Origin: a virus
Lineage: Duplodnaviria; Caudoviricetes
IMG/VR virus record: IMGVR_UViG_3300030104_001141
Coordinates: 1-58,751 of that record
Strand: one strand, 5' to 3'
Length of the DNA stretch: 58,751 nucleotides
Shown here: in pieces, positions 1 to 58,751 of the stretch
How positions within the stretch are numbered: the stretch's first letter is position 1
How the letters are laid out: each line of letters starts with the position of its first letter
Notes under the pieces: generated by a model
The model's input: the letters and a program-made list of their open reading frames with translations, nothing else
What the model was told of the DNA's origin: nothing
The model's database searches: none
Position numbers and translations under genes: made by a program

Positions 1-174
1 GGTAATCATCTAATAAATCCAGCAAAACTTTTTGTTGTTCTTCAGGCAACTTAGATAATTTTTCTAAATCAATCAAGGTGTGGTACTCCTAAAGAAAACA
101 AAGTCAAATGGAGTGGAAACTTTGTTGGAGTTGTAAAGATAATATTAAGAGCACCACAAAACCTTTCTAGTTTA
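1..174. repeat. Terminal overlap of circular assembly (copy at 58578-58751)
   Basis: 1-174 aligns to 58578-58751 with 4 substitutions; includes the 5' end of terL. Confidence 0.95.
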
Positions 175-253
175 ATACTAGGTTCTAGTATAGAACTATA
201 TATAAATCTTAGTTTAATACTAGCTAGTGTTCTAATAGCTAGTTTTATACTAG
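167..253. repeat. Array of five 15-bp imperfect palindromes, CTAGT-N5-ACTAG
   Basis: Copies at 167-181, 185-199, 209-223, 224-238, 239-253. Confidence 0.85.
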
Positions 254-288
254 GTAAACCGATAAATCTCCCTATTTTGTACATAGTT

Positions 289-543
289 TCATATCTTCAC
301 TTGTTCGTCAATACTTTTATTGATGTTTTTAAACGGGCTATTTCTCGTACTCATAACTGTACGCCATCTGTTAGGTTGCATGGTAACCCATCCTGCTTCT
401 TCTAATCTTTTAATCATAGCGTGTACTGTACTCTTAGATGATACTCCTATAGCTTCTGCTATGCCTTGTAGTGTTGGTCCACAGCTATACTGTTCCCAAT
501 GACTCTCAATTGCTTCTAATACTAATAACTGTCTTTTTGTCAT
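289..543 (-). CDS. LexA-like winged-HTH DNA-binding protein, no peptidase domain
   Basis: MTKRQ..L..I......GPT...IA.A.GVSSKSTVH..I.RLE..GW matches the LexA N-terminal domain; GGAG SD supports start at 543. Confidence 0.8.
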   Translation of the reverse strand: MTKRQLLVLEAIESHWEQYSCGPTLQGIAEAIGVSSKSTVHAMIKRLEEAGWVTMQPNRWRTVMSTRNSPFKNINKSIDEQVKI

Positions 544-573
544 ATATACTCCTATGGGGTCTAGGGGACCCAT

Positions 574-588
574 GAACATTATACGAAC
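574..588 (-). promoter_or_regulatory. GAAC-N7-GAAC (alphaproteobacterial-type LexA box) overlapping a TATAAT -10 element
   Basis: + strand GAAC ATTATAC GAAC; ATTATA 578-583 reads TATAAT on the - strand, about 35 nt upstream of the LexA-like gene. Confidence 0.5.
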
Positions 589-720
589 ATTCTAAAAAAA
601 AATCTACCTGTAAGTGGGTCGAAGAAAAAAATAGACCCCCCCCTATGCAATTATGAAAAATATAAAATTGTTTGTGTAAAACAGTGTGTATAGGGAGTCT
701 GTCGAAAATTTTATATAGGT

Positions 721-739
721 GGGGTGGGTATGGGTGGGG
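721..739 (+). other. G-quadruplex-compatible G-tract motif in the non-coding gap downstream of terS
   Basis: GGGGTGGGTATGGGTGGGG; C8 run at 636-643. Confidence 0.5.
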
Positions 740-754
740 TAAAACAATAGTGCA

Positions 755-1234
755 TTATTTATTATCAGTTGCAAAGAGTTCATGTATTTTCTGTTCCAGT
801 TCCAGTTTAATCTCATCACTGGTCTTGTTACTGCTAGTTGTCTCAACCCTATCAGTAAAGAGTGCCACCTCAGATATCTTTCCTATTAACTCAAGGCTAC
901 GAATCCTTGCTGACTCATTGTTGTTAATATCCTTTGCTTCTTTGATTAACTGGTCTGTAACAAACTGTCTTAGAGAGAGTGATGTACTAACTGAATACTG
1001 CTCTTTTCTCTTGAACCCTGCCTTGACCCTTTGGGAAACCTTAGGGTGGCTCATAAGGACACTAGCTTCTCTCCAAACGCTACTATCTTTCATGTTCTTT
1101 GTGTTGTATGAATTGCGATATGATTCACTAGCAGTCATACCTGATAATACACCTTGTACAAACTTCTCTTGCTTAGGTGTTAATCCATCTATATTAGTTA
1201 CCTTGTTCTTGTCCTTGTCTTTGATTTTGCTCAT
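755..1234 (-). CDS. terS: Terminase small subunit
   Basis: LTPKQEKFV...YRNSY...ASVLM.HPKV..R N-terminal HTH and 'RSLELIGK...LFTDRVE' are typical of TerS; lies upstream of terL on the circle. Confidence 0.75.
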   Translation of the reverse strand: MSKIKDKDKNKVTNIDGLTPKQEKFVQGVLSGMTASESYRNSYNTKNMKDSSVWREASVLMSHPKVSQRVKAGFKRKEQYSVSTSLSLRQFVTDQLIKEAKDINNNESARIRSLELIGKISEVALFTDRVETTSSNKTSDEIKLELEQKIHELFATDNK

Positions 1235-1242
1235 ATCCTATC

Positions 1243-1258
1243 TATTAACCTATTAATA
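1243..1258. repeat. First copy of dispersed 16-bp palindrome TATTAAY-NN-RTTAATA
   Basis: Exact copies also at 4556, 6619, 8660, 11128, 17837, 27495, 35928; one-mismatch copies at 2669, 12494, 15924. Confidence 0.85.
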
Positions 1259-1392
1259 TTTGATTTAATTTATATGGATGACTTCCTATGTCATCTATGC
1301 CTAAACCCCTTTATACGCTTACTTCGTAAGCAACACAAGTTCCGGAATGAACATAAGGCGTAAAGAAATATCATTTTATTTATCACAAACAC

Positions 1393-1423
1393 TTGCAATT
1401 GTGGGGTAATCCATGTTTATAAT
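1393..1423 (+). promoter_or_regulatory. Putative sigma70 early promoter
   Basis: TTGCAA (1393-1398), 19-nt spacer, TATAAT (1418-1423); the spacer is longer than optimal. Confidence 0.5.
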
Positions 1424-1429
1424 ACCCTG

Positions 1430-1868
1430 TCGTTTGGGATTGTCGTTGAAAAACCCCTTTCCAAACACGCCCTAGTGGGACACTCATTGTCCCCATGAGA
1501 GCCGGTCGCAAGGACTTGGTTCGAGGGTTCAAGCCTAGAGCCTGAATCGACACATGGGACATAATCGAGAAGAGGTAACCTGAAAATCCTCACCACGAAA
1601 AATCCGGACTTCATGTTTTTGAGAGTTTATTCAGGGTTGAGAGAGTGTTGTCTCATTGAGAACGATTCTGTCCATTAGCGAATGTCCTAGCAAGACTAAA
1701 GGTTTGGGTGGTTTCCGGAGAGTTGAGATTCCCACAGAACACAAAACTCAAGAATATCAATATGTGCTAAGGCTATGCTGGTGATGAACCGGTGTGTAAC
1801 TTGCTTGTCTCTAGGGACTAAACTTGTGAGTGTGTAAAGTAGCTAATCCCAAAGTGATAAGTCTAGGT
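1430..1868 (+). ncRNA. Putative large structured ncRNA, class unassigned
   Basis: GC-rich and without a credible ORF; 1433-1442 pairs with 1844-1853; GCAA tetraloop hairpin 1499-1522; further helices. Confidence 0.65.
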
Positions 1869-1895
1869 AATAATTTAATTTTATGGAGAAAATTT

Positions 1896-2177
1896 ATGAA
1901 TAAAATAAAAGCATTGTTGAGTTTGGTTGAATGTGAGATGAAAAGATATTATGACCCCTTTTGGAGTGATGGTAAGGATGTAATCCTTGATGATATCGCC
2001 AGTATTTTGGAGATAGCATCATTACTTTCTAGTGCCAAAGTTAGCAAGAAAGCGTTGAAATCGCATTTCAATACGCTTGATACTGAATTGAGAGACACGA
2101 TTTCATGTTTCTTAAAAAATGAAGATAACATTCATCAAGCCATGTATGAGTGTGGATATATCGTTATTTCTGAATAA
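1896..2177 (+). CDS. Hypothetical early protein
   Basis: GGAG SD before ATG 1896; leader identical to that of the 2270 gene. Confidence 0.8.
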   Translation: MNKIKALLSLVECEMKRYYDPFWSDGKDVILDDIASILEIASLLSSAKVSKKALKSHFNTLDTELRDTISCFLKNEDNIHQAMYECGYIVISE

Positions 2178-2242
2178 ACCTACTGATGAGCAACACTGAA
2201 AGGTGGCGAAACTTAAGGCTCTTTTGAGCCTTTTGTTTAGGT
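2178..2242 (+). ncRNA. Hammerhead ribozyme 1 (type I), predicted cleavage GUU after 2237
   Basis: Stem I ACCTA/TAGGT; CTGATGA 2183-2189; stem II with GAAA loop; GAAAC 2208-2212; stem III AAGGCTC/GAGCCTT; distal stem GTTATT/AATAAT. Confidence 0.9.
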
Positions 2243-2269
2243 AATAATTTAATTTTATGGAGAAAATTT

Positions 2270-2593
2270 ATGAAAGCAGAAAAAATAATTGAGCATATCA
2301 CTAAATCTTTTAACAAATATCTTGATGAAAGTGGGATGGAAGAACTTATTCCAAACCATAAAAAAGATGCTTGGAAAGATTTGATTATTAGAGAATCTGA
2401 AGAAGAAAATGAAGTGGTTGAGATACTATATGATGGTGGCTACTGTTACGACATGATTAACGAAACATGGGATGAGTGTGGTGGATATACAAACTGGGAA
2501 ACTGCTGAAATGCTATTTGGTTTGAAATCCTTAGAGAAAAAAGGACATGAAGCTGAACCTTATGCATCATGGAAAATATCTGTTTATGCTTGA
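2270..2593 (+). CDS. Hypothetical acidic early protein
   Basis: ORF with GGAG SD, bracketed by hammerheads 1 and 2. Confidence 0.8.
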   Translation: MKAEKIIEHITKSFNKYLDESGMEELIPNHKKDAWKDLIIRESEEENEVVEILYDGGYCYDMINETWDECGGYTNWETAEMLFGLKSLEKKGHEAEPYASWKISVYA

Positions 2594-2597
2594 TAAA

Positions 2598-2662
2598 ACC
2601 TACTGATGAGCAACACTGAAAGGTGGCGAAACTTGGGACTTTCCGGAGTCCCAATTCTAGGT
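2598..2662 (+). ncRNA. Hammerhead ribozyme 2 (type I), predicted cleavage UUC after 2657
   Basis: 39 nt identical to HHR1 (2596-2634 = 2176-2214); different stem III TTGGGACTT/GAGTCCCAA with UCCG loop; distal stem TGTTTAT/ATAAACA. Confidence 0.9.
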
Positions 2663-2697
2663 AATAAACATTAACCAATTAATAGATAGGAGAAAAT

Positions 2698-2886
2698 ATG
2701 AATAAACCTGAAGCAAATAAACTTTACGCCTTAACTGGTGGGACTGGAGAGCCTTGTATTGCAAATGGCAACACTTGGGCAGAAAGTGAAGTTAAACCTA
2801 AATGTAATCGCTGTGGTGTTGTTGTCTTTCCTGAAGATGATAACTGTTGTGATAGATGTTTAGAATTGTCTTTTAACGAGGAGTAA
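2698..2886 (+). CDS. Small Cys-rich (Zn-finger-like) protein
   Basis: CNRC...CCDRC; AGGAG SD. Confidence 0.7.
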   Translation: MNKPEANKLYALTGGTGEPCIANGNTWAESEVKPKCNRCGVVVFPEDDNCCDRCLELSFNEE

Positions 2887-2888
2887 AT

Positions 2889-3077
2889 ATGACAGAATTT
2901 AATCAAGAAAAATACCTGAAAAAATGCTTGAAAGAAGCAAGAGGAAAATTAGCGTATGCAGTTATGAATGATATGTCTGATGTTGTAATTGAGAGTTGTG
3001 AAGATTCTTGTAAAAGACTTGCTACAGCATTAGAAGATGTTAGATACGAAAAAAAATATGGGAGTGATTATGAATGA
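2889..3077 (+). CDS. Hypothetical protein
   Basis: GAGGAG SD; tight operon packing. Confidence 0.7.
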   Translation: MTEFNQEKYLKKCLKEARGKLAYAVMNDMSDVVIESCEDSCKRLATALEDVRYEKKYGSDYE

Positions 3078-3228
3078 ACCTGAAGCAAATAACGAATCAG
3101 TAAAAATAACCTGTGAAGAATGTTATGGAAGTGGCGTATCAAGAACTATTAATGGAGATATGGGAGTTGATAATTGTTGGTGTTGTGATGGATATGGATA
3201 TTATAGAGAATATTACACTAAGGAGTGA
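3070..3228 (+). CDS. Small DnaJ-type Zn-finger-like protein
   Basis: CEECYGSG...CWCCDGYG; GGAG SD before ATG 3070. Confidence 0.7.
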   Translation: MNEPEANNESVKITCEECYGSGVSRTINGDMGVDNCWCCDGYGYYREYYTKE

Positions 3229-3230
3229 TT

Positions 3231-3359
3231 ATGAATAAATCAAAAAGAAAAGTGGTGGTAAATAAAAAAGATAAATTGATATCTATGAAAATTTACAAGC
3301 CAAAAGTAAAAAAGAAAACAGCATTTCAAGTAGCTTTTGAAAATGCTAAGGGTGTATAG
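3231..3359 (+). CDS. Small basic protein (42 aa, not in the ORF track)
   Basis: AGGAG SD; MNKSKRKVVV...FENAKGV*. Confidence 0.55.
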   Translation: MNKSKRKVVVNKKDKLISMKIYKPKVKKKTAFQVAFENAKGV

Positions 3360-3412
3360 GTAAATTTACCAGTGGTTTGGCTAGTACCACATACCTTAAA
3401 ACTAGCCATCTA
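3349..3412 (+). ncRNA. Pseudoknot element PK1
   Basis: GTGGT/ACCAC hairpin whose loop TGGCTAGT (3378-3385) pairs with ACTAGCCA (3401-3408); outer stem AGGGTGT/ATACCTT. Confidence 0.65.
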
Positions 3413-3416
3413 ATTT

Positions 3417-3471
3417 TGACTATCGTATAGGAATAGTACCTATGCCTGAATGAGTAACTGCGAAATAGTCA
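3417..3471 (+). ncRNA. Hammerhead ribozyme 3 (type III, core variant CUGAAUGA), predicted cleavage AUC after 3424
   Basis: Stem III TGACTAT/ATAGTCA; stem I GTATAGG/CCTATGC; CTGAATGA 3446-3453; short stem II; GAAA 3462-3465. Confidence 0.8.
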
Positions 3472-3504
3472 TTTCAGTTTTATTAATCGCAAAATGGAGT
3501 AAAT

Positions 3505-4488
3505 ATGAAAGCGAAACAATTAGAAAAATCACTTTCGACTCTAATATCTATCAAGCAACCATCATTTATTTGGGGTGGCGTTGGTATTGGTAAATCAGAA
3601 ATTATCCACAAAGTTGGAGAATCTTTGGGTTATCAAATAAGAGATGTTAGGGTTTCACTACTTGACCCTGTGGACTTAAGGGGTATTCCTAGCGTAGAAA
3701 ATGGAACTACTGTTTGGAATCCACCTGTCTTTTTACCTACTGAAGATGAGCCAAAAACATTACTATTCCTAGATGAGTTACCTCATGGGAGTCCTAGTGT
3801 TCAAAATGCATTATTTCAGTTAGTTAAAGATAGGCAATTGGGTGAGTATAAATTACCTGATTCGACAGTCATTGTCAGTGCTGGTAATAGGTTACAAGAT
3901 AAAGCCGGTGCGAATAGGGTTAATACAGCATTGGGAGATAGATTTATTCATTTAGATTTTGAACCTTGTCCTGATGAGTGGATTGCATGGGCAAAATCAA
4001 GTGGAAAGATTATGCCTGAAATCATAGCGTATATGAGATATAGACCGGAGAATTTATTTGTATTTGATAAAAATGCAAGAGTAAATACTACGCCTAGAAG
4101 TTGGGAATATGCTTCAAGGATTATGTCTGAATGTCCTGATTCTGATATTGAGCATGAGTTACTTTCCGGAACTATTGGAGAGGGTGTGAGTGCTGAATTG
4201 ATAGGTTTCTTGAGAACTGTTAGAGGTTTACCATCACTTGATAAAATCTTGAATGACCCTGAGAGCCTTGATACTGAATCTGACCCTGCGATTCTTTATG
4301 CGATTACAAGCATAATTGCTAGGAAGATGGATAAGACAAACATTGATAAGTTTGTAAAATACTTGGACACATTACCTGATGAGTTCGCTATTTTATGTAT
4401 GACTGATGCAGTGGAATCGAATCCTGACATTAGAAAAACCAAAGCGTTTATTAATTTTGATATCAAGCATCAAGACATTACGCTTTAA
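3505..4488 (+). CDS. MoxR-like AAA+ ATPase
   Basis: Walker A GGVGIGKS, Walker B LLFLDE, AGN sensor, ALGDRF, TPRSW. Confidence 0.9.
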   Translation: MKAKQLEKSLSTLISIKQPSFIWGGVGIGKSEIIHKVGESLGYQIRDVRVSLLDPVDLRGIPSVENGTTVWNPPVFLPTEDEPKTLLFLDELPHGSPSVQNALFQLVKDRQLGEYKLPDSTVIVSAGNRLQDKAGANRVNTALGDRFIHLDFEPCPDEWIAWAKSSGKIMPEIIAYMRYRPENLFVFDKNARVNTTPRSWEYASRIMSECPDSDIEHELLSGTIGEGVSAELIGFLRTVRGLPSLDKILNDPESLDTESDPAILYAITSIIARKMDKTNIDKFVKYLDTLPDEFAILCMTDAVESNPDIRKTKAFINFDIKHQDITL

Positions 4489-4549
4489 ACCGACTGATGA
4501 TTAGTTGAGATGCTATGAAAACATCCCATGTATTTGGGATGTTATTGGT
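4489..4549 (+). ncRNA. Hammerhead ribozyme 4 (type I), predicted cleavage UUA after 4544
   Basis: Stem I ACCGA/TTGGT; CTGATGA 4494-4500; stem II TAGT/GCTA with TGAGAT loop; GAAA; stem III AACATCCCA/TGGGATGTT. Confidence 0.85.
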
Positions 4550-4591
4550 AACAAGTATTAACTGATTAATACTTAAACATGGAGAAATATT

Positions 4592-5467
4592 ATGGCAGTA
4601 GCCCTAAATGAAAAAGCCATGCTCATCAAAGTTGAACTCAAGAAATGGGGTGGAACTAAAACTGATAAATCCTTATCAGAAAAAATTGGATATGATTCTA
4701 ATACTGATGCAAGTTTGTATTCAGTATCAAAGAAACTAACCAATTCCACCACGCTGAAAGAGATTAAAAAAATTGATGGATTGATAAGAACTGACTGCAT
4801 CTATTCCGGTGCTGGTTATAGAGGTTTTTGTCATGCATGGGATAATAATGGAAACTATCTATTACCTATTGATGCAAAAGATAGGTTTGAGAAAAGGTTT
4901 TCATCTTATAGAGATGATAGAGAGAAATTGGTAAAACAATTTGTTTCTGAATATCCGGATATCATCAAAGATGCACAAAGAGAATTTGGTGCAAATTTCA
5001 AAGCAGATGATTTTCCACATGAAACTGAAATTGGCGAATGTTTTTCTTGCGAAGTAATCAAGAATGTAGTTCCCTCTACTGATGATATTAGAATTAATTT
5101 ATCAAAAGATGAGATTGATGAACTAAAAGCAAATGCCAAAAAGCAAGAAAATGAAAGAGTAGAAAAGATTACTTCAGATGTTGTTGATAAAATGACTGGA
5201 GTTCTTGGACATCTTGCAGAAAGAATCAATGATGGTGAGACCTTTAGAGATTCTACACTTGATAAGGTTATTGATTTGTGCGAAACAATACCGGCATTGA
5301 ATGTTGGTGGTGATGCAAAAATTCATAAGGCTCATCAAGACTTGATGGACATATTTGCCGGTAATGATATTACTGCTGAATCATTAAGAGATGATAAAGA
5401 CAAGGCTAAAGAAATTGCTAAAAAGTCTGAGGAAATCATTGATGATTTAGAGGGATGGTTAGACTAA
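4592..5467 (+). CDS. DUF3150-like protein of the AAA/vWA cluster
   Basis: Helical protein between the AAA ATPase and vWA genes; family assignment from recall and context. Confidence 0.5.
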   Translation: MAVALNEKAMLIKVELKKWGGTKTDKSLSEKIGYDSNTDASLYSVSKKLTNSTTLKEIKKIDGLIRTDCIYSGAGYRGFCHAWDNNGNYLLPIDAKDRFEKRFSSYRDDREKLVKQFVSEYPDIIKDAQREFGANFKADDFPHETEIGECFSCEVIKNVVPSTDDIRINLSKDEIDELKANAKKQENERVEKITSDVVDKMTGVLGHLAERINDGETFRDSTLDKVIDLCETIPALNVGGDAKIHKAHQDLMDIFAGNDITAESLRDDKDKAKEIAKKSEEIIDDLEGWLD

Positions 5468-6573
5468 TGATAATACAAGAAATGACTAAAGCTAGAACTG
5501 AACTTATTATCAAACATCCTTTTTTTGGCAAACTTGCTTTAGGTATGAAAATCGTTGAAAGAGATGATATTGATACAATGGCAGTAGATGGTACTCACCT
5601 GTTCTATAACAAAGAATGGGTGTTAGGTATCACTCATCAAGAAAGAGTTGGTGTAATTGCTCACGAAGTCTTACACATTGTTTTCAAGCATCACTTGAGG
5701 AGAAAAGATAGGTGTCCACATTACTGGAATATTGCCGGTGATTATGTAATCAATGCTATTTTGTTTGAGCATGGATTTATACTACCTGATGGTGGTTTGT
5801 TTGATACAAAGTATGCTAAATGGAAAACTGAATCTGTCTACAAAGAAGTCTTTAAAAATAAAGAGCATGATGATGTCCAAACAGTTGGAGAAGTTATTGA
5901 TGCTACTGGTGAAGATGGTAAAGAACTTACTGAATCAGAACTTCAAGAGATGGAAAAAGAAATCACTGTTCAAGTTTTACAAGCTGAACAAAGTGCTAAA
6001 GGTATGGGTAAAGGTGGAGATGCTACAAAAGGTATGTTAGATATCGTGAAAGAGCAATCTGTTTCTTGGGATGATGTGTTGGCTAACTTAGTGTTGGACA
6101 AAGTAGAAACCAATGATTATAACTTCAATAATGTAAATAGAAGATTTGTACATCAAAATCTTTACTTACCTAGTTGTGAAAAGAAACCTAGTGCAAAAGG
6201 TGTTATTGCTTTAGATATTAGTGGTTCAATCTGTCGTGAAGATATGGCTATGATGCAAGATGCAGTAAACAATATTGTTCCTGTTGCAAACTTCGAGGAA
6301 CTTACAGTTCTTTATTGTGATGATGCAGTTAGGCGTATTGATACTTTTGATGCTAACGAGGAAGTAGAACTTACTTATATGAGTGGGGGTGGTACTGACT
6401 ATGAGCCTGTTATCAAATACATAGACAAAGAACTTGATAATGATATTGCGTTTCTTATCTACCTGACTGATGGATATTGTTATCCATGTAGTGAGCCTGA
6501 CTATCCGGTGATATGGGCAACCACTATGACATCACAATTCTTTAAATTTGGAGATATAGTTGAAGTTGCTTAA
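5467..6573 (+). CDS. Metallopeptidase-vWA protein (DUF2201-like)
   Basis: TMAVDG, HEVLH zincin motif, WNIAGDYVIN, MIDAS DISGS, GGGTD, YLTDG. Confidence 0.85.
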   Translation: MIIQEMTKARTELIIKHPFFGKLALGMKIVERDDIDTMAVDGTHLFYNKEWVLGITHQERVGVIAHEVLHIVFKHHLRRKDRCPHYWNIAGDYVINAILFEHGFILPDGGLFDTKYAKWKTESVYKEVFKNKEHDDVQTVGEVIDATGEDGKELTESELQEMEKEITVQVLQAEQSAKGMGKGGDATKGMLDIVKEQSVSWDDVLANLVLDKVETNDYNFNNVNRRFVHQNLYLPSCEKKPSAKGVIALDISGSICREDMAMMQDAVNNIVPVANFEELTVLYCDDAVRRIDTFDANEEVELTYMSGGGTDYEPVIKYIDKELDNDIAFLIYLTDGYCYPCSEPDYPVIWATTMTSQFFKFGDIVEVA

Positions 6574-6580
6574 CTTCAAG

Positions 6581-6620
6581 TAGGGCAGTTTGCTTGTTCT
6601 GTTTTAAAAACAAGCATCTA
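6581..6620 (+). ncRNA. H-type pseudoknot element PK2
   Basis: AGGGCAG/CTGTTTT stem; loop TGCTTGTT (6591-6598) pairs with AACAAGCA (6609-6616); same layout as PK1. Confidence 0.6.
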
Positions 6621-6647
6621 TTAACCAATTAATACTTAGGAGTGAGT

Positions 6648-6839
6648 ATGAGTAAACCAAAAACAAAACAAACATTTATCTATTTAGGTGGATTAAGAAA
6701 AGCCTTTTCAGATTTAGACAATGCTATACCTGATAGTGCTTTTGAATATGACTTAGACCAATCAATGATTAATGATGTATGGAATGAAATAAGTGTAGTT
6801 GAAAAACAAATTGATGATGGAGTATTCAATGAAAAATAA
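6648..6839 (+). CDS. Hypothetical protein
   Basis: AGGAG SD; operon packing. Confidence 0.7.
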   Translation: MSKPKTKQTFIYLGGLRKAFSDLDNAIPDSAFEYDLDQSMINDVWNEISVVEKQIDDGVFNEK

Positions 6840-7008
6840 TATTTATACAAAAGACTACAAAGATATTAAAAGTATTTTTGAGAACTTTTGGAAACAAACA
6901 AACATAAGTAGAAATGAACCTTATATGTATATGTTTTCAAACAAAAAAACCAATAAAGATTACTTTAAACATTCTCTAACAAGAGAATATGTAGAGGTGG
7001 AAAGCTAA
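6829..7008 (+). CDS. Hypothetical protein
   Basis: GGAG SD before ATG 6829. Confidence 0.65.
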   Translation: MKNNIYTKDYKDIKSIFENFWKQTNISRNEPYMYMFSNKKTNKDYFKHSLTREYVEVES

Positions 7009-7679
7009 TGGAAAAACATTACTTAGAACAAGAAGCCGAAAGATATATCAAGGAAAGAGAAGATGAACTTAAATATCCTGTAAAAGATTACAACCAAAAA
7101 AAGGTAACCTTATATCATGGAACATCTACTAAATATCTTGATGATATTTTAAAGCAAGGTATCAAACCTAGATATGAAAAAGAAAGTATTTGGGAAGATA
7201 ATCCTAGTAGACCTGACATGGTTTACTTATCTAGTGCTTATGCAGTTTACTTTTCTCAAGTTGCATCACACAAATTAGGTGGCAAACCTGTAGTATTTGA
7301 AGTAAAAGTAAATACTAAAAGTTTATATCCTGATGAAGATTTTCTTGAGCAAATTACAAGAGTTGACCCTGCATGGAAAGATACTTTGTCTCTTGGCATG
7401 GAAGAAAGAACTGCATGGTTCAAAAAAAATATGCTTGATTACAAGACTGCTTACGCAGATAGTTTAGGTGCGTTAGGTAATGCCTGTCATAAAGGAATTA
7501 TCAAACCTAAAAACATTATCAGATACAGCATCTTAGATGAGTCAAAAATATTAGATTATTCAGACCCAACAATAACTTTAATGAACTATCAAATTTTGGG
7601 TGGCAGATATAGAAAGCTGTCTCAAAAAACTATGTGGGAAGAACCCCTATCTATAAAAACAAGGAGTAAAAATGGATAA
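7008..7679 (+). CDS. ADP-ribosyltransferase-fold protein resembling the Tpt1/KptA NAD-binding lobe
   Basis: TLYHGTS...ILKQGIKP...VYLS...GGKPVVFEV. Confidence 0.65.
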   Translation: MEKHYLEQEAERYIKEREDELKYPVKDYNQKKVTLYHGTSTKYLDDILKQGIKPRYEKESIWEDNPSRPDMVYLSSAYAVYFSQVASHKLGGKPVVFEVKVNTKSLYPDEDFLEQITRVDPAWKDTLSLGMEERTAWFKKNMLDYKTAYADSLGALGNACHKGIIKPKNIIRYSILDESKILDYSDPTITLMNYQILGGRYRKLSQKTMWEEPLSIKTRSKNG

Positions 7680-7968
7680 ATTAACTATAAAAAACTGGGA
7701 TGAGCCTATTAATGAAAAGCAAATGGATTCTTTATGTGAGATATATGATTTGCTACTTAAGTTTAGGACTACTAATGGACATACTGTAATGTTTCCAAAC
7801 AACCCTGAAGATGAACTGCCTTTTATGTTATCTCTAATTAAAAAAGAATTAGAGATTTTAATTAAAAGATATATAGATGCTAATAACAAAGATGGTGCAT
7901 CAAATTATTTTAATAGAGAAAGATGCGAATATTATCTTTCTGAATCAATGGAAAATAAAAATGGATAA
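7672..7968 (+). CDS. Hypothetical protein
   Basis: AGGAG SD; overlaps the upstream stop. Confidence 0.7.
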   Translation: MDKLTIKNWDEPINEKQMDSLCEIYDLLLKFRTTNGHTVMFPNNPEDELPFMLSLIKKELEILIKRYIDANNKDGASNYFNRERCEYYLSESMENKNG

Positions 7969-8104
7969 ATTAAAAAAAGAATGGAGAATATTTAAACAAG
8001 ATTTTCAAAGACAATGTAATGAAAGTTTTATGTTTAGATTTAATTGGTATGTACTAAAGCCTCTTGCTTTAGTGCTTGGAATAATAATTTTAATTATTTT
8101 ATAA
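7961..8104 (+). CDS. Small membrane protein
   Basis: C-terminal hydrophobic helix LALVLGIIILIIL. Confidence 0.6.
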   Translation: MDKLKKEWRIFKQDFQRQCNESFMFRFNWYVLKPLALVLGIIILIIL

Positions 8105-8113
8105 GGAGTGAGT

Positions 8114-8512
8114 ATGAATAAGATAAAAGAATTTGTTATCGACATATTAGATAGAAACAGATTAACAAAATCAATAATAGTATTTTGTTATGAGTTTTAT
8201 ATTTGGATAATAAAAAGACCCATGTTAGAACATACTGGAATAGATTTTGCTGGTGTTGAAGTGCCTGTAGTAGTTAATGAAAAAGAGTTTAACTTTAGTG
8301 GGCGTTGGATAGCTGACATGGAAATAACAGAAACTAGACCTTTATGGTATAGCTACAATGGTAAAAAAGAAAAAACAATAATTCGTATTCTTGCCAATAA
8401 AGAGATAGGTATTTTTACTATCTATAAACCTAAATGGTATAGAACTTTTTTAAACAAAAAAAATAAATTTAATAAATTATTAAGGAGAATAAATAATGTA
8501 TTTAGTAAATAA
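8114..8512 (+). CDS. Hypothetical protein
   Basis: AAGGAG SD. Confidence 0.65.
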   Translation: MNKIKEFVIDILDRNRLTKSIIVFCYEFYIWIIKRPMLEHTGIDFAGVEVPVVVNEKEFNFSGRWIADMEITETRPLWYSYNGKKEKTIIRILANKEIGIFTIYKPKWYRTFLNKKNKFNKLLRRINNVFSK

Positions 8513-8780
8513 AAATAACGACCTGTTGAATGATGTAAGAGAAAGTATTACTGAAATTTGTAATCATATCTATACAAAGATAGACAGAAAACCAAAGGAT
8601 AATTACGAAACAAAAGAAGAAGATTTACTTTTGTTAAAGTCTTTTAATACTTTTGTAACTATTAATCAGTTAATACTTGATAAGTTACATCCTGAAAGAA
8701 AGCAAATGAACCTGCCAAATCCAAAACATTTTGGTATCTCAAAGCATGGTGAAATTATAGAAGTAGAGGTAACTGCATAA
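8496..8780 (+). CDS. Hypothetical protein
   Basis: AAGGAG SD. Confidence 0.65.
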   Translation: MYLVNKNNDLLNDVRESITEICNHIYTKIDRKPKDNYETKEEDLLLLKSFNTFVTINQLILDKLHPERKQMNLPNPKHFGISKHGEIIEVEVTA

Positions 8781-9316
8781 TGAAAAAATTAGAAATCAAA
8801 ATAGAAGATGGTATTGAAAAACCTGATTATACCGGTAAGAATATTCTTACTGGCGAGACAATGAAATCTCTTAGAGATATGAAAGCCGGACAAAGTTTTA
8901 CTGTCAAAACAGAATCCCACAAACTTACAGTGCAATTGTATGGTAGAAAAATAGGTAAGGTATTTTCCTCAAGAAAAATATACGAGGGAAATACCAAAGG
9001 AAAAAATACACCATATCATTTTAGAATATGGTGTGAGAGTGGCAAGGCAAAACCTCTACCATCAAGTAAACCACCTAGTGAAAATCCCAAACTTAAATCT
9101 TTTGGTTCTATATCAAAGACACAAGTATCTGATGATGGAGATGGAGATGCTACTACAAGACATAGAGTATCTGATGATGTTCTAGCTATGGCAGAATTGA
9201 GAGCAGACAACAAAAGAATTGTAGAAGATTTAGATAAAATCAAACAGATTTTAAAAGAAGAATTGAAGCATGATATGGAAACATTTAAACCTTTAAATGA
9301 AGATGCCTCTAACTGA
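8780..9316 (+). CDS. Hypothetical protein; N-terminal domain paralogous to 13487-13747
   Basis: IKIEDGIEKP..MKAGQSF..FRIW versus FKIEKDIPIP..LEVNESF..IRVW. Confidence 0.7.
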   Translation: MKKLEIKIEDGIEKPDYTGKNILTGETMKSLRDMKAGQSFTVKTESHKLTVQLYGRKIGKVFSSRKIYEGNTKGKNTPYHFRIWCESGKAKPLPSSKPPSENPKLKSFGSISKTQVSDDGDGDATTRHRVSDDVLAMAELRADNKRIVEDLDKIKQILKEELKHDMETFKPLNEDASN

Positions 9317-9436
9317 AATCAATTTTAAAAGGGGGGTAATTTGGGAGATGCTAGACCCTTACCTGCTATCAGAAAATGCAACAGCGAGGCTTACATGAGC
9401 CTAATTTTTAAAAATATTTATAAAAAAGGAGTAAAA

Positions 9437-9592
9437 ATGGATAAACAAGAACTAATCAGACAATTAGAACAGATTATGGAGAATGTTGAATCTGACTTTA
9501 AGAAACAAAAATCTTTGTTACAAGAAATGCAAGACAAAGTATTTGTATTAAGAATAGAAACCAATGATTTAATCAAGGAGTTAAAACAATGA
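9437..9592 (+). CDS. Small coiled-coil protein
   Basis: AGGAG SD before ATG 9437. Confidence 0.65.
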   Translation: MDKQELIRQLEQIMENVESDFKKQKSLLQEMQDKVFVLRIETNDLIKELKQ

Positions 9593-10182
9593 GTGCAAAA
9601 GCAAAGTTTGTATATGCAAAACCTTTTATTACACATGAAAAATTTGGTATTGAAAAAGTTATAAAGCATGACCAAGTTTATGGATGGAAAGATAGATTGA
9701 TTGATGCTAAATTTATTCAACCTTTTAGAGATTATGATTTTTATAATAGTGATTTTACAGTTGAAAAAAGTTATGCAGAAATGGTAAATATTTTTGGCAA
9801 ACCAATTAAAGTAACTGGTAAGTTTGAAGATGCGAAATGTTTTTATTCTTTTAGTAATGAAATGTCTTGGACTGTAGATGCTGTTTGGTATTTACTTTTG
9901 CAAGACCAAAGCTATAGAGGAAAGAAAATAGAAGTGCCTGTTATTATATACAATTTAAATGGTGGTAAAAATTACAATAGATTTTATGACAAGGCTAGAG
10001 CAGAAAATTTAGTTGAAGATTTTGGCGATAGGTTTCCCAAAGCATATAGAATGAATAACAAGTTATCCAATGTAAATTGTTGGAATATTATAATTGGTAG
10101 TCAATGGAAATCTACTGAACATGAAAGAACTACACCTGAGAATCAATTGTATATAAAAAATTTAATTAATTTAGGAGTATAA
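9589..10182 (+). CDS. Hypothetical protein
   Basis: 197-aa ORF with SD and ATGA overlap. Confidence 0.75.
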   Translation: MSAKAKFVYAKPFITHEKFGIEKVIKHDQVYGWKDRLIDAKFIQPFRDYDFYNSDFTVEKSYAEMVNIFGKPIKVTGKFEDAKCFYSFSNEMSWTVDAVWYLLLQDQSYRGKKIEVPVIIYNLNGGKNYNRFYDKARAENLVEDFGDRFPKAYRMNNKLSNVNCWNIIIGSQWKSTEHERTTPENQLYIKNLINLGV

Positions 10183-10185
10183 ATA

Positions 10186-10374
10186 ATGGCAAATTATTCA
10201 ACAAGAGTAATAGTAACTTTAGATTTTGACCACATACCTGAAAGGGAAGAAATCGAAAATACACTATTAGATATAATAAAAGAGAATGAGTTGGTTTACG
10301 AAACTGCAATTAGTCCTGTAGATAAACCTCTTGTTTCAATCAAAGCAAGATTATTTAACAAGGAGTATTTATGA
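10186..10374 (+). CDS. Hypothetical protein
   Basis: AGGAG SD. Confidence 0.65.
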   Translation: MANYSTRVIVTLDFDHIPEREEIENTLLDIIKENELVYETAISPVDKPLVSIKARLFNKEYL

Positions 10375-10601
10375 GTAACAACAAACACAAAAATTGTTTA
10401 CATAGAATAATAACTTTTGATAAAGATATGCAAACAGTTTGTGGAGACTGTGGAGATTTGTTTTCTCTTGTAGTAAATGAAGAACAAGATGAAGTCTATT
10501 TTGAAATACTACATGAAGAAGATGATGGAACTTATACAGCGTTTCATAGAAGTTATGAAGAACAAACAAGATTATTTAACGAAATATCGAACATACATTA
10601 A
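10371..10601 (+). CDS. Hypothetical protein with possible Zn ligands
   Basis: CLH...CGDC; SD present. Confidence 0.65.
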   Translation: MSNNKHKNCLHRIITFDKDMQTVCGDCGDLFSLVVNEEQDEVYFEILHEEDDGTYTAFHRSYEEQTRLFNEISNIH

Positions 10602-10610
10602 GGAGTAAAA

Positions 10611-10796
10611 ATGAAATCAACAGTAAAATTTAATACAAAACCAAAACCAAAGACCGGATATGTTACAACCCGTATGCCTGATACTTTACGAGAATCAATA
10701 CAAGAAGTAGCAAATGAGAATAGAAGAAGTCTATCCTCACAAATAGTCTTTATGCTTGAACAACAGATTCAACAGCGTTCAAGCAACAATCCTTAG
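10611..10796 (+). CDS. Arc-like ribbon-helix-helix DNA-binding protein
   Basis: TTRMPDTLRESIQEVANENRRSLSSQIVFMLE. Confidence 0.85.
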   Translation: MKSTVKFNTKPKPKTGYVTTRMPDTLRESIQEVANENRRSLSSQIVFMLEQQIQQRSSNNP

Positions 10797-11301
10797 AGTT
10801 CTCACTCTTTTTTCTATACAAGCGTTCAGATATTGCATTTAGTCCCAATTTTAAGAGGTGCAATTCCTGTTCGCTTGTTATAGATTTATTAAAACAAACA
10901 ACATTGATAAGAAAATCCGGCAAACCTACTGATGTGTTGCGACCCCCCTGAGTTCTTAAAATTTTTGTAATCCTTGTAAGAACAAGTGCTTTCAAAGATT
11001 TATGTGAAGAAGTATTAGCCAATCCACCATCCTGAAATGTAGCAATAAGGTTTACTGATGATGGAAATATCCCTGACTGGGATGCTAACTTATATATAAA
11101 TTCACCTGCGTTATGTTGTTTCTCATCTATTAACGAGTTAATAAATAACTTATCTATAACGAGTTGGTTCTTAATTCGTGTTCTAAAAATTCCTTTCCCC
11201 AAACTTTCTAACTCACAATCAAAATGTGAGTGAAGTTCCTTTGTTCCTAAATCTGTAGGATTAAAATTCCCAATCGTATTCTTCCCCATAAACAACCTCA
11301 T
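10750..11301 (-). CDS. Hypothetical protein downstream of primase-helicase
   Basis: 183-aa ORF overlapping the 3' end of the primase-helicase gene. Confidence 0.65.
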   Translation of the reverse strand: MRLFMGKNTIGNFNPTDLGTKELHSHFDCELESLGKGIFRTRIKNQLVIDKLFINSLIDEKQHNAGEFIYKLASQSGIFPSSVNLIATFQDGGLANTSSHKSLKALVLTRITKILRTQGGRNTSVGLPDFLINVVCFNKSITSEQELHLLKLGLNAISERLYRKKSENSKDCCLNAVESVVQA

Positions 11302-13027
11302 TATTTTTCTCAGAATAAACGCCTGTTGGTGGATAATATTCTAGCATTGTTTCGCCCTGTTTACCTACCCACTTGAATCTACATTTCCAACAATGTATTT
11401 CGACATCTGTCCCATCTCCTCTATGAACTGTAATTCCTAAATCACATTTAGCAAACCATGATGCTGAACCGGAGATAGAATATCCTGATGGTACAGGTAT
11501 CTTACCTTTCATATCCGGATATAATTTATGTGGATGTGCGATAAAGAAAACATGAATATCGTGTGCTTTAGCAAACTGACTTATCTTTGTAAGCATAGTA
11601 GAAATATTGTCTGTCTCATTACCTGTCGTTCTATCCATCTCAATATAATTGTATGGGTCTATCACTAAGCCTCTACAACCTAACTGTCTTACAGCACCAA
11701 TACTTTTCTCAAGTATAGATTCTATGGTAGCTGATTCCCCATTTGTATAATCAAGAAACATAAAGTGTTCTTCAATAAACTTAAGTGCATTGTCTCTCTC
11801 ATCCTCATTCATTCTAGCCATAGCACCACTAAAGAAAGGTTTGTCGACATACTTTTCTACTAACTTTGCTATGTGTAAATCCGGTGGATTCTCAAAGCTA
11901 CATATTGCAAACTTCCAATCCTCTTTCTTTGCTAGGTTCATCATAATCATATCAATAAATTCAGACTTACCTGATGATGGAATACCTGTAACGACTGATA
12001 ACTGCCCACCTGCAATCTTAAATAGTTCATCTACATTCTGATATCCTGTTGATGCACCTTGCATAAAACCTTTATCATATAAATCAATAACACTATTTTC
12101 GTAATGCTCACTTTTATACAACCCTGATAATGGGTAAGGCTCACTGTTATCAATACATTCTTTTAATATTTCTTTGCCATGCTTGAGTAAGGTTTCATTA
12201 GCATCCTTACAATCTTCCGGTAAAGTAGCTAACCAAACTTTATTCTTTCCTATACGCCTTGCTAGTTCTTCAGTAAGTGCTTCACCTGATGAGTCTTTAT
12301 CGCAACATATAACGACTTTCTCAACATTGTCTAACTGGTCGTTGGCGTTCCATATATAAGCAAACTTCTTATCTTCTTGGGGAGATATCTTGTTGTTACT
12401 AACTTTCATTACAGCACCATTAGGTACTGACAAGGCACAATCAATACCACTTTCATACAAAGCAAGAGCATCAAACTCACCCTCACATATAACTATTAAG
12501 TCGTTAATAGTTAATCTATCTAACCCAAACAGCGTTCTAGCTGACCCCTCTTGGGTAAAATTCTTTCCCTCAACAGTTCGCCACTTGATAGCGTAAACAT
12601 TTTCTTCATTGTAATAAGGAAACCCAATAGCATCCTGAACACCCACACCATTGAACCCTCTCTTATCAAACAAGACACCATATTTTTTTGCAGTATCTTC
12701 TGATATCCCTCTATCTGTAAGCATCTTACTTTCAAATTCATTTTTTCCGTTTCTCTGGGACGCTGTTTTTGAAATTTTTAAAGGTGTTATTTTTTCTACT
12801 TTCTTTTCTACTTTCTTTTCTACTAGATTATTCTTTTTGTTCATGTCTACTACTCCACTTAATTGACAATGCCAACATTGATATAAAACTTTATTGCCCT
12901 CTCTTGTGAGAGATAAAGTTCGTTGATTTTTTTTCTTTCTACCTTGAGAACAAGATGGACATTCTATCCTCTTGTTTGAAAAATCCTCAATGTATTGAGA
13001 ATTAATTACTGAAACTACCTCTTGCAT
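11261..13027 (-). CDS. Primase-helicase (Zn finger, TOPRIM, SF4/Twinkle-like helicase)
   Basis: CPSC...CWHC; ICEGEFD; DKD; KDANE; TGIPSSGKS; VIDPY; IAHP. Confidence 0.92.
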   Translation of the reverse strand: MQEVVSVINSQYIEDFSNKRIECPSCSQGRKKKNQRTLSLTREGNKVLYQCWHCQLSGVVDMNKKNNLVEKKVEKKVEKITPLKISKTASQRNGKNEFESKMLTDRGISEDTAKKYGVLFDKRGFNGVGVQDAIGFPYYNEENVYAIKWRTVEGKNFTQEGSARTLFGLDRLTINDLIVICEGEFDALALYESGIDCALSVPNGAVMKVSNNKISPQEDKKFAYIWNANDQLDNVEKVVICCDKDSSGEALTEELARRIGKNKVWLATLPEDCKDANETLLKHGKEILKECIDNSEPYPLSGLYKSEHYENSVIDLYDKGFMQGASTGYQNVDELFKIAGGQLSVVTGIPSSGKSEFIDMIMMNLAKKEDWKFAICSFENPPDLHIAKLVEKYVDKPFFSGAMARMNEDERDNALKFIEEHFMFLDYTNGESATIESILEKSIGAVRQLGCRGLVIDPYNYIEMDRTTGNETDNISTMLTKISQFAKAHDIHVFFIAHPHKLYPDMKGKIPVPSGYSISGSASWFAKCDLGITVHRGDGTDVEIHCWKCRFKWVGKQGETMLEYYPPTGVYSEKNNEVVYGEEYDWEF

Positions 13028-13059
13028 TTACCACTCCTTATGTTTAGTATTACTATAAT

Positions 13060-13130
13060 CTAGTATTAAACTAAATTTATATCTATTATTTAAAACATAT
13101 CTAGTATTTAACTATCTAGTTTTATACTAG
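13060..13130. repeat. Second CTAGT-N5-ACTAG cluster
   Basis: Copies at 13060-13074, 13101-13115 and 13116-13130; the last is identical to 239-253. Confidence 0.8.
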
Positions 13131-13395
13131 AGTTTTCCTCTCCAACCTTTTTATTCCACATCATTCCCCTGATTGATGAAATCATATTGTCTGCTGTCTC
13201 TTTTGGATTTTCGCTACCTCTTAAATGTAGCAAGGATTTTCTTAATGAATTGGCATTTACATTAGCGAGTTCACATATCTCATCAAAATCTTCAGAACCA
13301 AACCAATCATAAGACTCATATACTTTCTTACTATCATTAGATACTGCATCTCTTATGCTTTGATATATAACTGAAAGATATAATTCACTATTCAT
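13108..13395 (-). CDS. Hypothetical phage protein
   Basis: LY.SVIYQSIRDA...WF.SEDF..ICELA pattern; small phage protein, function unknown. Confidence 0.7.
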   Translation of the reverse strand: MNSELYLSVIYQSIRDAVSNDSKKVYESYDWFGSEDFDEICELANVNANSLRKSLLHLRGSENPKETADNMISSIRGMMWNKKVGEENSSIKLDS

Positions 13396-13427
13396 AATTT
13401 CTATAAAATTAATTTTTTAATTAGTAT

Positions 13428-13455
13428 TTGTATTTAATATTAAAATACATATAAT
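13428..13455 (+). promoter_or_regulatory. Putative promoter of the recombination operon
   Basis: TTGTAT, 16-nt spacer, TATAAT in a divergent AT-rich gap; overlapped by imperfect palindrome TGTATTT-AATATT-AAAATACA. Confidence 0.5.
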
Positions 13456-13486
13456 GACAAGGGTAAAGATGAAAAAAGGAGTAAAT

Positions 13487-13747
13487 ATGTTCAAGATTGA
13501 AAAGGATATACCCATACCACCCATTAATAGAAAGGTGCGTAGGAAACCTAATAGCATTACAAAATGTTTACAAGAATTAGAAGTCAATGAATCTTTTGTT
13601 GTTCCAATTCCTGATGGCTCAAACCCTATGGCATTTAGAAATCAAATTGGTTACGCAAAATCTATTATAAAACAGAAAAGAAAAGATAATTTTTCTATCA
13701 CAACAAGAGAAGTTGATGAGGGTATTAGGGTATGGCGAGTAGAATAA
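13487..13747 (+). CDS. Hypothetical protein, possibly DNA-binding
   Basis: AGGAG SD before 13487; basic; C-terminal GIRVWRV. Confidence 0.7.
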   Translation: MFKIEKDIPIPPINRKVRRKPNSITKCLQELEVNESFVVPIPDGSNPMAFRNQIGYAKSIIKQKRKDNFSITTREVDEGIRVWRVE

Positions 13748-14625
13748 CCAACAAGCATAACTTACCACAGACTTTAGTAAACCTTGCTGAAAGTAGAGAC
13801 TATTCAAGAGGTGCATCTGATAGAAGTATTACGCAGTTAATAGATAGTCCTCAAGTATCAGTGTTAAGAATGGCGAATGATAACAACATTGAAGAAGATG
13901 TTGTTGATACTTTTTGGGCAAATCTTGGTAGTGCTATCCATCACATAACTGAAAAGGGTGCTGATGATAACCACCTAGTAGAAGAAAGATTGTTTACTCA
14001 AGTTGGAACTTGGACAGTTTCCGGTGCTATTGATGTACAAAAGATTGAAGATGATGGAAGTATTAGTGTAATGGATTATAAATTTACTAGCGTTTGGGCA
14101 GTAAAGAATCCTAAGTTAGATTGGGAAAGACAATTAAATTGTTATGCTTATCTTGTAGCAAAAGAAAAGAATGTAAAGATTAAAGATTTAAAGATAATAA
14201 CTTTCTTAAGAGATTGGAATAGAAACAATGCAAAGAGAGATGATAAATACCCACAACAACAAATATTAGTAGTCCCTATAAAGCTATGGAGTTTTGAAGA
14301 ACAAGAACAATACATTAAAGATAGGGTTCAATTGCATCAAGAGACTGCCTATGGCTTTGTAAGTGATGAGTCTATGTCCGAGTGTAACAAAGAAGAAAGA
14401 TGGCAAAGAGAGGACTCATACGCTGTTAGAAAGGAAGTTAATAAAAGGGCATTGAAAGTCTTTGATAACAAAGAAGAAGCTGAAAAGTTTTTAAAAGAGA
14501 AAGATAGTGATGAGTATGTCATTGATGAAAGAAAAGGAGAACCTATAAGATGCACCGGTAACTACTGCAAAGTAAATGAATGGTGTAGTCAATATCAAAA
14601 ATGGAGTAAACAAAATGAAAAATGA
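13732..14625 (+). CDS. PD-(D/E)XK exonuclease (Cas4/RecE-like)
   Basis: GSAIH...EER...SGAID...MDYK...QLNCY; C-terminal Cys cluster. Confidence 0.8.
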   Translation: MASRITNKHNLPQTLVNLAESRDYSRGASDRSITQLIDSPQVSVLRMANDNNIEEDVVDTFWANLGSAIHHITEKGADDNHLVEERLFTQVGTWTVSGAIDVQKIEDDGSISVMDYKFTSVWAVKNPKLDWERQLNCYAYLVAKEKNVKIKDLKIITFLRDWNRNNAKRDDKYPQQQILVVPIKLWSFEEQEQYIKDRVQLHQETAYGFVSDESMSECNKEERWQREDSYAVRKEVNKRALKVFDNKEEAEKFLKEKDSDEYVIDERKGEPIRCTGNYCKVNEWCSQYQKWSKQNEK

Positions 14626-14848
14626 AGAAGTGTTGAGAAAGATAATAGGATTTATGCAAGTCCTAGCGAGTGAGGGAATACCACATATTAAAATAGCCTT
14701 TGAAGATGATAGGCATATCTTAATACAAGATTATTCTAGGCGTATCATTACTCAACAGAAAATGACCTTTGACCAATTCGTATCAACAGATACTAAATTA
14801 TTAATACAAGCTACAAGGAGTATGCAAAATGGAGAAAGAAATGAATAA
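14615..14848 (+). CDS. Hypothetical protein
   Basis: GGAG SD before 14615. Confidence 0.6.
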   Translation: MKNEEVLRKIIGFMQVLASEGIPHIKIAFEDDRHILIQDYSRRIITQQKMTFDQFVSTDTKLLIQATRSMQNGERNE

Positions 14849-15560
14849 AGAACTAACATATAAAGATGTATGGGAAACATTAAGTAAGATTGATGTAAGT
14901 GATAAGGTTGAAAAGAAGATGAACCTATCATACCTAAGTTGGGCGTGGGCATGGGGTACAATGATGGACAATTACCCTGATGCACAATATAACTTTTATG
15001 AGAATCAAGAGACTGGTGTTCCTTATGTAACACTTCCGGATGGAACTGCTGAAGTTAGATGTAGAGTTACTATTGGAAATCTAGCAAGGGAAATGTGGTT
15101 ACCTGTAATGGATTTTAAAAACAATGCAGTTGCTAACCCTAGTGCAAGAGAAGTATCTGATACTAAGATGAGATGTCTTGTTAAGACTTTAGGAATGTGG
15201 GGACTTGGACTGTATATATATGCCGGACAAGACCTGCCCTCTACTGATAAACAAGAAACTAAACCAAAGAAAGCTGTAGTAAAAGAAGATGCTAATGAGC
15301 AAGAGGGCAAACTTATTTATAGTGGTGCAGTATCAAGTGATGAATCAAAGCCTGTAGAGAAAGATAAGCATGATGAGAATTGGGCGAACCTATTTTTAGA
15401 TGGTATTCAAGTACCTCTAAAACTTTGCAAAGATGTTGATGGATTGAATGATGTCTTTGTAAAAAACAAACCCTCAATCGACATAATCGAAAGTAGACAT
15501 AAGGATATTTTTGAGAAGATTGTGGAATTATTTAAAACTAAAAAAGAGGAATTGAAATAA
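14841..15560 (+). CDS. Sak/DUF1071-type single-strand annealing protein
   Basis: LSYLSWAWAW...MWLPVMD..N...MRCLVK...GLGLYIYAG.DLP. Confidence 0.85.
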   Translation: MNKELTYKDVWETLSKIDVSDKVEKKMNLSYLSWAWAWGTMMDNYPDAQYNFYENQETGVPYVTLPDGTAEVRCRVTIGNLAREMWLPVMDFKNNAVANPSAREVSDTKMRCLVKTLGMWGLGLYIYAGQDLPSTDKQETKPKKAVVKEDANEQEGKLIYSGAVSSDESKPVEKDKHDENWANLFLDGIQVPLKLCKDVDGLNDVFVKNKPSIDIIESRHKDIFEKIVELFKTKKEELK

Positions 15561-15922
15561 TGGAAGATTATAAAAACAAAGCAAAAGTAACTGGTAACAT
15601 TTTTAAGAATGGTTACAAGCAAAAGCAAACACATCCTGATTACAAAAGCACCATCACTATTAGTGAGCAGTTGTTGAGGGAAATGGTTGAAGCTGTTAAG
15701 TCTGATACAAGGAGAGAGAAAGGTGCTGACTTAAGTATCGCTATGTGGAATAGAGTATCAAAGAATGTAAATCCTAAGACCGGACAGAATACAGAATATA
15801 TGTACACTGCAATTGAGATGGACACTTACAAAAGTGATAAGGAAAAAGCTACACAAGAAGTAGTTGATACTGTAAACCTTGAAGCAAATGTTAAAGATGA
15901 GTTGGATGATTTACCATTTTAA
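15560..15922 (+). CDS. Putative ssDNA-binding protein
   Basis: HPDYK motif; acidic DDLPF tail; follows the annealase. Confidence 0.65.
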   Translation: MEDYKNKAKVTGNIFKNGYKQKQTHPDYKSTITISEQLLREMVEAVKSDTRREKGADLSIAMWNRVSKNVNPKTGQNTEYMYTAIEMDTYKSDKEKATQEVVDTVNLEANVKDELDDLPF

Positions 15923-15940
15923 ATATTAAGGAGTTAATAC

Positions 15941-16222
15941 TTGAAAGAAGAAAGAATCAGAAGTGAAAAGTATCTTAAGTACATAAGAAAATATCCTTGT
16001 CTTGTTTGTAGTAGAGAGGGAGTTCATGCTCATCACTTAAGACATTCTCAAAAAAGAGGATGGGGGTTGAAAAATGGAGACCAGTGGGCAGTTCCTTTAT
16101 GTGCTGAACATCACATGGATTGTCATAGAACTGGTAAAGAAAGTATGTGGTGGGCGTTGCATGGAATAGATGCTCTTGCATGGGCAGAAAGTAAATATAA
16201 AAAATGGAGTGAAAATGGATAG
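15941..16222 (+). CDS. DUF968/HNH-like Zn nuclease
   Basis: YLKYIRKYPCLVC..HAHH...VPLCAEHH..CH; TTG start with AAGGAG SD. Confidence 0.75.
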   Translation: MKEERIRSEKYLKYIRKYPCLVCSREGVHAHHLRHSQKRGWGLKNGDQWAVPLCAEHHMDCHRTGKESMWWALHGIDALAWAESKYKKWSENG

Positions 16223-16282
16223 TTCTTTATTAGCTGTTATAGGTATTTGTTTATTAACAATCTATATGCTTACTCAAGAAAA

Positions 16283-16423
16283 ATGACTAAACAATGGCAT
16301 GGTGGAAAGGGTAGTAGACCTAGAGCAAAGAGTCCTGACAAGTGGGATGTTGGTTGGGAAAGAATATTTAACAAAGCAAAAACAAAAATTGCAGATAAGA
16401 AAATTAAAAAAAAGGAGAAGTAA
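16283..16423 (+). CDS. Small basic protein (46 aa, not in the ORF track)
   Basis: MTKQWHGGKGSRPR...WERIF. Confidence 0.55.
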   Translation: MTKQWHGGKGSRPRAKSPDKWDVGWERIFNKAKTKIADKKIKKKEK

Positions 16424-16425
16424 AA

Positions 16426-16884
16426 ATGGATAATTATGAAGATACATTTCAAAAAGCGACTATAACTTTTGAGGGAGTGAAGATAGCTATGAGGCAAGAT
16501 AAGAATGGTTATATCTTAACTCTTGCTGTACACCCATCAGATGTACCTGAAAGTCTTTTAAGAGACTGGGTGGGTAGTAGGTATCAAGTTGCTATGGTTT
16601 TATTAAATGACCAAGATGAGCCTGTTATACCTCAAGAAAAAAGTGATGGAGAGAAAGCTGTAATGAAAGCCGGATTACTTTGTAGAGAAAGAGAGTTCCA
16701 AGATTTTGTTATGGATAGGTTTGATGTTCCTGAATGGGAAAGAGAGGGTTTTGATGAGACTCAATGTGCAGAAAGACTTAGAGATTATTGTGCCATAAAA
16801 AGCAGAAGTGAATTAAAAACAAATGAACACGCTAGAATTGTATTCAATGGATTGTTAAATGAGTTTAACTCATGGAATGTATAG
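16426..16884 (+). CDS. Hypothetical phage protein
   Basis: AGGAG SD; 152 aa. Confidence 0.75.
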   Translation: MDNYEDTFQKATITFEGVKIAMRQDKNGYILTLAVHPSDVPESLLRDWVGSRYQVAMVLLNDQDEPVIPQEKSDGEKAVMKAGLLCREREFQDFVMDRFDVPEWEREGFDETQCAERLRDYCAIKSRSELKTNEHARIVFNGLLNEFNSWNV

Positions 16885-17225
16885 ATAAGAATAAAGCTAA
16901 GTGGTGGAAGTGGCATAAGAAAAATCCTGAAGTTTGGAAACTGTTTCAGAAATTTACTTTTGAGGCAATAAGAAGTGGGAGAAAGCATTATTCACACTGG
17001 GCAATTATACAAAGAATAAGATGGGAGACTGATATAATAACTAAAGGTAGTGCATTTAAAATATCAAATGATTTTATATGTTATTACGCTAGGTACTTTA
17101 TACATAGCTATCCTCAACATAAGGATTTCTTTGTTATAAAACCATTAAAACATGAGAGGGGAATTAAGAATGAAGATGAAGCCAATGAAAGTGGAATTAA
17201 AAAAATCGAGAAACTGTTCTATTAA
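16872..17225 (+). CDS. Hypothetical phage protein
   Basis: WHKKNPEVW...RIRWET...YYARYF. Confidence 0.7.
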   Translation: MECIDKNKAKWWKWHKKNPEVWKLFQKFTFEAIRSGRKHYSHWAIIQRIRWETDIITKGSAFKISNDFICYYARYFIHSYPQHKDFFVIKPLKHERGIKNEDEANESGIKKIEKLFY

Positions 17226-17303
17226 TTTACCAATAGGATTAGAAAAAGAAAAGTATAAGAAAGGTACATCATTATTTAAGAAGATTAAATTAAAACTTAT
17301 TAA

Positions 17304-17681
17304 ATGAAGATTATCTTACCCTTAGAAGTTTACTACTCTAAGAATAAGAAGTTCATACTTAATCTAAATAACTATCGTAATGCCCATTACAGAATACTAT
17401 CTAACTCTAAGAAGATTTATACTGATAACTTAATACCTGAACTCAAAGAGTTATCTAAGTTCAATGAACCTGTTACATTAACCTATACCTATTACGCTAA
17501 GACTAAGAGAAGAATAGATATAAGCAATCCCTGTTCAATCATAGACAAGTTTACCTGTGATGCTTTGGTTAAAGCCGGTGTTCTTAAAGATGATAGCTTT
17601 GAACAAGTCAATAAAGTTGTCTATAAGTTTGGTGGATTCGATAAAGAGAATCCAAGATGCGAACTTTTGATTTCCCTGTAA
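17304..17681 (+). CDS. rusA: RusA-like Holliday junction resolvase
   Basis: RRIDISN....K...DALVKAGVLKDDS...NPR. Confidence 0.8.
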   Translation: MKIILPLEVYYSKNKKFILNLNNYRNAHYRILSNSKKIYTDNLIPELKELSKFNEPVTLTYTYYAKTKRRIDISNPCSIIDKFTCDALVKAGVLKDDSFEQVNKVVYKFGGFDKENPRCELLISL

Positions 17682-17853
17682 ATATAAACCCTATACCTAT
17701 ACCAACATTACCTAAACCTGTATAAAAAAACCAGCAGCTTTCACGCAGCTACCGGTAAATTGTTTTAAAATAAAAAGATATGTTGTATCTAAAGGGTTTG
17801 CGATAACCTTCGCAGAAAAAATGTAAAAGATATAAGTATTAACCTGTTAATAT

Positions 17854-20800
17854 TTAATTTCTTATCCTTAAGTCTGGTTGTAGTTCTTCAATATAAAATT
17901 TTCTGATACCCGAAATATCCATTCCCCGTAGTAAATCATTTTCAATTTCGTCAAGCTCAAGTATCTGGTCTCTTTTTTGATTTGAGCTTAGTTCCTGACT
18001 ATTATTTATGATAGCTTTAGCCTGTCTTATCTCTCCTAGTTGGTCTGATGTTTTCTTAAGGTCTTTTTGTAATCCTTGCAGTGCTTCCTTGTATTCTATT
18101 TTATATTCTTTAGTCATGCCCAAAGCACCCATATCTCCCTCATCAAGTATTTTCTTTTCTAATACTCTAAAACTTTCTACTTGATTGTCCACCATCTCTT
18201 TTAAATCAAAGAATTGATTTTCCAATCTATTACCCTCTGTTGGTAGTAAAAAAGCACCCACGACTGGAAGCTGGTCGACACGCATTGATGCACTCTTAGC
18301 TTCATTTGGACCTTTAGTAATTAAAGAATCTACAAATGTCATAGCATATGTACCTGCCGTACCTGTATAACCTGATACTAAATTTTCTATATATAAAGGA
18401 CTAATATTTAATTCGTCACCTACTTTTTTATACAATGTATCTGTACTAGGTCTGTATGCTAAATCTCCTATGTCATCTAAATACTCAGGTACTATTTTTC
18501 TACCTGTATAAAAATCATAATTAAAATAGTTTTCAACTAATGGTTGTATAGCTGTCATTTCTAATGGATTAATTTTTAAAGTATTAGTAATATTTCTTAC
18601 CATACTTTCACGCAAATCTTTTTGTGTATCGTCACCAAAAGTTTTAGCTAACAATCTCATTGGTACAGTTGTAGTTAAGAATCCTGCTTCAAATGGTAAT
18701 GGTATTCCTAAAGGTGAACCTGCTAGTTCTTTACTTCCCGGAATAATAATATAGTTATCTTTAGTTTCTTCTGATGCTTCTTCCCATTCTTCTGAATCTC
18801 TTACTAATAAATAGTAGTAAGGCATTAAAGATATATAAGATAACATTCTTAAAGCAACTGCTGCTGCTCTTTTTCTACGAGTTAATCCTCTACCTATTCC
18901 ATACTTACCTGTAAGTCCTCTATAGAAAACATCAACACCTTGTAGTCTAGGATTTAAAAACATAGTTGATTGTGTAACAAGTTGAAACGATTTGTTATTG
19001 CCACGCCTTGTAAAGTTAAGAACTTCCATAGCTTGTGATAGAGCTTCTGCTACATCTCCTGTTCTTTTTAATGTATCTTTATATACAGATACTCTTGTTG
19101 CCGCATCAGTTATAGCAGTACCTTGACCTAATATATCCCATACTTTTGTAATGATATCAAGAGGTGCTGTTGCTACTTTAGATAGTGTAGTTTTTTCTTT
19201 ATATCTTTCTTTCTTATATGCATTTTCAACAAGAGTTTGTGTGCTATCAATGTCTCTAACACCTCTTTCATAGCCTTGAATAATACCTGCATTTCTTAAA
19301 GCAACATATTCTTCTGGCAAGTTACCTGTCATCATTCCATATGTTATTTTTGCACTTTCTTTAAGCTGACTTAATATTGGCACATAATTAGCTCCACTTA
19401 AAAACCAAGCAGACATACTATCTCTTACTACTTGTCTAAACCAGAAGTCAGGCATTCTGGTTATAAGGTCACTAACCATTCTTTTACTTCCTCGCATTAC
19501 ACTCATTAGCATATTAGTTGGAAGAAAATCTCCACCTGTCATAACAGTAAATAAATTATAATTATCTGGGTCATCAACACTAAATGATTTAGTTTTACCT
19601 TTAACTTTTATCTTAACTATATTAGGTCCAGCAGTATTATTTTTAACTTGTTCTGCTGCTTTAATTATAACTAAGTTACGCATAGTTCTATTAGCTGCTA
19701 CATTTTTCATACCAGCATTAATAGCTGCTCTTGCGTTGTTTGTTATACCTGTTATTGGGTCGACAATATTTTTTTCTTCACTACCTTTAGCTCTTTTAAA
19801 AGGAGATAGTTGCATACCTTGAAATATTTGTGGTCCTTTAAATCCTTCTTCACCTTCCATTGCTCTATAAAATGGAATGTAATCTGAATGTTCCATCCAA
19901 ACATTCCCAGTCTTTTCATCAAGAACTCCTGTGTCTATAAGGAATCTAACTAAATGACGATTCCAACGCTGGTAATCATCAATCATTGTTTGTATTTCAG
20001 GATGTTCTTGTAAAGCAATTACTGCATCTTTCTTATCTTTTGCATTTATCTTTACTTTTCTACCTTCATTATTAAATCTAGTTTCTCTTTTTACTGCAAG
20101 TACAGCTTGAAATGCCCACATCATTTGAGGATTGTTATAAGCATTTTTAAATATTTCGTGTGGTGCTTTAATTGGTTTACCATCTTCAGGAGATATATCT
20201 ACTACTGTAGTAAATCCTTTCTTTGTATTATATACAGGTACACCATGCATAAAAGCTTGTTGATATATGTCTCCTGACCTATCTGAATGATACATTGCTG
20301 CTGCTGCTGAAAGAGATGCAGATAAAAACTTTTGTCCTTGTTCTGTTTTTCTACCGGCAGAATAATCTGTTTCTGCAATTCTTGCATACTGGTCTAGTAT
20401 TGCTTCTCTAAATTTTAATGGGTCAACAGATTTAAAAGACTTTAATACTTTACTAGAAATAGTTTCATTATCAGGAAGTAAATCTCTGATAGTCATTTTC
20501 TTTACTAATCTTTCTGTGGCTGGTTTAAGTGGCTTACCACTTTTCTTAAATGAGTATTTAAGTTTTGTATTATTATCTATACCATCAATAATAGAATCAA
20601 CATCTAAGTTTATTGTACTAGCATTTTTAATATCTTTCTGTGCATTGATTGCTGAAAGCTTTGCTTCAGGTGAAGCGTTATCACTAATTACAGGAGTGAC
20701 TCCTGCCTTTATTGATTTTTGTTTTTGGAGTTCGACTTCTGTTTCTGCTTCTTCAATTGCACTCGCAAGGTCGGACCGTTCTGCATAACTTCTTCGAACA

Positions 20801-23800
20801 TCTCCGATTCCAATTTGTCTAGGCTCTCCATACTCTTGTAGTAATTTACTGGGGTCTTCTTCAACTGTCTGTTCTCCTTTTGCAAAGTTATTATTTAAGA
20901 AGGCATAGTTATCTATCAAACCAGAATCCTTCAATCTATTGTAAGTATCTCTTGGAGTATTTTCAACATCAAGAAAATAATCTGTAGCTATAAGTCTACC
21001 TGTATCTACAAATCTATTCATCATTCTAACTAAAGCATGATTAAAGTCTGTATCAATTAATATAACATCTACACTATAACCTTTTGATTTTAACATAGAA
21101 ATTTTCTTTTCCATGCTTCCATATTTAGAACTACCACCAACAGAAGGTATAATTATATTAGCACCAAGATTTGTTATATTATCCATAACAGAAGCTGCAT
21201 ACTTACTTGACATTGGTGCTGTAGCATTAGCACCTAATCCACCTTTAAATTCAGGCATCATTTTTTTAGCATCATCTGAATCTATTATTGCTGATTTAGT
21301 TTTTTTTGCTAATTGTTCTGCAAAATAAGACTTGCCAGAAGCAGGTAATCCAATTAAGAAAGTAGCTTTTTTATCAACAGATAAAATATCTTCTGCATAA
21401 GCTTCAGCTATTTCTATTAAATCATGTACAAATTTTGGTTTTAGTTTTCCTTCTACTGTTGGTTGACTAAACATTATTCTTTCAGCTTCAATTAACGCAG
21501 GATGTTTTAATATATTACTTAATTGTTTTTGTGTAATGTTTCCTAGATTTATTTTAGATAATTGAAATCTTAAATCATTTAATGCATGAGTATATTCTCT
21601 GTCTGTCATTCCTCTAACAGTTCCATCTTCTTTAGTTAATGGAGCAACATCTCCACCAAGTCCAAGAGTTGGAGACATCATTAGACTAACTGTTTTTTCT
21701 GTTAACTCATCATCAAATTGTTTTATACTTTTTTGACCAATTCTTTTTTCATCTGCAATTCTATCTTTAATAGATTTTAATTCTATTGGTCCTAGTCTTT
21801 CTAACTTAGATGGTATTAAATCATTTACATTAACTAATAGTTCTTGTTCATATTGTCTTGAATAAGTTCTTTCATATGGACTTATTTGTAAATCTTCTTG
21901 TGTATCTTTTGGAGCTAAAGCATTTATGTCTGCTAATACTTTAGACCTAGGTATTAAATATTCTGTTAAAACATCATCATCACTTACTCTATAGCCTGAT
22001 TCAAGACGACCTGCTGCAAAGTCTTCTGCTATTGATTTGTTCATTGTTACAGGAACTACATCATAGTTAGGATTAATTTCTCCGCCTCTATATACAACTA
22101 TAAATTCTGGAAAATATTTCATAGAACTAAAAGTTATATCTTCTATAGCCTGTCTTACTTCATCAATCTTACCCATTCTATATTGAGGCAGACCTAAGTT
22201 ATCTATTATATAATCTTCATCACCTTGTAATATTGCTGCAATAGAATCAGAACCTTGATTATCTATATCTTTTAATATTGCATCAACTAACTGATAATCT
22301 AATCCTGACATTTCTTCAACACCTGTTAGTTCATCTGCAAATCTTTTATATAAATTATCTATTTGAAATTGAGAAGCTCTTATAGTATTTAAAGATTCTG
22401 TTGTCATTCTTCCTTCAGTTCTTTTTAAACTGTACTTAACTCTAGGAGATGATGTGCCTATAACTGGATTAACTTTTTCTGTTGATACAATATTTAAAGG
22501 AATACTTCTTGAGTCTACAGAAAATAATCCTTCTGATTTATATGGATTAGATATATATGGTTTACCAAGATTAAATAATTGAGGATGAAAAAATACAGAA
22601 TACTTAGGCACATTTACTGTAGATAATTTAGATGTATCACCAACAGTATCGTAATTAATATTACCTTGTAGTTGTGCTGTTTTTAAAGCATCTTGTTTAT
22701 TAATATGTAATATTGTTTGTGAGTTTCTTGATGGGTCTCCTACCATATACATAGGTATAGTAGTTACATCTTTACCAAATTGATTTTGCAAAAGCATACT
22801 GCTTAATAATCTAAAATAGTTTTGTGTAAGTTTTACATCATTATTATTATTTAAGTTTGTCTTTCTTCTATTTAATAAATAGTTATCAAATATATCTTGT
22901 TCTTCAAACAAAGCATTTGTTATCTTATTTAGTTTTGTAGAAAATTGTTTTTGTTGTGCTCCAAATAAAAACTCATTTACTAATGGTGACTTAGGTTTAC
23001 CATCTTGATTGGATGAATTTTTAAGAGAAAATTTTAAAGTAGGACTGTCTTGTATATCAGGCAAGTCTTCAACATCTGCTACACCTGCTGTTTGTTTGCC
23101 TCGTTCAAATATGTTTGCAAATTCTGTTTCAGTTCTATCTGTTTCTAATGTAGTTCTTACTACACCTCGTTGCCTGTTAGCTATTTCTCCAGAAGTAACT
23201 CTATTAAATATATCAGTAGCATTTGTAAATCCATTTCCTTTTAAAGAATTGGTTAGACTTGCAAAAAAGTTTTCAACCTTATTAAAAATTTGTTGCGGTT
23301 TACCTGTAACATTTTTTTTATTTTCACCAAATTCTTCAAATCCTAAACCTATAGCTTCTTCTATAATATCTGATTGAGATTCTATTGCAGATAATTCTAA
23401 TGCTTCTGGAGTATTATATGCTCCTTCTGGGTCTGTAATTATTTCAAGATATGTTTTCTTGCTACCTTTAGGCTTTTTTGTTCTAGCAAAATTTGCTAAA
23501 GTATTATATTCATCTTCAGTAAATACATCTGCTTGTCTAAGGGCATGCCAGTTTTCGTGAGTTAATATTCTTGCTAAATTATTTAAATATTTTTTTGGGT
23601 CTTTTTTATATTCAGTTCCGGCTCTATCTATAGGTATAATTATTTCATCAAAAACTTTATTGTATGCACCTTCTAATTCAATATTACCTTTTATATTTCC
23701 TATATAAGGGTCAAACTTAATAGACATTTCTGGATTCTGTTTTTTAAAATCTTCTGCAAAATTATCTAAATCTTCATTAATTTTAATATCTTCTGCAAAT

Positions 23801-26268
23801 TTTATAGAGCCATCAAAATTATATTTTTGACTACCTGTTCCTACCCATTTATTATTTTTTATATAACCAGAAGTAATTAAATCTTCTTTTAATCTTTTAG
23901 CTTCTGAATTATTTAAACCAGTTGCATCTTTAATTATTTTTAATGTAGTTTTTTTAGATTCTTCAATAGCATTTATAGCTTTAGAGTAATCATTTAATGA
24001 ATAACTTCTATGTGTAAAATCAGGTAGAAGTATTAAATCTGTTGATGGTGGTAAGCTTTCTATTACAGAATATAAAACTCTGCGTTGTGCAACACTCATT
24101 TTTTCTACAGAAGATTCACCTGTAAAATGCAAAGCAAGTCTTTTAAATGACTCATCATTTACATCACTATCTATATTTTTATTTTTAAGAACTCGTTTTA
24201 TTGTTGCAGCAGATACGCTGTTGGGTGCACTTGATTCATTAAGCAAAATGTTTTCACTTCTTGCATTCATTACTTTATCAAACTGTGCTTTAGATAAAAT
24301 ATTTTTTAATTGACTTATTGCTACATTAGCTTGATTGCCTGTAGCATCTTGAATTGTTTTTATTATTTCTTGGCTTACACCTATTTCATTTAACTCTTGA
24401 AAGCTAATGCCATCATAATAAGGATTAGAAATTTTTAATCCTAGATTTTGTATTGTAGAATTATTACTATCTAAATTTTGCATTAAGATATAATCGTTAA
24501 CTTTTTCTACAGCATACTGAGTTTGACCTATAAGATTTAAACCACTAGAAACTTGACCAGCTTTTTCTAAAGAATCATATGGTGAAAAGGGTTGATTTGT
24601 TTTTGGATTAATTAATACATTGCCTTGATAATCTGTAATAGAAAATGTGTTATCACCATTATCTTTTACAAGAAATGCATTAGGAGTTTCTGAATTTTCT
24701 GTAACAATTTTACTAGGAAAAGATGTAGGATTTTTAAATTCATCTGTAAAGCTTTTGTAAATTTCAAAGGCTTCACCAAATCCGGGCATGTCATTATTGT
24801 ATTCTTCTATAGTTTCAGAAAAAGCTTTTAAAGGATTCTCTCCACCTTCAATTCTTGCTTCAGATTTTTTGTTAATATCAAAAGCTATTTTTTCTGCTTG
24901 TTCTCCAAAACCTTTTTGTTTCATTTGTTCTAAATAAATTTCAAAAAAGTTTTTACCTAATCTATATTGTGTTTCAGTTTTTAATGCTTGTGATTTTTTT
25001 ACATCTTGAAATCCAGCAGATGCTTGTCCTAGTATTGCTTCAGCAGGAGCAAAGGCAAACTCACCTATTATCTCCATATTTATATCACCAAATCTTAAGG
25101 TTTCACCTTCTTCTAAAGTAAAGTATTGACCAGTAGCTTCACCTGCACCACCTAATGCACCTTGTAATGGTGCTTGAATTAAGGTATTCATTGCTTGTTT
25201 TGCAAATATATTTTGAAATCCAAATGGATTAAAAACTTTAGTAGCCATACCAAAAGATAAAGCATCAAATGTACCTATTGCAGTACCTCTAATTCTTGCA
25301 TATTTTTTTGCTTCAGCTATTAATTCTTTATTACCCATAAACTTAGCAACAGATTGTGGATTGTTTACATCCATTCCTTTCTTTTGCAAGTATTCTATAT
25401 ATGAGTAAGCATTATCTATAGCACCAGATGTAAAACCTGTAGCTGCTGAACCTGCTAGAACATTACCTGTTGCTAATGTTGTTCCTACACCTGCTCCAAG
25501 AGAAGCTAACATAGGAACAAAACTTGTACCCATTACTTCTAATGGTAAACTTAGGTCAAAGTTTTCTGAATAGGGATTTAAAAAAGCAAATGCATCAATA
25601 AGACCTTCTGATTCTGCTAAAGCATTAAAAGCTTTTGAGTGTCCAAGACTTTGTATATATTCATTATTTTCTTTAGTGTCTTGTATATTTTCTTGAACTC
25701 TTTGCTCAAGACCTTTATCTTGTCTTTCTTGTAATAAATCACCAAAAGCTTGAGCCATTGGTGGTACTGAATAAAGGTTTTGAAAACTTATATTTTTTCT
25801 TTTTTTATCTAGTTCTTTTTGTGATTTTCCAGTACCTTTTATATCTAATATTAGTTGTTCTTTGTCTGCTTCTTGTTTAGAAGTTAAAGGTCTTATACCT
25901 TCTAAAGCAATATAGCTATCTAAAAGTTGTTGTTTTTTTAAAAGTTCAGGAGCTGTTGCAGATAGAGCATAAAAGTTTGCAGCATTTTTTGCTTGTTTTG
26001 CACCACCTATAACTTGTTCGACAAACGAAGATTCTCCTTCTGTTTCAGTAAAATTTAAATCTACAGGTATTAAAGACTGCAATACTTTTTGTGTATGACT
26101 AAGTTCATCTGTAGGAATTATTTTAGTTTTAGGTTGAGGTTGAGATTGGAATTGAGGTGTATATGCAGATAAAAATTTTTCTTTTTCTTCAAAATAATTT
26201 TCATCAGTTACATAATCAGGAAGATAATGTTTTAATCCATCATCTGTATATACAATATATTTAGCCAT
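17854..26268 (-). CDS. Giant polyvalent internal virion/ejection protein (zincin motif, zeta-toxin-like kinase, LPD38-like C-terminus)
   Basis: HENWH; GLPASGKS...IDSDDAKK; C-terminal 'IPLPFEAG...ENYFNYDFYTGRKIVP'; last gene of the virion operon. Confidence 0.75.
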   Translation of the reverse strand: MAKYIVYTDDGLKHYLPDYVTDENYFEEKEKFLSAYTPQFQSQPQPKTKIIPTDELSHTQKVLQSLIPVDLNFTETEGESSFVEQVIGGAKQAKNAANFYALSATAPELLKKQQLLDSYIALEGIRPLTSKQEADKEQLILDIKGTGKSQKELDKKRKNISFQNLYSVPPMAQAFGDLLQERQDKGLEQRVQENIQDTKENNEYIQSLGHSKAFNALAESEGLIDAFAFLNPYSENFDLSLPLEVMGTSFVPMLASLGAGVGTTLATGNVLAGSAATGFTSGAIDNAYSYIEYLQKKGMDVNNPQSVAKFMGNKELIAEAKKYARIRGTAIGTFDALSFGMATKVFNPFGFQNIFAKQAMNTLIQAPLQGALGGAGEATGQYFTLEEGETLRFGDINMEIIGEFAFAPAEAILGQASAGFQDVKKSQALKTETQYRLGKNFFEIYLEQMKQKGFGEQAEKIAFDINKKSEARIEGGENPLKAFSETIEEYNNDMPGFGEAFEIYKSFTDEFKNPTSFPSKIVTENSETPNAFLVKDNGDNTFSITDYQGNVLINPKTNQPFSPYDSLEKAGQVSSGLNLIGQTQYAVEKVNDYILMQNLDSNNSTIQNLGLKISNPYYDGISFQELNEIGVSQEIIKTIQDATGNQANVAISQLKNILSKAQFDKVMNARSENILLNESSAPNSVSAATIKRVLKNKNIDSDVNDESFKRLALHFTGESSVEKMSVAQRRVLYSVIESLPPSTDLILLPDFTHRSYSLNDYSKAINAIEESKKTTLKIIKDATGLNNSEAKRLKEDLITSGYIKNNKWVGTGSQKYNFDGSIKFAEDIKINEDLDNFAEDFKKQNPEMSIKFDPYIGNIKGNIELEGAYNKVFDEIIIPIDRAGTEYKKDPKKYLNNLARILTHENWHALRQADVFTEDEYNTLANFARTKKPKGSKKTYLEIITDPEGAYNTPEALELSAIESQSDIIEEAIGLGFEEFGENKKNVTGKPQQIFNKVENFFASLTNSLKGNGFTNATDIFNRVTSGEIANRQRGVVRTTLETDRTETEFANIFERGKQTAGVADVEDLPDIQDSPTLKFSLKNSSNQDGKPKSPLVNEFLFGAQQKQFSTKLNKITNALFEEQDIFDNYLLNRRKTNLNNNNDVKLTQNYFRLLSSMLLQNQFGKDVTTIPMYMVGDPSRNSQTILHINKQDALKTAQLQGNINYDTVGDTSKLSTVNVPKYSVFFHPQLFNLGKPYISNPYKSEGLFSVDSRSIPLNIVSTEKVNPVIGTSSPRVKYSLKRTEGRMTTESLNTIRASQFQIDNLYKRFADELTGVEEMSGLDYQLVDAILKDIDNQGSDSIAAILQGDEDYIIDNLGLPQYRMGKIDEVRQAIEDITFSSMKYFPEFIVVYRGGEINPNYDVVPVTMNKSIAEDFAAGRLESGYRVSDDDVLTEYLIPRSKVLADINALAPKDTQEDLQISPYERTYSRQYEQELLVNVNDLIPSKLERLGPIELKSIKDRIADEKRIGQKSIKQFDDELTEKTVSLMMSPTLGLGGDVAPLTKEDGTVRGMTDREYTHALNDLRFQLSKINLGNITQKQLSNILKHPALIEAERIMFSQPTVEGKLKPKFVHDLIEIAEAYAEDILSVDKKATFLIGLPASGKSYFAEQLAKKTKSAIIDSDDAKKMMPEFKGGLGANATAPMSSKYAASVMDNITNLGANIIIPSVGGSSKYGSMEKKISMLKSKGYSVDVILIDTDFNHALVRMMNRFVDTGRLIATDYFLDVENTPRDTYNRLKDSGLIDNYAFLNNNFAKGEQTVEEDPSKLLQEYGEPRQIGIGDVRRSYAERSDLASAIEEAETEVELQKQKSIKAGVTPVISDNASPEAKLSAINAQKDIKNASTINLDVDSIIDGIDNNTKLKYSFKKSGKPLKPATERLVKKMTIRDLLPDNETISSKVLKSFKSVDPLKFREAILDQYARIAETDYSAGRKTEQGQKFLSASLSAAAAMYHSDRSGDIYQQAFMHGVPVYNTKKGFTTVVDISPEDGKPIKAPHEIFKNAYNNPQMMWAFQAVLAVKRETRFNNEGRKVKINAKDKKDAVIALQEHPEIQTMIDDYQRWNRHLVRFLIDTGVLDEKTGNVWMEHSDYIPFYRAMEGEEGFKGPQIFQGMQLSPFKRAKGSEEKNIVDPITGITNNARAAINAGMKNVAANRTMRNLVIIKAAEQVKNNTAGPNIVKIKVKGKTKSFSVDDPDNYNLFTVMTGGDFLPTNMLMSVMRGSKRMVSDLITRMPDFWFRQVVRDSMSAWFLSGANYVPILSQLKESAKITYGMMTGNLPEEYVALRNAGIIQGYERGVRDIDSTQTLVENAYKKERYKEKTTLSKVATAPLDIITKVWDILGQGTAITDAATRVSVYKDTLKRTGDVAEALSQAMEVLNFTRRGNNKSFQLVTQSTMFLNPRLQGVDVFYRGLTGKYGIGRGLTRRKRAAAVALRMLSYISLMPYYYLLVRDSEEWEEASEETKDNYIIIPGSKELAGSPLGIPLPFEAGFLTTTVPMRLLAKTFGDDTQKDLRESMVRNITNTLKINPLEMTAIQPLVENYFNYDFYTGRKIVPEYLDDIGDLAYRPSTDTLYKKVGDELNISPLYIENLVSGYTGTAGTYAMTFVDSLITKGPNEAKSASMRVDQLPVVGAFLLPTEGNRLENQFFDLKEMVDNQVESFRVLEKKILDEGDMGALGMTKEYKIEYKEALQGLQKDLKKTSDQLGEIRQAKAIINNSQELSSNQKRDQILELDEIENDLLRGMDISGIRKFYIEELQPDLRIRN

Positions 26269-27493
26269 TGATATTTTGTATCACATCATTAAAACTATCT
26301 ACAGAACTAGATATAAGCCCACCTTCTGCTAAACCCATACTTATTAATTGTGCTTCAGTATCTAATATTTCTTTAATAACATCTTTTTTTACAATAGCTC
26401 TTGCTTCGTCTTCAGTTATTTTTAATCTTTCTGCTGTATTTTTTATCCTAGTTATAATAGGAACACTACGCATTGTTGTAGCAATAGTATCTCGTATACT
26501 TGTTTGTTGAAGTCCTGTTTGACGCAAACCTTGTGAAACTGGAGATGATGCTTTTTCACTTGCATATGTTAATAATTTATCTTGATTTAATACTTTAATT
26601 TCTTTTGGTATACCATTTTCAATTACTTCTTTAATGTCATATATAGGTAAATCTTGGTTTACATCTCTTTCTTCTAAAGCATTTGCTAATGTAATTAAGG
26701 TTGGGTCTTTTTTATAATAATCAGATAAAGCTTGTTTATTTTCTCTTTCTATTGCAAGTCTTTCTTCGTCTTGTTCAAACTTACCAGCTTTACCAGCAAG
26801 TTCTTGTTTTCTACCTAGTTCTATAGCTTTTGCTTTAGAAAACTCTAGTTGTTCTTTAGACATTTTATCTTCTGCTTTTCTTAAGTCTTCATTAGTTTTA
26901 CTAATGCTATCAATAACTCCTGATAAATTTTTATTTAATTCTGCTCCTGTAGCAGATGTGCCTACAGCTAATCCAGCTTTAACCAAATCAAGACCACCTC
27001 TAAACCTTCTTTCTTTTTCTAACTTTTCAGGCATGAGTTTATTTCTTTCTTCGTAATACTCTCTCATAGCTTTCATATATTCTGATTCTGATTCATCTTC
27101 TGGAGTAAGAGGGTCATCTTGAATTAAGAAAGACGCATAAGGATTATTTGCAGAATATGGAACTTGCATACCAACATTCATTCTAACAGGCTCTTGTTGC
27201 ATCTGTGGTGGTATCTGTGGCTGTTGAGGTTGCTCTAATAGACTACCAATACCACTACTCATTTGTGCAGGTTGTGATGGAGTCATAGCCATTTCTTCTG
27301 CCATGCTTGGTCTTGGTGGTGTTTTATTATCAGCAGCTTGTCTACCTTCATAGTCTTTACGCATTTTTTCTCTACGCTGTATTTCAGTCATAACTAAATA
27401 CTGTGGAAACATACCACTTGGACTTTGCATTTCTCTTTTTAAAGAATCATCTGGTGCTGATTTTAATTTATCTTGTTGCTCTATTATATTCAT
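26261..27493 (-). CDS. Putative internal virion protein
   Basis: Helical and Q/P-rich; 'PQYLVMTEIQRREKMR'; gene position. Confidence 0.6.
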   Translation of the reverse strand: MNIIEQQDKLKSAPDDSLKREMQSPSGMFPQYLVMTEIQRREKMRKDYEGRQAADNKTPPRPSMAEEMAMTPSQPAQMSSGIGSLLEQPQQPQIPPQMQQEPVRMNVGMQVPYSANNPYASFLIQDDPLTPEDESESEYMKAMREYYEERNKLMPEKLEKERRFRGGLDLVKAGLAVGTSATGAELNKNLSGVIDSISKTNEDLRKAEDKMSKEQLEFSKAKAIELGRKQELAGKAGKFEQDEERLAIERENKQALSDYYKKDPTLITLANALEERDVNQDLPIYDIKEVIENGIPKEIKVLNQDKLLTYASEKASSPVSQGLRQTGLQQTSIRDTIATTMRSVPIITRIKNTAERLKITEDEARAIVKKDVIKEILDTEAQLISMGLAEGGLISSSVDSFNDVIQNING

Positions 27494-27511
27494 GTATTAA
27501 CCTGTTAATAT

Positions 27512-28867
27512 TTAACCTTGTCCTAATGCTTTATATAAACCTAGTCCGCCTAAACCTAATCCTAGTAACTGTTGAGTAGTACCAGCTTGAGGTTGATATG
27601 AAGAAACTTGAGTACCCGGAGTTACAGGTAGCCCTTGTAGTATCTGACTTTGGAAACCAAGTTGTTGTCTCGGATAAGCTAACTGATTTAAGTAATCTTG
27701 ATAACCCATATCTAATGAAGCCTGTTGAAAGTTTCTGCCTATTTCTTGTGCTTCTTGTGCTGACTTTAATCTATCAAAAGCCATTTGTTGTTGCATAGGT
27801 GCTATGTTAGATAACTGTTGTGAAGCTTGTAATCTTTGTGCTTGAGTTTGTTGGTCAGCACCAAGACCTGCTAATCCTAATTGTCTTGCTCTTATTTGAG
27901 CATCTATATCAGCTTGTTGTGCTGCTAATCCTTGTTGTGCACCAAACTGTCTTGAGGCATCTGCTGCTCTTTGAGCTGCTAAAGATTGCTGTGAACCAAA
28001 CTGTCTTGATGCATCAGCTAATTGTTGAGCAGTCATTCCTTGTTGCGAACCAAACTGTCTAGCTCTATCAGACATTTCTTGTGCTGTTAAACCAAACTGT
28101 GCTTCTTGTTGTCTTTGCCTTTCTGCAAACTCATCACCTCTAAATCCAGCAGTTCTATCTCTTTCAAATTGTTCTTGTGCTTGTGTAAAAGCATCTCTAC
28201 GACTTCTAGCTTCTATATCTCCTAATTGTTGTCCAAGATTTCTTTCTCTTTCTGCTTGTAATATAGCTTCTCTATAGCCACCTAAACCACCACTCATAGT
28301 AGCTCGGTCTCCTATACCTTCTGCTTGTATTTCTGATTCCCTTCTAGCTTCTCTTTTTTCTATATCACCAACAAGACTTTGAAATGGATTCATATATTTT
28401 TGTGCTACATCAGCATCAAACTGTTGTGTTTGATAATCTTGTGCTTGATAGCCACTATCAAAATCTGTAGCTTCATATCCTCTATCAAAATTTGTTGGTT
28501 GATAATTAGCATCAAATCCAGTTGAAGTATATTGAGAAGCAACACGATTTGGGTCATATGCAGCTATAGAACCACCTGCACCCGGTTGTCCAAAGCCTAT
28601 ATCTCTTGCTATATCACCAGCTTGATTAAGTTCTTGTGGACCTCTACTTAAACCTAAAGCTGTTTGTCTAGCTAAAGCTGTTTGTGCAGCATCACTTTGT
28701 TCAGCTAATCTTTGACCATCATATGTTCTATATGGTTGTAAAGACTCAGCTTCACTTCTTTTTAATAATCTAGTGAAATACGGCTCTGCGTAATCAGGTA
28801 AATTAGTTTGTGTTACTGTTGATGTTGTTTCTTGTGGAGCTGAACTCCCTCCGCCACCTTTACTCAT
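27512..28867 (-). CDS. Putative internal virion/DNA-pilot protein with internal repeats
   Basis: MSKGGGG start; YMNPF; 18-aa RQFG repeats; C-terminal GLGLGGLG. Confidence 0.65.
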   Translation of the reverse strand: MSKGGGGSSAPQETTSTVTQTNLPDYAEPYFTRLLKRSEAESLQPYRTYDGQRLAEQSDAAQTALARQTALGLSRGPQELNQAGDIARDIGFGQPGAGGSIAAYDPNRVASQYTSTGFDANYQPTNFDRGYEATDFDSGYQAQDYQTQQFDADVAQKYMNPFQSLVGDIEKREARRESEIQAEGIGDRATMSGGLGGYREAILQAERERNLGQQLGDIEARSRRDAFTQAQEQFERDRTAGFRGDEFAERQRQQEAQFGLTAQEMSDRARQFGSQQGMTAQQLADASRQFGSQQSLAAQRAADASRQFGAQQGLAAQQADIDAQIRARQLGLAGLGADQQTQAQRLQASQQLSNIAPMQQQMAFDRLKSAQEAQEIGRNFQQASLDMGYQDYLNQLAYPRQQLGFQSQILQGLPVTPGTQVSSYQPQAGTTQQLLGLGLGGLGLYKALGQG

Positions 28868-29360
28868 TGTTAAACCTCTTTTCAAATACTGTGTATGCTT
28901 TGTCCCAACCAGATTTTCCTAACCATTTCCAGAAACCAAATCTGGCTGTACATTCCATTCCTTCACAATTGTTATCTTTTGCCCATGATTCTGATTTTTC
29001 TAAAAATAACCATGCCCAATCATGTAAATCTTTTCCACCTAAATATTGTACTGCTAATCTTTTTGTATTTGGATAGTGTACAAATTCTGTAGTAGCTACA
29101 CCTACAACTGTATTATCTTCTGTAAATATAACCCATAACTCTTGTCTTTGTTGAATACAAGCTGTTTTAAGTGATTCTAAATTCCATCTACCATTCGACC
29201 TTTTAACTGCTTTTTTAAGATAAGGAGTAACATCTTTCCATAAAGTATGTACATAATTACCCGGTACTAATGTAATTATATAGTTTTGTTCAGGTTTATA
29301 GTTTACTTTATTAATATCTTCTTGATAATTTTCTTTTATTTCTATTACTTTTTGATTCAT
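28860..29360 (-). CDS. GNAT-like protein of the virion module
   Basis: LWV...VGVATTE...YLGG...WAKDNNC..ME..AR.G..KWL. Confidence 0.5.
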   Translation of the reverse strand: MNQKVIEIKENYQEDINKVNYKPEQNYIITLVPGNYVHTLWKDVTPYLKKAVKRSNGRWNLESLKTACIQQRQELWVIFTEDNTVVGVATTEFVHYPNTKRLAVQYLGGKDLHDWAWLFLEKSESWAKDNNCEGMECTARFGFWKWLGKSGWDKAYTVFEKRFNNE

Positions 29361-31759
29361 CTTGGTAGAAGTCCTCCAGCATTTGATAGTTGTGGTGCTT
29401 GTTTAGTTGTTCCTGTTCTTTCTTTTCTAACTCTATCTAGCATTCCATCAAGTTCTTCTGCTCCGGAATCTGATGAACCATCTCCTAAGCCTGATACTAC
29501 ATCAGCAGGTACTATGTATTCTCCCGGTGATACAGCTACAGGTCTTTGATTTCCTATCATTCCCATAACCTCATCATCCATTCCACTACCTTCACCTTCT
29601 ATCATTCCTTGAGTTTGTGCATTTCCTTGTGGATTTAAAATCATTTCTCTTACTTGCATAAATATTTCATTACCATATTTTTCAATAAACATATTTATTA
29701 CTGCATCTTGATTAGGAGATTGACCCATAATAGCTTGTGCTACTTGTTGTATTTCTTCATTACTAGGAGTTAATCCACCCATTTGTAATTCAAATCCCAT
29801 TTGTCTAACAGCTTCTTTACCTTTTTCTGTTTGAGCTAAAGCTTCAAGCCCTTCATTAGGTAATTGTTTTCCTTCAGACATACGCATAGGCATTCTTTGT
29901 CTATTTACATTTAATTCTTCTGGTCTATTTATAGATGCTAAACCTAAATCATTTCTTAAAGTTAATGGCATTGGAGGCACTATAGGCATAGACTCTTGCA
30001 TTACTGGTGGCATCATTAAATCTTCTAAAGGTGGTCTTTGTAAAACTCCCCTTCCTTCATCATAAGCCTTTCTAAGGCTTTCACCAGTTAAATCTACTCC
30101 ACCTAAAATACCTTCACCTTGTTTTGTTTTGTCAGGATTTTGTGCAATAAATTTTTTAAAATTATCAAATGTTCTGGCTCCTCCTATACCTGAGTTTTGA
30201 GTTGGTGGAGGTGTGGGTATAACAGGAGGCATCATTAATTCTTCTGGTCTAAAGAAATCTTCTGAACGCCTAATACCGGGACCAAAACCTCTATCTTCTA
30301 AAGGTATTTCGTCAAATCTTTTACCTAAAAAACCTCCGCCTTGTCTTACTATGTCTGGGTTTTGTTCAATCGCATCCCTAATCTTAAACATAAAACTACC
30401 TCCTCTTGAGTCTTGAGTTAGTGGTTCTGATAACGATACAGGTACAGGAACAGGTACAGAATTTGGTATTGTTGTATTTGATATATTATTCAATATACTT
30501 TCTTTTGGTAAAAAACTATTTTGTGTTACTCCCATAGGAAAATTAATAGGATTTATAAATCTATCATAATCAAAAGGTATATTATCAATATCAAATCTAT
30601 CATAATCAAATCTATCAAAAGGTATATAACCAGCACCGCCTCCGGGTCCGCCACCATAGCCACCTCCACCGTAGCCACCTCCACCAATACCATCAAGATA
30701 ATCACCTAAATATGTAGCAGGTGTATTAGACCTTGGAAAATAATTAAACTCAGGGTCTATACCAGCTCTATAATTACTTGCTGGAACAAATTGTCCTGTT
30801 GGCATTTCTGTACCTGTAAGTTCATTAACCTGCATTTTTTCATAAGCTTGTCTAACAGGTTCTTTAGATTCTCTAGGTTTGTATTTATAATCTTGTAATC
30901 CTGCCATAGCTGATTCAAAACTATTATCTGGTATTACATTTCTTGGTAGACGAGGAGGTAACTTACGAGGAGGTATTTTTGGAACTTCATCCATTATTGT
31001 AACACCACCAATCGGACCACCTTCAGCTAAAGACATTATTCCACCTGATGCTCCATAGTATCTTGAACTCATAGGTATATTTTCAGGGTTATCTGCATAC
31101 ATTTTTTCTCTAGCTTTTTTTCTATCTAATTCCATTTGTGCCATTTGTCTTTCAAAATTTTCTTGTGCTTCTATTACACCTTTTTGACCTTCACCCATAG
31201 CTATTGGTAAATAAGAACTAGGTTTTGCTAGTTGCGATGCAAATGTTGAAACTCCTTCGCCAAGTGTTTGTGTTGCAGCAGCTTCAGCAGCAGCTTGTGC
31301 AGGAGCTACAGCAGCTTCAGCAGCTAATGCTTGTTTAACACCTTCTCCTGTAACTAAATTAGCAGCAGCACCTGTTTCTCCTGCTGTTGTTAATGCTTCA
31401 GCAGCTCTACCTTCTGCTCCAAAACCAGCAGCACCAAGAGCTTTACCTAAACCAAATCCTGTTATACCTGACATAATGCCTTGTTTTAAATCTCCTGATT
31501 GTATAGCAGTAGCTATACCAGAACCTATTGCTCCTGCAACTGGTGCAGATAAACCAGTAAATAAAGCAGTACCTGCCATACTACCTAATAGTGGTGCTAA
31601 AAAAGGTAAGAATGCTTCTGGCTGACCTGTCTGTGGATTTTGTGTTAAAGGCATAATAGATGCTAACCCTTGCACTTCTGCTGGATTAACATGCATAAGC
31701 ATAGTATCGCCATAACGACCTTGTGATGCCACATTATTAGTTTGTTGTTTTATATCCAT
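29357..31759 (-). CDS. Putative internal virion protein
   Basis: GRYGDTMLMHVNPAE N-terminus; G.GSGMDD...SPGEYIVPADVVS C-terminus; low-complexity middle. Confidence 0.65.
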   Translation of the reverse strand: MDIKQQTNNVASQGRYGDTMLMHVNPAEVQGLASIMPLTQNPQTGQPEAFLPFLAPLLGSMAGTALFTGLSAPVAGAIGSGIATAIQSGDLKQGIMSGITGFGLGKALGAAGFGAEGRAAEALTTAGETGAAANLVTGEGVKQALAAEAAVAPAQAAAEAAATQTLGEGVSTFASQLAKPSSYLPIAMGEGQKGVIEAQENFERQMAQMELDRKKAREKMYADNPENIPMSSRYYGASGGIMSLAEGGPIGGVTIMDEVPKIPPRKLPPRLPRNVIPDNSFESAMAGLQDYKYKPRESKEPVRQAYEKMQVNELTGTEMPTGQFVPASNYRAGIDPEFNYFPRSNTPATYLGDYLDGIGGGGYGGGGYGGGPGGGAGYIPFDRFDYDRFDIDNIPFDYDRFINPINFPMGVTQNSFLPKESILNNISNTTIPNSVPVPVPVSLSEPLTQDSRGGSFMFKIRDAIEQNPDIVRQGGGFLGKRFDEIPLEDRGFGPGIRRSEDFFRPEELMMPPVIPTPPPTQNSGIGGARTFDNFKKFIAQNPDKTKQGEGILGGVDLTGESLRKAYDEGRGVLQRPPLEDLMMPPVMQESMPIVPPMPLTLRNDLGLASINRPEELNVNRQRMPMRMSEGKQLPNEGLEALAQTEKGKEAVRQMGFELQMGGLTPSNEEIQQVAQAIMGQSPNQDAVINMFIEKYGNEIFMQVREMILNPQGNAQTQGMIEGEGSGMDDEVMGMIGNQRPVAVSPGEYIVPADVVSGLGDGSSDSGAEELDGMLDRVRKERTGTTKQAPQLSNAGGLLPR

Positions 31760-32098
31760 CTATCTTTCCTCGGTTGTTTCGCAACCAAATATATTGAAAC
31801 TCATATCTACTGCACTTGTATATACTTTAATAACATCTGTTTGATTTAATGTTATACCAATTACTATGGTTAATGAATCATTTGCTGCTACTGATTTATC
31901 GTAATACAAATATTGTTTATCATCAGCAGTTGCTCCAGCAACATGAACACTTAATCTAAATGTTATTGCAGAACCTGTTCTATTTGCAGCTACTATTGAA
32001 CTTACTGTTGTTTGAGATTTATCTGGTACAGTATAAAGTACTGTAGTAGTAGTAGCTGCTGGGTCAACTTGTCCTAATACTTTTAAACTATCAGCCAC
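31760..32098 (-). CDS. Virion structural protein
   Basis: Beta-rich, T/A-rich; located in the tail module. Confidence 0.6.
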   Translation of the reverse strand: MADSLKVLGQVDPAATTTTVLYTVPDKSQTTVSSIVAANRTGSAITFRLSVHVAGATADDKQYLYYDKSVAANDSLTIVIGITLNQTDVIKVYTSAVDMSFNIFGCETTEER

Positions 32099-32294
32099 CT
32101 GTAACTCCCATTAATAAAAATTGATGTCTTCTCATAGCTTTGCTACTAATAGGATTTTGCATTTTTTTTGATGCACCTATTTCTTGATGTATGTCTTGTA
32201 TTCCTTGCTCAATAGTTCTTCTTAAAAGAAATTGGTCTTGTTGTTGATAATCTAAAGTTGGTAGTGGTAAAGGTATTGTTGTTTTTTCTGCCAT
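32091..32294 (-). CDS. Hypothetical protein
   Basis: Overlaps both neighbouring genes. Confidence 0.6.
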   Translation of the reverse strand: MAEKTTIPLPLPTLDYQQQDQFLLRRTIEQGIQDIHQEIGASKKMQNPISSKAMRRHQFLLMGVTGG

Positions 32295-34138
32295 TATCTT
32301 CTTCCATCTGGTTTAATATCTAGTCTTAAATCACCAAGTCTCCAACCATAATCATTTGATGAATTAGATACTCTAATAGCACATTGTCTGCTTCTAGCTC
32401 TTGTGTTTGTAAATGTTGAAGCTGGTGTAACTGATACAGTAGATAAAGTAGATAAATCTTCTAATGGATAATTTCTACCTTTAATTGTAATAGTTACATC
32501 ATCTGATGTACTTTGTTGGTCTCTAAAAGTTAAGTCAGGTATTATTTTAGAAACAAACATATATCTTTCACCATCAGGGTCTAAATCAAAATCACTTGAT
32601 TCTATAAATGCAGTAAAGTTTTCACCATCAGAACTATGACCTACTTCGTGATTATATAAATAATTTATATTAGTATTATCATCTTTACTTGCTGCTACAG
32701 GAAAAACTCTTGTTGGTGCATCATTCCATGCTGTTCTAGTAAAGTTATCTGTTGTTGTTCCTATAGACCATGTTTGTTCTAAATAATTATATATAACATA
32801 TCTATTTATTTCTGTACTATCTTTAGATGGATAAAACCACATTACTTCATTATGTTCAGGATTACTTGTTCCAAATATTTTAAATAGTTGTTCTGTATTA
32901 ATATCACTAAATATATAATCTAATACTGTACATGGCAATCTTTGAGCACTTCCTGAATAAGTATAAAAAGAACCTCTATCCATAAAGAATACTTGTCCAT
33001 TTGCATTAATAGCAGCATTAGGAGATATCATTGACATTCCTGTTGCTACTTCATTAAAACTAAATATAAATGGCTGACCAACAAAACGCATAGATACTAT
33101 ACCTGCATCAGTCCATATAAGTATTTCTTGTCTTGTTCTTAAAGCTCCAATAATAGTAGAACCTAAAGATAATTGAACACCACCTGCTGAGTTTGTTGAA
33201 GAAGGTGTCCAGTCTATAATACTTTCAGCATCTGAAAATCTAACTAATAAAGGATTTAGTGTACTAGAACCTATAGCATTACAACCAAAAGCTATAACAT
33301 GCCTATCAATATCTGACATCATTATTTGTAAAACTTTAGTTGGAACATTACTTGCATCAGTTAAGCTTGTAGCATTTACTGCTCTTGTAGTAACTCCTGA
33401 AGATTCATCCCAATAATAAATTCCACCTAGTCTAATAGCAGCTATTGTATCATCACCAAAATTATCTATAGACCAAAGTCTTAATTGATTAGTTGATGTT
33501 ATACCTGCTGCTGCTCCCCAAGTGCTTGAACCCCAAGTTCCTACACCCCAACCTGTTGAACGAACATAAACATCAAGACCTGAATTTATTTGATACACAG
33601 CATCTGCTCCTGAACCACCATTACCTGTATCACTACCATTAGCTGTAGCTGATGCTTCAAATGTAAATGTATCTGTTGTTATTGATGTAATTTGATGCTC
33701 TGTATTTAATACACTATCAGTAATATTTCCACCTAAACTTACAGCTCCTGATATTGTTACAAAATCTCCTACAACAGCTCCATGTGCATCATCTGTAGCT
33801 GTTATAGTTGTACTTCCATTAGTAGCAGCAAAAACTATACCATTAGTTGTTGTTGCTCTAATAGGTGTTATATCATTAAAATCATCACCTTCTAAAACAT
33901 AAAGTTTTTGATGTGTTCCTAATATTGCATAGTCTGTTTGTTCTGCACTTCTATAAACATAAATTTTTCTACAAGTTCCTATAAAACTTTGATTTGTATA
34001 TTTAGACCAACCACCTATTTTTTCTGGTCTACCTTTTCTAAATCTAATTTTATCTGCATCAAACCAACCACCTTCATTACTGTAATCACTTCCTTCTTTA
34101 TTTATTCCGGGTTGAAATTCAAATTTTCTTAATGTCAT
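32294..34138 (-). CDS. Tail hub/nozzle (tail tubular B or P22 gp10-like)
   Basis: Beta-propeller-like; VRFSD.E...W; EVMWFYP...YVIYNY; C-terminal WRLG.LRLD. Confidence 0.7.
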   Translation of the reverse strand: MTLRKFEFQPGINKEGSDYSNEGGWFDADKIRFRKGRPEKIGGWSKYTNQSFIGTCRKIYVYRSAEQTDYAILGTHQKLYVLEGDDFNDITPIRATTTNGIVFAATNGSTTITATDDAHGAVVGDFVTISGAVSLGGNITDSVLNTEHQITSITTDTFTFEASATANGSDTGNGGSGADAVYQINSGLDVYVRSTGWGVGTWGSSTWGAAAGITSTNQLRLWSIDNFGDDTIAAIRLGGIYYWDESSGVTTRAVNATSLTDASNVPTKVLQIMMSDIDRHVIAFGCNAIGSSTLNPLLVRFSDAESIIDWTPSSTNSAGGVQLSLGSTIIGALRTRQEILIWTDAGIVSMRFVGQPFIFSFNEVATGMSMISPNAAINANGQVFFMDRGSFYTYSGSAQRLPCTVLDYIFSDINTEQLFKIFGTSNPEHNEVMWFYPSKDSTEINRYVIYNYLEQTWSIGTTTDNFTRTAWNDAPTRVFPVAASKDDNTNINYLYNHEVGHSSDGENFTAFIESSDFDLDPDGERYMFVSKIIPDLTFRDQQSTSDDVTITIKGRNYPLEDLSTLSTVSVTPASTFTNTRARSRQCAIRVSNSSNDYGWRLGDLRLDIKPDGRR

Positions 34139-34140
34139 TA

Positions 34141-34584
34141 TTAAACCTCATGCCATTCTTTGCCTTCAAATAGCAAAGCTTCTGCTTCTCGTCTTCTTAT
34201 TAAGCCTTCTAAAACTTTGCCACCTGCTTTGTTCCAGCGTTTAATTTGACTGGGTATTAAATGATAATCTCCTGCATTTAAAAACTTTAACATAGTGGAT
34301 GCTTTTAAATTAGCTGGTCCTAAATTAAATACCCAACTTACTAAAGAATCAAATTGATTTTGTTCTAATTTTACTTTAACTAAATCATTTACATAGCCTT
34401 CATATTCTTCCATTTCATGCAATAACAATTTATCAGCTTCTTCTTGGGTAATAGTATCACCCTCTTTTACACCTTTGGTTGAGCCATATCCTATTGTTAA
34501 AACATTAGCTGCACATTTGTAAGCTTCTAACTCACAACCTTCAAACTTTTTAATTAAAGACAATCCCTCTTGTGATATCTTCAT
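34141..34584 (-). CDS. Endolysin, GH24 lysozyme
   Basis: IKKFEGCELEAYKC....TIGYG; QNQFDSLVSWVFNLG; GLIRRREAE. Confidence 0.92.
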   Translation of the reverse strand: MKISQEGLSLIKKFEGCELEAYKCAANVLTIGYGSTKGVKEGDTITQEEADKLLLHEMEEYEGYVNDLVKVKLEQNQFDSLVSWVFNLGPANLKASTMLKFLNAGDYHLIPSQIKRWNKAGGKVLEGLIRRREAEALLFEGKEWHEV

Positions 34585-34585
34585 A

Positions 34586-35065
34586 TTACTCTCCTTTATC
34601 GTTGGTGTGAGATGCTCCAAAATAGAACGAAATAATCGCACTTGCTAATCCTCCAAGATAACCAAGCACTAAATTAATTAATGCTTCGCTGTTTTGTTCT
34701 GGTGGTTGTAATGTTACTAAAAATATATAACCAAGAAAACCGCCTATGGTTACTAAACCAATAATACGAGCAGTCCAATCTTTACTAAACATACCTCTAG
34801 CATGTTGTTTATCTGCTACTTCCAGCTTAAATACATCTACATCAAGTTCTTTCATTTGTACTTCAAACTCTTGTTCTGCTTTCTTTAGCTCCATCATTTG
34901 TTCTGGAGTGGCATTTTGTATTGCTTGTTGTACAGATTTTTGGTCATTAGAAACACCTAAAACTTCTGCTATTTTACCCATAGCCATATTACCAAGAGGT
35001 CCACCCATTGCTGAACCTATTGTAGGTGCTACTGCTCCTACTATATTTTTTAATATTGCTTTCAT
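34586..35065 (-). CDS. Holin-like membrane protein
   Basis: TM helices ending in 'IISFYFGAS'; adjacent to the lysozyme gene. Confidence 0.7.
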   Translation of the reverse strand: MKAILKNIVGAVAPTIGSAMGGPLGNMAMGKIAEVLGVSNDQKSVQQAIQNATPEQMMELKKAEQEFEVQMKELDVDVFKLEVADKQHARGMFSKDWTARIIGLVTIGGFLGYIFLVTLQPPEQNSEALINLVLGYLGGLASAIISFYFGASHTNDKGE

Positions 35066-35078
35066 AAAACTCCTAAAA

Positions 35079-36833
35079 TTAATTTATTGTATATATTTGT
35101 ATAGGTTTTTCTTTGCCTTTTACATATATGCTTTCTAATTCTTTTAATATTATTTCAGAATTAAAGTTTTTTGCGTTAATTGTATTATATCCAATAACAA
35201 TATCTTCACCAACTTCCTTAGTAGAGCTTTCTAATCTAGCAGCAAGATTAACAGCATCGCCTATAGCTGTATAATCAAACCTTGTTTTGCTTCCCATATT
35301 ACCAATAACAGCATAACCAGTATTAACACCTACTCCTATTTCTACATCAATATTAGCTTGTTTAATTTTTTCTTGTATTTCTTTAGCACATAATACTGCG
35401 GCAGTTTCATGGTCTGGTAAATCTATAGGTGCATTAAATATTGCCATCATTGCATCGCCTATATATTTATCTACCATTCCTTGATATTTTTTTACTGCAT
35501 CTGCTTGTATTGTTAAAGCTTTATTCATAATTTTAGTTACTTCTTCTGGTTCAAGCTTTTCAGACATAGCAGTAAAACCTCTTACATCTGTAAATAAAAA
35601 TGTACAGTATCTTCTTTCACCACCTAATACTAATGAATCTGGATTATCTTGTAATTTTTTAACTTGTCTAGGGTCAAGATAATGTTCAAATTGTTTTTTA
35701 ATCTGTTGTCTTAATTTATATTGTTCTCTAAATCTAAGATAAAAAGCTATTGAGCCAGTTATAAATTCAGATATTAAAGTCCATGTAACATCTATTAATA
35801 TTCCTTTTTGTATAAAATAATATCCTGTACTTGCTGTTATAAACATAGTAATTAAACTTAATGTTATTCCCCATGTAATTCCAAAATAAAATAATATATA
35901 CCAAACTAAAGAAACACCTAATACAAATATTAACAAGTTAATACTTATTGCCCAATCAGGTATGTAAGGACTATCTTGTATTAAAATTGATTCTGCAAGT
36001 GCTGCTTGTATTTTATGTGGTTCTAATAAACCAACTGGAGTTGCAATCTGTGGCATAACTCCGTTAGCTGTTACACCTACGAATACAAACTTACCGTTTA
36101 CATTCATTTCTTGTAAATTAGTTTCTTCTGTTTTTACCCAGCTTATCCACTTACGACCAAGACTATCTGTTTTAACTGGTGGTATTCCTCTTATTGATAT
36201 TTCTGATATACCATTATCATTAGTTTTTATAATGTAAGTTTTAACATTAAACAAAGCTTTATATATTTGTGTGCCAAAACTAGGAATCCAATTATCATCA
36301 GGTGTTTTAACTAAAAGAGGTATTCTTCTTACAAGTTGGTCAACTTCTGTGGGAGCAATAGCTAAACCAGATAGCGTTTTATTTGCTAAAAGAGGATGGT
36401 TTTGTTTTACTCCCGAACTAAGTATACCACCATTATTTTCTCCAAGTACAACAGTTCCAGATGTAGAAGGATAAACACCTTTACCATCTTCAAACATAGC
36501 AATTACAGATGGTGCATATTCTAGTGCTTCAGCAAATACTTCATCACCACCCATTCTATCTGCTTGTGGAAAACTAATAACCCAACCAATACCAATAGCT
36601 CCTTTGTTTAGTAAGTCAATTTGTATTTCTGCAAGTCTTTGTCTAGGTAATGGATAACCACCTTCACGCTCTACATCTTCTTCAGTAATATTGAGTATGA
36701 CAAAGTTACCAGACTCTTGAGGTGTTTGTATAAAGGTATCAAATACTTTTAACTTAAGTATTTCTGTAGGTGTTGATTGATATACTAATGGCAATACAAG
36801 TATTATAAGTATTATGAATATTAACTTTTTCAT
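35079..36833 (-). CDS. CHASE2-domain class III adenylate cyclase
   Basis: N-terminal TM, extracytoplasmic domain (YPLPRQ; DQLVRRIPL), 3 TMs; FTDVRGFT, DKYIGDA, DYTAIGDAVNLAARLE. Confidence 0.9.
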   Translation of the reverse strand: MKKLIFIILIILVLPLVYQSTPTEILKLKVFDTFIQTPQESGNFVILNITEEDVEREGGYPLPRQRLAEIQIDLLNKGAIGIGWVISFPQADRMGGDEVFAEALEYAPSVIAMFEDGKGVYPSTSGTVVLGENNGGILSSGVKQNHPLLANKTLSGLAIAPTEVDQLVRRIPLLVKTPDDNWIPSFGTQIYKALFNVKTYIIKTNDNGISEISIRGIPPVKTDSLGRKWISWVKTEETNLQEMNVNGKFVFVGVTANGVMPQIATPVGLLEPHKIQAALAESILIQDSPYIPDWAISINLLIFVLGVSLVWYILFYFGITWGITLSLITMFITASTGYYFIQKGILIDVTWTLISEFITGSIAFYLRFREQYKLRQQIKKQFEHYLDPRQVKKLQDNPDSLVLGGERRYCTFLFTDVRGFTAMSEKLEPEEVTKIMNKALTIQADAVKKYQGMVDKYIGDAMMAIFNAPIDLPDHETAAVLCAKEIQEKIKQANIDVEIGVGVNTGYAVIGNMGSKTRFDYTAIGDAVNLAARLESSTKEVGEDIVIGYNTINAKNFNSEIILKELESIYVKGKEKPIQIYTIN

Positions 36834-37951
36834 TAATCACTCTGAGTTATAGTTATAACAGAATCACTACCACCATTTACTTTAATAACATTAGATATAC
36901 CATCTTGTATAAAAATTACTGTATATGCATTATTTCCATCTAAATCTAACTGCACAGATTCGCTTACACTTCTTCTTAAACTAACAACTTGTCCTGTTAT
37001 TATAGTTGTTATTTGTGTATCAGGGTCTTTACCTAATAATGTTCCTGATATTTGTGTACTTGTAGCTTGTGGTAGTTGGTCTTCTTCTTCAGCTATAGCC
37101 AATCCATCTAACACATTTAATAAATCTTCTAGGTAATTTACATCAAGATAATTTATATCTAACTCTGTAAACTCTAAACTATCTTCTTTTAAATAATCTT
37201 CTGCAAGATAGTCTACATCCAAGTCATTAAAATCAAGTACGCTATCTGTTTGTGTGCTTGTAGCTTCTTCTTCTATAACTACTTCTTCTTTAGGTGGCGT
37301 AACAATTAACATATTATCTATTACATCTAGCGTTAAATCTAAGATAACTGGTTTGCTTGGTGCTGATTCAAATACACTTACTGTAGTCGCTTCATAGGGC
37401 TTACTTAATAAAACTGTTCCCATAGCAGTAACTACTTCTATTTCGCCACTAGAAAGCCCTAGAGAGTCTGGTAGTAGTATTATAAGACTACGACCTAGTT
37501 CATCAACTGTAGCCGTAAAATCAGTCCCTCTAATCGCTATATTAGCTGTAGGTGTTTTAAGAGATATATTTTGTTTATCTATTTTATTAAGATTGCCTGT
37601 AATAAACCTTGCTGTACCAAGACCAAAAGTAAGAGCCATTTTTGCTTTAGATGGGTCAGGGTCATAAATATATTCATCAATAAGTAATTGTGAATGTTCA
37701 GTAAGCTTTACAATAGAATCATCAAGAAATGTAATAGCCATTCTTCCATTAGTAGTAATAGCTTCATCATTACTTTGTATAGCAAATTTTAATTCGGCAT
37801 CTAATGGTTTATCTCGTACTATTTGTGCTGAACCATTTAGTTCAGATATATCTCCAATATCAGCAGCTTGTGCTTGTACCTTGGTCGTTTTGAATGACAC
37901 AGACAGTAGAAGCAGCATTACCGCCAATTGATATAATTTTAAGCCAGTCAT
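36833..37951 (-). CDS. FecR-domain secreted protein
   Basis: Signal peptide; ITFLDDS.VKLTEHS; LKTPTANIAIRGTDF. Confidence 0.85.
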   Translation of the reverse strand: MTGLKLYQLAVMLLLLSVSFKTTKVQAQAADIGDISELNGSAQIVRDKPLDAELKFAIQSNDEAITTNGRMAITFLDDSIVKLTEHSQLLIDEYIYDPDPSKAKMALTFGLGTARFITGNLNKIDKQNISLKTPTANIAIRGTDFTATVDELGRSLIILLPDSLGLSSGEIEVVTAMGTVLLSKPYEATTVSVFESAPSKPVILDLTLDVIDNMLIVTPPKEEVVIEEEATSTQTDSVLDFNDLDVDYLAEDYLKEDSLEFTELDINYLDVNYLEDLLNVLDGLAIAEEEDQLPQATSTQISGTLLGKDPDTQITTIITGQVVSLRRSVSESVQLDLDGNNAYTVIFIQDGISNVIKVNGGSDSVITITQSD

Positions 37952-38591
37952 TATCTTGGGTGCTCAGTTGTTGTATGTTAAAAGTTCTTTGACCGCCTGT
38001 ATGGTCTAGCCAAAAATATCCACCTGCTGAAGCATTAACACCAGTACCTGTATAAGTTACTGTATTATCAGAACCATCTATATCCATATAGTTTGTTGCT
38101 CCATCAATATTTATATTTGATGTTACTGTGTTGCTAGAACCTTGAATAATCCAATCTAAATTTAAATTTGCTGCTATTGCTGTAGTACCTTGATTTAAGG
38201 TAAATGTATTACTACTACCTGTTACTGCTATATTTTGGTCAGAACCGGCAGAACTATATGTATTAGTTGGGTCTACTTGTATTGTAAAAGTATTTGTATC
38301 TCCAGTAAAATTATATAACCCTGTAAAAGTAGTAGCGTTTATATCACCTAAAAATTTATTGGTATTACCAATCATATTAATATCAAGTGTCATAGTAGCA
38401 CCATCTAAATCAAAAGCAGTTAAACTTCCTGCTGATGAATTAAGTCCACCAATAATATTAGATATACCTAGTTGTTCTAGGTCTATATTAGCTCCAGTAC
38501 CAGACTGGTCTACATAAATTTCGTTATCAGCCGCGTATATTGTCGATGCACTCAGCATCACAATCAGGCTTATTAATTTCAATTTCTTCAT
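37860..38591 (-). CDS. Curlin-like secreted repeat protein
   Basis: Signal peptide; DNEIYVDQSG...EQLG..N; repeated G..N beta-arch motifs; directly after csgG. Confidence 0.6.
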   Translation of the reverse strand: MKKLKLISLIVMLSASTIYAADNEIYVDQSGTGANIDLEQLGISNIIGGLNSSAGSLTAFDLDGATMTLDINMIGNTNKFLGDINATTFTGLYNFTGDTNTFTIQVDPTNTYSSAGSDQNIAVTGSSNTFTLNQGTTAIAANLNLDWIIQGSSNTVTSNINIDGATNYMDIDGSDNTVTYTGTGVNASAGGYFWLDHTGGQRTFNIQQLSTQDNDWLKIISIGGNAASTVCVIQNDQGTSTSC

Positions 38592-39399
38592 ATTTCCAAA
38601 AACTCCTGTCATAACCGACATTAATTATTTCTAATACAGCACTTTCAATAGCTTTTATTAATGCTATTGTTGTTGATTCATTTCTGGAATTACCCATTTC
38701 TATCTCAACAAGTTCTGTTCCTGCTTCTATAAAACGAAATACATCTTCTGATTTGCCATAACTAAATATAGTTTTTTCAGTCATTACTTCTATTAGTATC
38801 TCACCTGTGGCTACTGATACCATTCTTAAAGTTATTGTTACGCTATCTTCTCTATACTGAGCACTAGAACCAATACCTAAATATCTTGCTCCAACACCAC
38901 CTGTAGTTAGATTAGTTTCATAAGCTATAACAGCACCTTCAATCAAAACTCCTGCAAATAATAAAGGTCTTAATGCTTTCTTTTTTTCTTCATCTGATAA
39001 AGTTTGTTCTCTAGCAGACCTTATTAATTGTCTTTCTTTAGTAAGATTATCTAAACCTACTCTTTCAACTACTGTAAAAAACTCTCCATTACCTGCGTGT
39101 TTTAAAGCTCGTATAAGTAGTGCATTTGGTTGTTGTGTTATTGCAGTACTAAATAGTGCAAATTCACTATTGCTTTTTCTTTGACCTGTTTGGTCAGTAA
39201 AAGCTGTAGGATATACAGCTACTACAGGTTTTATTATTGGTTTTTTTACATTAGCTAATTCTTTAGATTGTAATTCAGATATATTTACAACATTATTTGC
39301 TTGAAATCTTTGTTCGTATGTATCTTCAAATTGATTAAATATAGAACAGCTAGAAAGTAAAAGTGCCAATAGGTATCGTAATTTCAGTAACTGTTCCAT
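38527..39399 (-). CDS. csgG: Curli secretion channel CsgG-like lipoprotein
   Basis: Lipobox LLSSC; FTDQTGQRK; FSTAITQ; VVERVGLDNLTKERQLIRS; GGVGARYLGIG. Confidence 0.92.
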   Translation of the reverse strand: MEQLLKLRYLLALLLSSCSIFNQFEDTYEQRFQANNVVNISELQSKELANVKKPIIKPVVAVYPTAFTDQTGQRKSNSEFALFSTAITQQPNALLIRALKHAGNGEFFTVVERVGLDNLTKERQLIRSAREQTLSDEEKKKALRPLLFAGVLIEGAVIAYETNLTTGGVGARYLGIGSSAQYREDSVTITLRMVSVATGEILIEVMTEKTIFSYGKSEDVFRFIEAGTELVEIEMGNSRNESTTIALIKAIESAVLEIINVGYDRSFWKYEEIEINKPDCDAECIDNIRG

Positions 39400-39850
39400 C
39401 TGCTTCCGTTATTTTAAGTGTTAAAGTTACACCATCGCTTGTATATTCTATAGTATTACCTTCTAAGGTTATTGTTCCTGAGCTTTGTGGTGTTTCGCCA
39501 AATAAGTTATTTACTAACTGTCTTGATAGTTCTGCATAAACTCTTGATTCTAAGTTACGCATAAATCTTGCAAGTGTAGAGTTTTCTTTTTCTCTTTCTA
39601 TTTCTTCTTGTAAGGCTTTGATTTCTTCTTTAATTGTAAGCTTACGACTAAACTCTTGATTTTCTATAGTTAGGTAGTGCGAAGATGTACCTACGCCATT
39701 AAAGCTAGGCGATTTAAATTTAAAAGTTATAGTATCTGCTTTAATATTTTGTACAAATATTCCTACAAACATAACTATTCCTATAACAGCAAGTATTTTA
39801 ATTATTGTATTTTTTTCTTTTTCAGAAGATTTAATCTTTTCTTTGGTCAT
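39350..39850 (-). CDS. csgF: Curli assembly protein CsgF-like
   Basis: FKFKSPSFNG; RFMRNLESRVYAELSRQLV; C-terminal TEITIP. Confidence 0.85.
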   Translation of the reverse strand: MTKEKIKSSEKEKNTIIKILAVIGIVMFVGIFVQNIKADTITFKFKSPSFNGVGTSSHYLTIENQEFSRKLTIKEEIKALQEEIEREKENSTLARFMRNLESRVYAELSRQLVNNLFGETPQSSGTITLEGNTIEYTSDGVTLTLKITEADGTVTEITIPIGTFTF

Positions 39851-40181
39851 CTCTATCCGCCTTTGCTAATCTATCGGTGTGCATTAGTTGTGGTACACCT
39901 AATATAGTTTTTAAAAGTGTGTCTTGTCTAATTATTTCATTATCTACAGAACGAACTCTATCTATAAGAGCAACCAAGATACCGTGTTGTGAGTCTAATT
40001 TTTGACCTAATCTTTGTTCTATTTCAGATATTTGTGCTGATACTTTCTCATCAAGTACATCTACCTTTGTTTCCATGCCGTCAATAATTTTATTAATAAG
40101 CTTCCAGATAAATAAACCAAGACCTATTGCTGCTGCTATAGGAAATCCTACTTCATTAATTAATTGAACTACTGAGTCCAT
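39831..40181 (-). CDS. Membrane-anchored coiled-coil protein
   Basis: INEVGFPIAAAIGLGLFIW TM segment followed by a coiled coil. Confidence 0.7.
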   Translation of the reverse strand: MDSVVQLINEVGFPIAAAIGLGLFIWKLINKIIDGMETKVDVLDEKVSAQISEIEQRLGQKLDSQHGILVALIDRVRSVDNEIIRQDTLLKTILGVPQLMHTDRLAKADRDDQRKD

Positions 40182-40186
40182 TTGAT

Positions 40187-40567
40187 TTAATAGTCACCCC
40201 AAACTTTGCTTTTAGTACCTCCGTGGTACTCAACTGCATGACCCTCGTCTATAAGCATTTGACAAATATCTTTACCATCTTCTGTGTAAGGTATTCCAAG
40301 TATGCGACCATATTTACCTTTACCTAAAGATTTAACTTTTAAATTGCCTACGCAAAGTTCTTTTAATCTTTCTTTAGCAGCAAGACCTAGTTTTTTTTCA
40401 GCTAAGTCTCTAGTACGACTTTCAGGAGTATCAATACCAGCAAGTCTTACACGCTGTTTATGTAGCTTTACATCAAAGCCTAAATCAAGACAACAATCAA
40501 ATGTATCTCCATCTACTATTCTTTCTAATGTGGCGTTATATACAAACGCATCAGGTGCTGTAGCCAT
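40187..40567 (-). CDS. SNase/thermonuclease-family nuclease
   Basis: IVDGDT; RVRLAGIDTPES; GKYGRILG. Confidence 0.9.
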   Translation of the reverse strand: MATAPDAFVYNATLERIVDGDTFDCCLDLGFDVKLHKQRVRLAGIDTPESRTRDLAEKKLGLAAKERLKELCVGNLKVKSLGKGKYGRILGIPYTEDGKDICQMLIDEGHAVEYHGGTKSKVWGDY

Positions 40568-40809
40568 TATCTTTTTTTTCCTTTATGTAATCCATGTCTT
40601 GCATGTTGTTTACCTTTTCTAGTAGCTGCTCTTTTTTTCTTATTAGCTGCTGCAAGTTTTTTTCTACCTTTAGGTGTTGATTTTAATTTTTTTATAGTGG
40701 CAGCAGGTGCGTATACTTCTCCTGTTTTAGAAGATTTTTTACCACTTGGAGTTGTCCACTTTTGTTTAGTCCATCGTTTAAGACTTTTTTGACTTTTTTT
40801 TAGAGCCAT
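40567..40809 (-). CDS. Small highly basic protein
   Basis: K/R-rich; SQKSLKRWTKQKW. Confidence 0.7.
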   Translation of the reverse strand: MALKKSQKSLKRWTKQKWTTPSGKKSSKTGEVYAPAATIKKLKSTPKGRKKLAAANKKKRAATRKGKQHARHGLHKGKKR

Positions 40810-41098
40810 GTTTCTTCCTTATTGATTCTTTACCTTTTTTAAATATACTAGCTACTTGAGTCTTACCCATTACTTTAGCTCTTTGTTCTCCTACAGTTAA
40901 TATTTGTATCTTTCTTGCAAAAGGTTTATTAACTTTTTTTACTTTTGCTACAGTAGCTCTTGCATCTGTTGGAGTTTTAAATTTAATACTAACAGTATCT
41001 TTAGGATTTTCGTCTGTATATAATCTACGACCACTGCCTTTAGGTTTTTTACCTGTACCTACTTTAGGGTCTTTTTTTTTAGTTTTATTATTCTTCAT
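40778..41098 (-). CDS. Small highly basic protein
   Basis: GTGKKPKGSGRRLYTDENPKDTV. Confidence 0.7.
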   Translation of the reverse strand: MKNNKTKKKDPKVGTGKKPKGSGRRLYTDENPKDTVSIKFKTPTDARATVAKVKKVNKPFARKIQILTVGEQRAKVMGKTQVASIFKKGKESIRKKHGSKKKSKKS

Positions 41099-41762
41099 AT
41101 AAATTATTAAATGTTATATCAGGGTCCATGTAACTTTCATGTTCTTCTGCTGAATGTAAATATTGAGAAGGTTTAAAATCTGGTGGACCTTCACCTGTTA
41201 CCCATAAAGCAGGATTTGTAACTCTAACTCTATTATTAGGTAAAGCTATTACATTACCTTTCCATTTACAATCTTCTGTAATATACATAACATGAGATTG
41301 TTTATGTTGTGCCGGACAATCTGCTATAGAGTTATCTGTATAATCTACTGTAAATAAATATTTTGATTTATAAAAAGCACCATCTATTTTTGCTATCCAA
41401 GGACTAGAACTTGCTCTATCTAATATCATTGTGGAATGATGTCTTGATTCACAATCCCAAGGTTGAGCTAAATGATTTTCCATTGGCTCTGGAAAATTAT
41501 TCATTGTAATATCTGATACTAATGCTTGTATTGGCATTCTTGCCCACATAGCTCCACCATGTACATTAGGTATTTCTTCTTCATATAAGTCAGCTTCACA
41601 TCCTGTAAATACTACTTGAAATGATAAAGACCTATCAGGAATTGTATTAACTGCTATGGCTATAGCATGAAGAAATTCTCCATGATATTGTTCGTGATTA
41701 GCAGTAAATTCTTTACGAACCCAGCATTTAAAATGAGGTATATTATCTATAAGATAAGACAC
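41088..41762 (-). CDS. Hypothetical phage protein
   Basis: NVHGGAMWARMPIQAL; QPWDC; LPNNRVR. Confidence 0.75.
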   Translation of the reverse strand: MSYLIDNIPHFKCWVRKEFTANHEQYHGEFLHAIAIAVNTIPDRSLSFQVVFTGCEADLYEEEIPNVHGGAMWARMPIQALVSDITMNNFPEPMENHLAQPWDCESRHHSTMILDRASSSPWIAKIDGAFYKSKYLFTVDYTDNSIADCPAQHKQSHVMYITEDCKWKGNVIALPNNRVRVTNPALWVTGEGPPDFKPSQYLHSAEEHESYMDPDITFNNLYEE

Positions 41763-42061
41763 TATTTATATCCACCACCAGCTTTTTTATAAGCTTTAGC
41801 TAACATTTGTGCTTTACGAGCAGACCATTGTCCGGGTCTGCCACCTTTCCCACCAGCTTTTATTCTATTAAATATACGCTTACGCATAGTAGGTTTTGTA
41901 TAATTACCTGCTTTATTTACTGTGCTTTTCTTTTTAGATGTACTTCCACCTTTTTTAAGTTTTAAAGATTTTAAAGTTTTTGCTTGTGAAGCATGTAATT
42001 TACTTGCTTTTTTTAAACCTTTAATTACTTTATTTACTAATGCTTTATTTTTTTTAATCAT
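41762..42061 (-). CDS. Small highly basic protein
   Basis: NYTKPTMRK...GQWSARKAQMLAKAYKKAGGGYK. Confidence 0.7.
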   Translation of the reverse strand: MIKKNKALVNKVIKGLKKASKLHASQAKTLKSLKLKKGGSTSKKKSTVNKAGNYTKPTMRKRIFNRIKAGGKGGRPGQWSARKAQMLAKAYKKAGGGYK

Positions 42062-42243
42062 TATACAAACCTTGCTAAAAATACTACTGCAACAATAAAA
42101 GGATAAACTGCCCAAAGCATATTATCTAATTTATCAAAACGCTTAGAACCATCTTCTAACCTTTTATCAATACTTTTATATATAGCTTTACATTCTCTTT
42201 CGTGAGATTCAATAGCATTTAAAGCATCTTTAACTGTTGCCAT
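42061..42243 (-). CDS. Small membrane protein
   Basis: HEREC coiled coil plus C-terminal TM. Confidence 0.65.
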   Translation of the reverse strand: MATVKDALNAIESHERECKAIYKSIDKRLEDGSKRFDKLDNMLWAVYPFIVAVVFLARFV

Positions 42244-42419
42244 TAGTCTATATTATTTGTAGTAACTTTAACTTTCTTAACTCTTTTAGTTGTATAAGCT
42301 TCATTTACTTTTGGTGTTGATTTGTCATCAGCAACATAATGTCCTTTTTTGTTTCTAGCTCTTACTTTAACTTCTTCTGTACCAGTAAGATTATTCCAAA
42401 ATCTTTTTAAAAAACTCAT
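42243..42419 (-). CDS. Small protein (58 aa, not in the ORF track)
   Basis: MSFLKRFW...RARNKKGHYVADDKSTPKVNEAY; fills an operon gap. Confidence 0.6.
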   Translation of the reverse strand: MSFLKRFWNNLTGTEEVKVRARNKKGHYVADDKSTPKVNEAYTTKRVKKVKVTTNNID

Positions 42420-42420
42420 T

Positions 42421-42582
42421 TTACTTATCCTTAGCTTTTAAAACATTTAAAGCACACCAGTCAATAACTTTATAAATTGGTTTAAACCAATGATTATCTT
42501 TAGGAGTGGGTGTAATTGCTGCTATAACAGAAGCTATAGAAATAATAGCTGTAATCCACATTAATATATTAAGTATTGTCAT
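42421..42582 (-). CDS. Small membrane protein (53 aa, not in the ORF track)
   Basis: MTILNILMWITAIISIASVIAAITPTPKD; AGGAG SD. Confidence 0.65.
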   Translation of the reverse strand: MTILNILMWITAIISIASVIAAITPTPKDNHWFKPIYKVIDWCALNVLKAKDK

Positions 42583-42593
42583 TTTTATTCTCC

Positions 42594-42842
42594 TTAATTT
42601 TCTAGGGTTTTCATTTCTGTTTCTAAAACTTCATCTGCTTGTTCTTTTGTAGAATCAATAAATGCTTTTTCAAAAACGCTTTTACTAGCTTGAACTTGGT
42701 CTAGTTGAAATTTTATTCGTGATTCTTGATTACTTAAATCAAGTAGTTGTGAATGTAAGTATTGTTGTTGTGATGTTAAATCAGAAACTTTCATTTCTTT
42801 GTCATTTAACATTACTAAATGTTCTTGTTTTTCTTTACTCAT
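42594..42842 (-). CDS. Small coiled-coil protein
   Basis: AGGAG SD; downstream of the tail fibre genes. Confidence 0.65.
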   Translation of the reverse strand: MSKEKQEHLVMLNDKEMKVSDLTSQQQYLHSQLLDLSNQESRIKFQLDQVQASKSVFEKAFIDSTKEQADEVLETEMKTLEN

Positions 42843-42862
42843 TTTCTCTCCTTTTTTTATAT

Positions 42863-43210
42863 CTAAGAACTTAATGTTTTTAATACAGATGTTGGTGAAA
42901 CTTTATCAGCTATTTCTTTATCTAATGTTGTTTTTAATTCAGTTACTCTAGTACTACCCATAGCTGTTTCTACCCAACTTTGTACATCATTACTTGTAAG
43001 ACTAGACCAATTTGTAAAATTAGATAAATCAGATGTATCTAATGGTGTAGAGCCATAGCAACTAGCTTTTTGTGGATTACCATTTGAATCATTATTACTA
43101 TCATCAGTAGCCGTAAGTGTCCAATGCACCTCAAAAACTACATTTGACTTACCACTTTTTGATGGATATGTTTCACAATTTTTACAATCCCATTCGTAAG
43201 ATATTGCCAT
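42863..43210 (-). CDS. Tail-fibre-associated protein
   Basis: YEW...VHW...YGS...LT...V.SWV; immediately follows the fibre gene. Confidence 0.6.
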   Translation of the reverse strand: MAISYEWDCKNCETYPSKSGKSNVVFEVHWTLTATDDSNNDSNGNPQKASCYGSTPLDTSDLSNFTNWSSLTSNDVQSWVETAMGSTRVTELKTTLDKEIADKVSPTSVLKTLSS

Positions 43211-43212
43211 AT

Positions 43213-45261
43213 TTATTCTCCTTTTAAGGTTTGTATTTCAGTTTTTAATTCATCTACTGTTTCAGAAAGTTCTTGTACTGCTTTAATTAAATAAGGTGTG
43301 AGTTTTCCGTAATCAACACCCCAATTCATTTTGTGTTCATCACTACCTTCAATAACAACATTTGGTATTACTTTATGTAATTCTTGTGCAATCATACCAA
43401 CTTCGTGATGATTATTTTGTTTCCAGTCAAACTCTCTTACTTTTACATCTTTTATTACATTTAATTGAGAAGAGGCATCAACAATATTTTTCTTTAGTCT
43501 TTCATCAGAAGTTGTGTTAAAAGCTACAGAAGTTCCACTTGCTGCTGATATAGAACCAATATTATGGTTACCATCACTAAATTGTGCAAACTTACCATTT
43601 GTTGCATCTTGGTCTACTGTAAATGTTAATTGTAAAATTACATTTCCTGTACTAACAGAAACATCTGGGTCATAAAAAGCTGCTACACCACCACTTAAAC
43701 TATTACCTGCTGCTTGTAAAACAGTTTCACCTCCAACTGGACTTGTAAAACTTGAACCTATTAATAGTTGCCCACCCGCAGTAATTCTGGCTCTTTCTGT
43801 AAATCCTGTTCCTGTAGTAAAAAGTTGTGTACCTGCTTCTAAAGTAATTCGTGCTAAAGAATCTGTTGCACTATAATGATTTCTTATAAATAAAGTTGTG
43901 TTACCACTATTATCGTGATGCACAATACTGTTTTGTAATCTTACTTGACAATCATCTCCGTCTAAATGGACTACATGACCACTACCAGTTCTTCCTAAAT
44001 GTGCGGGTGTAATTCCAACTCCAACATCTTGATTGAATATTGCTGTACCTGCCTCCGACATATCAAGGGTAAGAGCAGTAATTGTAGAACCACCATCATT
44101 TCCTTTAAATAACATATCTTTATCTGAAACCATAGAACGAACTGTAAAATCAGTGCTTTCATTTCTTAACATACCAATATCAGCACCATCATCTCTAATA
44201 CGAATTATTCCACTATCTGCGTCTAAATGAATTTCATCTTGTGCATCTAATGTTAAAGTTCCACTTGATAAATCTATTTCTGTTCCGTCAATAGTTATAT
44301 TGTCTATAGATACACCTGCATCTGCTGTTACAGCACCTGTAACACCTAAAGTTCCAGATATATCTGCATTACCATTTATATCAATAGTAGTAGCATTAAG
44401 TTCCAATTCAGTATCAGATACTAAATCTAATACTCCGTCTGCTGATTGATGTATGTAAGTTCCAGAATCACCAAACTGTAATTGTCTAGTGCTGTTTAAT
44501 AAAATACCTGTATCTGCAACATGAGTAAGAGTAGTGTCTTGGTCATCACCTAAATTAATAACGGCTGCATCTGCTAAAAATAAATCACTAAATTCTAAAG
44601 AACTTGTACCTAATGCAGCACCATCAGAAGCATCTGGTACAAAAGCTGTAGTTGCAGTAATTGTTGTACCTTCTATTGTAGATGTTGAAGTTAATGCAGC
44701 ACTTGCAGCTATAGTTGAACCAAAAGTAACACCACCACCATCAGCTATGGTTATGGCATCATCTCCATCAGTATATTCTATTAGGGGGGTTTGAATTGAA
44801 GAACTGGTTTCAATAATGCCACTTGTTTGTAAATTTAAAGTAGCAAAAGCATCTACCATAGCTCCGCCAGAACCAGCACCATCAGAATAAATTGCTTTAG
44901 TTTTACCTGAAGGTATAGTAACTGTAGCTCCACTACCTTGTTTAATTATAATAGATTGAGAACCACTTGTTCCATTTTCTATAATCCATAGTTTAGATAC
45001 TGTATTTGGTCCTATAGTAATAGTACAAGTAGAATCTAATGTACCTGTATATTTTAAGAACATAGACCTACCGGGGTCTGTTGCTCCATCTGCTATTGTG
45101 GTTGTGTGAGTATCAGCATTAGTTGTAATAGCTTCTGTGCCATAACTAAAAGCCTCTGCTATTAATTCAAGATTAGTATTTGTAGTTGTACCCCATGTTC
45201 CACTAGCATCACCAGTAGCCATTTCGTTTAATCTTAAATCATTTACATATGTACTTGCCAT
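43213..45261 (-). CDS. Tail fibre with C-terminal intramolecular chaperone (peptidase S74)
   Basis: T/G/D-rich shaft; TSDERLKKNI...GMIAQEL...VDYGKLTPYLIKAVQEL. Confidence 0.88.
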   Translation of the reverse strand: MASTYVNDLRLNEMATGDASGTWGTTTNTNLELIAEAFSYGTEAITTNADTHTTTIADGATDPGRSMFLKYTGTLDSTCTITIGPNTVSKLWIIENGTSGSQSIIIKQGSGATVTIPSGKTKAIYSDGAGSGGAMVDAFATLNLQTSGIIETSSSIQTPLIEYTDGDDAITIADGGGVTFGSTIAASAALTSTSTIEGTTITATTAFVPDASDGAALGTSSLEFSDLFLADAAVINLGDDQDTTLTHVADTGILLNSTRQLQFGDSGTYIHQSADGVLDLVSDTELELNATTIDINGNADISGTLGVTGAVTADAGVSIDNITIDGTEIDLSSGTLTLDAQDEIHLDADSGIIRIRDDGADIGMLRNESTDFTVRSMVSDKDMLFKGNDGGSTITALTLDMSEAGTAIFNQDVGVGITPAHLGRTGSGHVVHLDGDDCQVRLQNSIVHHDNSGNTTLFIRNHYSATDSLARITLEAGTQLFTTGTGFTERARITAGGQLLIGSSFTSPVGGETVLQAAGNSLSGGVAAFYDPDVSVSTGNVILQLTFTVDQDATNGKFAQFSDGNHNIGSISAASGTSVAFNTTSDERLKKNIVDASSQLNVIKDVKVREFDWKQNNHHEVGMIAQELHKVIPNVVIEGSDEHKMNWGVDYGKLTPYLIKAVQELSETVDELKTEIQTLKGE

Positions 45262-45294
45262 ATTTTATTCCTCGTAAAAATTATAATATATTTT

Positions 45295-45954
45295 CTATGC
45301 AACTTCACTCCAATCTGGAGTTTGTGAAGTAGAAACTTCTGTGTAATTTGGTGTTTGAGAAGTGTCAACTAAACCCCAAACATTTACTCCTGTAATTCCT
45401 CCTGTAGCATTTACACCTGTTACTTCAATGAGTGCTTTAGCTATAACAGTTTCATTACCTAAAGCTGTTGTTCCTGATAAACCTGTTATTGAAAGTATAT
45501 TATTAGTAACTAAACTTATACTTCCTAATCCGCTTGTTCCAGATACTCCAGTTGGAGATACTGTTGCACCTGCTGATACAGATTCATCACCAAGAGTACC
45601 TACTGATGCTGAACCAGAAACTCCTGTAACTGCTGCACCTGCTGTTATAGCATTACCTAGTGCGGATGTTCCTGCGTTACCTGAAGCGGAAATGTTAGCT
45701 TCAGCAGCAACAATTTCACTACCTAACGCAGATGTTCCTGCATTGCCTGTAGCTGATATATTAGCCGTACCAGTAACAGTTTCGCTGCCTAATGCAGATG
45801 TAGCACTAACTCCAGTTACACTAACTAAAGCTTTAGCTATTACTGTTTCGCTACCAAGTGCAGAAGTACCTGCAACTCCTGTTACACTTACTGTAGTTAC
45901 TGCGGGTTGACCCCAAGGACCAATTCCCCAACCAGAACGACCCCAACCTGCCAT
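45295..45954 (-). CDS. Repetitive virion structural protein
   Basis: About 23-aa repeats TG..GTSALG.ETV. Confidence 0.65.
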   Translation of the reverse strand: MAGWGRSGWGIGPWGQPAVTTVSVTGVAGTSALGSETVIAKALVSVTGVSATSALGSETVTGTANISATGNAGTSALGSEIVAAEANISASGNAGTSALGNAITAGAAVTGVSGSASVGTLGDESVSAGATVSPTGVSGTSGLGSISLVTNNILSITGLSGTTALGNETVIAKALIEVTGVNATGGITGVNVWGLVDTSQTPNYTEVSTSQTPDWSEVA

Positions 45955-45957
45955 TTA

Positions 45958-46389
45958 TTAAGCTATTCTTATAATAGCGTTTGAAGCATCTGCTGTTGGA
46001 AATTGAATAGTAAAATCTCCTGCTGTAGAAGTTTTATCTCCACCAAAAGCAAGAATACAAACAGCAGGGTCTCCTGATGCACTATCATTAAATATCATTG
46101 CTCCATTAGCAGTTATAGTAGCTGTACTAAATGTTAAATCAGCAAAATCTGTTAATGCTGTTGTACCTGATGTTGAAGGGTCAACTCTTGTTAGAGTTCC
46201 ACCTTTAGCTGTATAGTTAGTACCGCTAACTTCATTAGAAGTTGTATATGCAGTTGTCCCTGCACCTAAAGATGCTGAACTTGTATATAGTGCTAATTGA
46301 AAAGTACTACCACCACTATTTTTAAAATTATGTACTCCTTCTAATAATTCTTGTTTAAATGAAGTACACATTGCTTGTGAAATTGCCAT
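45958..46389 (-). CDS. Virion structural protein
   Basis: MCTSFKQELL; FQLALYTS; FGGDKTST.G.FTIQFP. Confidence 0.65.
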   Translation of the reverse strand: MAISQAMCTSFKQELLEGVHNFKNSGGSTFQLALYTSSASLGAGTTAYTTSNEVSGTNYTAKGGTLTRVDPSTSGTTALTDFADLTFSTATITANGAMIFNDSASGDPAVCILAFGGDKTSTAGDFTIQFPTADASNAIIRIA

Positions 46390-46679
46390 TAAAGTCTCCT
46401 TATAATATCAGCCATATCTTTATGACCTTGTTTTTGTAATAATCCTGCTACAGTAGCTCTATCACTAGCTATAGCTTGTTTTAAATATAATAAAACAACT
46501 TGTGTCATACTATCTTTAAATGCTTGTGCTTGTGCTTTTACTTCAGGCTCTGCATTGTCGCTAATACTAATAAGTCTTTCTATTATTCTTTGAGTCCAAT
46601 ATTCTGGACTTAAACCTTTATTGTTAGTGGTTTTAACTGATATATCACCAACATTACTTGTTACATCTAAACTAAACAT
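46389..46679 (-). CDS. Hypothetical protein
   Basis: Operon-packed ORF. Confidence 0.65.
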   Translation of the reverse strand: MFSLDVTSNVGDISVKTTNNKGLSPEYWTQRIIERLISISDNAEPEVKAQAQAFKDSMTQVVLLYLKQAIASDRATVAGLLQKQGHKDMADIIRRL

Positions 46680-47320
46680 TATGACCTAGCTACTCTATAT
46701 ACTTCATCTCTATATTGGTCTCTAGTATTTTCTCCTTCTCCTAAAGTCTTTAATCTAGCTAAAGCTTGTTGATATCTATTATCATATACACCCATTAAAT
46801 CAGGCTCCCCTTTCATATATACATATGCTTCTAATAAACATCCATATAATAAAGCATTTGTAGCATTTGTAGATAACCATGTAGTTCCTGAATCAGCACC
46901 AGCAGTTATAGATGCTGGTCTATAAAAGTAATGTAATTCTACTGTAAAAGATGCATTAGGTGTTGGTCCAACAATAAAAGTTGTATCATCAAATATTGCA
47001 TAATGTTTTGGCACTCCTGTAGTATCTGGATTTGGATATGCTTCTCTAATAAAGTTTACATCTTTAAACATTAAAAATTCTTGATTACTTGAATTTGTTA
47101 TAGACAAAGAAAAATTATCTAAAAAATCTGTTGGTGTTGATAAGTATTTATTACCTGATGCTAAATTACCTTCTACATTTTTTCTAAAATTAGGAAGTTT
47201 AATTGTTTTTAAAATTCTTTCTTCTGCTTGTTTTATTATAAAAGGTAAATCAGAAACAAAAGTTGATTCAGTATTTTCTAAATAATTCTGTATTAAACTT
47301 TTTAATTCACTATATGTCAT
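46679..47320 (-). CDS. Head-tail adaptor-like protein
   Basis: MTYSELK..I.NY...FI.QAE.RI; G.PKHYA; GPTP; LLYG.LLEAY.YMK. Confidence 0.65.
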   Translation of the reverse strand: MTYSELKSLIQNYLENTESTFVSDLPFIIKQAEERILKTIKLPNFRKNVEGNLASGNKYLSTPTDFLDNFSLSITNSSNQEFLMFKDVNFIREAYPNPDTTGVPKHYAIFDDTTFIVGPTPNASFTVELHYFYRPASITAGADSGTTWLSTNATNALLYGCLLEAYVYMKGEPDLMGVYDNRYQQALARLKTLGEGENTRDQYRDEVYRVARS

Positions 47321-47321
47321 A

Positions 47322-47660
47322 TTAAGTTATAGAAACTTTTACAGTTCCAATTTCTCCTGTTATATCTAATCCTATTGTTGTTGAGCCTAATTGTGGATTA
47401 CCACCACCAACAGGATTAAATGAACCTAGTATTCTTGAATTTGCTTCTCCTGTATCTACTCTTGGTTCATATAAAGATTGCACATCTAAAGTAGTAACAA
47501 CATTAATGTCATACTGTGGATGGTCTGGGTCAAAACATTCTTCACAAACTTTTAAACCTGTATTAGTTTTATTTTGTATTTCATATCTAAGTTCTTTTAA
47601 CTTATATGTAAAGCCACATCTATCGCATATACCTAATGCTTTTTTTCCAATTGCATACAT
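47322..47660 (-). CDS. Zn-finger-like hypothetical protein
   Basis: ICDRCGF...VCEECFDPDHPQ. Confidence 0.7.
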   Translation of the reverse strand: MYAIGKKALGICDRCGFTYKLKELRYEIQNKTNTGLKVCEECFDPDHPQYDINVVTTLDVQSLYEPRVDTGEANSRILGSFNPVGGGNPQLGSTTIGLDITGEIGTVKVSIT

Positions 47661-48352
47661 TATGAATAAGAATTAAAAGGAACAAATCTTACAGATGCTC
47701 TTTCTCTATCAGCATCACTTACTTCATTCCATAGTTCTAAATATCTTTGTCTAATCATAGGTACTTTTGTTAAAGATTCTTCATGTTTACAAGCTATATT
47801 ATAAGCTAATCCATATGTTAAACATGGTAAATACCTAGTTGGAACAGCAGCATTATTACTTGCTAATGTACCAGCATCTTCTATTTTTTTTATATATTCA
47901 TATACTAAAGTATATGTTTCAGCAGAATCAGGTGTTGACCATAGTTTAATACTAGGATTTGCAACTCCTTTATCTAAATAAAATATTGTTGGTTTTGCTT
48001 CTGTTAATTTATTTGTTATATGAGAATACTCACTTACTGATATTCTTCTTAATGTTTGGTCTACTTGATTAGATGTATCTCCTGAATCAGTACGAATAAA
48101 AGCTTCTATTACTTCCATTACATCACTGCCAAGACTATATGTATTTGTTCCTGCTGTTAAAACTTGTGTACCTGTTTCAACAGTAAATAAATTTAAACCT
48201 TTGTTTTGCCATTCAAGAAATAATAAATCTAAACCTCTTTTAGCAGTTTTATAATCATATCCTGAACGCATTTCTAATCCACATAATTCATATGCTTCTT
48301 CAAGAATGTCTGATAAATCTAAATTAAAAGATGTTGTTCCACTTGTTGCCAT
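47660..48352 (-). CDS. Head completion/tail tubular A-like protein
   Basis: EEAYELCG.E.RSGYD.KTAKR.L.LLF.EW.N.GLNL; PTRYLPCL..GLAY. Confidence 0.6.
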   Translation of the reverse strand: MATSGTTSFNLDLSDILEEAYELCGLEMRSGYDYKTAKRGLDLLFLEWQNKGLNLFTVETGTQVLTAGTNTYSLGSDVMEVIEAFIRTDSGDTSNQVDQTLRRISVSEYSHITNKLTEAKPTIFYLDKGVANPSIKLWSTPDSAETYTLVYEYIKKIEDAGTLASNNAAVPTRYLPCLTYGLAYNIACKHEESLTKVPMIRQRYLELWNEVSDADRERASVRFVPFNSYS

Positions 48353-48449
48353 TATTTTTTCCTAATTTTTTTTGTTCCACATGGAACTTTTTTCTTTTTT
48401 TTACCAGCAGACTTTATTTGTTTTTTCATGCTGGTTCGTGAAATAACCA

Positions 48450-48752
48450 TTATCTACACTTCCATCTTCTACGAGCCTGTCTAATTCTTGAATTAGGGTC
48501 GTTTCTAGTTTTAGCTGAACTTCTTTTTAGTTGTCCTAAAGACCTAGCACAATAAGACTTTCTTCTTTTAGCAGCTTTACTACCTTTTTTAACTTTACCT
48601 GTTACAGCAGTTTTTAATTTACTTCCGGGATTTTTTTTTCTATAGGCTCTTACACCTTTAGCTGTCATACCAGCACCACTTTTTGTTGGGCGATAATTAG
48701 CACCCTTACCTTTAGTAGTTCTTCTTATAGGATTTTCTTTTTTTCTTGGCAT
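48450..48752 (-). CDS. Small highly basic protein
   Basis: GMTAKGV.AYR..NPGSKLK; RRKSYCAR; ARRRWKC. Confidence 0.7.
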   Translation of the reverse strand: MPRKKENPIRRTTKGKGANYRPTKSGAGMTAKGVRAYRKKNPGSKLKTAVTGKVKKGSKAAKRRKSYCARSLGQLKRSSAKTRNDPNSRIRQARRRWKCR

Positions 48753-49461
48753 AATCTTTATAAAATTGTTTTTCCCATATCTTATGTTTTTTCAAAGGTA
48801 CTTTAAAGTATGGTATTAGTCTTGCACTCTTAACTATACACCAATTAATTAAACTCCAAAACATAGGTAATGGTCTCATATAATCTAAAAATAATACAAC
48901 TCTATCATTGTCTGTCATATTGACTGCAAAATGTTCATATGTATCATCAAATACTACACATTTTCCTTCTTCCCATCTGTATTCTTTTTTATCACAAACT
49001 AAAACACAACCTTCTCCATCTTTAGGTATTATTAAACCTAAGTGTATTCTTATAACACCACACCAAGGACCTTCATGTGGCATGAGCATTTTATTTGGAC
49101 CAAGAACTGAAAAGTATGCAGATACTATATTTCTATCTTTCTCTAGTATCTTCATTGTTTTAGGAAATTGTTTACAGTTTTTTTTAAATTCAACTGTAGC
49201 TGCTTTTAAGAAAAACATTTTCCATTTATCATCATTAGAAATATATATTTGGTCTGGACTTATCTCATGAAATAGAGCAAATTCATTTACTCTTTTCATC
49301 ATTACATCTAATTCTTTTCTAATAATAGGAAAAGCTTCTTCTAAATCTTTAGTAATTGGAAATTGTTCTTTTTTGAAATAAGAACTATTACCTACTAATG
49401 AATTTTTTCTAAAAATGGGTCGCATATATTTTTCAATAAACCACCCATTTACTTCAACCAT
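48712..49461 (-). CDS. Aspartyl/asparaginyl beta-hydroxylase (LpxO-like) 2OG-Fe(II) oxygenase
   Basis: AYFSVLGP....PH.G....IRIHLGL.IP; W.EG...VFDDTYEH...N.....RVVLFLD. Confidence 0.85.
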   Translation of the reverse strand: MVEVNGWFIEKYMRPIFRKNSLVGNSSYFKKEQFPITKDLEEAFPIIRKELDVMMKRVNEFALFHEISPDQIYISNDDKWKMFFLKAATVEFKKNCKQFPKTMKILEKDRNIVSAYFSVLGPNKMLMPHEGPWCGVIRIHLGLIIPKDGEGCVLVCDKKEYRWEEGKCVVFDDTYEHFAVNMTDNDRVVLFLDYMRPLPMFWSLINWCIVKSARLIPYFKVPLKKHKIWEKQFYKDYAKKKRKSYKKNY

Positions 49462-49600
49462 AAGTAATAACTATACTTTTCCGCCAGTTTTCTTTTTAAC
49501 AACTTCGTTAAAAGTAGGAACAGTTTTACCTTTCATCATTCCTTTCATTTTTGATGAATACTTAGATGTTTTACCACCATTTTTCATCTTTGAGCTATAT

Positions 49601-49852
49601 TTACTTTTTTTCATTTTTTACCTTTTTAGTTTTTTTAGCAGGTGCTTTTTTAGCAGGTGCTTTTTTAGCAGGTGCTTTTTTTGTTTTAGTTGTAGTTTTC
49701 TTTTGAGGTTGTAACTCTAAAAGCATTTTATCTGCTTCTGCTTCTTTCATAGGTCCAGCTATAAGTTCTTCACCTATTTTACCTTTCCATATTAAAAATG
49801 CAGGAGTTTCATTTCCATCATTAAAATAACCGTTTTCTTCTTTTATATACAT
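49601..49852 (-). CDS. Hypothetical protein with histone-like PAKKA tail
   Basis: 3 x 15-nt tandem repeat encoding APAKK at about 49632-49680. Confidence 0.65.
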   Translation of the reverse strand: MYIKEENGYFNDGNETPAFLIWKGKIGEELIAGPMKEAEADKMLLELQPQKKTTTKTKKAPAKKAPAKKAPAKKTKKVKNEKK

Positions 49853-49856
49853 AATA

Positions 49857-50255
49857 TTAATAATGTTTAATTAATTCTAAGATAATACTATAAGTATCAC
49901 CGTCAGAATGTCCAACAGTAGTAAATAGAACATCTCCATTTACACCACTACCGGCATTGTTAGGTATTCCTGAAAAACTAGAAAAATCCATTAAATCAGT
50001 AGTACCAGCTAATTCTAAAATGAAAGCATTTGTACTTGCGTTAAAATGCATTTGTACTTGCATTCCATCTATAGCATACCATATTTTATTAATAGTAACT
50101 TTAGAACAAGCTATTCCTGTAGCACTTGGTTTCAAACCTGAAACATCAACTTTAGTTACTGCGGATTCACCTGAACCATCACTAATATTTGTAAACTTAA
50201 GGACAGCAGTTCTACTGCCATCCTGTATTGTTTGTGAAGTAACTGCATCAGCCAT
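49857..50255 (-). CDS. Virion structural protein
   Basis: MADAVTSQTI.DG...VLKFTN.SDG.GES.V.KVDVS. Confidence 0.65.
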   Translation of the reverse strand: MADAVTSQTIQDGSRTAVLKFTNISDGSGESAVTKVDVSGLKPSATGIACSKVTINKIWYAIDGMQVQMHFNASTNAFILELAGTTDLMDFSSFSGIPNNAGSGVNGDVLFTTVGHSDGDTYSIILELIKHY

Positions 50256-50268
50256 AATTTACTCCTTA

Positions 50269-50796
50269 TTAAGATTGGTCAGTAAATGCTGGAACATCTG
50301 CACCTTCTTGATTACCCCAGATGTACCAATTAGTACTATCTTTAGCTAATATATTAATTTCAAACAAACCAAAGTCTGTAAGAGTTAATATAGAGTTTGA
50401 GTTACCATCTGAATATACAGAAAGATTGTCTGCATTAGAATCTAAATGAACAATGCCGCCAATATAAAAATTAGCATCTGCACCTGTATCAATAATAAGA
50501 TTTTCTGTTTCTTCAGCAGCACCGCCATAAATTAATTTAAAATATACACCTGCTGATGGAGAAGGTAATGTTAATGTGCAGTTAGCTGAAAGTGCTGGTA
50601 CTACAGAAACTCTACCACCATGAGCAGTTGCTGTTAAAGAAATAGCTGTTGTATCAGCTAAAGCTACAGGAGTAACTTGCATACCATCACCATTTAAAGT
50701 GAATTCAGTAGTTACAGCACCTGTAGTTGAATTTTTAGATACGACTTGAAAGCCGTTTTCGGACCTAACTGGTCCATTAAATGTTGTGTTAGCCAT
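50269..50796 (-). CDS. Virion structural protein (head fibre/decoration-like)
   Basis: MANTTFNGPVRSENGF; TLTLPSP.AG; directly after MCP. Confidence 0.6.
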   Translation of the reverse strand: MANTTFNGPVRSENGFQVVSKNSTTGAVTTEFTLNGDGMQVTPVALADTTAISLTATAHGGRVSVVPALSANCTLTLPSPSAGVYFKLIYGGAAEETENLIIDTGADANFYIGGIVHLDSNADNLSVYSDGNSNSILTLTDFGLFEINILAKDSTNWYIWGNQEGADVPAFTDQS

Positions 50797-50816
50797 TATT
50801 TTCTCCTAAAAGAATA

Positions 50817-50875
50817 ATCTATCATCTTGGCAAAGTCTGCTAGGGCAGTTGATAGACAGTTAAAAAAATCCCTAG
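50817..50875 (-). ncRNA. Pseudoknot in the leader of the post-MCP gene
   Basis: On the - strand CUAGGG/CCCUAG stem; loop GUCUAUCA pairs with UGAUAGAU just before the SD. Confidence 0.5.
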
Positions 50876-50878
50876 AAT

Positions 50879-50901
50879 AAAAAGGGAGACCGAAGCCTCC
50901 C
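50879..50901 (-). terminator. Rho-independent terminator after MCP
   Basis: GGGAGGC-TTCG-GTCTCCC followed by a U-tract. Confidence 0.85.
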
Positions 50902-50916
50902 TAAGAAAGTCAAGAC

Positions 50917-51855
50917 CTAGCTTGAACCCGGTGAACCATAGATACCTAGTGGGTCAGATACGCCGAAGCTATATCTTTCTCTACTTTTATATCTAACATT
51001 ACCAGTGTCAAAGTCTCCGTCCATTGAAGTTTCCAAAGCTGTTCTTTGGAAATGTTTCATACCATTAGGTACATCAGTAATGATAAAGAACGCATTTGTA
51101 TCTGTAAGATAATGGTTAACCATATATCCTTCAGGTATAGCACCATTATTGGTGATAGCGTTAATATCATTGTCTGCTGTTCCCGGTCTCATTTGAGACT
51201 CTAAAAGACGAGTTGCTGTAAACTGCAATGCAGGTGGTACAATCAATCTTTTTGGTTTAGCTGCAATGAGCAGACCTCTTTGGTCTTTAAAAGCTGCAAT
51301 GTTAATGATAGCATCTTCTAAAGATGTTTCATTAAGGTCAGCACCCGTTACCGGTCTGTTGCTGTTAGTCCCACCATTTACTAATGGGTGACCTCCACCT
51401 CCAGTAACTCCATCACTTGCTGCTGTAAATAAATTTACACCATCACCTGATTGGAAGCTGTTGCTGAATCCATTGTTTAATGGAGCCGCAGATTTCACTT
51501 GTTTTGTATAAGCCATAGCTCTTGCCAAAGCTTTTGTATAACGAGCAGAAAGAGAATCATAAAGATTATCTTCAATTGCTTCTTCTGTTATAGAAAAACC
51601 TAGTGCAATAGTTTCGTGATTATACCTAGCAGTAAAGCTTTCTTGTGCAGAATCATAACTGATTGCTGAACCTTCGTTCTTTACACTAGCTTGACCAAAT
51701 CCACTTAACTGTACTTCTTCTTCAAAAGACCTATCAGAAGATTCAGTTTCGTAAATCATAGTATGCTCATCATCGTACTTTTCGTATTCCAACCCAAACA
51801 GAGCATTAAGTCCGGGCAGAAGTTCTTTCATCATTTGTGGTCTAGCGATAGCCAT
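50917..51855 (-). CDS. Major capsid protein
   Basis: KELLPGLNALFG.EY; ITEEAIEDNLY; PKRLIVPP.L; GDFDTGNVRYKSRERYSFG; strong SD and terminator. Confidence 0.88.
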   Translation of the reverse strand: MAIARPQMMKELLPGLNALFGLEYEKYDDEHTMIYETESSDRSFEEEVQLSGFGQASVKNEGSAISYDSAQESFTARYNHETIALGFSITEEAIEDNLYDSLSARYTKALARAMAYTKQVKSAAPLNNGFSNSFQSGDGVNLFTAASDGVTGGGGHPLVNGGTNSNRPVTGADLNETSLEDAIINIAAFKDQRGLLIAAKPKRLIVPPALQFTATRLLESQMRPGTADNDINAITNNGAIPEGYMVNHYLTDTNAFFIITDVPNGMKHFQRTALETSMDGDFDTGNVRYKSRERYSFGVSDPLGIYGSPGSS

Positions 51856-51874
51856 AATAATATCCTCCTATGGA

Positions 51875-52453
51875 TTAAATGCCTGTTGTGTTAAGTAATT
51901 GATGTCCAACATTGAACATAACAATTACATCTGTATATGCATCACCTACTTCACTATCAGGTCCTTCAACGAACTCGATAATTTTTACAGGTAATGTAGC
52001 CGTGGTTGCAATTGTAGAAGCATCTACAGAGTTTTTACTTCTGCCAACACTTGTACTTCCAGCAGTTTGTACAACTGCTGCATTATTTCCTAATGCTGTT
52101 TGAGCTAAAGATGCATCACCTTGCATTTTCATCTCAACAAAAGGGTCGTTTAAAACATAAGCACTAATATCACTAGCAACAGTTGATGCTGGATAATATT
52201 GTGAAAATGTTAATTGGTTTGTATTAGGGTCTGTATAAGAACATCCCATAAATACTCCTATAGGAGTTAATGCTGTTGTACCAGTATCAAGTGTTACTAC
52301 ACCTGCACTGGTCATCTTAACAAAATCTCCATAGAATATAGCAGTGCCGTCATTAGACGCAATCTTATAGTGTCTGACTTTTCCTGTATAGGAGCCACTT
52401 GCACTTAAAGTTCCGACTGGTTCAGCACCCATTGGTGTTGCCGTTGCTGACAT
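51875..52453 (-). CDS. Capsid-associated (cement/decoration-like) protein
   Basis: IFYGDFV; GVFMGCSYTDP; directly upstream of MCP. Confidence 0.6.
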   Translation of the reverse strand: MSATATPMGAEPVGTLSASGSYTGKVRHYKIASNDGTAIFYGDFVKMTSAGVVTLDTGTTALTPIGVFMGCSYTDPNTNQLTFSQYYPASTVASDISAYVLNDPFVEMKMQGDASLAQTALGNNAAVVQTAGSTSVGRSKNSVDASTIATTATLPVKIIEFVEGPDSEVGDAYTDVIVMFNVGHQLLNTTGI

Positions 52454-52503
52454 ATCTATTTCCTTTTAAATAAAGTTATATTAAGCAACCCCAGTAAAAA
52501 TTC

Positions 52504-53010
52504 TTACTTAGAGCCGCCGCCAAAAGTAGACCTTGTTTTGCGTTCTGGTTTTAACAGAGGCATACGAGGGTCATTCTCTTTTAAATAATTGTTGTCCACA
52601 CCTTCCATTTGAGTTTGTGCTATATTTCTATAGTACTCATCTCTTTGCTCCATAAGTTCTTTTGGAGCTTTGCATAACAATAATCCACCAACTTCCATGT
52701 TACCTTTATCAGCCCATTCTGAGCCGTGGTCACTTACTAAATTTAATTCAGGATGGTCTTCTGCTTTCACAGGTTCCCAACCTTCTCTAAATTTAGAAGA
52801 AACATTAACATTATTTGGTTGACCTAAAATACTTGTTGCCACCCATCTAAATACCCATCCGTCTTGTGGTGCTGGATTAGGTAACTTTGATTGTGGTTCC
52901 CATGTATCAGTTGTTCTTGCAGTTTGTGTTCTGGAATCTGCTTCTCTTGCTGCTCTTGTAACTTCTTCAGTTACTTTTTCATTTACTTCTATATTTTTAT
53001 CTTCAGCCAT
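52504..53010 (-). CDS. Head module protein
   Basis: GWVFRWV...N...KFREGWEPV; GGLLLCKAP. Confidence 0.7.
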   Translation of the reverse strand: MAEDKNIEVNEKVTEEVTRAAREADSRTQTARTTDTWEPQSKLPNPAPQDGWVFRWVATSILGQPNNVNVSSKFREGWEPVKAEDHPELNLVSDHGSEWADKGNMEVGGLLLCKAPKELMEQRDEYYRNIAQTQMEGVDNNYLKENDPRMPLLKPERKTRSTFGGGSK

Positions 53011-54082
53011 TATTCATCTCCTTAGCGACTTGTTTGGCATATTGCTCTGGTGTTATCCCAAGTCTTCTTGCGAGGGAGACTTGAGTTGATGTTAACTGCA
53101 CTTTGCGGGGTATTGCACCATTATTTCTAGTTGCTGGTGCCACCACCGATGAAGGTTTCTTAGAACTCGCAGTTGTAGCAACAACTTCGTCATTGCTTTC
53201 ATCTTGTGTTTCAGTTCCAAAAAACTCAGGAAATTTACTTCGCATACGCTTGTCAACTTCCTGATAATACTGCTCACTTGTAGGGACTATACCTTCATCT
53301 TTAATAAGAGTCTCATGTAATCCATACGCATAACCAGTCATGTCTCTATGTTTTTCATTTCCAAACCATGTATTTTTTTGCAACCATTCAACTGCTTTAG
53401 GGTCAATTGGTGCTTGTGGTACAGGTTGTTCTTGTTGTACAGGTTGTTGTGTCTGTACATTTTGTTCTGTTATTTTATTTTGCTGTTGATAGTAATTTAA
53501 TTTATCGTTTGTTGTTTTTAAATCAACTTGAGAATTTAATATCTTCTCATTAGCTGCCAACATTTTTTCACTATCACCACTTTCATAAGCTTCTTTAAAT
53601 TCTTGTTTAGCTTTATCAATTTCAGCAGTTGCTTTAGCAGATATCTGACCTAATAAAGCTTCTTCTCCTTTATTGATTAAAGCTGACAATCTTTTATTTT
53701 CAGCTAAAACTTGTTGAGCATAACCTACTGATTCGTCTCTTACTTTAGAAGCAGCTTCTTTTGCTCGTCTTTCTTCGTGGTATTCATACTTAAGTCTATT
53801 AATTCTTTTTTTAACTTGTTCATCAATACCATCTATTTCAGATTCTAAATCATCATCATCTTTTTTAGATTCTTTTCTTTTAGGTTTTCTATCAGCTATA
53901 GGTCTATCATCAATAACTTCTACTTCAACTTCATCTTTTGATTCTGTTGTTGTTTCTTTTTTATCAGAAGACTTACCAATAGTAGTCTTTACTCCAAAAA
54001 ATTTATCTTCTGCCGAAGTTTCAGGTTGAGTAATTTCTTCTGTAACTTCTTGTTCTACGGCATTATTTTCTTCTTTCATCAT
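53003..54082 (-). CDS. Scaffolding-like protein
   Basis: Acidic coiled coil; W...N.WFG; C-terminal 'ARRLGITPEQYAK'. Confidence 0.7.
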   Translation of the reverse strand: MMKEENNAVEQEVTEEITQPETSAEDKFFGVKTTIGKSSDKKETTTESKDEVEVEVIDDRPIADRKPKRKESKKDDDDLESEIDGIDEQVKKRINRLKYEYHEERRAKEAASKVRDESVGYAQQVLAENKRLSALINKGEEALLGQISAKATAEIDKAKQEFKEAYESGDSEKMLAANEKILNSQVDLKTTNDKLNYYQQQNKITEQNVQTQQPVQQEQPVPQAPIDPKAVEWLQKNTWFGNEKHRDMTGYAYGLHETLIKDEGIVPTSEQYYQEVDKRMRSKFPEFFGTETQDESNDEVVATTASSKKPSSVVAPATRNNGAIPRKVQLTSTQVSLARRLGITPEQYAKQVAKEMNNG

Positions 54083-54477
54083 ACTACCTTAACTATGCCT
54101 CTTGGGTCTTCAACTACAGCTTCTACACTGTCGTCATTAATTAAACGAAATTCTTTTCCATGTACTAAAAATCTTGTACCTGAATAAGAACGCATAATTA
54201 TCCAATCACCTTCTTTGCAGAAAGGTCCACTTGGAAATCTTTTTTTATCGTTGTAACAATCTTCACCCATTTTTATAACAAAGCCACAAATAGAACCAAC
54301 TTCTTCAACTTGCATTGTTTGAGCTGCTTTTATTATTCCGCCTTTTGTTTTTTCTTCTGCTTCAGGTAAAGCTATTAATAGTTTGTAACCTTTTGGTATA
54401 GGTAGTTGTTTTGCTTTACGAGCTTTTACATCACTCGTATCTTTTTTTGCAGGTTCTACTTTTTTTGTAGATTCCAT
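54079..54477 (-). CDS. groES: GroES-like co-chaperonin
   Basis: P.GYKLLI...EEKTKGGII; V.KMG; EGDW; YSGT; FRLINDDSVEAVV. Confidence 0.85.
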   Translation of the reverse strand: MESTKKVEPAKKDTSDVKARKAKQLPIPKGYKLLIALPEAEEKTKGGIIKAAQTMQVEEVGSICGFVIKMGEDCYNDKKRFPSGPFCKEGDWIIMRSYSGTRFLVHGKEFRLINDDSVEAVVEDPRGIVKVV

Positions 54478-54521
54478 TTATATCTCCTTTGCACTAGATA
54501 TAGGTCTAGGTCCTTGCGGCT

Positions 54522-54719
54522 TTATTGCCGATTTGCTATCTCAAGTAAATCAAGTATATCTCTTTCTACTAAAGCTAGTCCAGATATTATTCCTGTTAAA
54601 TATCTGTATTCTTCAAAATCTTTACAGTTGCCTGTACTCATATGGTCAGCATGTTCATTCATGCGTTCCCTTATTTTTGTTTGCAAGGCATCAACTATAT
54701 TTTCTTGTGTAGCACTCAT
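54522..54719 (-). CDS. Small hypothetical protein
   Basis: DFEEYRYLTG.I.GL; between portal and groES. Confidence 0.7.
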   Translation of the reverse strand: MSATQENIVDALQTKIRERMNEHADHMSTGNCKDFEEYRYLTGIISGLALVERDILDLLEIANRQ

Positions 54720-57157
54720 TCTTTATTATCTTCAAATAATGTTTCTACTATTTCTTTTCCTATCTTAACACCTTCTATTGTTTCTTTGCTACTTAATTTT
54801 GCATTTTCACTTGCAGCCTTAAATCCAATTTGTGCACCTGCAATTCTTTCTTGTGAAGATATTCTTTCTTTTTCTATCTCTTGAGAAGCTTTAGATTTTT
54901 CTAAGTCTGCTGCAATTTTTTGTGCATCTGTTTGCATTTTGCTTTGTACTTGTTGTTGTCTAATTTGTAATTCTTTTTCTCTTTGTTGTATTACAGGGTC
55001 TTCAAGTTTTTCTTGTATTTCTTCTTGTCGTTTTTCAGATTGACTATCTGCTAATACTCTTTCAGCAGCTTCAGATACAAGTTGTGATAATTGTAATTCA
55101 ACATCTTCTGGTAAAGGTTCATCAGGTGGTGGTAAAGGTGCACCCATTTGTTTTTCAATTTCTTTTCTATATTGAAATGCAATATGTTCTGTAACATGCT
55201 CTGTAAATGCACCAATAATAGATGAAGCATTTGGACTTTGACCAATAAGCTCTCTAATTTTAGGGTCTTGCATTGCAGTCATATGTACTTTGATATGTGC
55301 TTCATGGTCTTGATACATAAATGCTTTAGTAGGCTTACCATTCATCATGTTCATATTTTCTGATACAGGGTCTGTTGGCTCTATTTCTGTTTCTAATGGA
55401 ACTATTTTATCTGCATCTCTTATACCTAATACATCAAGCATCTGTCTATGTAACTCTTGCATGTTATACATTTGCGGTGCTTGTTGTGATAACTGTAGTG
55501 CTGCTTGATACTGCATTATTCTTTGTGCTTTAGTAGCAGCATTAGGGTCAGATACAGGTACTATATCTACTCTATTATTAAAATCTTCTGATACAAGTTC
55601 TTTGCCTTTAATATCATATGGGTATTCTGTTGGTCCATGGTCAAATATTATTCTTGATAATATCTTAAGTTCTTGTTTTAAAGAATTATGTATTCTTGAT
55701 TGTACTGAACCAATTACTTTTAATGACCTTTCTAAAAGTGCCAAAGTGGTACCAACAGGAGCCTGATTATTCATGTCAGACACTTTCATATCTGCTAATG
55801 AAGCAAACCTTCTTCCTTCATCGACTAAGTTTTGTAAGAGGGAATACAAAGTTCCTGAAGGTTCCTTATAGGGAAGGAAGGTTATGTTGTCTTTGATGGC
55901 ACCACCGGGCACATCTACATCTCTAAACTCACCGGGCATGATGGGGGTATCATCGCCTTTGATTCTTAATCCTCTGGATTTTAAACCACCCGGTAAATTA
56001 CTGAGAGTTCCTGCATCAACCAACTGTCTTAATAAGCTTGTAGCTGATTTAGCTATACCACCTATAAGATGTATTAAACCAAAACCATAAAATCCCATTC
56101 CGGGTAGGTATTGATAATGAACAAAGTGTTCCCTTCGTTTCTTTTGTGGGTCATCTTCTATAAAATTTCTACGAATAGAAAGAATAGTACCCGATTGATA
56201 ATCTAGTGTTACAACATAAGGTAATGCTATACCTGTTACTTCTCCATCTTTTCTATCTTCAAAACCTTCTAAATCAAGGTCTACATGCATTTCTAATACA
56301 GTATGTCTTTGGTCATACTCATATGAGGATGAATCACCTGTTAACTCATCATACTTATTCTGTATATTAGAATAATCTGCTGATGGTGTTTGCAATTCAA
56401 CATCTTTATAAAATCCTATTACTTGTAGTTTGCGAATATCATTCGTGCTTTTTTTCATTACATGAGTTGCTCTATCGCAAGTAGTAAGGTCTGAAGCACC
56501 ATAACTAACAACAAAATCTTCTGCTGGTACAAACATACTAGCAGGTCTATTTAATGCTGGGTCATAATATATTTTACGAAATGCAGAACCTGCTAATGGT
56601 AAATTAAACAACATCTTTTCAGTTTCTGTTCTATATTCACTCATCTTTTCAGTTAAAAGATAATTCAAATAATCTTTAACTCTTTCAGATTGTTCTTGTT
56701 TTTCTGTATTGAGTTCTCCTACTATCTTAGTATCTACTGGTCCTTTAGCTGGAAATAGTTCTGTAATAGCTTCTGCTTGGAATCTAACAACTGATTCAGT
56801 TAACAAAGGATGAAATACACCACAAGCACCATTCCAAGGCATTGTGCGTTCTTCAATCTTTAAACCTAACTGGTCTAAACCTTTTGTATAGGTTTGTTCC
56901 CAATCACTACGAGATTCTCTATCTGAAGTGTAATAACCTATTAATTCATTTGATAGAGATTCCAAAGTATTATCATTCATATACTCTGCAATATTGTCAT
57001 TGAAGTCTTCTGAACCAAATTCAGCACCTTCTTCAAAATCTATAATCATTCCACCTTCTTCAGTCATTACAGATACTTCATCAGGATTAGTAATTAATAC
57101 TTCTAATGGCGAATCTTTAACAATTTTTTCTGGTGTTTGTAATGGTTTCTCTGCCAT
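54716..57157 (-). CDS. Portal protein (P22-like)
   Basis: 813 aa after terL; HPLLTESVVRFQA; LPLAGSAFRKIYYD; GFYGFGLIHLIGG; long C-terminal coiled coil. Confidence 0.88.
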   Translation of the reverse strand: MAEKPLQTPEKIVKDSPLEVLITNPDEVSVMTEEGGMIIDFEEGAEFGSEDFNDNIAEYMNDNTLESLSNELIGYYTSDRESRSDWEQTYTKGLDQLGLKIEERTMPWNGACGVFHPLLTESVVRFQAEAITELFPAKGPVDTKIVGELNTEKQEQSERVKDYLNYLLTEKMSEYRTETEKMLFNLPLAGSAFRKIYYDPALNRPASMFVPAEDFVVSYGASDLTTCDRATHVMKKSTNDIRKLQVIGFYKDVELQTPSADYSNIQNKYDELTGDSSSYEYDQRHTVLEMHVDLDLEGFEDRKDGEVTGIALPYVVTLDYQSGTILSIRRNFIEDDPQKKRREHFVHYQYLPGMGFYGFGLIHLIGGIAKSATSLLRQLVDAGTLSNLPGGLKSRGLRIKGDDTPIMPGEFRDVDVPGGAIKDNITFLPYKEPSGTLYSLLQNLVDEGRRFASLADMKVSDMNNQAPVGTTLALLERSLKVIGSVQSRIHNSLKQELKILSRIIFDHGPTEYPYDIKGKELVSEDFNNRVDIVPVSDPNAATKAQRIMQYQAALQLSQQAPQMYNMQELHRQMLDVLGIRDADKIVPLETEIEPTDPVSENMNMMNGKPTKAFMYQDHEAHIKVHMTAMQDPKIRELIGQSPNASSIIGAFTEHVTEHIAFQYRKEIEKQMGAPLPPPDEPLPEDVELQLSQLVSEAAERVLADSQSEKRQEEIQEKLEDPVIQQREKELQIRQQQVQSKMQTDAQKIAADLEKSKASQEIEKERISSQERIAGAQIGFKAASENAKLSSKETIEGVKIGKEIVETLFEDNKE

Positions 57158-57165
57158 TTAATCTC

Positions 57166-58653
57166 CTAATAGTAGTTAGCTTCTCTTGGTGGTAAATCTT
57201 CATCTTCTTCGTCTGAATTTAAAGGTATAAACCCACCCTGTCTAAATCTTAATAATGCTTGTGTAGAAGAATCTACTAAGTCGTCATGTTCACCTGCTGG
57301 AAAAGCTGCAAATTCTTCTATTACTTCTTCAGCAAATCTTCTATCAGGTGCCCAAACAATTCCAGATGCAAATAAGTCTGCAACAGCATTTACTCTTGCT
57401 ATCTTATCATTACCTCTGCTTGGTGTATATTCTGATACTGGTATACCCATTTGCCTTAATTCAAATATCAAAGGCAAACCTGCTGCTTTTGCTTCAACAA
57501 TAAATGCTTCAGGTTGCCAATCATTATACATTTCAAAAGCTTTCTTTTTTAAATCAGGAAATTCTAATCTTTCTTTGTAAGCATCTAGCAATATAACTTG
57601 TGGTTGTGTAATACCATCATCATCCGGTTTATAAAAAACACCCCATGTGGTACACGCAGAGTAGTCAGAACGCTGTGTTTTTAAAAATGCTGTGTCCCAT
57701 GACTGTATAACAAAATCGCACTCAGGAGGGTTCTCATGTTCCCATTCATTCCACCATTCTCTTTTGATTATGGCAGCACCTTCTGATGTAGGGTCTTGCT
57801 GATATTGAGCAGACCATTTTGCTACAGGTAACTCAGCTCTTAATTTTTCTAATTCTTTTATGTCCCAAAATTCTTGCCACAAGCTTTTACCTGAAGGCAG
57901 TATTGCTGGAAACTCTATAACTTTCCATTCATCAGAACCTTCTCTTTGTGTAGAAGATTTTAAAATCTGTCCAGTTAGGTCTCGTTTATGCCATCTTGTC
58001 ATTACGATTATGATTGCACCACCGGGTTGCAGACGCTGACGAGGACCAGAAGTATAGTATTCGTAAACTTTATCAAATACAGAAGGGTCTCCACTTTGAC
58101 CTTCTTGTTCTGAATGGGGGTCATCTATGATAAGCAAGTCAGCACCTTTACCGGTTACTGCACCTCCTATACCAATCGCAAAGTAATCACCACCCTTATT
58201 TGTATTCCAACGACCAGCAGCTTTACTGTCTGATTGTAAACCTACATTTGGAAATACTCTTTTGTAATCTTCGGAACCAACAAGGTTTCTAACTTTCCTA
58301 CCAAACCCTACAGCCAATTCTGCGGTATGGGCAACTTGAATTATTTTTTTTTCAGGAAAGCAACCTAAAAACCATGCAGGTAATAAATAAGATGCAAACT
58401 CAGACTTAGTATGTCTAGGTGGCATATTAATTATTAATCTTTTTAATTTACCATTTTTAACATCATCAAAGGCATCAGCCATAATCTTATGGTGATAACC
58501 TTCAATAAAAGCAGCCCACATTTCTTTTGCAAAAAATAAAAAATGTTCTGCTGATTGTTCTTGGCTTTTTGTTTTCTGGTAATCATCTAATAAATCCAGC
58601 AAAACTTTTTGTTGTTCTTCAGGCAACTTAGATAATTTTTCTAAATCAATCAA
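57166..58653 (-). CDS. terL: Terminase large subunit
   Basis: INMPPRHTKS; LLIIDDPH; VMTRWH; YQQDP; SWDTA; HDDLVDS. Confidence 0.95.
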   Translation of the reverse strand: MIDLEKLSKLPEEQQKVLLDLLDDYQKTKSQEQSAEHFLFFAKEMWAAFIEGYHHKIMADAFDDVKNGKLKRLIINMPPRHTKSEFASYLLPAWFLGCFPEKKIIQVAHTAELAVGFGRKVRNLVGSEDYKRVFPNVGLQSDSKAAGRWNTNKGGDYFAIGIGGAVTGKGADLLIIDDPHSEQEGQSGDPSVFDKVYEYYTSGPRQRLQPGGAIIIVMTRWHKRDLTGQILKSSTQREGSDEWKVIEFPAILPSGKSLWQEFWDIKELEKLRAELPVAKWSAQYQQDPTSEGAAIIKREWWNEWEHENPPECDFVIQSWDTAFLKTQRSDYSACTTWGVFYKPDDDGITQPQVILLDAYKERLEFPDLKKKAFEMYNDWQPEAFIVEAKAAGLPLIFELRQMGIPVSEYTPSRGNDKIARVNAVADLFASGIVWAPDRRFAEEVIEEFAAFPAGEHDDLVDSSTQALLRFRQGGFIPLNSDEEDEDLPPREANYY

Positions 58654-58751
58654 GATGTGGTACTCCTAAAAAGAACAAAGTCAAATGGAGTGGAAACTTT
58701 GTTGGAGTTGTAAAGATAAGATTAAGAGCACCACAAAACCTTTCTAGTTTA

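Follow-up and report, generated by a model that had tools for sequence, protein, structure and literature searches.

The stretch of DNA analysed here (the window, 58,751 nucleotides) is the complete genome of a marine tailed phage that has not been cultured. An operon on its + strand begins near position 1430 and holds four hammerhead motifs within 2.4 kb (Table 1), three of type I (HHR1, HHR2 and HHR4) and one type III variant (HHR3). All four are intergenic and lie on the sense strand, exactly where the original prediction had placed them. Descriptor scans locate H17 at 2237 in HHR1, 2657 in HHR2, 3424 in HHR3 and 4544 in HHR4, so that cleavage would create new 5′ ends at 2238, 2658, 3425 and 4545; these ends, and intervening pieces of 420, 767 and 1120 nt, had been proposed beforehand and are correct from the H17 positions and the arithmetic.

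Table 1. Features of the early operon, in positions of the window
Feature	Position	Strand	Description
Structured non-coding RNA, ~420 nt	1444-1860	+	Operon head; conserved, covarying; no long ORF
Leader copy 1	1864-1900	+	Stem I 3′ strand match, AU-rich spacer, GGAG, ATG of ORF1
ORF1	1896-2177	+	93 aa, no family; stop codon adjoins HHR1 stem I
HHR1	2178-2242	+	Type I hammerhead; predicted cut after U2237
Leader copy 2	2238-2274	+	5′ end of predicted HHR1 downstream product, to ATG of ORF2
ORF2	2270-2593	+	107 aa, no family
HHR2	2598-2662	+	Type I hammerhead; predicted cut after C2657
Four small ORFs	2698-3359	+	62, 62, 63 and 44 aa; flanked by HHR2 and HHR3
HHR3	3417-3471	+	Type III variant; predicted cut after C3424
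MoxR-like AAA+ ATPase	3505-4488	+	Pfam AAA_5, E = 2.2e-7; stop codon adjoins HHR4 stem I
HHR4	4489-4549	+	Type I hammerhead, second subfamily; predicted cut after A4544
ATPase-associated downstream genes	4592-6573	+	DUF3150 protein; DUF2201 metallopeptidase/VWA protein

In the three type I elements, stem I starts 0-4 nt past the upstream stop codon and the next start codon lies 27-42 nt downstream of stem I. Leader copy 1, which is identical by eye to leader copy 2, is directly preceded by GUC; no recognisable ribozyme core lies upstream of it, and model R1, whose seeds include HHR1, HHR2 and HHR4, has no match in 1424-1863. The ATPase has tblastn matches to annotated MoxR-like ATPases of cyanophages and Vibrio phages (~35% identity). 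No hammerhead occurs downstream of the DUF3150 and DUF2201 genes in the window, and two are found at that place in the related virus L001.

Core, stems and variants of the hammerheads

A strict type I descriptor was run on the window and on 200 random windows of the same size, giving 3 matches in the former versus 11 across all of the latter; none of the 200 random windows has two or more. The descriptor for the type III variant with an extra A matches twice in the 200 random windows. A chance origin of the four motifs is excluded.

The original prediction gave every element a full core and stems I to III. All four do have a core and three stems, but the core of HHR3 is 8 nt long and its stem II only 2 bp, and stem II of HHR4 is closed by a U-U mismatch. 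HHR1, HHR2 and HHR4 match the hammerhead core exactly (C3 U4 G5 A6 N7 G8 A9 and G12 A13 A14), and the core of HHR3 is canonical except for one A inserted after A6. The A15.1-U16.1 pair followed by an H17 other than G is present in every element (GUU, UUC, AUC and UUA in HHR1 to HHR4), as is the G10.1-C11.1 closing pair of stem II in HHR1, HHR2 and HHR3.

The type I family comprises 36 distinct copies, all from uncultured viral contigs (32 in number), and is found in none of 185,579 species genomes. Nine positions (U4, G5, A6, A9, G12, A13, A14, A15.1 and U16.1) are invariant in all 36 sequences. Positions 3 and 8 are C3-G8 in 33 and U3-A8 in three, with no mixed pairs; N7 is U in 21, G in six, C in five and A in four; and H17 is C in 26, A in eight, U in HHR1 alone and G in one, a misaligned row carrying a long stem III insert. 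In the stems, 97.2% of 677 cells are paired versus 30-43% with slid partners. Compensatory change on both sides affects 16 of 20 stem pairs in an alignment fitted to the model; a MAFFT alignment, which is not model-fitted, gives 94.6% pairing and 12 of 21 compensatory pairs. Degenerate cores without covariation in the homologues had been named as grounds for rejecting the prediction, and the family presents the opposite. Judged by core and covariation, the four elements are hammerheads. Their R1 scores (74.5 bits for HHR1, 75.6 for HHR2 and 64.9 for HHR4) are not independent, since all three are seeds of the model.

A stretch of 39 nt is identical between HHR1 and HHR2, as originally noted (2176-2214 and 2596-2634). 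The accompanying claim that their stem III and distal stem I sequences differ and yet pair survives only in part: the 5-bp stem I is identical and only a possible distal extension differs, and across the type I family this extension barely exceeds a mismatched-partner control (mean best helix 4.8 versus 4.3 bp). Both have an imperfect base of stem III, with a UU/UU internal loop in HHR1 and a C-U mismatch in HHR2. The hammerhead fold, with stems I, II and III, is the MFE fold of HHR2 only; HHR1, HHR3 and HHR4 have different MFE folds, that of HHR4 sequestering the core, and the energy gap from MFE to hammerhead fold is 1.4-2.8 kcal/mol.

The extra-A core of HHR3 recurs in 15 distinct elements, with U or C at position 7, in a descriptor search of 210 kb (the window and the related loci). 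In the seven that were tabulated, from four lineages, stems I and III covary and A15.1-U16.1, C17 and G10.1-C11.1 are kept. HHR3 has a possible pseudoknot between loop I and loop II, with complementarity of just 3 nt; in the type III subtype with a short stem II, loop I is complementary to the stem II region over 3-6 nt, in three different sequence pairs. An insertion after A6 had low activity in the single case assayed by Perreault et al. (PMC3088659).

HHR4 combines the U10.1-U11.1 mismatch, which falls on the stem pair that is otherwise best conserved, with a 4-bp stem II and a 9-bp stem III. The mismatch is present in four of the 36 type I sequences, HHR4 and three L001 relatives. It occurs in natural hammerheads and is rated the best-tolerated mismatch in the text of the same paper (PMC3088659), and is thus an allowed exception rather than a disqualifier. 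The stem III of HHR4 is wholly unlike that of its homologue in L001-L003, yet pairs in the same register, and three further HHR4-type copies in L001 show covariation in stems II and III.

Curated Rfam models, proposed as a check on the prediction, call none of the four elements at the gathering score. HHR2 alone aligns to RF03152 (RAGATH-1 hammerhead), to its type I part and in the correct register, but at 23.4 bits (E = 1.1) against a gathering score of 56.3, and the conserved extra upstream hairpin of that family is not convincingly present here. RF00008 (Hammerhead_3) matches the core and stem II of HHR1 at 24.5 bits against a gathering score of 48.5, with the wrong topology imposed on HHR1. 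HHR3 and HHR4 have no Rfam hammerhead match even at E values up to 10.

Relatives and known hammerhead clusters

All five related virus records that were searched whole bear one to four type I copies. L001 has four of type I and one of type III, L005 two of each, and L006 two and one. Of 21 distinct type I elements, 16 begin stem I 0-4 nt past the stop codon of the gene upstream. The expectation that relatives would have the same cluster layout with different cargo genes is borne out in close and distant relatives alike. The cassette of ORF1 and HHR1 is missing from the closest relatives, such as L001: blastn synteny equates window 1-1909 with L001 1895-3810, and window 2238-2707 with L001 3764-4205, so that gain or loss of the cassette falls exactly between the two copies of the 37-nt leader. 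The block of small ORFs is replaced in L001 by a different block of similar length. Within a genome, stem I is uniform within a subfamily (HHR1 and HHR2 in the window, and two copies each in L040, L049 and L011), and it is common to three of the four type I copies in L001.

The arrangement had been put forward as the best candidate for an undescribed system, a claim that does not hold. Perreault et al. 2011 (PMC3088659) describe prophages in which multiple hammerheads border single genes or short runs of genes, propose that a long phage transcript is processed into gene-length mRNAs, and report that three tandem arrangements cleave in vitro and one in vivo. Their clusters, like the present one (four elements in 2.4 kb, with cargo different from that of L001), comprise several hammerheads within a few kb, on the sense strand, between genes and with variable flanked genes. 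The same rare features are described there: U3-A8 covariation, an insertion after A6, a 2-bp stem II, the U10.1-U11.1 mismatch, weak stems III and loop-loop pseudoknots. In a comparison with the main text of that paper, the two sets differ in that the former is from cultured bacteria with prophages and the present family solely from uncultured viral contigs; in addition, the extra A is a single case in the text of that paper and a recurrent, conserved subtype here. The window's elements are new examples of an arrangement known since 2011, and the finding does not establish a new kind of system.

In haloviruses HF1 and HF2, the HHphage hammerhead precedes an early helicase gene, and the 5′ end of that transcript was mapped near the cleavage site (PMC3088659). 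Its position resembles that of HHR3 before the ATPase gene, although HHphage belongs to an archaeal virus, has another core variant and, unlike the present phage, a mapped end.

Probable self-processing of the operon transcript

The hammerheads probably self-cleave and split one operon transcript into gene-sized or block-sized mRNAs. The dedicated self-processing of the original prediction is in this sense the best reading, because it accounts for core and covariation, for intergenic sites on the sense strand and for the same layout with different cargo in relatives; we infer cleavage and its extent, a single transcript spanning all four elements, and stabilisation of the pieces by 5′-OH ends. 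Each motif would fold during transcription and cut itself by internal transesterification, leaving a 2′,3′-cyclic phosphate on the upstream piece and a 5′-OH on the downstream piece. At type I sites the folded ribozyme would be kept at the 3′ end of the upstream mRNA, leaving a short standard leader to open the downstream mRNA; the ATPase mRNA would carry the HHR3 ribozyme at its 5′ end. The split mRNAs could then have a stability and translation independent of their neighbours. In T7, the early polycistronic mRNA is cut between genes by RNase III, a host protein enzyme, which leaves 5′-phosphate and 3′-OH ends. The analogy drawn in the original prediction extends to the cutting of an early polycistronic phage transcript between genes; here the RNA itself would cut, with different ends.

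Metatranscriptome contigs give weak hints of cleavage in vivo. The data are assembled contigs from one study, of relatives 90-95% identical, which cannot reveal RNA ends, and among them no contig end falls exactly at a predicted cut site.

It is unlikely, though worth weighing, that these are true hammerheads of which some (HHR3, HHR4 and perhaps HHR1) are slow, conditional or decaying, with processing partial or regulated. Each of the four elements has a core or stem defect, three have alternative MFE folds, and the low activity of the post-A6 insertion is joined by a suggestion that slower phage variants are regulated (PMC3088659). The upstream stop codon adjoins stem I, so terminating ribosomes over stem I could modulate cleavage, as could an alternative hairpin. 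Against this reading stand the good tolerance of U-U at 10.1/11.1 (PMC3088659) and, in the short-stem-II subtype, complementary loops I and II that differ by lineage, as expected of an active tertiary fold. Decay is disfavoured because several lineages preserve the variants and show covariation in them: both the extra A after A6 and the U-U closing pair are, judged at the level of sequence, conserved subtypes under selection and not decaying copies.

Very little probability attaches to cleavage followed by ligation into circular or spliced RNAs, or to ribozyme-plus-leader modules that serve as cassette-exchange boundaries. The hammerheads of one genome have a common stem I, which could let an excised piece pair again with the following ribozyme and circularise, and the ORF1-HHR1 cassette was gained or lost precisely between leader copies; Perreault et al. 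(PMC3088659) raised cleavage and ligation as a possibility, but report no spliced or circular products from their search for them. Among the joints checked here, where cover is thin, no contig is back-joined or exon-joined, and recent duplication simply explains both the common stem I and the 39-nt identity. A further reading, conserved clusters of non-catalytic hairpins that work as terminators, RNase sites or mRNA stabilisers and look like hammerheads by coincidence, is highly improbable. The failure of Rfam models to call the elements and the terminator-like score of the HHR1 stem III hairpin and T-run would suit it, but it is opposed by nine invariant unpaired or junction positions beside an N7, the single position known to vary freely, of all four bases and a C3-G8 to U3-A8 exchange, by descriptor matches far above random, and by the T-run after stem III being confined to HHR1.

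The operon-head RNA and the meaning of the locus

The ~420-nt RNA at the head of the operon has homologues at 15 viral loci in three clades. Of 72 pairs predicted by RNAalifold, 36 show compensatory change; the MFE z-score is just 0.15. The RNA has no noteworthy Rfam match, is no tRNA or tmRNA and, as far as the searches made here go, belongs to no known ribozyme class. In all four RNA runs the top depth figure is that of a discrete contig (1442/1447 to 1858/1860). One clade has a type III hammerhead ~42 nt downstream of the RNA; in the window's clade, GUC comes after the RNA, succeeded by the leader that is also found after type I ribozymes. This RNA is a less-explained and more novel object than the ribozymes.

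The ribozymes may tentatively be seen as half of a larger early-RNA module, with a free, stable ncRNA, a standard leader for each early cassette and repeats as joints for exchange; we consider this possible but doubtful. The first product of the operon would then represent a structured phage RNA of a new class, cut free from the mRNA where a type III hammerhead follows it and perhaps acting as a decoy or host-takeover RNA, and the ribozyme-plus-leader repeats would be the joints at which cassettes are swapped.

Current Rfam models overlook both the extra-A and the U-U variants. In a 2019 review, the biological role of hammerheads in bacteria and phages is called "largely elusive" (PMC6765202). 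This phage group is a compact natural test case for that role: marine RNA-seq libraries (which can also include DNA) contain related sequence, up to five ribozymes with two topologies and three core variants share one early operon, and close relatives differ by whole cassettes.

Structure of the four hammerheads

The + strand of the window contains four intergenic hammerheads, HHR1 to HHR4, and the positions proposed for them in the original prediction were confirmed (Table). In HHR1, HHR2 and HHR4, the type I elements, an open 5-bp stem I leads into the 7-nt core and stem II, after which GAAA and a stem III hairpin precede the cleavage nucleotide; in the correct register, stem III of HHR4 is a perfect 9-bp helix. 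HHR3 has a 7-bp stem I and a 2-bp stem II, and its core is lengthened to 8 nt by one A inserted after A6. The 39-nt identity claimed between HHR1 and HHR2 is exact.

Table: Features of the window and of related viral contigs
Feature	Location	Strand	Remarks
Small terminase	755-1234	-	
Conserved non-coding RNA	1444-1860	+	about 420 nt
37-nt leader, two copies	1864-1900 and 2238-2274		stem I 3' strand match, AU-rich spacer, GGAG, ATG
HHR1	2178-2242	+	type I; H17 = U2237
HHR2	2598-2662	+	type I; H17 = C2657
HHR3	3417-3471	+	type III, stem III open; predicted cut after C3424
MoxR-like ATPase	3505-4488	+	among deposited phages, relatives at about 35% identity only (cyanophages, Vibrio phages)
HHR4	4489-4549	+	type I; H17 = A4544
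Additional HHR4-type hammerheads	L001 8148-8208 and 8467-8526		after DUF2201 gene, closest relatives
8-nt-core type III elements	L004, L005 (two places each), L006, L008, L023, L029, L030, L032, L055, L056		
Two-additional-A type III subtype	L004 3026, L005 3169, L006 2129, L023 87, L029 603, L030 1271, L032 1271		

In the Rfam scan proposed as a check, all families stayed below gathering throughout the window. In E-value mode, HHR1 matched Hammerhead_3 (24.5 bits) in the wrong topology and HHR2 matched the RAGATH-1 hammerhead, correctly registered as type I, with 23.4 bits. Both scores are far below gathering, and HHR3 and HHR4 gave no Rfam hammerhead hit as 101-nt pieces at E up to 10. The curated Rfam models miss these variants, and membership of the hammerhead class must rest on the defining features themselves.

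Chance occurrence was estimated with structural descriptors. Over 100 random windows, a loose type I descriptor averages 1.27 hits each. The strict type I descriptor has three hits in the window, all on the same strand and within 2.4 kb; over 200 random windows its hits total 11, at most one per window. The extra-A type III descriptor gave two hits in 200 random windows, whereas in the window and related loci (210 kb together) it found 15 distinct elements. Individual elements have weak points, namely a UU/UU internal loop and the sole U17 of the family in HHR1, and a C-U mismatch adjoining the core in HHR2. The minimum free energy (MFE) fold is the hammerhead for HHR2 only, and the hammerhead folds of the four elements lie 1.4-2.8 kcal/mol above the MFE. 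Stem III of HHR1 and its T-run also score as terminator-like.

Conservation and covariation in related viruses

An exact 30-mer of HHR1/HHR2 is present in six viral contigs, and a degenerate stem II pattern has 34 copies in 32 viral contigs and none in 185,579 species genomes. In an unfitted MAFFT alignment of the 12 sequences on which R1, our type I covariance model, was built, 94.6% of cells are paired versus 32-42% when partners are slid, and two-sided changes affect 12 of the 21 pairs. Within the window R1 finds its three seed elements alone (64.9-75.6 bits, scores that come from seed sequences), the next best match having 15.7 bits; over 36 sources it yields 44 matches, 36 of them distinct. 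The model-fitted alignment has 97.2% of 677 cells paired (30-43% slid) and compensatory changes in 16 of 20 pairs. U4, G5, A6, A9, G12, A13, A14, A15.1 and U16.1 are invariant in all 36 sequences, all four bases occur at N7, and the only G at H17 belongs to a row that a long insert has misaligned. U3-A8 replaces C3-G8 in three of the 36 and mixed pairs are absent. The type I family matches the hammerhead consensus at each position. Distal stem I pairing was rejected as a family trait, being not above control.

Type I elements with U3-A8 lie at L004 3779 and at L005 3618 and 3910. Near-identical elements of L029 and L030 keep C3-G8; this is a clean natural covariation within the catalytic core.

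A U-U mismatch at 10.1/11.1 marks the second subfamily, to which HHR4 belongs. The HHR4 homologue in the contigs L001-L003 has a wholly different stem III and a large insert in an unchanged register. Two additional HHR4-type copies occur in L001, with covariation in stems II and III, and the corresponding place in the window (6574-6640) has no hammerhead; thus, the number of ribozymes varies between near relatives.

HHR3 is kept in the closest relatives, where stem I shows one compensatory and one one-sided change. Its 8-nt core recurs in more distant contigs with different stems I and III whose pairing is kept. Core position 7 of these elements is U or C, and A15.1-U16.1, C17 and G10.1-C11.1 are constant. 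These type III pairs were tabulated by script and no covariance model was made, because the MAFFT alignment was structurally inconsistent. One subtype, in which stem II is very short, shows 3-6 nt of complementarity between loop I and the stem II loop (3 nt only in HHR3 of the window); the three different sequence pairs involved fit a pseudoknot. An extra-A type III subtype has two additional A between stem II and GAAA together with a palindromic 6-nt loop on stem I, a combination of which no mention was found in the available text of PMC3088659 and PMC6765202.

Operon layout and predicted processing

The window, 58,751 nt in length, is an entire virus record. On its - strand lie the genes for the large terminase, portal, structural and tail-fibre proteins, and a + strand gene block begins near 1430 and extends some 15 kb. 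Close relatives of this block are lacking among deposited phage genomes (blastn of 1300-4700 gave zero matches); the relatives of the window are uncultured viral contigs only, and sequence 90-95% identical is present in four marine metatranscriptome runs. An early-region ORF (7008-7679, +), which may encode a host-takeover enzyme, weakly matches the catalytic domain of PARP/ADP-ribosyltransferase (Pfam E = 4.9e-4, below cut-off). A 2804-aa ORF (17854-26268, -) has PHROGs of unknown function as its only matches apart from a weak one to an ATPase family.

Type I hammerheads are closely fitted between genes: the gap from the stop codon of the upstream ORF to stem I is 0-4 nt in 16 of 21 distinct elements, and in the window the next start codon is 27-42 nt past stem I. 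Hammerheads of one subfamily within a genome have a common stem I. Each of the five related virus records searched whole contains one to four type I copies, and most carry type III variants as well. The survey of relatives suggested with the original prediction found that hammerhead clusters recur and that cargo genes vary. In L001, another block takes the place of the small-ORF block at 2707-3219. The ORF1-HHR1 cassette is missing from L001-L003; it lies exactly between the two leader copies, within which the break relative to these contigs falls. A GUC (NUH site) directly precedes the first copy, in the stretch 1861-1900; the second copy lies in the stretch 2235-2274. An AT-rich short inverted-repeat motif (TTAAC..TTAATA-like) also recurs about 20-30 nt 5' of start codons, after HHR2 (2675-2690), after HHR4 (4556-4572) and before the gene at 6642 (6620-6636); it is present in L001 and L004 too and may act as an operator or promoter element or form a leader hairpin.

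In the best reading, the operon RNA would self-cleave co-transcriptionally at 2237|2238, 2657|2658, 3424|3425 and 4544|4545. At type I sites the folded ribozyme, with its cyclic phosphate end, would remain at the 3' end of the upstream piece and the downstream mRNA would begin with a 5'-OH, followed by a short standard leader; the type III ribozyme HHR3 would remain at the 5' end of the ATPase mRNA. Such 5'-OH ends would slow the 5'-monophosphate-dependent decay carried out by RNase E. With the stop codon right beside stem I, ribosomes terminating there could hinder ribozyme folding.

A fifth cut, at GUC|UAGGU (1863|1864), was considered and rejected. The NUH triplet before 1864 has a chance probability of about 0.19, its three carriers being close kin. 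A hidden hammerhead in 1424-1863 gave no R1 hit and no canonical core by eye, and core-like strings there are not conserved in other clades. Trans or long-range cutting by the HHR1 or HHR2 core, for which about 5 bp per arm are possible, was rejected because the type I stem III is a closed hairpin already occupying that strand.

RNA data consist of assembled contigs of relatives from four marine runs. In each run the ATPase contigs start within 3435-3450, 10-25 nt past the HHR3 site, and one contig begins at the first base of the leader; the region is covered, though no contig lies over 3001-3300, and uncovered parts carry no information. These starts were set aside as cleavage evidence for either side because they come from one study and from relatives, the leader repeat breaks assemblies, contigs cannot show RNA ends, and DNA can be present in RNA libraries.

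Known hammerhead clusters and the 420-nt RNA

The arrangement had been proposed as an undescribed system, a claim that does not hold against the available text of Perreault et al. 2011 (PMC3088659), where multiple prophage hammerheads often lie close together, flanking single genes or short blocks, and cleavage is reported for three tandem arrangements in vitro and for one in vivo. The same text lists each unusual feature of the window elements: natural U3-A8 covariation, a low-activity insertion after A6, stems II reduced to two bp or even one, the U10.1-U11.1 mismatch, and both weak stems III and loop-loop pseudoknots. The four hammerheads are real, and with both the clusters and every unusual feature on record there, their arrangement is of an already known type. 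In the available text of a 2019 review (PMC6765202), the roles of bacterial ribozymes are "largely elusive", with polycistronic processing listed as a suggestion. Searches of the open-access literature, covering article text in the case of PMC3088659, found no paper on the marine phage family or the 420-nt RNA.

The 420-nt RNA at the head of the operon aligns over 15 related viral loci in three clades (the pattern hits L026 and L036 were unrelated and excluded before alignment). RNAalifold gives 72 pairs, 36 with compensatory change; a thermodynamic signal is absent (MFE z-score 0.15). The RNA has no Rfam match of note and is neither tRNA nor tmRNA. A discrete contig of 416-441 nt spans it in all four RNA runs, with a depth figure that tops all pieces aligned to the window. 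What follows the RNA differs: in one clade, a type III hammerhead about 42 nt 3' of it; in the window's clade, GUC and the standard leader, no ribozyme core being found; and in the third, a ribosome-binding site directly after it, with no hammerhead in these short loci by either descriptor scan. The 420-nt RNA seems to be a structured phage RNA with no earlier description, and it is less ordinary than the hammerheads.

Follow-up and report, generated by a model that had tools for sequence, protein, structure and literature searches.

Background

To our knowledge, the purpose of bacterial and phage hammerhead ribozymes is still largely open. Perreault et al. (2011, PMC3088659) described tandem hammerheads flanking genes in transcripts of phages and prophages, and those located between the short genes of phage operons presumably cut a long transcript into gene-length mRNAs. 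The excerpt of that paper used here also documents natural cores with U3-A8, with an extra nucleotide after A6, with a one-pair stem II, with U10.1-U11.1 and with weak stems III. A discontinuous hammerhead has been described in the 3' UTRs of mammalian Clec2 genes (Martick et al. 2008, summarised in PMC2950038), and hammerheads with a long insertion in loop 1 or loop 3 have been found to lower reporter expression in cells (PMC2950038). Permutations of the hammerhead have been described in terms of the blocks S, C and G (Eckert et al. 2023, PMC10085705), a work that also points out one group of hammerheads whose stem I is invariably 5 bp long for unexplained reasons; these two papers are likewise cited from excerpts.

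The virus record analysed here is complete, with a length of 58,751 nt (CheckV completeness 100), and this whole stretch is referred to as the window. Near the start of its early operon we find a hammerhead substrate block that lacks a core of its own. All of the core and stem variants named above for the tandem hammerheads occur here or in relatives. In the excerpt of Perreault et al., however, each site has its own adjacent core. The arrangement seen here, in which the core-less site at the 3' end of a large structured RNA has its matching core one gene further on, has no counterpart there.

The Clec2 ribozyme, as far as it is portrayed in the excerpt, shares with the predicted arrangement the location of substrate and enzyme strands on one transcript, a long loop insertion and a type III topology with a very large loop. 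Unlike in Clec2, the loop insert here is a phage operon gene that is translated and measures about 310-370 nt, and the arrangement is a prediction from sequence. A further difference is that the core here has its own adjacent substrate and a closed stem III hairpin, so that a remote strand must compete. In the block terms of the Eckert et al. excerpt, the site is a lone Block S, which together with the downstream C and G blocks gives S-C-G (type III), while the core's own site gives C-G-S (type I). The arrangement requires none of the permutations described there; what would be new is the sharing of one C-G pair by two S blocks. A literature search with incomplete coverage, at the level of titles and abstract openings, found no case, in phages or in bacteria, of a hammerhead core that has a second substrate at a remote position.

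Results and discussion

The early operon

On the minus strand, the window carries genes for a LexA-like repressor (292-579) and the small terminase (758-1234). The plus-strand early operon opens with about 420 nt without a plausible ORF, followed by small genes of unknown family, and 3' of these by genes for a MoxR-like AAA ATPase (3505-4485) and a DUF2201 protein. Directly 5' of the ORF-free stretch, which corresponds to the leader RNA discussed below, the plus strand reads TTGCAA (1393-1398) and TATAAT (1418-1423), putative promoter hexamers with a 19-nt spacer. They are absent from the output of the promoter scan because its spacer limit was 16-18. Relatives have TTGACA-17-TATAGT or TTGTCA-17-TAAGAT at this position.

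The first two small genes, ORF1 (1896-2177, plus strand, 93 aa) and ORF2 (2270-2593, plus strand, 107 aa), have no Pfam family, and a blastn search with 1380-2700 against a phage collection gave no match. Each gene starts within a copy of the same 5' UTR module (UAGGUAAUAA...GGAG...AUG). The first copy, on the plus strand at 1864-1900, is identical to 2238-2274 as the first-pass annotation had stated; this 37-nt identity is part of a 40-nt repeat, 1861-1900 against 2235-2274, with one mismatch (GTC/GTT). The sequence TAGGTAATAA has exactly three occurrences in the window, at 1864, 2238 and 2658.

Two type I hammerheads

HHR1 (2178-2242, plus strand) was identified by parsing, by a core scan and by sub-threshold Rfam matches. 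It consists of the stem I strand ACCUA (2178-2182), the core (2183-2189), stem II (2190-2207), GAA (2208-2210), an arm that starts at A2211 (ACTTAAGG), its own site GUU with a predicted cut after 2237, and the second stem I strand (2238-2242). HHR2 (2598-2662, plus strand) has the same core and stem II, an arm that starts with ACUUG at A2631 (ACTTGGGA) and its own site UUC with a predicted cut after 2657. Both have a core of the form CUGANGA ... GAAA with stem II in between, stem I pairs 5/5 (ACCUA/UAGGU) in both, and with their stems I and III around an NUH site and their A15.1-U16.1 pair they conform to type I. The 29-nt units of core plus stem II (2183-2211 and 2603-2631) are identical; two such units are seen against 0.11 expected by chance, and 2/100 shuffles reach two.

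In both hammerheads the own stem III is imperfect next to the core, which had been claimed before and which the type I parse bears out: outward from the core, HHR1 has two pairs, two mismatched positions (a UU/UU loop) and four pairs, and HHR2 one pair, the C15.2-U16.2 mismatch and six pairs.

Rfam assigned no family at the gathering score to any part of the window. The best sub-threshold scores of HHR1 and HHR2 were 24.5 for Hammerhead_3 (gathering score 48.5) and 23.4 and 19.5 bits for the RAGATH-1 hammerhead (RF03152; gathering score 56.3), so that neither ribozyme reaches the RAGATH-1 threshold. At E<=10, searches of 1250-2750 and 2700-4700 gave only sub-threshold hammerhead matches for HHR1 and HHR2, and nothing for the element at 3418-3470 or for HHR3. 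RAGATH-1 gives the best full-length Rfam alignment for HHR2 and HHR1. Like them it has type I topology, its 5' flank is A-rich, its 5-bp stem I is open and its stem III forms a closed hairpin. The hairpin that the model has upstream, however, is not convincingly present, its columns align poorly, and the stem I sequence differs.

A substrate block without a core

The first-pass annotation had singled out TAAGT-C-TAGGT at 1858-1868 as an orphan hammerhead target, and this reading of the sequence holds. The block (Block S, plus strand) is recognised by its sequence, its pairing and its positional orthologues, and consists of the stem III strand UAAGU (1858-1862), the cleavage nucleotide C1863 and the stem I strand UAGGU (1864-1868), with a predicted cut after 1863. 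As had been proposed, the HHR1 arms fit it throughout, all ten pairs being Watson-Crick, and the HHR2 arm forms five contiguous stem III pairs with it, including one G-U. That no core is adjacent is likewise correct: there are five matches to YTGANRA or YTGANNRA in 1400-1900, none of which has a flank able to pair with TAGGT. The locus hence shows two of the features expected of a discontinuous hammerhead, namely an NUH substrate block without an adjacent core, and a core elsewhere on the transcript to which both arms of the block are complementary.

Such a combination is infrequent in the window, where 5/193 TAGGT sites on both strands (about 2.6% per site) are preceded by NUH and a 5-nt arm match. 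The 11-mer YRRGTHTRGGT occurs seven times in the window against 1.19 expected, and 0/100 shuffles reach seven. This excess was set aside, the six other occurrences being quasi-tandem TRGGT-N-TRGGT located in coding or unrelated contexts.

The leader RNA

Upstream of the site, covariation reveals a conserved structured leader RNA of about 420-430 nt (1430-1852, plus strand). Relatives were found via the ATPase and by three pattern scans, and alignment A2 contains 12 distinct sequences with 70% mean column identity. Its consensus structure has 70 pairs; 94.3% of the cells are paired, against 37-49% with the partners slid, and 34 of the pairs have compensatory changes, compared with 4-11 after sliding. 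These pairing and compensation values are reached in 0/500 shuffles. The GC content of the leader RNA is 0.45-0.49, compared with about 0.33 nearby. A single-sequence fold of 1428-1870 carried no thermodynamic signal (z = -0.01), and the structure is visible only by covariation. Rfam gave no family at the gathering score for the leader RNA and no relevant one at E<=10. A closing helix of UUUGGGAUU (1433-1441) with AAUCCCAAA (1845-1853), noticed by eye and in the single fold, is unsupported, since covariation pairs the 5' GGGA with a nearby UCCC instead.

The leader RNA ends in the invariant block AUCCCA (1846-1851), beyond which the tail varies. In a tree of its 3' 260 nt, the longest branch splits lineages a-d from lineages e-g, and the identity between the window and lineage g across this 3' part of ~260 nt is 62-64%. 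One of the loci retrieved (L003) was an unrelated phage, two (L027 and L038) were chance pattern matches, and about 12/27 loci of one pattern scan were chance matches as well. One further scan yielded no new lineage. In a scan of genome contigs, none of the at least 120 loci had the 3' blocks of the leader RNA, and no host or prophage was found among the at least 120 genome-contig loci listed.

Sequence of the leader RNA is present in RNA libraries, namely in metatranscriptome contigs of four runs (X1, X5, X6 and X8). In the RNA runs 5-8% of the sampled words were found, and all aligned material consists of assembled contigs. One contig of run X1 (416 nt, about 95% identical, at a depth of 20.1) spans 1444-1858 and ends there without a recorded loose end, the contigs of X5, X6 and X8 fall within 1454-1807, and a second X1 contig (depth 5.4) touches 2364-2544 in ORF2. 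The 416-nt contig stops 5 nt short of the predicted cut. Assembled contigs cannot show RNA ends, and its stop at 1858 is therefore not counted as evidence; stretches that lack coverage are likewise uninformative.

The junction after the leader RNA in related lineages

The sequence that follows AUCCCA distinguishes lineages a to g. In lineage a (the window and the identical L033) it reads AAGUGAUAAGUC and then UAGGUAAUAA, in lineage b (L014, L023, L026 and L036) AAGCGAUAAAGUA and then UAGGUAAUAA, and in lineage c (L013, L019 and L021) AAGCGAUAAAAUA and then UAGGUAAUAA, in each case without a core. Lineage g (L044/L057, L053/L056/L082 and L045/L062/L063) has UGUUGAA(A)UUGUC followed by UUGAUAAAC, again without a core; its site, AUUGUC before UUGAU, lies 12-13 nt after AUCCCA. 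Core-less sites are hence found on both sides of the longest branch of the leader RNA tree, at the same 12-13 nt from AUCCCA.

A matched site is missing from lineages d and e, which have a ribozyme of their own right after the leader RNA. In lineage d (L024 and L031) the lineage a tail, including GAUAAGU, precedes a complete type I hammerhead. Lineage e (L011, L012, L016, L018, L032, L043, L052 and others) has a U run and then a compact type III-like element (CUGAAYGAG), as in the group of L011, L012, L016 and L018. Lineage f (L017, L034 and L037) has UGUUGAAAUGUC UUGGU and then a type III-like ribozyme of its own; no type I core that matches its site-like AAAUGUC UUGGU is seen over a distance of about 650 nt. 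Lineages that lack the core-less site thus mostly carry their own ribozyme directly 3' of the leader RNA.

These comparisons bear on the age of the site. The cassette of ORF1 and HHR1 is missing from the closest relatives (L013, L014 and L023), and in lineages b and c the ORF2 homologue is the first gene after the leader RNA and is followed by one hammerhead, so that ORF1 and HHR1 constitute an extra cassette in the window. Lineages b and c nevertheless carry the core-less NUH followed by UAGGUAAUAA directly after the leader RNA. By this comparison the site predates the cassette duplication of the window, and the earlier suggestion that it might be a relic of that duplication fails.

The window junction equals the lineage d form minus the stretch between two GU dinucleotides. 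It could therefore be a deletion product of a lineage d-like form, having inherited GU-C and UAGGU. Equally, lineage d could be a window-like form after gene loss, because UCUAAAUAA in front of its hammerhead resembles the end of an ORF. At the position of the L018 hammerhead, the related L011 has a core-less UCUUAA followed by UAGGUAAAU, without NUH, which indicates that junctions can be left behind.

Match and co-variation with the first downstream core

Type I hammerheads were parsed in 14 genome stretches (24 entries, repeats included), and stem III was scored as the number of contiguous standard pairs from 15.1/16.1 outward. The first downstream hammerhead matches the core-less site in all six sub-lineages with visible downstream DNA. 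In detail, stem III has five contiguous pairs with HHR1 and five with HHR2 of the window, four in lineage b, four in lineage c and five in each of the sub-lineages g1, g2 and g3, and stem I pairs 5/5 throughout. When the arm of hammerhead n was compared with the own site of hammerhead n-1 (n=8), the stem III scores were 2, 2, 2, 3, 3, 2, 1 and 4, with stem I mostly 5/5. Among 221 non-cognate combinations of arm and site, in which stem I is not counted, stem III reaches at least four pairs in 28 and at least five in 14.

The arms of the site differ at five positions between the two classes, UAGGU becoming UUGAU and UAAGU becoming AUUGU, and the core arms of the first hammerhead of lineage g change to match (ACCUA to AUCAA and ACUUA to ACAAU). 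Within class 1, lineage c has A16.2 in the site and U15.2 in the arm, where lineages a and b have G and C, and with each of 13 other arms the lineage c site pairs over only 1 nt. The co-variation comprises five compensated positions between the arm classes and one in class 1, corresponding to only about three independent comparisons. It had been held against a functional site if TAAGTC were not conserved in relatives. The letters do indeed change (UAAGU, AAAGU, AAAAU and AUUGU), whereas the NUH triplet (GUC, GUA, AUA and GUC) and the complementarity to the cognate arm are kept. Judged from these comparisons, the site belongs to the 3' boundary of the leader RNA as an old element in a fixed position, and it tracks the arms of the first downstream hammerhead. 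In lineage g, gene conversion could explain the match, because the site equals the own site of the hammerhead over 17 nt and UTR variants are common to both.

The own stems III of the hammerheads that follow a core-less site are weak next to the core, with two and one contiguous pairs in the window, one in lineage b and two in lineage c; that of the first hammerhead in lineage g has 5 bp in total and a tetraloop. Hammerheads elsewhere have at least eight contiguous pairs, except for one 5-bp stem in L031.

Folding models

A nearest-neighbour model of 1840-2250, a type of model that takes no account of ribosomes, kinetics or tertiary contacts, gives ACCUA a pairing probability of 0.65-0.79 with the upstream UAGGU and of 0.002 with the downstream copy. 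For the remote stem III the probability is about 2e-4 (window) or 1e-4 to 1e-3 (lineage g), and for the own hairpin it is 0.68-1.0 across the models and 0.97-1.0 in the window. When constrained, the window gives -96.5 kcal/mol for the own fold and -94.7 for the discontinuous fold, compared with -102.3 without constraints, so that the discontinuous fold is less stable by 1.8 kcal/mol; in lineage g the difference is 4.2-4.9 kcal/mol. The preference of stem I for the upstream strand is much weaker in lineage g (0.003-0.04). Kinetically, the local hairpin should win, because transcription should reach its 3' strand about 20 nt past the arm.

The idea that one core serves two sites, put forward in the first-pass annotation, meets with a divided outcome. 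The anatomy and the age of the site as well as its match and co-variation with the cognate core in six of six sub-lineages are directly apparent from the data and speak for it, and the folding models, which favour the own hairpin, speak against it.

Proposed mechanism and alternative explanations

We propose, with a probability of roughly 0.45, that the site is part of a discontinuous type III hammerhead whose core is also that of a type I hammerhead and whose cut at C1863 releases the leader RNA; core-dependent cleavage at this nucleotide is, at these odds, the single most likely explanation. The leader RNA would be transcribed at the head of the early operon, with Block S marking its 3' boundary. 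The HHR1 core, or HHR2 as a second candidate, would then pair with Block S, stem I being formed by ACCUA with UAGGU and stem III by ACUUA (or ACUUG) with UAAGU. In the resulting S-C-G hammerhead the whole first gene, ORF1, would be loop I, and the cut would follow C1863. As the same core would also cut its own adjacent site, one enzyme would act on two substrates. Cleavage would yield a free leader RNA with a 2',3'-cyclic phosphate at 1863 and a monocistronic mRNA with a 5'-OH at UAGGUAAUAA, like that of every other cassette. The weak core-proximal pairing in the own stem III may admit the remote strand. We infer this entry via the weak own stem, the order of events and the step from pairing to cleavage from the arrangement of the strands.

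A wider version of this proposal is improbable in our view. Stem I is kept the same within the cassettes of a genome, ACCUA/UAGGU here and AUCAA/UUGAU in another clade, and a core could therefore act on junctions besides its own. The hammerheads might then form an addressing system in which the first core cuts both sides of the first gene, releasing the ~420-nt RNA and an mRNA whose 5' UAGGU can pair again with the ribozyme at its 3' end. Such an mRNA would have its two ends joined by pairing, or the reverse reaction might even ligate it into a circle.

The most serious competitor of core-dependent cleavage, quite conceivable although we would not call it probable, is that Block S is an uncut by-product, either the 3' remnant of a hammerhead that has lost its core or a UTR module kept alike by recombination or gene conversion. 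The leader RNA would then stay on the first mRNA, or host RNases would trim it to its structured body. This agrees with the preference of the folding models for the own hairpin and with several features of the junctions described above: the tail shared with L024 and L031, from whose complete hammerhead a deletion between the two GU dinucleotides gives the window junction exactly; the UAGGU module without NUH that L011 has in place of the L018 hammerhead; the site-like sequence of lineage f without a visible partner; and the 17-nt agreement in lineage g, where UTR variants move between both places. The 37-nt identity in the window shows in addition that such modules get copied. A by-product would not, however, readily account for a site whose distance from AUCCCA is equal in two clades with leader RNAs that have diverged by 36-38%, and which still forms 9-10 of 10 pairs with its cognate arms. 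In class 1, moreover, site and UTR evolve as orthologues between genomes and not as copies of the own site, the G-to-A change in the lineage c site is still matched by C-to-U in the arm, and all four variants still have NUH. Nor, finally, can the 5 nt upstream of the cut be transferred by a crossover inside the UTR.

Two other explanations leave the downstream core without a remote cut. The upstream UAGGU, with or without UAAGU, might be a decoy which competes for the stem I strand of the ribozyme and so tunes the rate at which HHR1 cuts its own site, or the interplay of HHR1 with a terminator-like hairpin, the upstream site remaining uncut. The modelled pairing of ACCUA with the upstream rather than the downstream strand fits this, and the HHR1 stem III hairpin with its U run does look terminator-like; one such site is seen against 1.5 expected, however, which is not significant, and the stem I preference is much weaker in lineage g. 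A decoy would also need neither a cleavable NUH nor a stem III match, yet both are kept, and we consider this explanation unlikely. Less probable still is that the leader RNA itself is the catalyst and cuts its own 3' end at 1863 by means of a core hidden in 1430-1857. Other lineages often do have a ribozyme at this junction, but a hidden hammerhead-type core was rejected, as none with a usable flank for UAGGU exists in 1400-1900; no Rfam ribozyme family matches there at E<=10, and the invariant blocks of the leader RNA are unchanged when stem I of the site goes from UAGGU to UUGAU.

Conclusion

The leader RNA represents an undescribed structured RNA family, with members in related contigs of viral and metagenomic origin. 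Should a single core indeed serve a remote site as well as the adjacent one, both ends of a cistron could be set by hammerheads, a large structured RNA could be released from an operon transcript, and hammerheads could target sites that escape motif searches for lack of a neighbouring core. This would be a natural discontinuous, dual-substrate hammerhead outside mammals. If the site is instead a relic, it documents the gain and loss of ribozyme cassettes at fixed junctions of phage operons.

Structured leader RNA and type III-like elements

The early operon begins with a structured leader RNA of approximately 420 nt (window 1430-1852). It is conserved among viral and metagenome contigs, of which more than 20 contain it, and its sequence was also found in contigs from four marine/seawater metatranscriptome runs. 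Covariation is strong, with support for 34 of the 70 pairs, and a comparison with Rfam returned no match. The leader RNA represents a structured RNA family that has not been described before.

In one group of relatives, lineage e, the leader RNA is followed directly on its 3' side by a compact type III hammerhead-like element, and the same kind of element can be parsed from the window at 3418-3470. Here the order of the parts is GACUAU-C, a 7-bp stem I hairpin, the core CUGAAUGA and GAA-AUAGUC, with cleavage predicted after C3424. The core carries an extra nucleotide after A6, and stem II is reduced to one pair. Within lineage e the variable core position is Y and the stem II hairpin covaries. 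A second group, lineage f, possesses a UUGAAGA variant. No Rfam match was obtained for 3418-3470 at E<=10. Parsing of the window and of its relatives suggests that the element is hammerhead-like and of type III.

Type I hammerheads and their variation

Stem I was compared between the two type I hammerheads which follow ORF1 and ORF2 of the window (HHR1, 2178-2242; HHR2, 2598-2662) and those of the loci L005, L008, L011, L012, L031 and L057. With few exceptions, the type I hammerheads in the early cassettes share RCCUA/UAGGU, also across distant phages, and stems II and III vary freely in the same hammerheads whose stem I is near-invariant. Two further stem I classes exist, ACCRA/UUGGU and AUCAA/UUGAU. 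A third type I hammerhead of the window, located 3' of the ATPase gene (4489-4549), has the stem I ACCGA/UUGGU, a stem II opened by U10.1-U11.1 and a perfect stem III; its site is UUA and the cut is predicted after A4544. Three hammerheads of this class, with stem I ACCAA/UUGGU, are found in L008 and L009.

The core varies as well. UUGAUAA, in which the C3-G8 pair takes the compensated form U3-A8, occurs in L011 (3765-3835), L012 (3604-3680 and 3896-3965) and the second hammerhead of L031, and these stand alongside orthologues with CUGAUGA (L016) and CUGAAGA (L018). In L011 (3330-3350), a stop codon is followed at once by the UAGGUAAAU UTR module (UCUUAA|UAGGU) with neither a core nor a NUH cleavage triplet, whereas L018 contains a complete hammerhead at the orthologous junction, a comparison indicating that a hammerhead was lost or gained at a fixed place.

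Substrate-like sequences and the HHR1 hairpin

Seven 11-mers in the window fit the substrate pattern of the HHR1/HHR2 arms (1.19 expected). The six additional ones (725, 17481, 17710, 26333, 33731 and 54501) were rejected as candidates, being in coding or unrelated contexts and resembling TRGGT-N-TRGGT quasi-repeats. A G-rich run, GGTGGGGTGGGTATGGGTGGGG, is present at 716-745 in the spacer between the small terminase and repressor genes, downstream of the former, whose stop is near 755.

The stem III hairpin of HHR1 is followed by UUGUUU and is terminator-like (2215-2242). If transcription ends at this hairpin, HHR1 would be without its own stem I partner.

Follow-up and report, generated by a model that had tools for sequence, protein, structure and literature searches.

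Few conserved RNAs longer than 400 nt are known to have pseudoknotted tertiary folds, and time and again such RNAs have proved to be ribozymes or unexpected RNA-only assemblies. In phage phi29, a discrete RNA of about 170 nt, the pRNA, is made from an early promoter beside the packaging genes and engages in loop-loop pairing. The phage RNAs GOLLD and ROOL form RNA-only multimers, as described in a preprint (bioRxiv 10.1101/2024.12.08.627333). Perreault et al. (2011, PMC3088659) describe hammerhead ribozymes that separate phage genes or open an early polycistronic transcript; prophage operons carry them in tandem, and an early transcript of a halovirus begins with one. Additionally, a study of IMG/VR lists 8,495 candidate RNAs averaging 67 nt (PMC10690425), and pieces of the RNA described here may be among them.

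We analyzed the complete virus record IMGVR_UViG_3300030104_001141, hereafter the window (58,751 bp). Positions ~1431-1863 of its plus strand encode a ~430-nt noncoding RNA (ncRNA) of a family not previously described, and our literature search found no paper describing such a family. Structural and packaging genes, including those for portal, head, and tail, occupy the minus strand of the window; from 1896 onward, small ORFs and genes of DNA metabolism form a rightward block. A gap of 660 nt separates terS from the first ORF of this block and contains the ncRNA. Judged by TerL, the closest cultured relatives are the Pelagibacter phages HTVC027P (55% identical) and HTVC023P (52%); their TerS proteins are only ~20% identical to that of the window. 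The conserved early module comprises a MoxR-like ATPase, DUF3150, and DUF2201, none of them RNA-related, and the ORFs directly downstream of the RNA vary between clades.

The initial annotation of this DNA had described 1430-1868 as devoid of credible ORFs and visibly richer in GC than its flanks, and both observations hold. No ORF longer than 65 aa occurs on either strand within 1430-1868, none in this interval is common to the relatives, and no ORF remnant is common to the clades. The GC content is 0.49 and 0.455 in 1401-1700 versus 0.30-0.36 in the flanks and 0.33 in the genome, and the 200-nt windows at 1401 and 1451 are two of the three most GC-rich of the genome; the richest 200 nt of all fall in the ncRNA region. 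With a GC content of 0.42, the gap between terS and the first ORF is the sole ORF-free gap with raised GC, the others having 0.33 or less. The cumulative GC skew reaches its minimum at the ncRNA region, and this minimum coincides with the switch in gene orientation.

For the collection of homologs, 17 loci were fetched through the flanking ATPase and TerS proteins, and 15 of them contain a homologous ORF-free gap of 650-700 nt, the remaining two stopping before the gap. A pattern of the best-conserved block retrieved 24 viral-contig loci, and a second core pattern retrieved 46 metagenome loci, 44 of which were confirmed by nhmmer. The full-length nhmmer matches cover 60 loci, which reduce to 42 distinct sequences of ~430-480 nt with a mean column identity of 66% in their alignment. 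Four clades were distinguished: A, to which the window belongs (4 sequences), B (9), C (15), and D (14).

All family members found in the searches run come from marine viral and metagenome contigs. The pattern scan of 185,579 species genomes gave seven matches, none confirmed by nhmmer and all due to chance. No match was obtained when 1300-1900 was submitted by blastn against 50,697 GenBank phage records, and nhmmer runs on 10-kb stretches of two cultured phages, HTVC027P and HTVC023P, found nothing. We also examined 79 loci whose TerS is more distantly related; only three carry the RNA, each with a TerS at least 66% identical. Within the reach of these searches, the RNA family is therefore restricted to one group of uncultured marine phages.

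The pairing model (Table 1, window coordinates) was derived by column inspection of the alignment combined with anchored counts. RNAalifold on the MAFFT alignment returned 35 pairs only, a part of the model. Because the MAFFT alignment is out of register for clade A in the 3' domain and shifted by one base for clade D in P1, some helices were counted via regular-expression sequence anchors.

Table 1. Features of the window in order of position; w/ joins the two strands of a helix, and cells are single base pairs in single sequences.
Feature	Position	Strand	Remarks
TerS	755-1234	minus	
Putative sigma-70-like promoter	1393..1423	+	TTGCAA 1393-1398, TATAAT 1418-1423; conserved GTGGGGTA in spacer
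Structured ncRNA	1431..1863, both ends approximate	+	nhmmer full-profile matches and RNA-library contig
P1	1433-1439 w/ 1459-1465	+	inner four pairs 168/168 cells paired
P2, inside P1	1445-1447 w/ 1452-1454	+	GAAA loop; 122/126 paired
CCCU, unpaired, invariant, inside P1	1455-1458	+	
Hb	1475-1478 w/ 1593-1596	+	100% paired; closes junction domain 1475..1596
Hairpin a	1479-1491	+	outer pairs 100% paired
Pq	1492-1497 w/ 1553-1558	+	96.4% paired; encloses hairpins b and c
Hairpin b	1500-1521	+	GCAA loop; inside Pq
Hairpin c	1526-1548	+	loop CCUAGAG; 94.7% paired; 6/9 pairs changed on both sides
Proposed loop-loop contact	CUAGAG 1535-1540 (hairpin c) w/ CUCUAG 1809-1814 (Pz loop)	+	41/42 sequences
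Hairpin d	1572-1575 w/ 1588-1591	+	100% paired
Pseudoknot (PK)	hairpin d loop CCUGAA 1579-1584 w/ UUCAGG 1630-1635	+	252/252 cells; 5/6 pairs changed on both sides
Best-conserved stretch	1597..1629	+	GAAAAAUCCG 1597-1606, hairpin e, UUUGAGAGUUUA 1618-1629; columns invariant in A1
Hairpin e	1607-1617	+	UCA-type loop; first three pairs 123/126, 3-5 pair types each
Pw	UUGAG 1637-1641 w/ CUCAA 1747-1751	+	140/140 cells, 28 sequences, clades A-C
GUGCUAA, 3' domain (1764..1850)	1764-1770	+	
Py	1771-1775 w/ 1840-1844	+	210/210 paired; 4/5 pairs with 2-4 types
Clade A-specific CUGG/CCGG hairpin	1778-1792	+	
Pz, long hairpin	1799-1808 w/ 1822-1831	+	loop CUCUAGGGACUA; outer four pairs 165/168
AAUCCC, invariant tail	1845-1850	+	
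Leader of first ORF	1863..1897	+	near-exact repeat at 2235-2274, 98% identical
Type I hammerhead-like ribozyme between early ORFs (predicted)	2173..2243	+	weak model matches; three-stem junction in fold
Second type I hammerhead-like ribozyme (predicted)	2596..2662	+	RAGATH-1 E 0.42 over 2573-2662; three-stem junction in fold
TerL	57166-58653	minus	

Sequence comparison of the 42 members shows that the locus encodes a conserved plus-strand RNA with a compact fold, two long-range contacts, and a nearly invariant unpaired core. In the cleanly aligned helices, 47 pairs were 97.0% paired across the 42 sequences, versus 39-51% when the partners were slid by one to three columns. Likewise, 30 of the 47 pairs changed on both sides, versus 4-12 with slid partners, and the covariation score was 0.574 versus 0.06-0.18. 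Shuffled alignments were on average 79.9% paired, and none of 500 attained the observed value, a control that overstates significance, the four clades being limited independent events. More weight rests with the slid-partner control and with the compensations seen inside clades. These compensations include UUGA/UUGA in L021 and AAAG/CUUU in L027 for P1, and GUCUA/UAGAU in L058 for Py; the P1 pair variants across the family are GGGA/UUCC, GGGG/CUCU, UUGA/UUGA, and AAAG/CUUU. With the same pair set, 97.0% of the cells were paired on the plus strand versus 85.4% on the minus strand, and 249 cells were G-U; therefore, the RNA is read from the plus strand.

The pseudoknot is complete in every sequence. 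The proposed loop-loop contact is formed by six contiguous pairs in 41 of the 42 sequences and by five in the other. In clade D, the letters are CUUGAG/CUCAGG or CCUGAG/CUCAGG, and pairing is kept; in the control, 13 of 2000 shuffles attained six pairs. Pw closes the variable middle domain; in the 14 sequences of clade D it is not formed in this register, with 41 of 70 cells paired. The window sequence itself is thermodynamically ordinary, with z-scores of the minimum free energy against shuffles of -0.03 (plus strand) and -0.05 (minus strand). Consequently, helices drawn from the single sequence are not above chance, and the support comes from the 42 homologs. With the pseudoknots left out, the fold supported by covariation has -90.5 kcal/mol; the minimum free energy fold, at -117.1 kcal/mol, is a different one.

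The initial annotation had proposed its helices from the letters of the window, and about half of the individual ones proved wrong, including the one that would join the two ends of the RNA (1433-1442 with 1844-1853). There, changes in the 5' GGGA are compensated at the local partner 1459-1462, and the 5' strand becomes UUGA in one sequence and AAAG in two while the 3' AAUCCC is invariant. A pairing of 1614-1623 with 1747-1756 is replaced by that of CUCAA 1747-1751, which covaries with UUGAG 1637-1641 instead. The CCAAAC/GTTTGG helix is lost to P1, which occupies positions 1459-1465. For GCCTAGA/TCTAGGT, the partner in the flank exists in clade A only, and the conserved partner of GCCUAGAG is the Pz loop CUCUAG at 1809-1814. 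Of GGGACA/TGTCCC (1477-1493), the inner GACA/UGUC (1479-1482 with 1488-1491) has comparative support. The hairpin with a GCAA loop, placed at 1499-1522, is borne out for 1500-1521, and the helix sought at 1774-1796 corresponds to the CUGG/CCGG hairpin at 1778-1792, supported in clade A only.

A DNA-level element, such as an origin, a pac site, or an operator array, or else a decayed gene, with no RNA function at all, would agree with the noncoding character, the divergent junction, and the ordinary folding energy. This reading, which the initial annotation had named as a possible refutation, is disfavored and highly improbable. The compensatory changes keep the pairs, the 249 G-U cells would read as A-C on the other strand or be meaningless in duplex DNA, the sequence is present in RNA libraries, and the clades share no ORF remnant.

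The TATAAT box noted initially was confirmed in the sequence. In the alignment, all clades have a TTGACA-like hexamer, ~17 nt, and a -10-like hexamer just upstream of P1, and we regard 1393-1423 as the probable promoter of the RNA. The promoter scan of the window did not list 1393-1423 because the spacer to TATAAT is 19 nt. The GTGGGGTA of the spacer is inverted in clade C. As a repeated operator, this motif was rejected, with five matches in place of seven expected.

Seven RNA-library runs contain small shares of the stretch, and four of them, from four studies, were mapped. In these marine metatranscriptome runs, all contigs fall inside the RNA save one contig of a neighboring gene. The longest evidence is a contig of 416 nt that maps end to end to 1444-1858 at 95% identity with a depth of 20.1; the gene next to it, from the same strain, was assembled apart in a contig with a depth of 5.4, unjoined to that of the RNA. 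Other contigs cover 1469-1630, 1575-1807, and 1454-1604 together with 1618-1767. Contigs show neither strand nor true ends, one alone spans the RNA end to end, and uncovered parts of the flanks were not counted as absence of transcript. These data are good evidence that the RNA is present in ocean libraries and outlasts or outnumbers its neighbors, and the contig extent is only a hint of its ends. We infer the 5' end from the promoter and place the 3' end at or beyond 1858. Together, covariation, RNA-library contigs, and the conserved upstream promoter bear out the initial view of a large multi-domain structured ncRNA heading the rightward early genes.

Hammerhead-like ribozymes are predicted around the RNA. 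In the window, the first gave matches to Hammerhead_3 (E 0.021 over 2145-2217) and RAGATH-1 (E 3 over 2153-2242) below the gathering score; overall, the window hammerhead matches reach 16.5-24.5 bits (E 0.02-3.7) versus gathering cutoffs of 48.5 and 56.3. Both candidates have CUGAUGAG and CGAAAC cores and three stems, and they are missed by hammerhead regular expressions, their stem II having A-G mismatches. Their predicted cleavage sites come just before UAGGUAAUAA. The 35-nt leader that starts at the first of these sites is the same as the leader that follows the big RNA at 1863, so that the second leader copy (2235-2274) comes after a predicted hammerhead cleavage site.

Clade D carries a canonical type III hammerhead immediately 3' of the RNA, ~18-75 nt past AAUCCC. 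By inspection and fold, the example L029:1176-1233 has CUGANGA and GAAA cores, three stems, and an NUH site. The clade D ribozyme has an 8-bp stem III, UUUCUGA(U)/(A)UCAGAAA, with predicted cleavage after UA, stem I GUUGGAU/AUCCAGC, stem II UUGC/GCAU or UUCC/GGAU, and a CUGA-N-GA plus GAAA core in which N7 is A, U, or AU among members; its minimum free energy fold is exactly the hammerhead junction. In clade C, a related element has covarying stems, an N7 of 2 nt, and two additional A in front of GAAA; its activity is uncertain. With a limit of E 10, the Rfam models reported neither of these elements of clades D and C. In clades A and B, the interval from the RNA to the first ORF is free of ribozymes. 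Two further candidates were discarded. The 430-nt RNA is not itself a hammerhead, since GCCUA 1533-1537 could pair with UAGGU 1864-1868 but would then be joined to GAGCCUGAAUC, not CUGANGA, and the cores and stems needed for the downstream hammerheads to cut at 1863 in trans are absent.

We favor, tentatively and at a little under an even chance, the explanation that the locus yields a discrete, stable, trans-acting RNA released from the early transcript. Host RNA polymerase would start at the sigma-70-like promoter heading the rightward operon, divergent from the terminase operon. The transcript folds compactly, as covariation shows, into a P1/P2 5' clamp, a multi-hairpin junction domain, a pseudoknot beside the 33-nt nearly invariant core, the variable middle domain, and a 3' domain whose hairpin loop contacts a junction-domain loop. 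It would accumulate as a discrete molecule, apart from and commoner than the neighboring mRNA, which the RNA-library contigs support. In clade D, the hammerhead directly downstream would cut the RNA off, and the element of clade C probably, or perhaps, acts likewise; in clade A, the 3' end may be made by host RNases or by cleavage near GUC/UAGGU at 1863/1864. Once free, the RNA would act early in infection and in trans. Its likeliest mode would be to bind a factor of the host or the phage, for which the invariant single-stranded GAAAAAUCCG, GCGUUUA, GUGCUAA, and AAUCCC are putative surfaces; self-assembly is the alternative. No conserved partner protein was found among the downstream ORFs and the early module, and no target or complementarity to host RNA was found. 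Clades A and B lack a ribozyme ahead of the first ORF; there, the RNA may remain joined to the mRNA as its 5' leader, and its abundance could be that of a stable decay remnant.

A rival explanation makes the RNA a cis-acting 5' leader of the early operon, for instance a very large riboswitch or sensor, whose fold would govern the translation, stability, or ribozyme cleavage of the mRNA directly downstream. The RNA does lie between the promoter and the first ORF in all four clades, and in clade B a ribosome-binding site comes ~25-35 nt after AAUCCC; however, the clades do not share the linker to the ORF, and conserved base pairing to a ribosome-binding site or a terminator was not observed. The many invariant junction nucleotides and the pseudoknot recall ligand-binding RNAs, and in the window two partners are available to the conserved loop CCUAGAG, namely the Pz loop and UCUAGGU 1862-1868 just ahead of the ORF leader. 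Against this, a ribozyme separates the RNA from the mRNA in clades C and D, and the RNA-library contig ends before the ORF, the gene being a separate contig of lower depth. To our knowledge, riboswitches are far smaller than 430-480 nt. We rate the leader explanation as unlikely.

The ribozyme-rich neighborhood also raises the idea that the RNA is a ribozyme of a new class, which might process its own 3' end or the early transcript, or catalyze another reaction; we consider this quite unlikely. The compact pseudoknotted fold and nearly invariant unpaired core would suit a catalyst, and the clade A RNA ends near GUC/UAGGU, the same context as the downstream hammerhead sites. The strand order of Hb and PK also matches the P3/P7/P8 order of group I cores. 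Nevertheless, no ribozyme model matches, no catalytic motif was identified, and a separate hammerhead in clades C and D would be redundant. The contig is unbroken from 1444 to 1858, so that there is no efficient internal cleavage.

The position beside the packaging genes recalls RNAs of phage DNA transactions, namely an origin pre-primer like ColE1 RNA II or a packaging RNA like phi29 pRNA. The small terminase gene adjoins the divergent control region of the RNA in all clades with flank (37 loci), the RNA is discrete and promoter-proximal, and the invariant CCCU and AGGG(G) could pair between molecules. The cumulative GC skew minimum would fit an origin, yet it falls where gene orientation switches. 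An RNA cut by a hammerhead ends in a 2',3'-cyclic phosphate, from which DNA synthesis cannot be primed. The TerS/TerL pair of the phage is normal, and no likeness to pRNA or RNA II was found. We consider this role very unlikely. The trans-acting RNA remains our preferred explanation, and part of the probability is assigned to none of these readings.

The carriers are uncultured marine phages whose nearest cultured relatives infect SAR11. The RNA, which can be detected in several studies of ocean metatranscriptomes, opens the early transcription unit and has self-cleaving ribozymes as neighbors. It is a defined, short, testable object for structure determination and for the onset of host takeover in streamlined ocean bacteria.

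Finally, we compared the RNA with known families. None of the 4227 models of Rfam 15 matched anywhere in the window at the gathering score, and permissive settings gave two chance-level matches alone within 1430-1868 (E 6.8-7.7). On 20 homologous loci, nothing relevant appeared at E up to 0.5. ARAGORN found no genes in the window, neither tRNA nor tmRNA, and no Rfam match points to an RNase P RNA. An RNase P-like reading of GAAAAAUCCG and ACAGAAC was also rejected, its partner strands misfitting and no model matching. GOLLD, ROOL, HEARO, OLE, and raiA, which are included in Rfam, gave no covariance-model match. The initial verdict that the RNA cannot be assigned to a known family stands for Rfam.

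The suggestion that it belongs to the size class of ROOL and GOLLD was right as to size, and by the models it is a member of neither. Like them, it is phage-encoded, several hundred nucleotides long, and multi-domain with pseudoknots, and it would be made as a discrete RNA. Unlike them, it has no match to their models at gathering or at E up to 10, is smaller, and heads an early operon in a window with no tRNA genes.

The initial annotation had also seen loose likenesses to group I P7 strands and a possible stand-alone ribozyme, and this part found no support. Even with a limit of E 10, no group I model matches. Exon context is absent, as neither an ORF nor a tRNA extends across the element, which comes after a promoter. 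The P7-like GGGACTAAAC sits in the loop of the long hairpin Pz, and the proposed P7 strand GGGACUAAAC is this same loop. Group I cores have the strand order P3/P4-P6/P7/P8, the basis of the comparison, and the crossing order here is comparable: Hb 5', multi-hairpin insert, PK 5', Hb 3', hairpin e, PK 3'. In contrast to group I cores, the 5' strand of PK lies in a hairpin loop and the long invariant joining strands differ, and no features of a G-binding site were identified in the RNA.

The hammerhead-processed phage transcripts are similar in that hammerheads flank the RNA (clade D) and the next ORFs (window). The difference is the 430-nt RNA, a much larger extra element without a hammerhead core upstream of the ribozymes. 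With respect to phi29 pRNA, the window phage differs in having TerS and TerL.

The structured leader of HTVC027P is also similar: ~460 nt long, GC-rich, and free of ORFs, it belongs to a divergent promoter region close to the terminase genes. It comes after a TTGACA-N17-TATATA promoter, folds well (z -4.1), and contains the Rfam motif Flavobacterium-1 (90 bits). It is not homologous, as nhmmer found nothing and Flavobacterium-1 has no match in the window, and, unlike the window RNA, it heads the strand that also carries terS. An unlikely but far-reaching possibility is that common ocean phages carry in this RNA an RNA machine of a new class. Whether a large ribozyme or an RNA-only assembly built through its invariant loops, it would be the first product of infection and would serve to seize or disable the host cell, with unrelated RNAs of related phages filling the same role. 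If so, HTVC027P would have its own unrelated large RNA because the role, not the sequence, is needed. The comparison hints that these phages more generally place a large structured RNA here.

Two type I hammerhead-like ribozymes were found among the early genes of the window (Table). Against Rfam, the two elements gave weak matches, with E-values from 0.02 to 3.7 and scores under the gathering score, and both would be cut immediately 5' of UAGGUAAUAA. The leader of an ORF is also duplicated here: a 40-nt repeat with 98% identity between positions 1861-1900 and 2235-2274 (UAGGUAAUAAUUUAAUUUUAUGGAGAAAAUUUAUG and its neighbours) places the same leader 3' of the large structured RNA and 3' of the first hammerhead.

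Hammerhead and hammerhead-like elements occur next to the RNA in two other clades of its family. In the clade D loci, the ribosome-binding site of the first ORF comes right after a type III hammerhead, whose stem II covaries (UUGC/GCAU, UUCC/GGAU) and whose core position N7 is A, U or AU depending on the locus; Rfam did not report this type III hammerhead at E-values up to 10. The clade C element, with covariation in stem I (CUUG/CAAG or CGUG/CACG) and stem II (GUAUCC/GGGUAC or GAACCC/GGGUUC), has an N7 of 2 nt and two additional A residues ahead of GAAA, and it may be a variant of the hammerhead core. In a more distant phage, whose TerS is 40% identical, an ORF-free leader (locus L106, 900-1100, minus strand) harbors CCUACUGAUGA, GAUCGAAAC and GGUC/UAGGUAAU, in this order. 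The arrangement resembles a type I hammerhead whose stems carry long insertions; at its end stands UAGGUAAU, a sequence also present in the window.

Table. Coordinates of the features in the window and in the comparison loci.
Feature	Location	Strand	Details
Type I hammerhead-like ribozyme	Window 2173-2243	+	Between early ORFs; cores CUGAUGAG and CGAAAC; three-stem fold
Type I hammerhead-like ribozyme	Window 2596-2662	+	Between early ORFs; cores CUGAUGAG and CGAAAC; three-stem fold
Canonical type III hammerhead	L029:1176-1233 and other clade D loci		Directly 3' of the RNA
Hammerhead-like element	Clade C loci, e.g., L025:1220-1290		3' of the RNA; GUC precedes stem I
Conserved hairpin GCUUAC-UUC-GUAAGC	Window 1317-1331		Upstream of the promoter
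Invariant GAACAU	Window 1347-1352		3' of the conserved hairpin
TATTAAC-NN-GTTAATA	Window 1243, 2666, 4553, 6619, 8657, 11125, 12491, 13824, 15921, 17834, 27492, 35925 and others
2,804-aa protein	Window 17854-26268	-	Zeta-toxin-like kinase domain (residues 1633-1786); LPD38 domain
ORF-free GC-rich leader, ~460 nt	L097:5675-6135	-	Pelagibacter phage HTVC027P

The palindrome TATTAAC-NN-GTTAATA has 24 matches in the window, counting both strands, against 2.4 expected, and the majority lie immediately 5' of genes. This motif probably serves as a promoter or regulator site specific to the phage and differs from the sigma-70-like promoter that precedes the RNA. The conserved hairpin covaries among relatives (GUUGGC/GCCAAC, GCUGCU/AGCAGC). 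The 2,804-aa protein has the appearance of a polyvalent protein of the virion, of the large type.

The nearest cultured relatives by TerL are Pelagibacter phages. In HTVC023P, the gap 5' of terS (L098:2320-2867) contains CTAGGAAA(A) five or more times and a GC-rich repeat of ~28 nt twice, an arrangement that looks like origin iterons or an operator array. The HTVC027P leader sits behind a TTGACA-N17-TATATA promoter, folds well (z = -4.1) and includes the Rfam motif Flavobacterium-1 (5754-5874, 90 bits, E = 5e-18); its sequence is unrelated to that of the RNA of the window.
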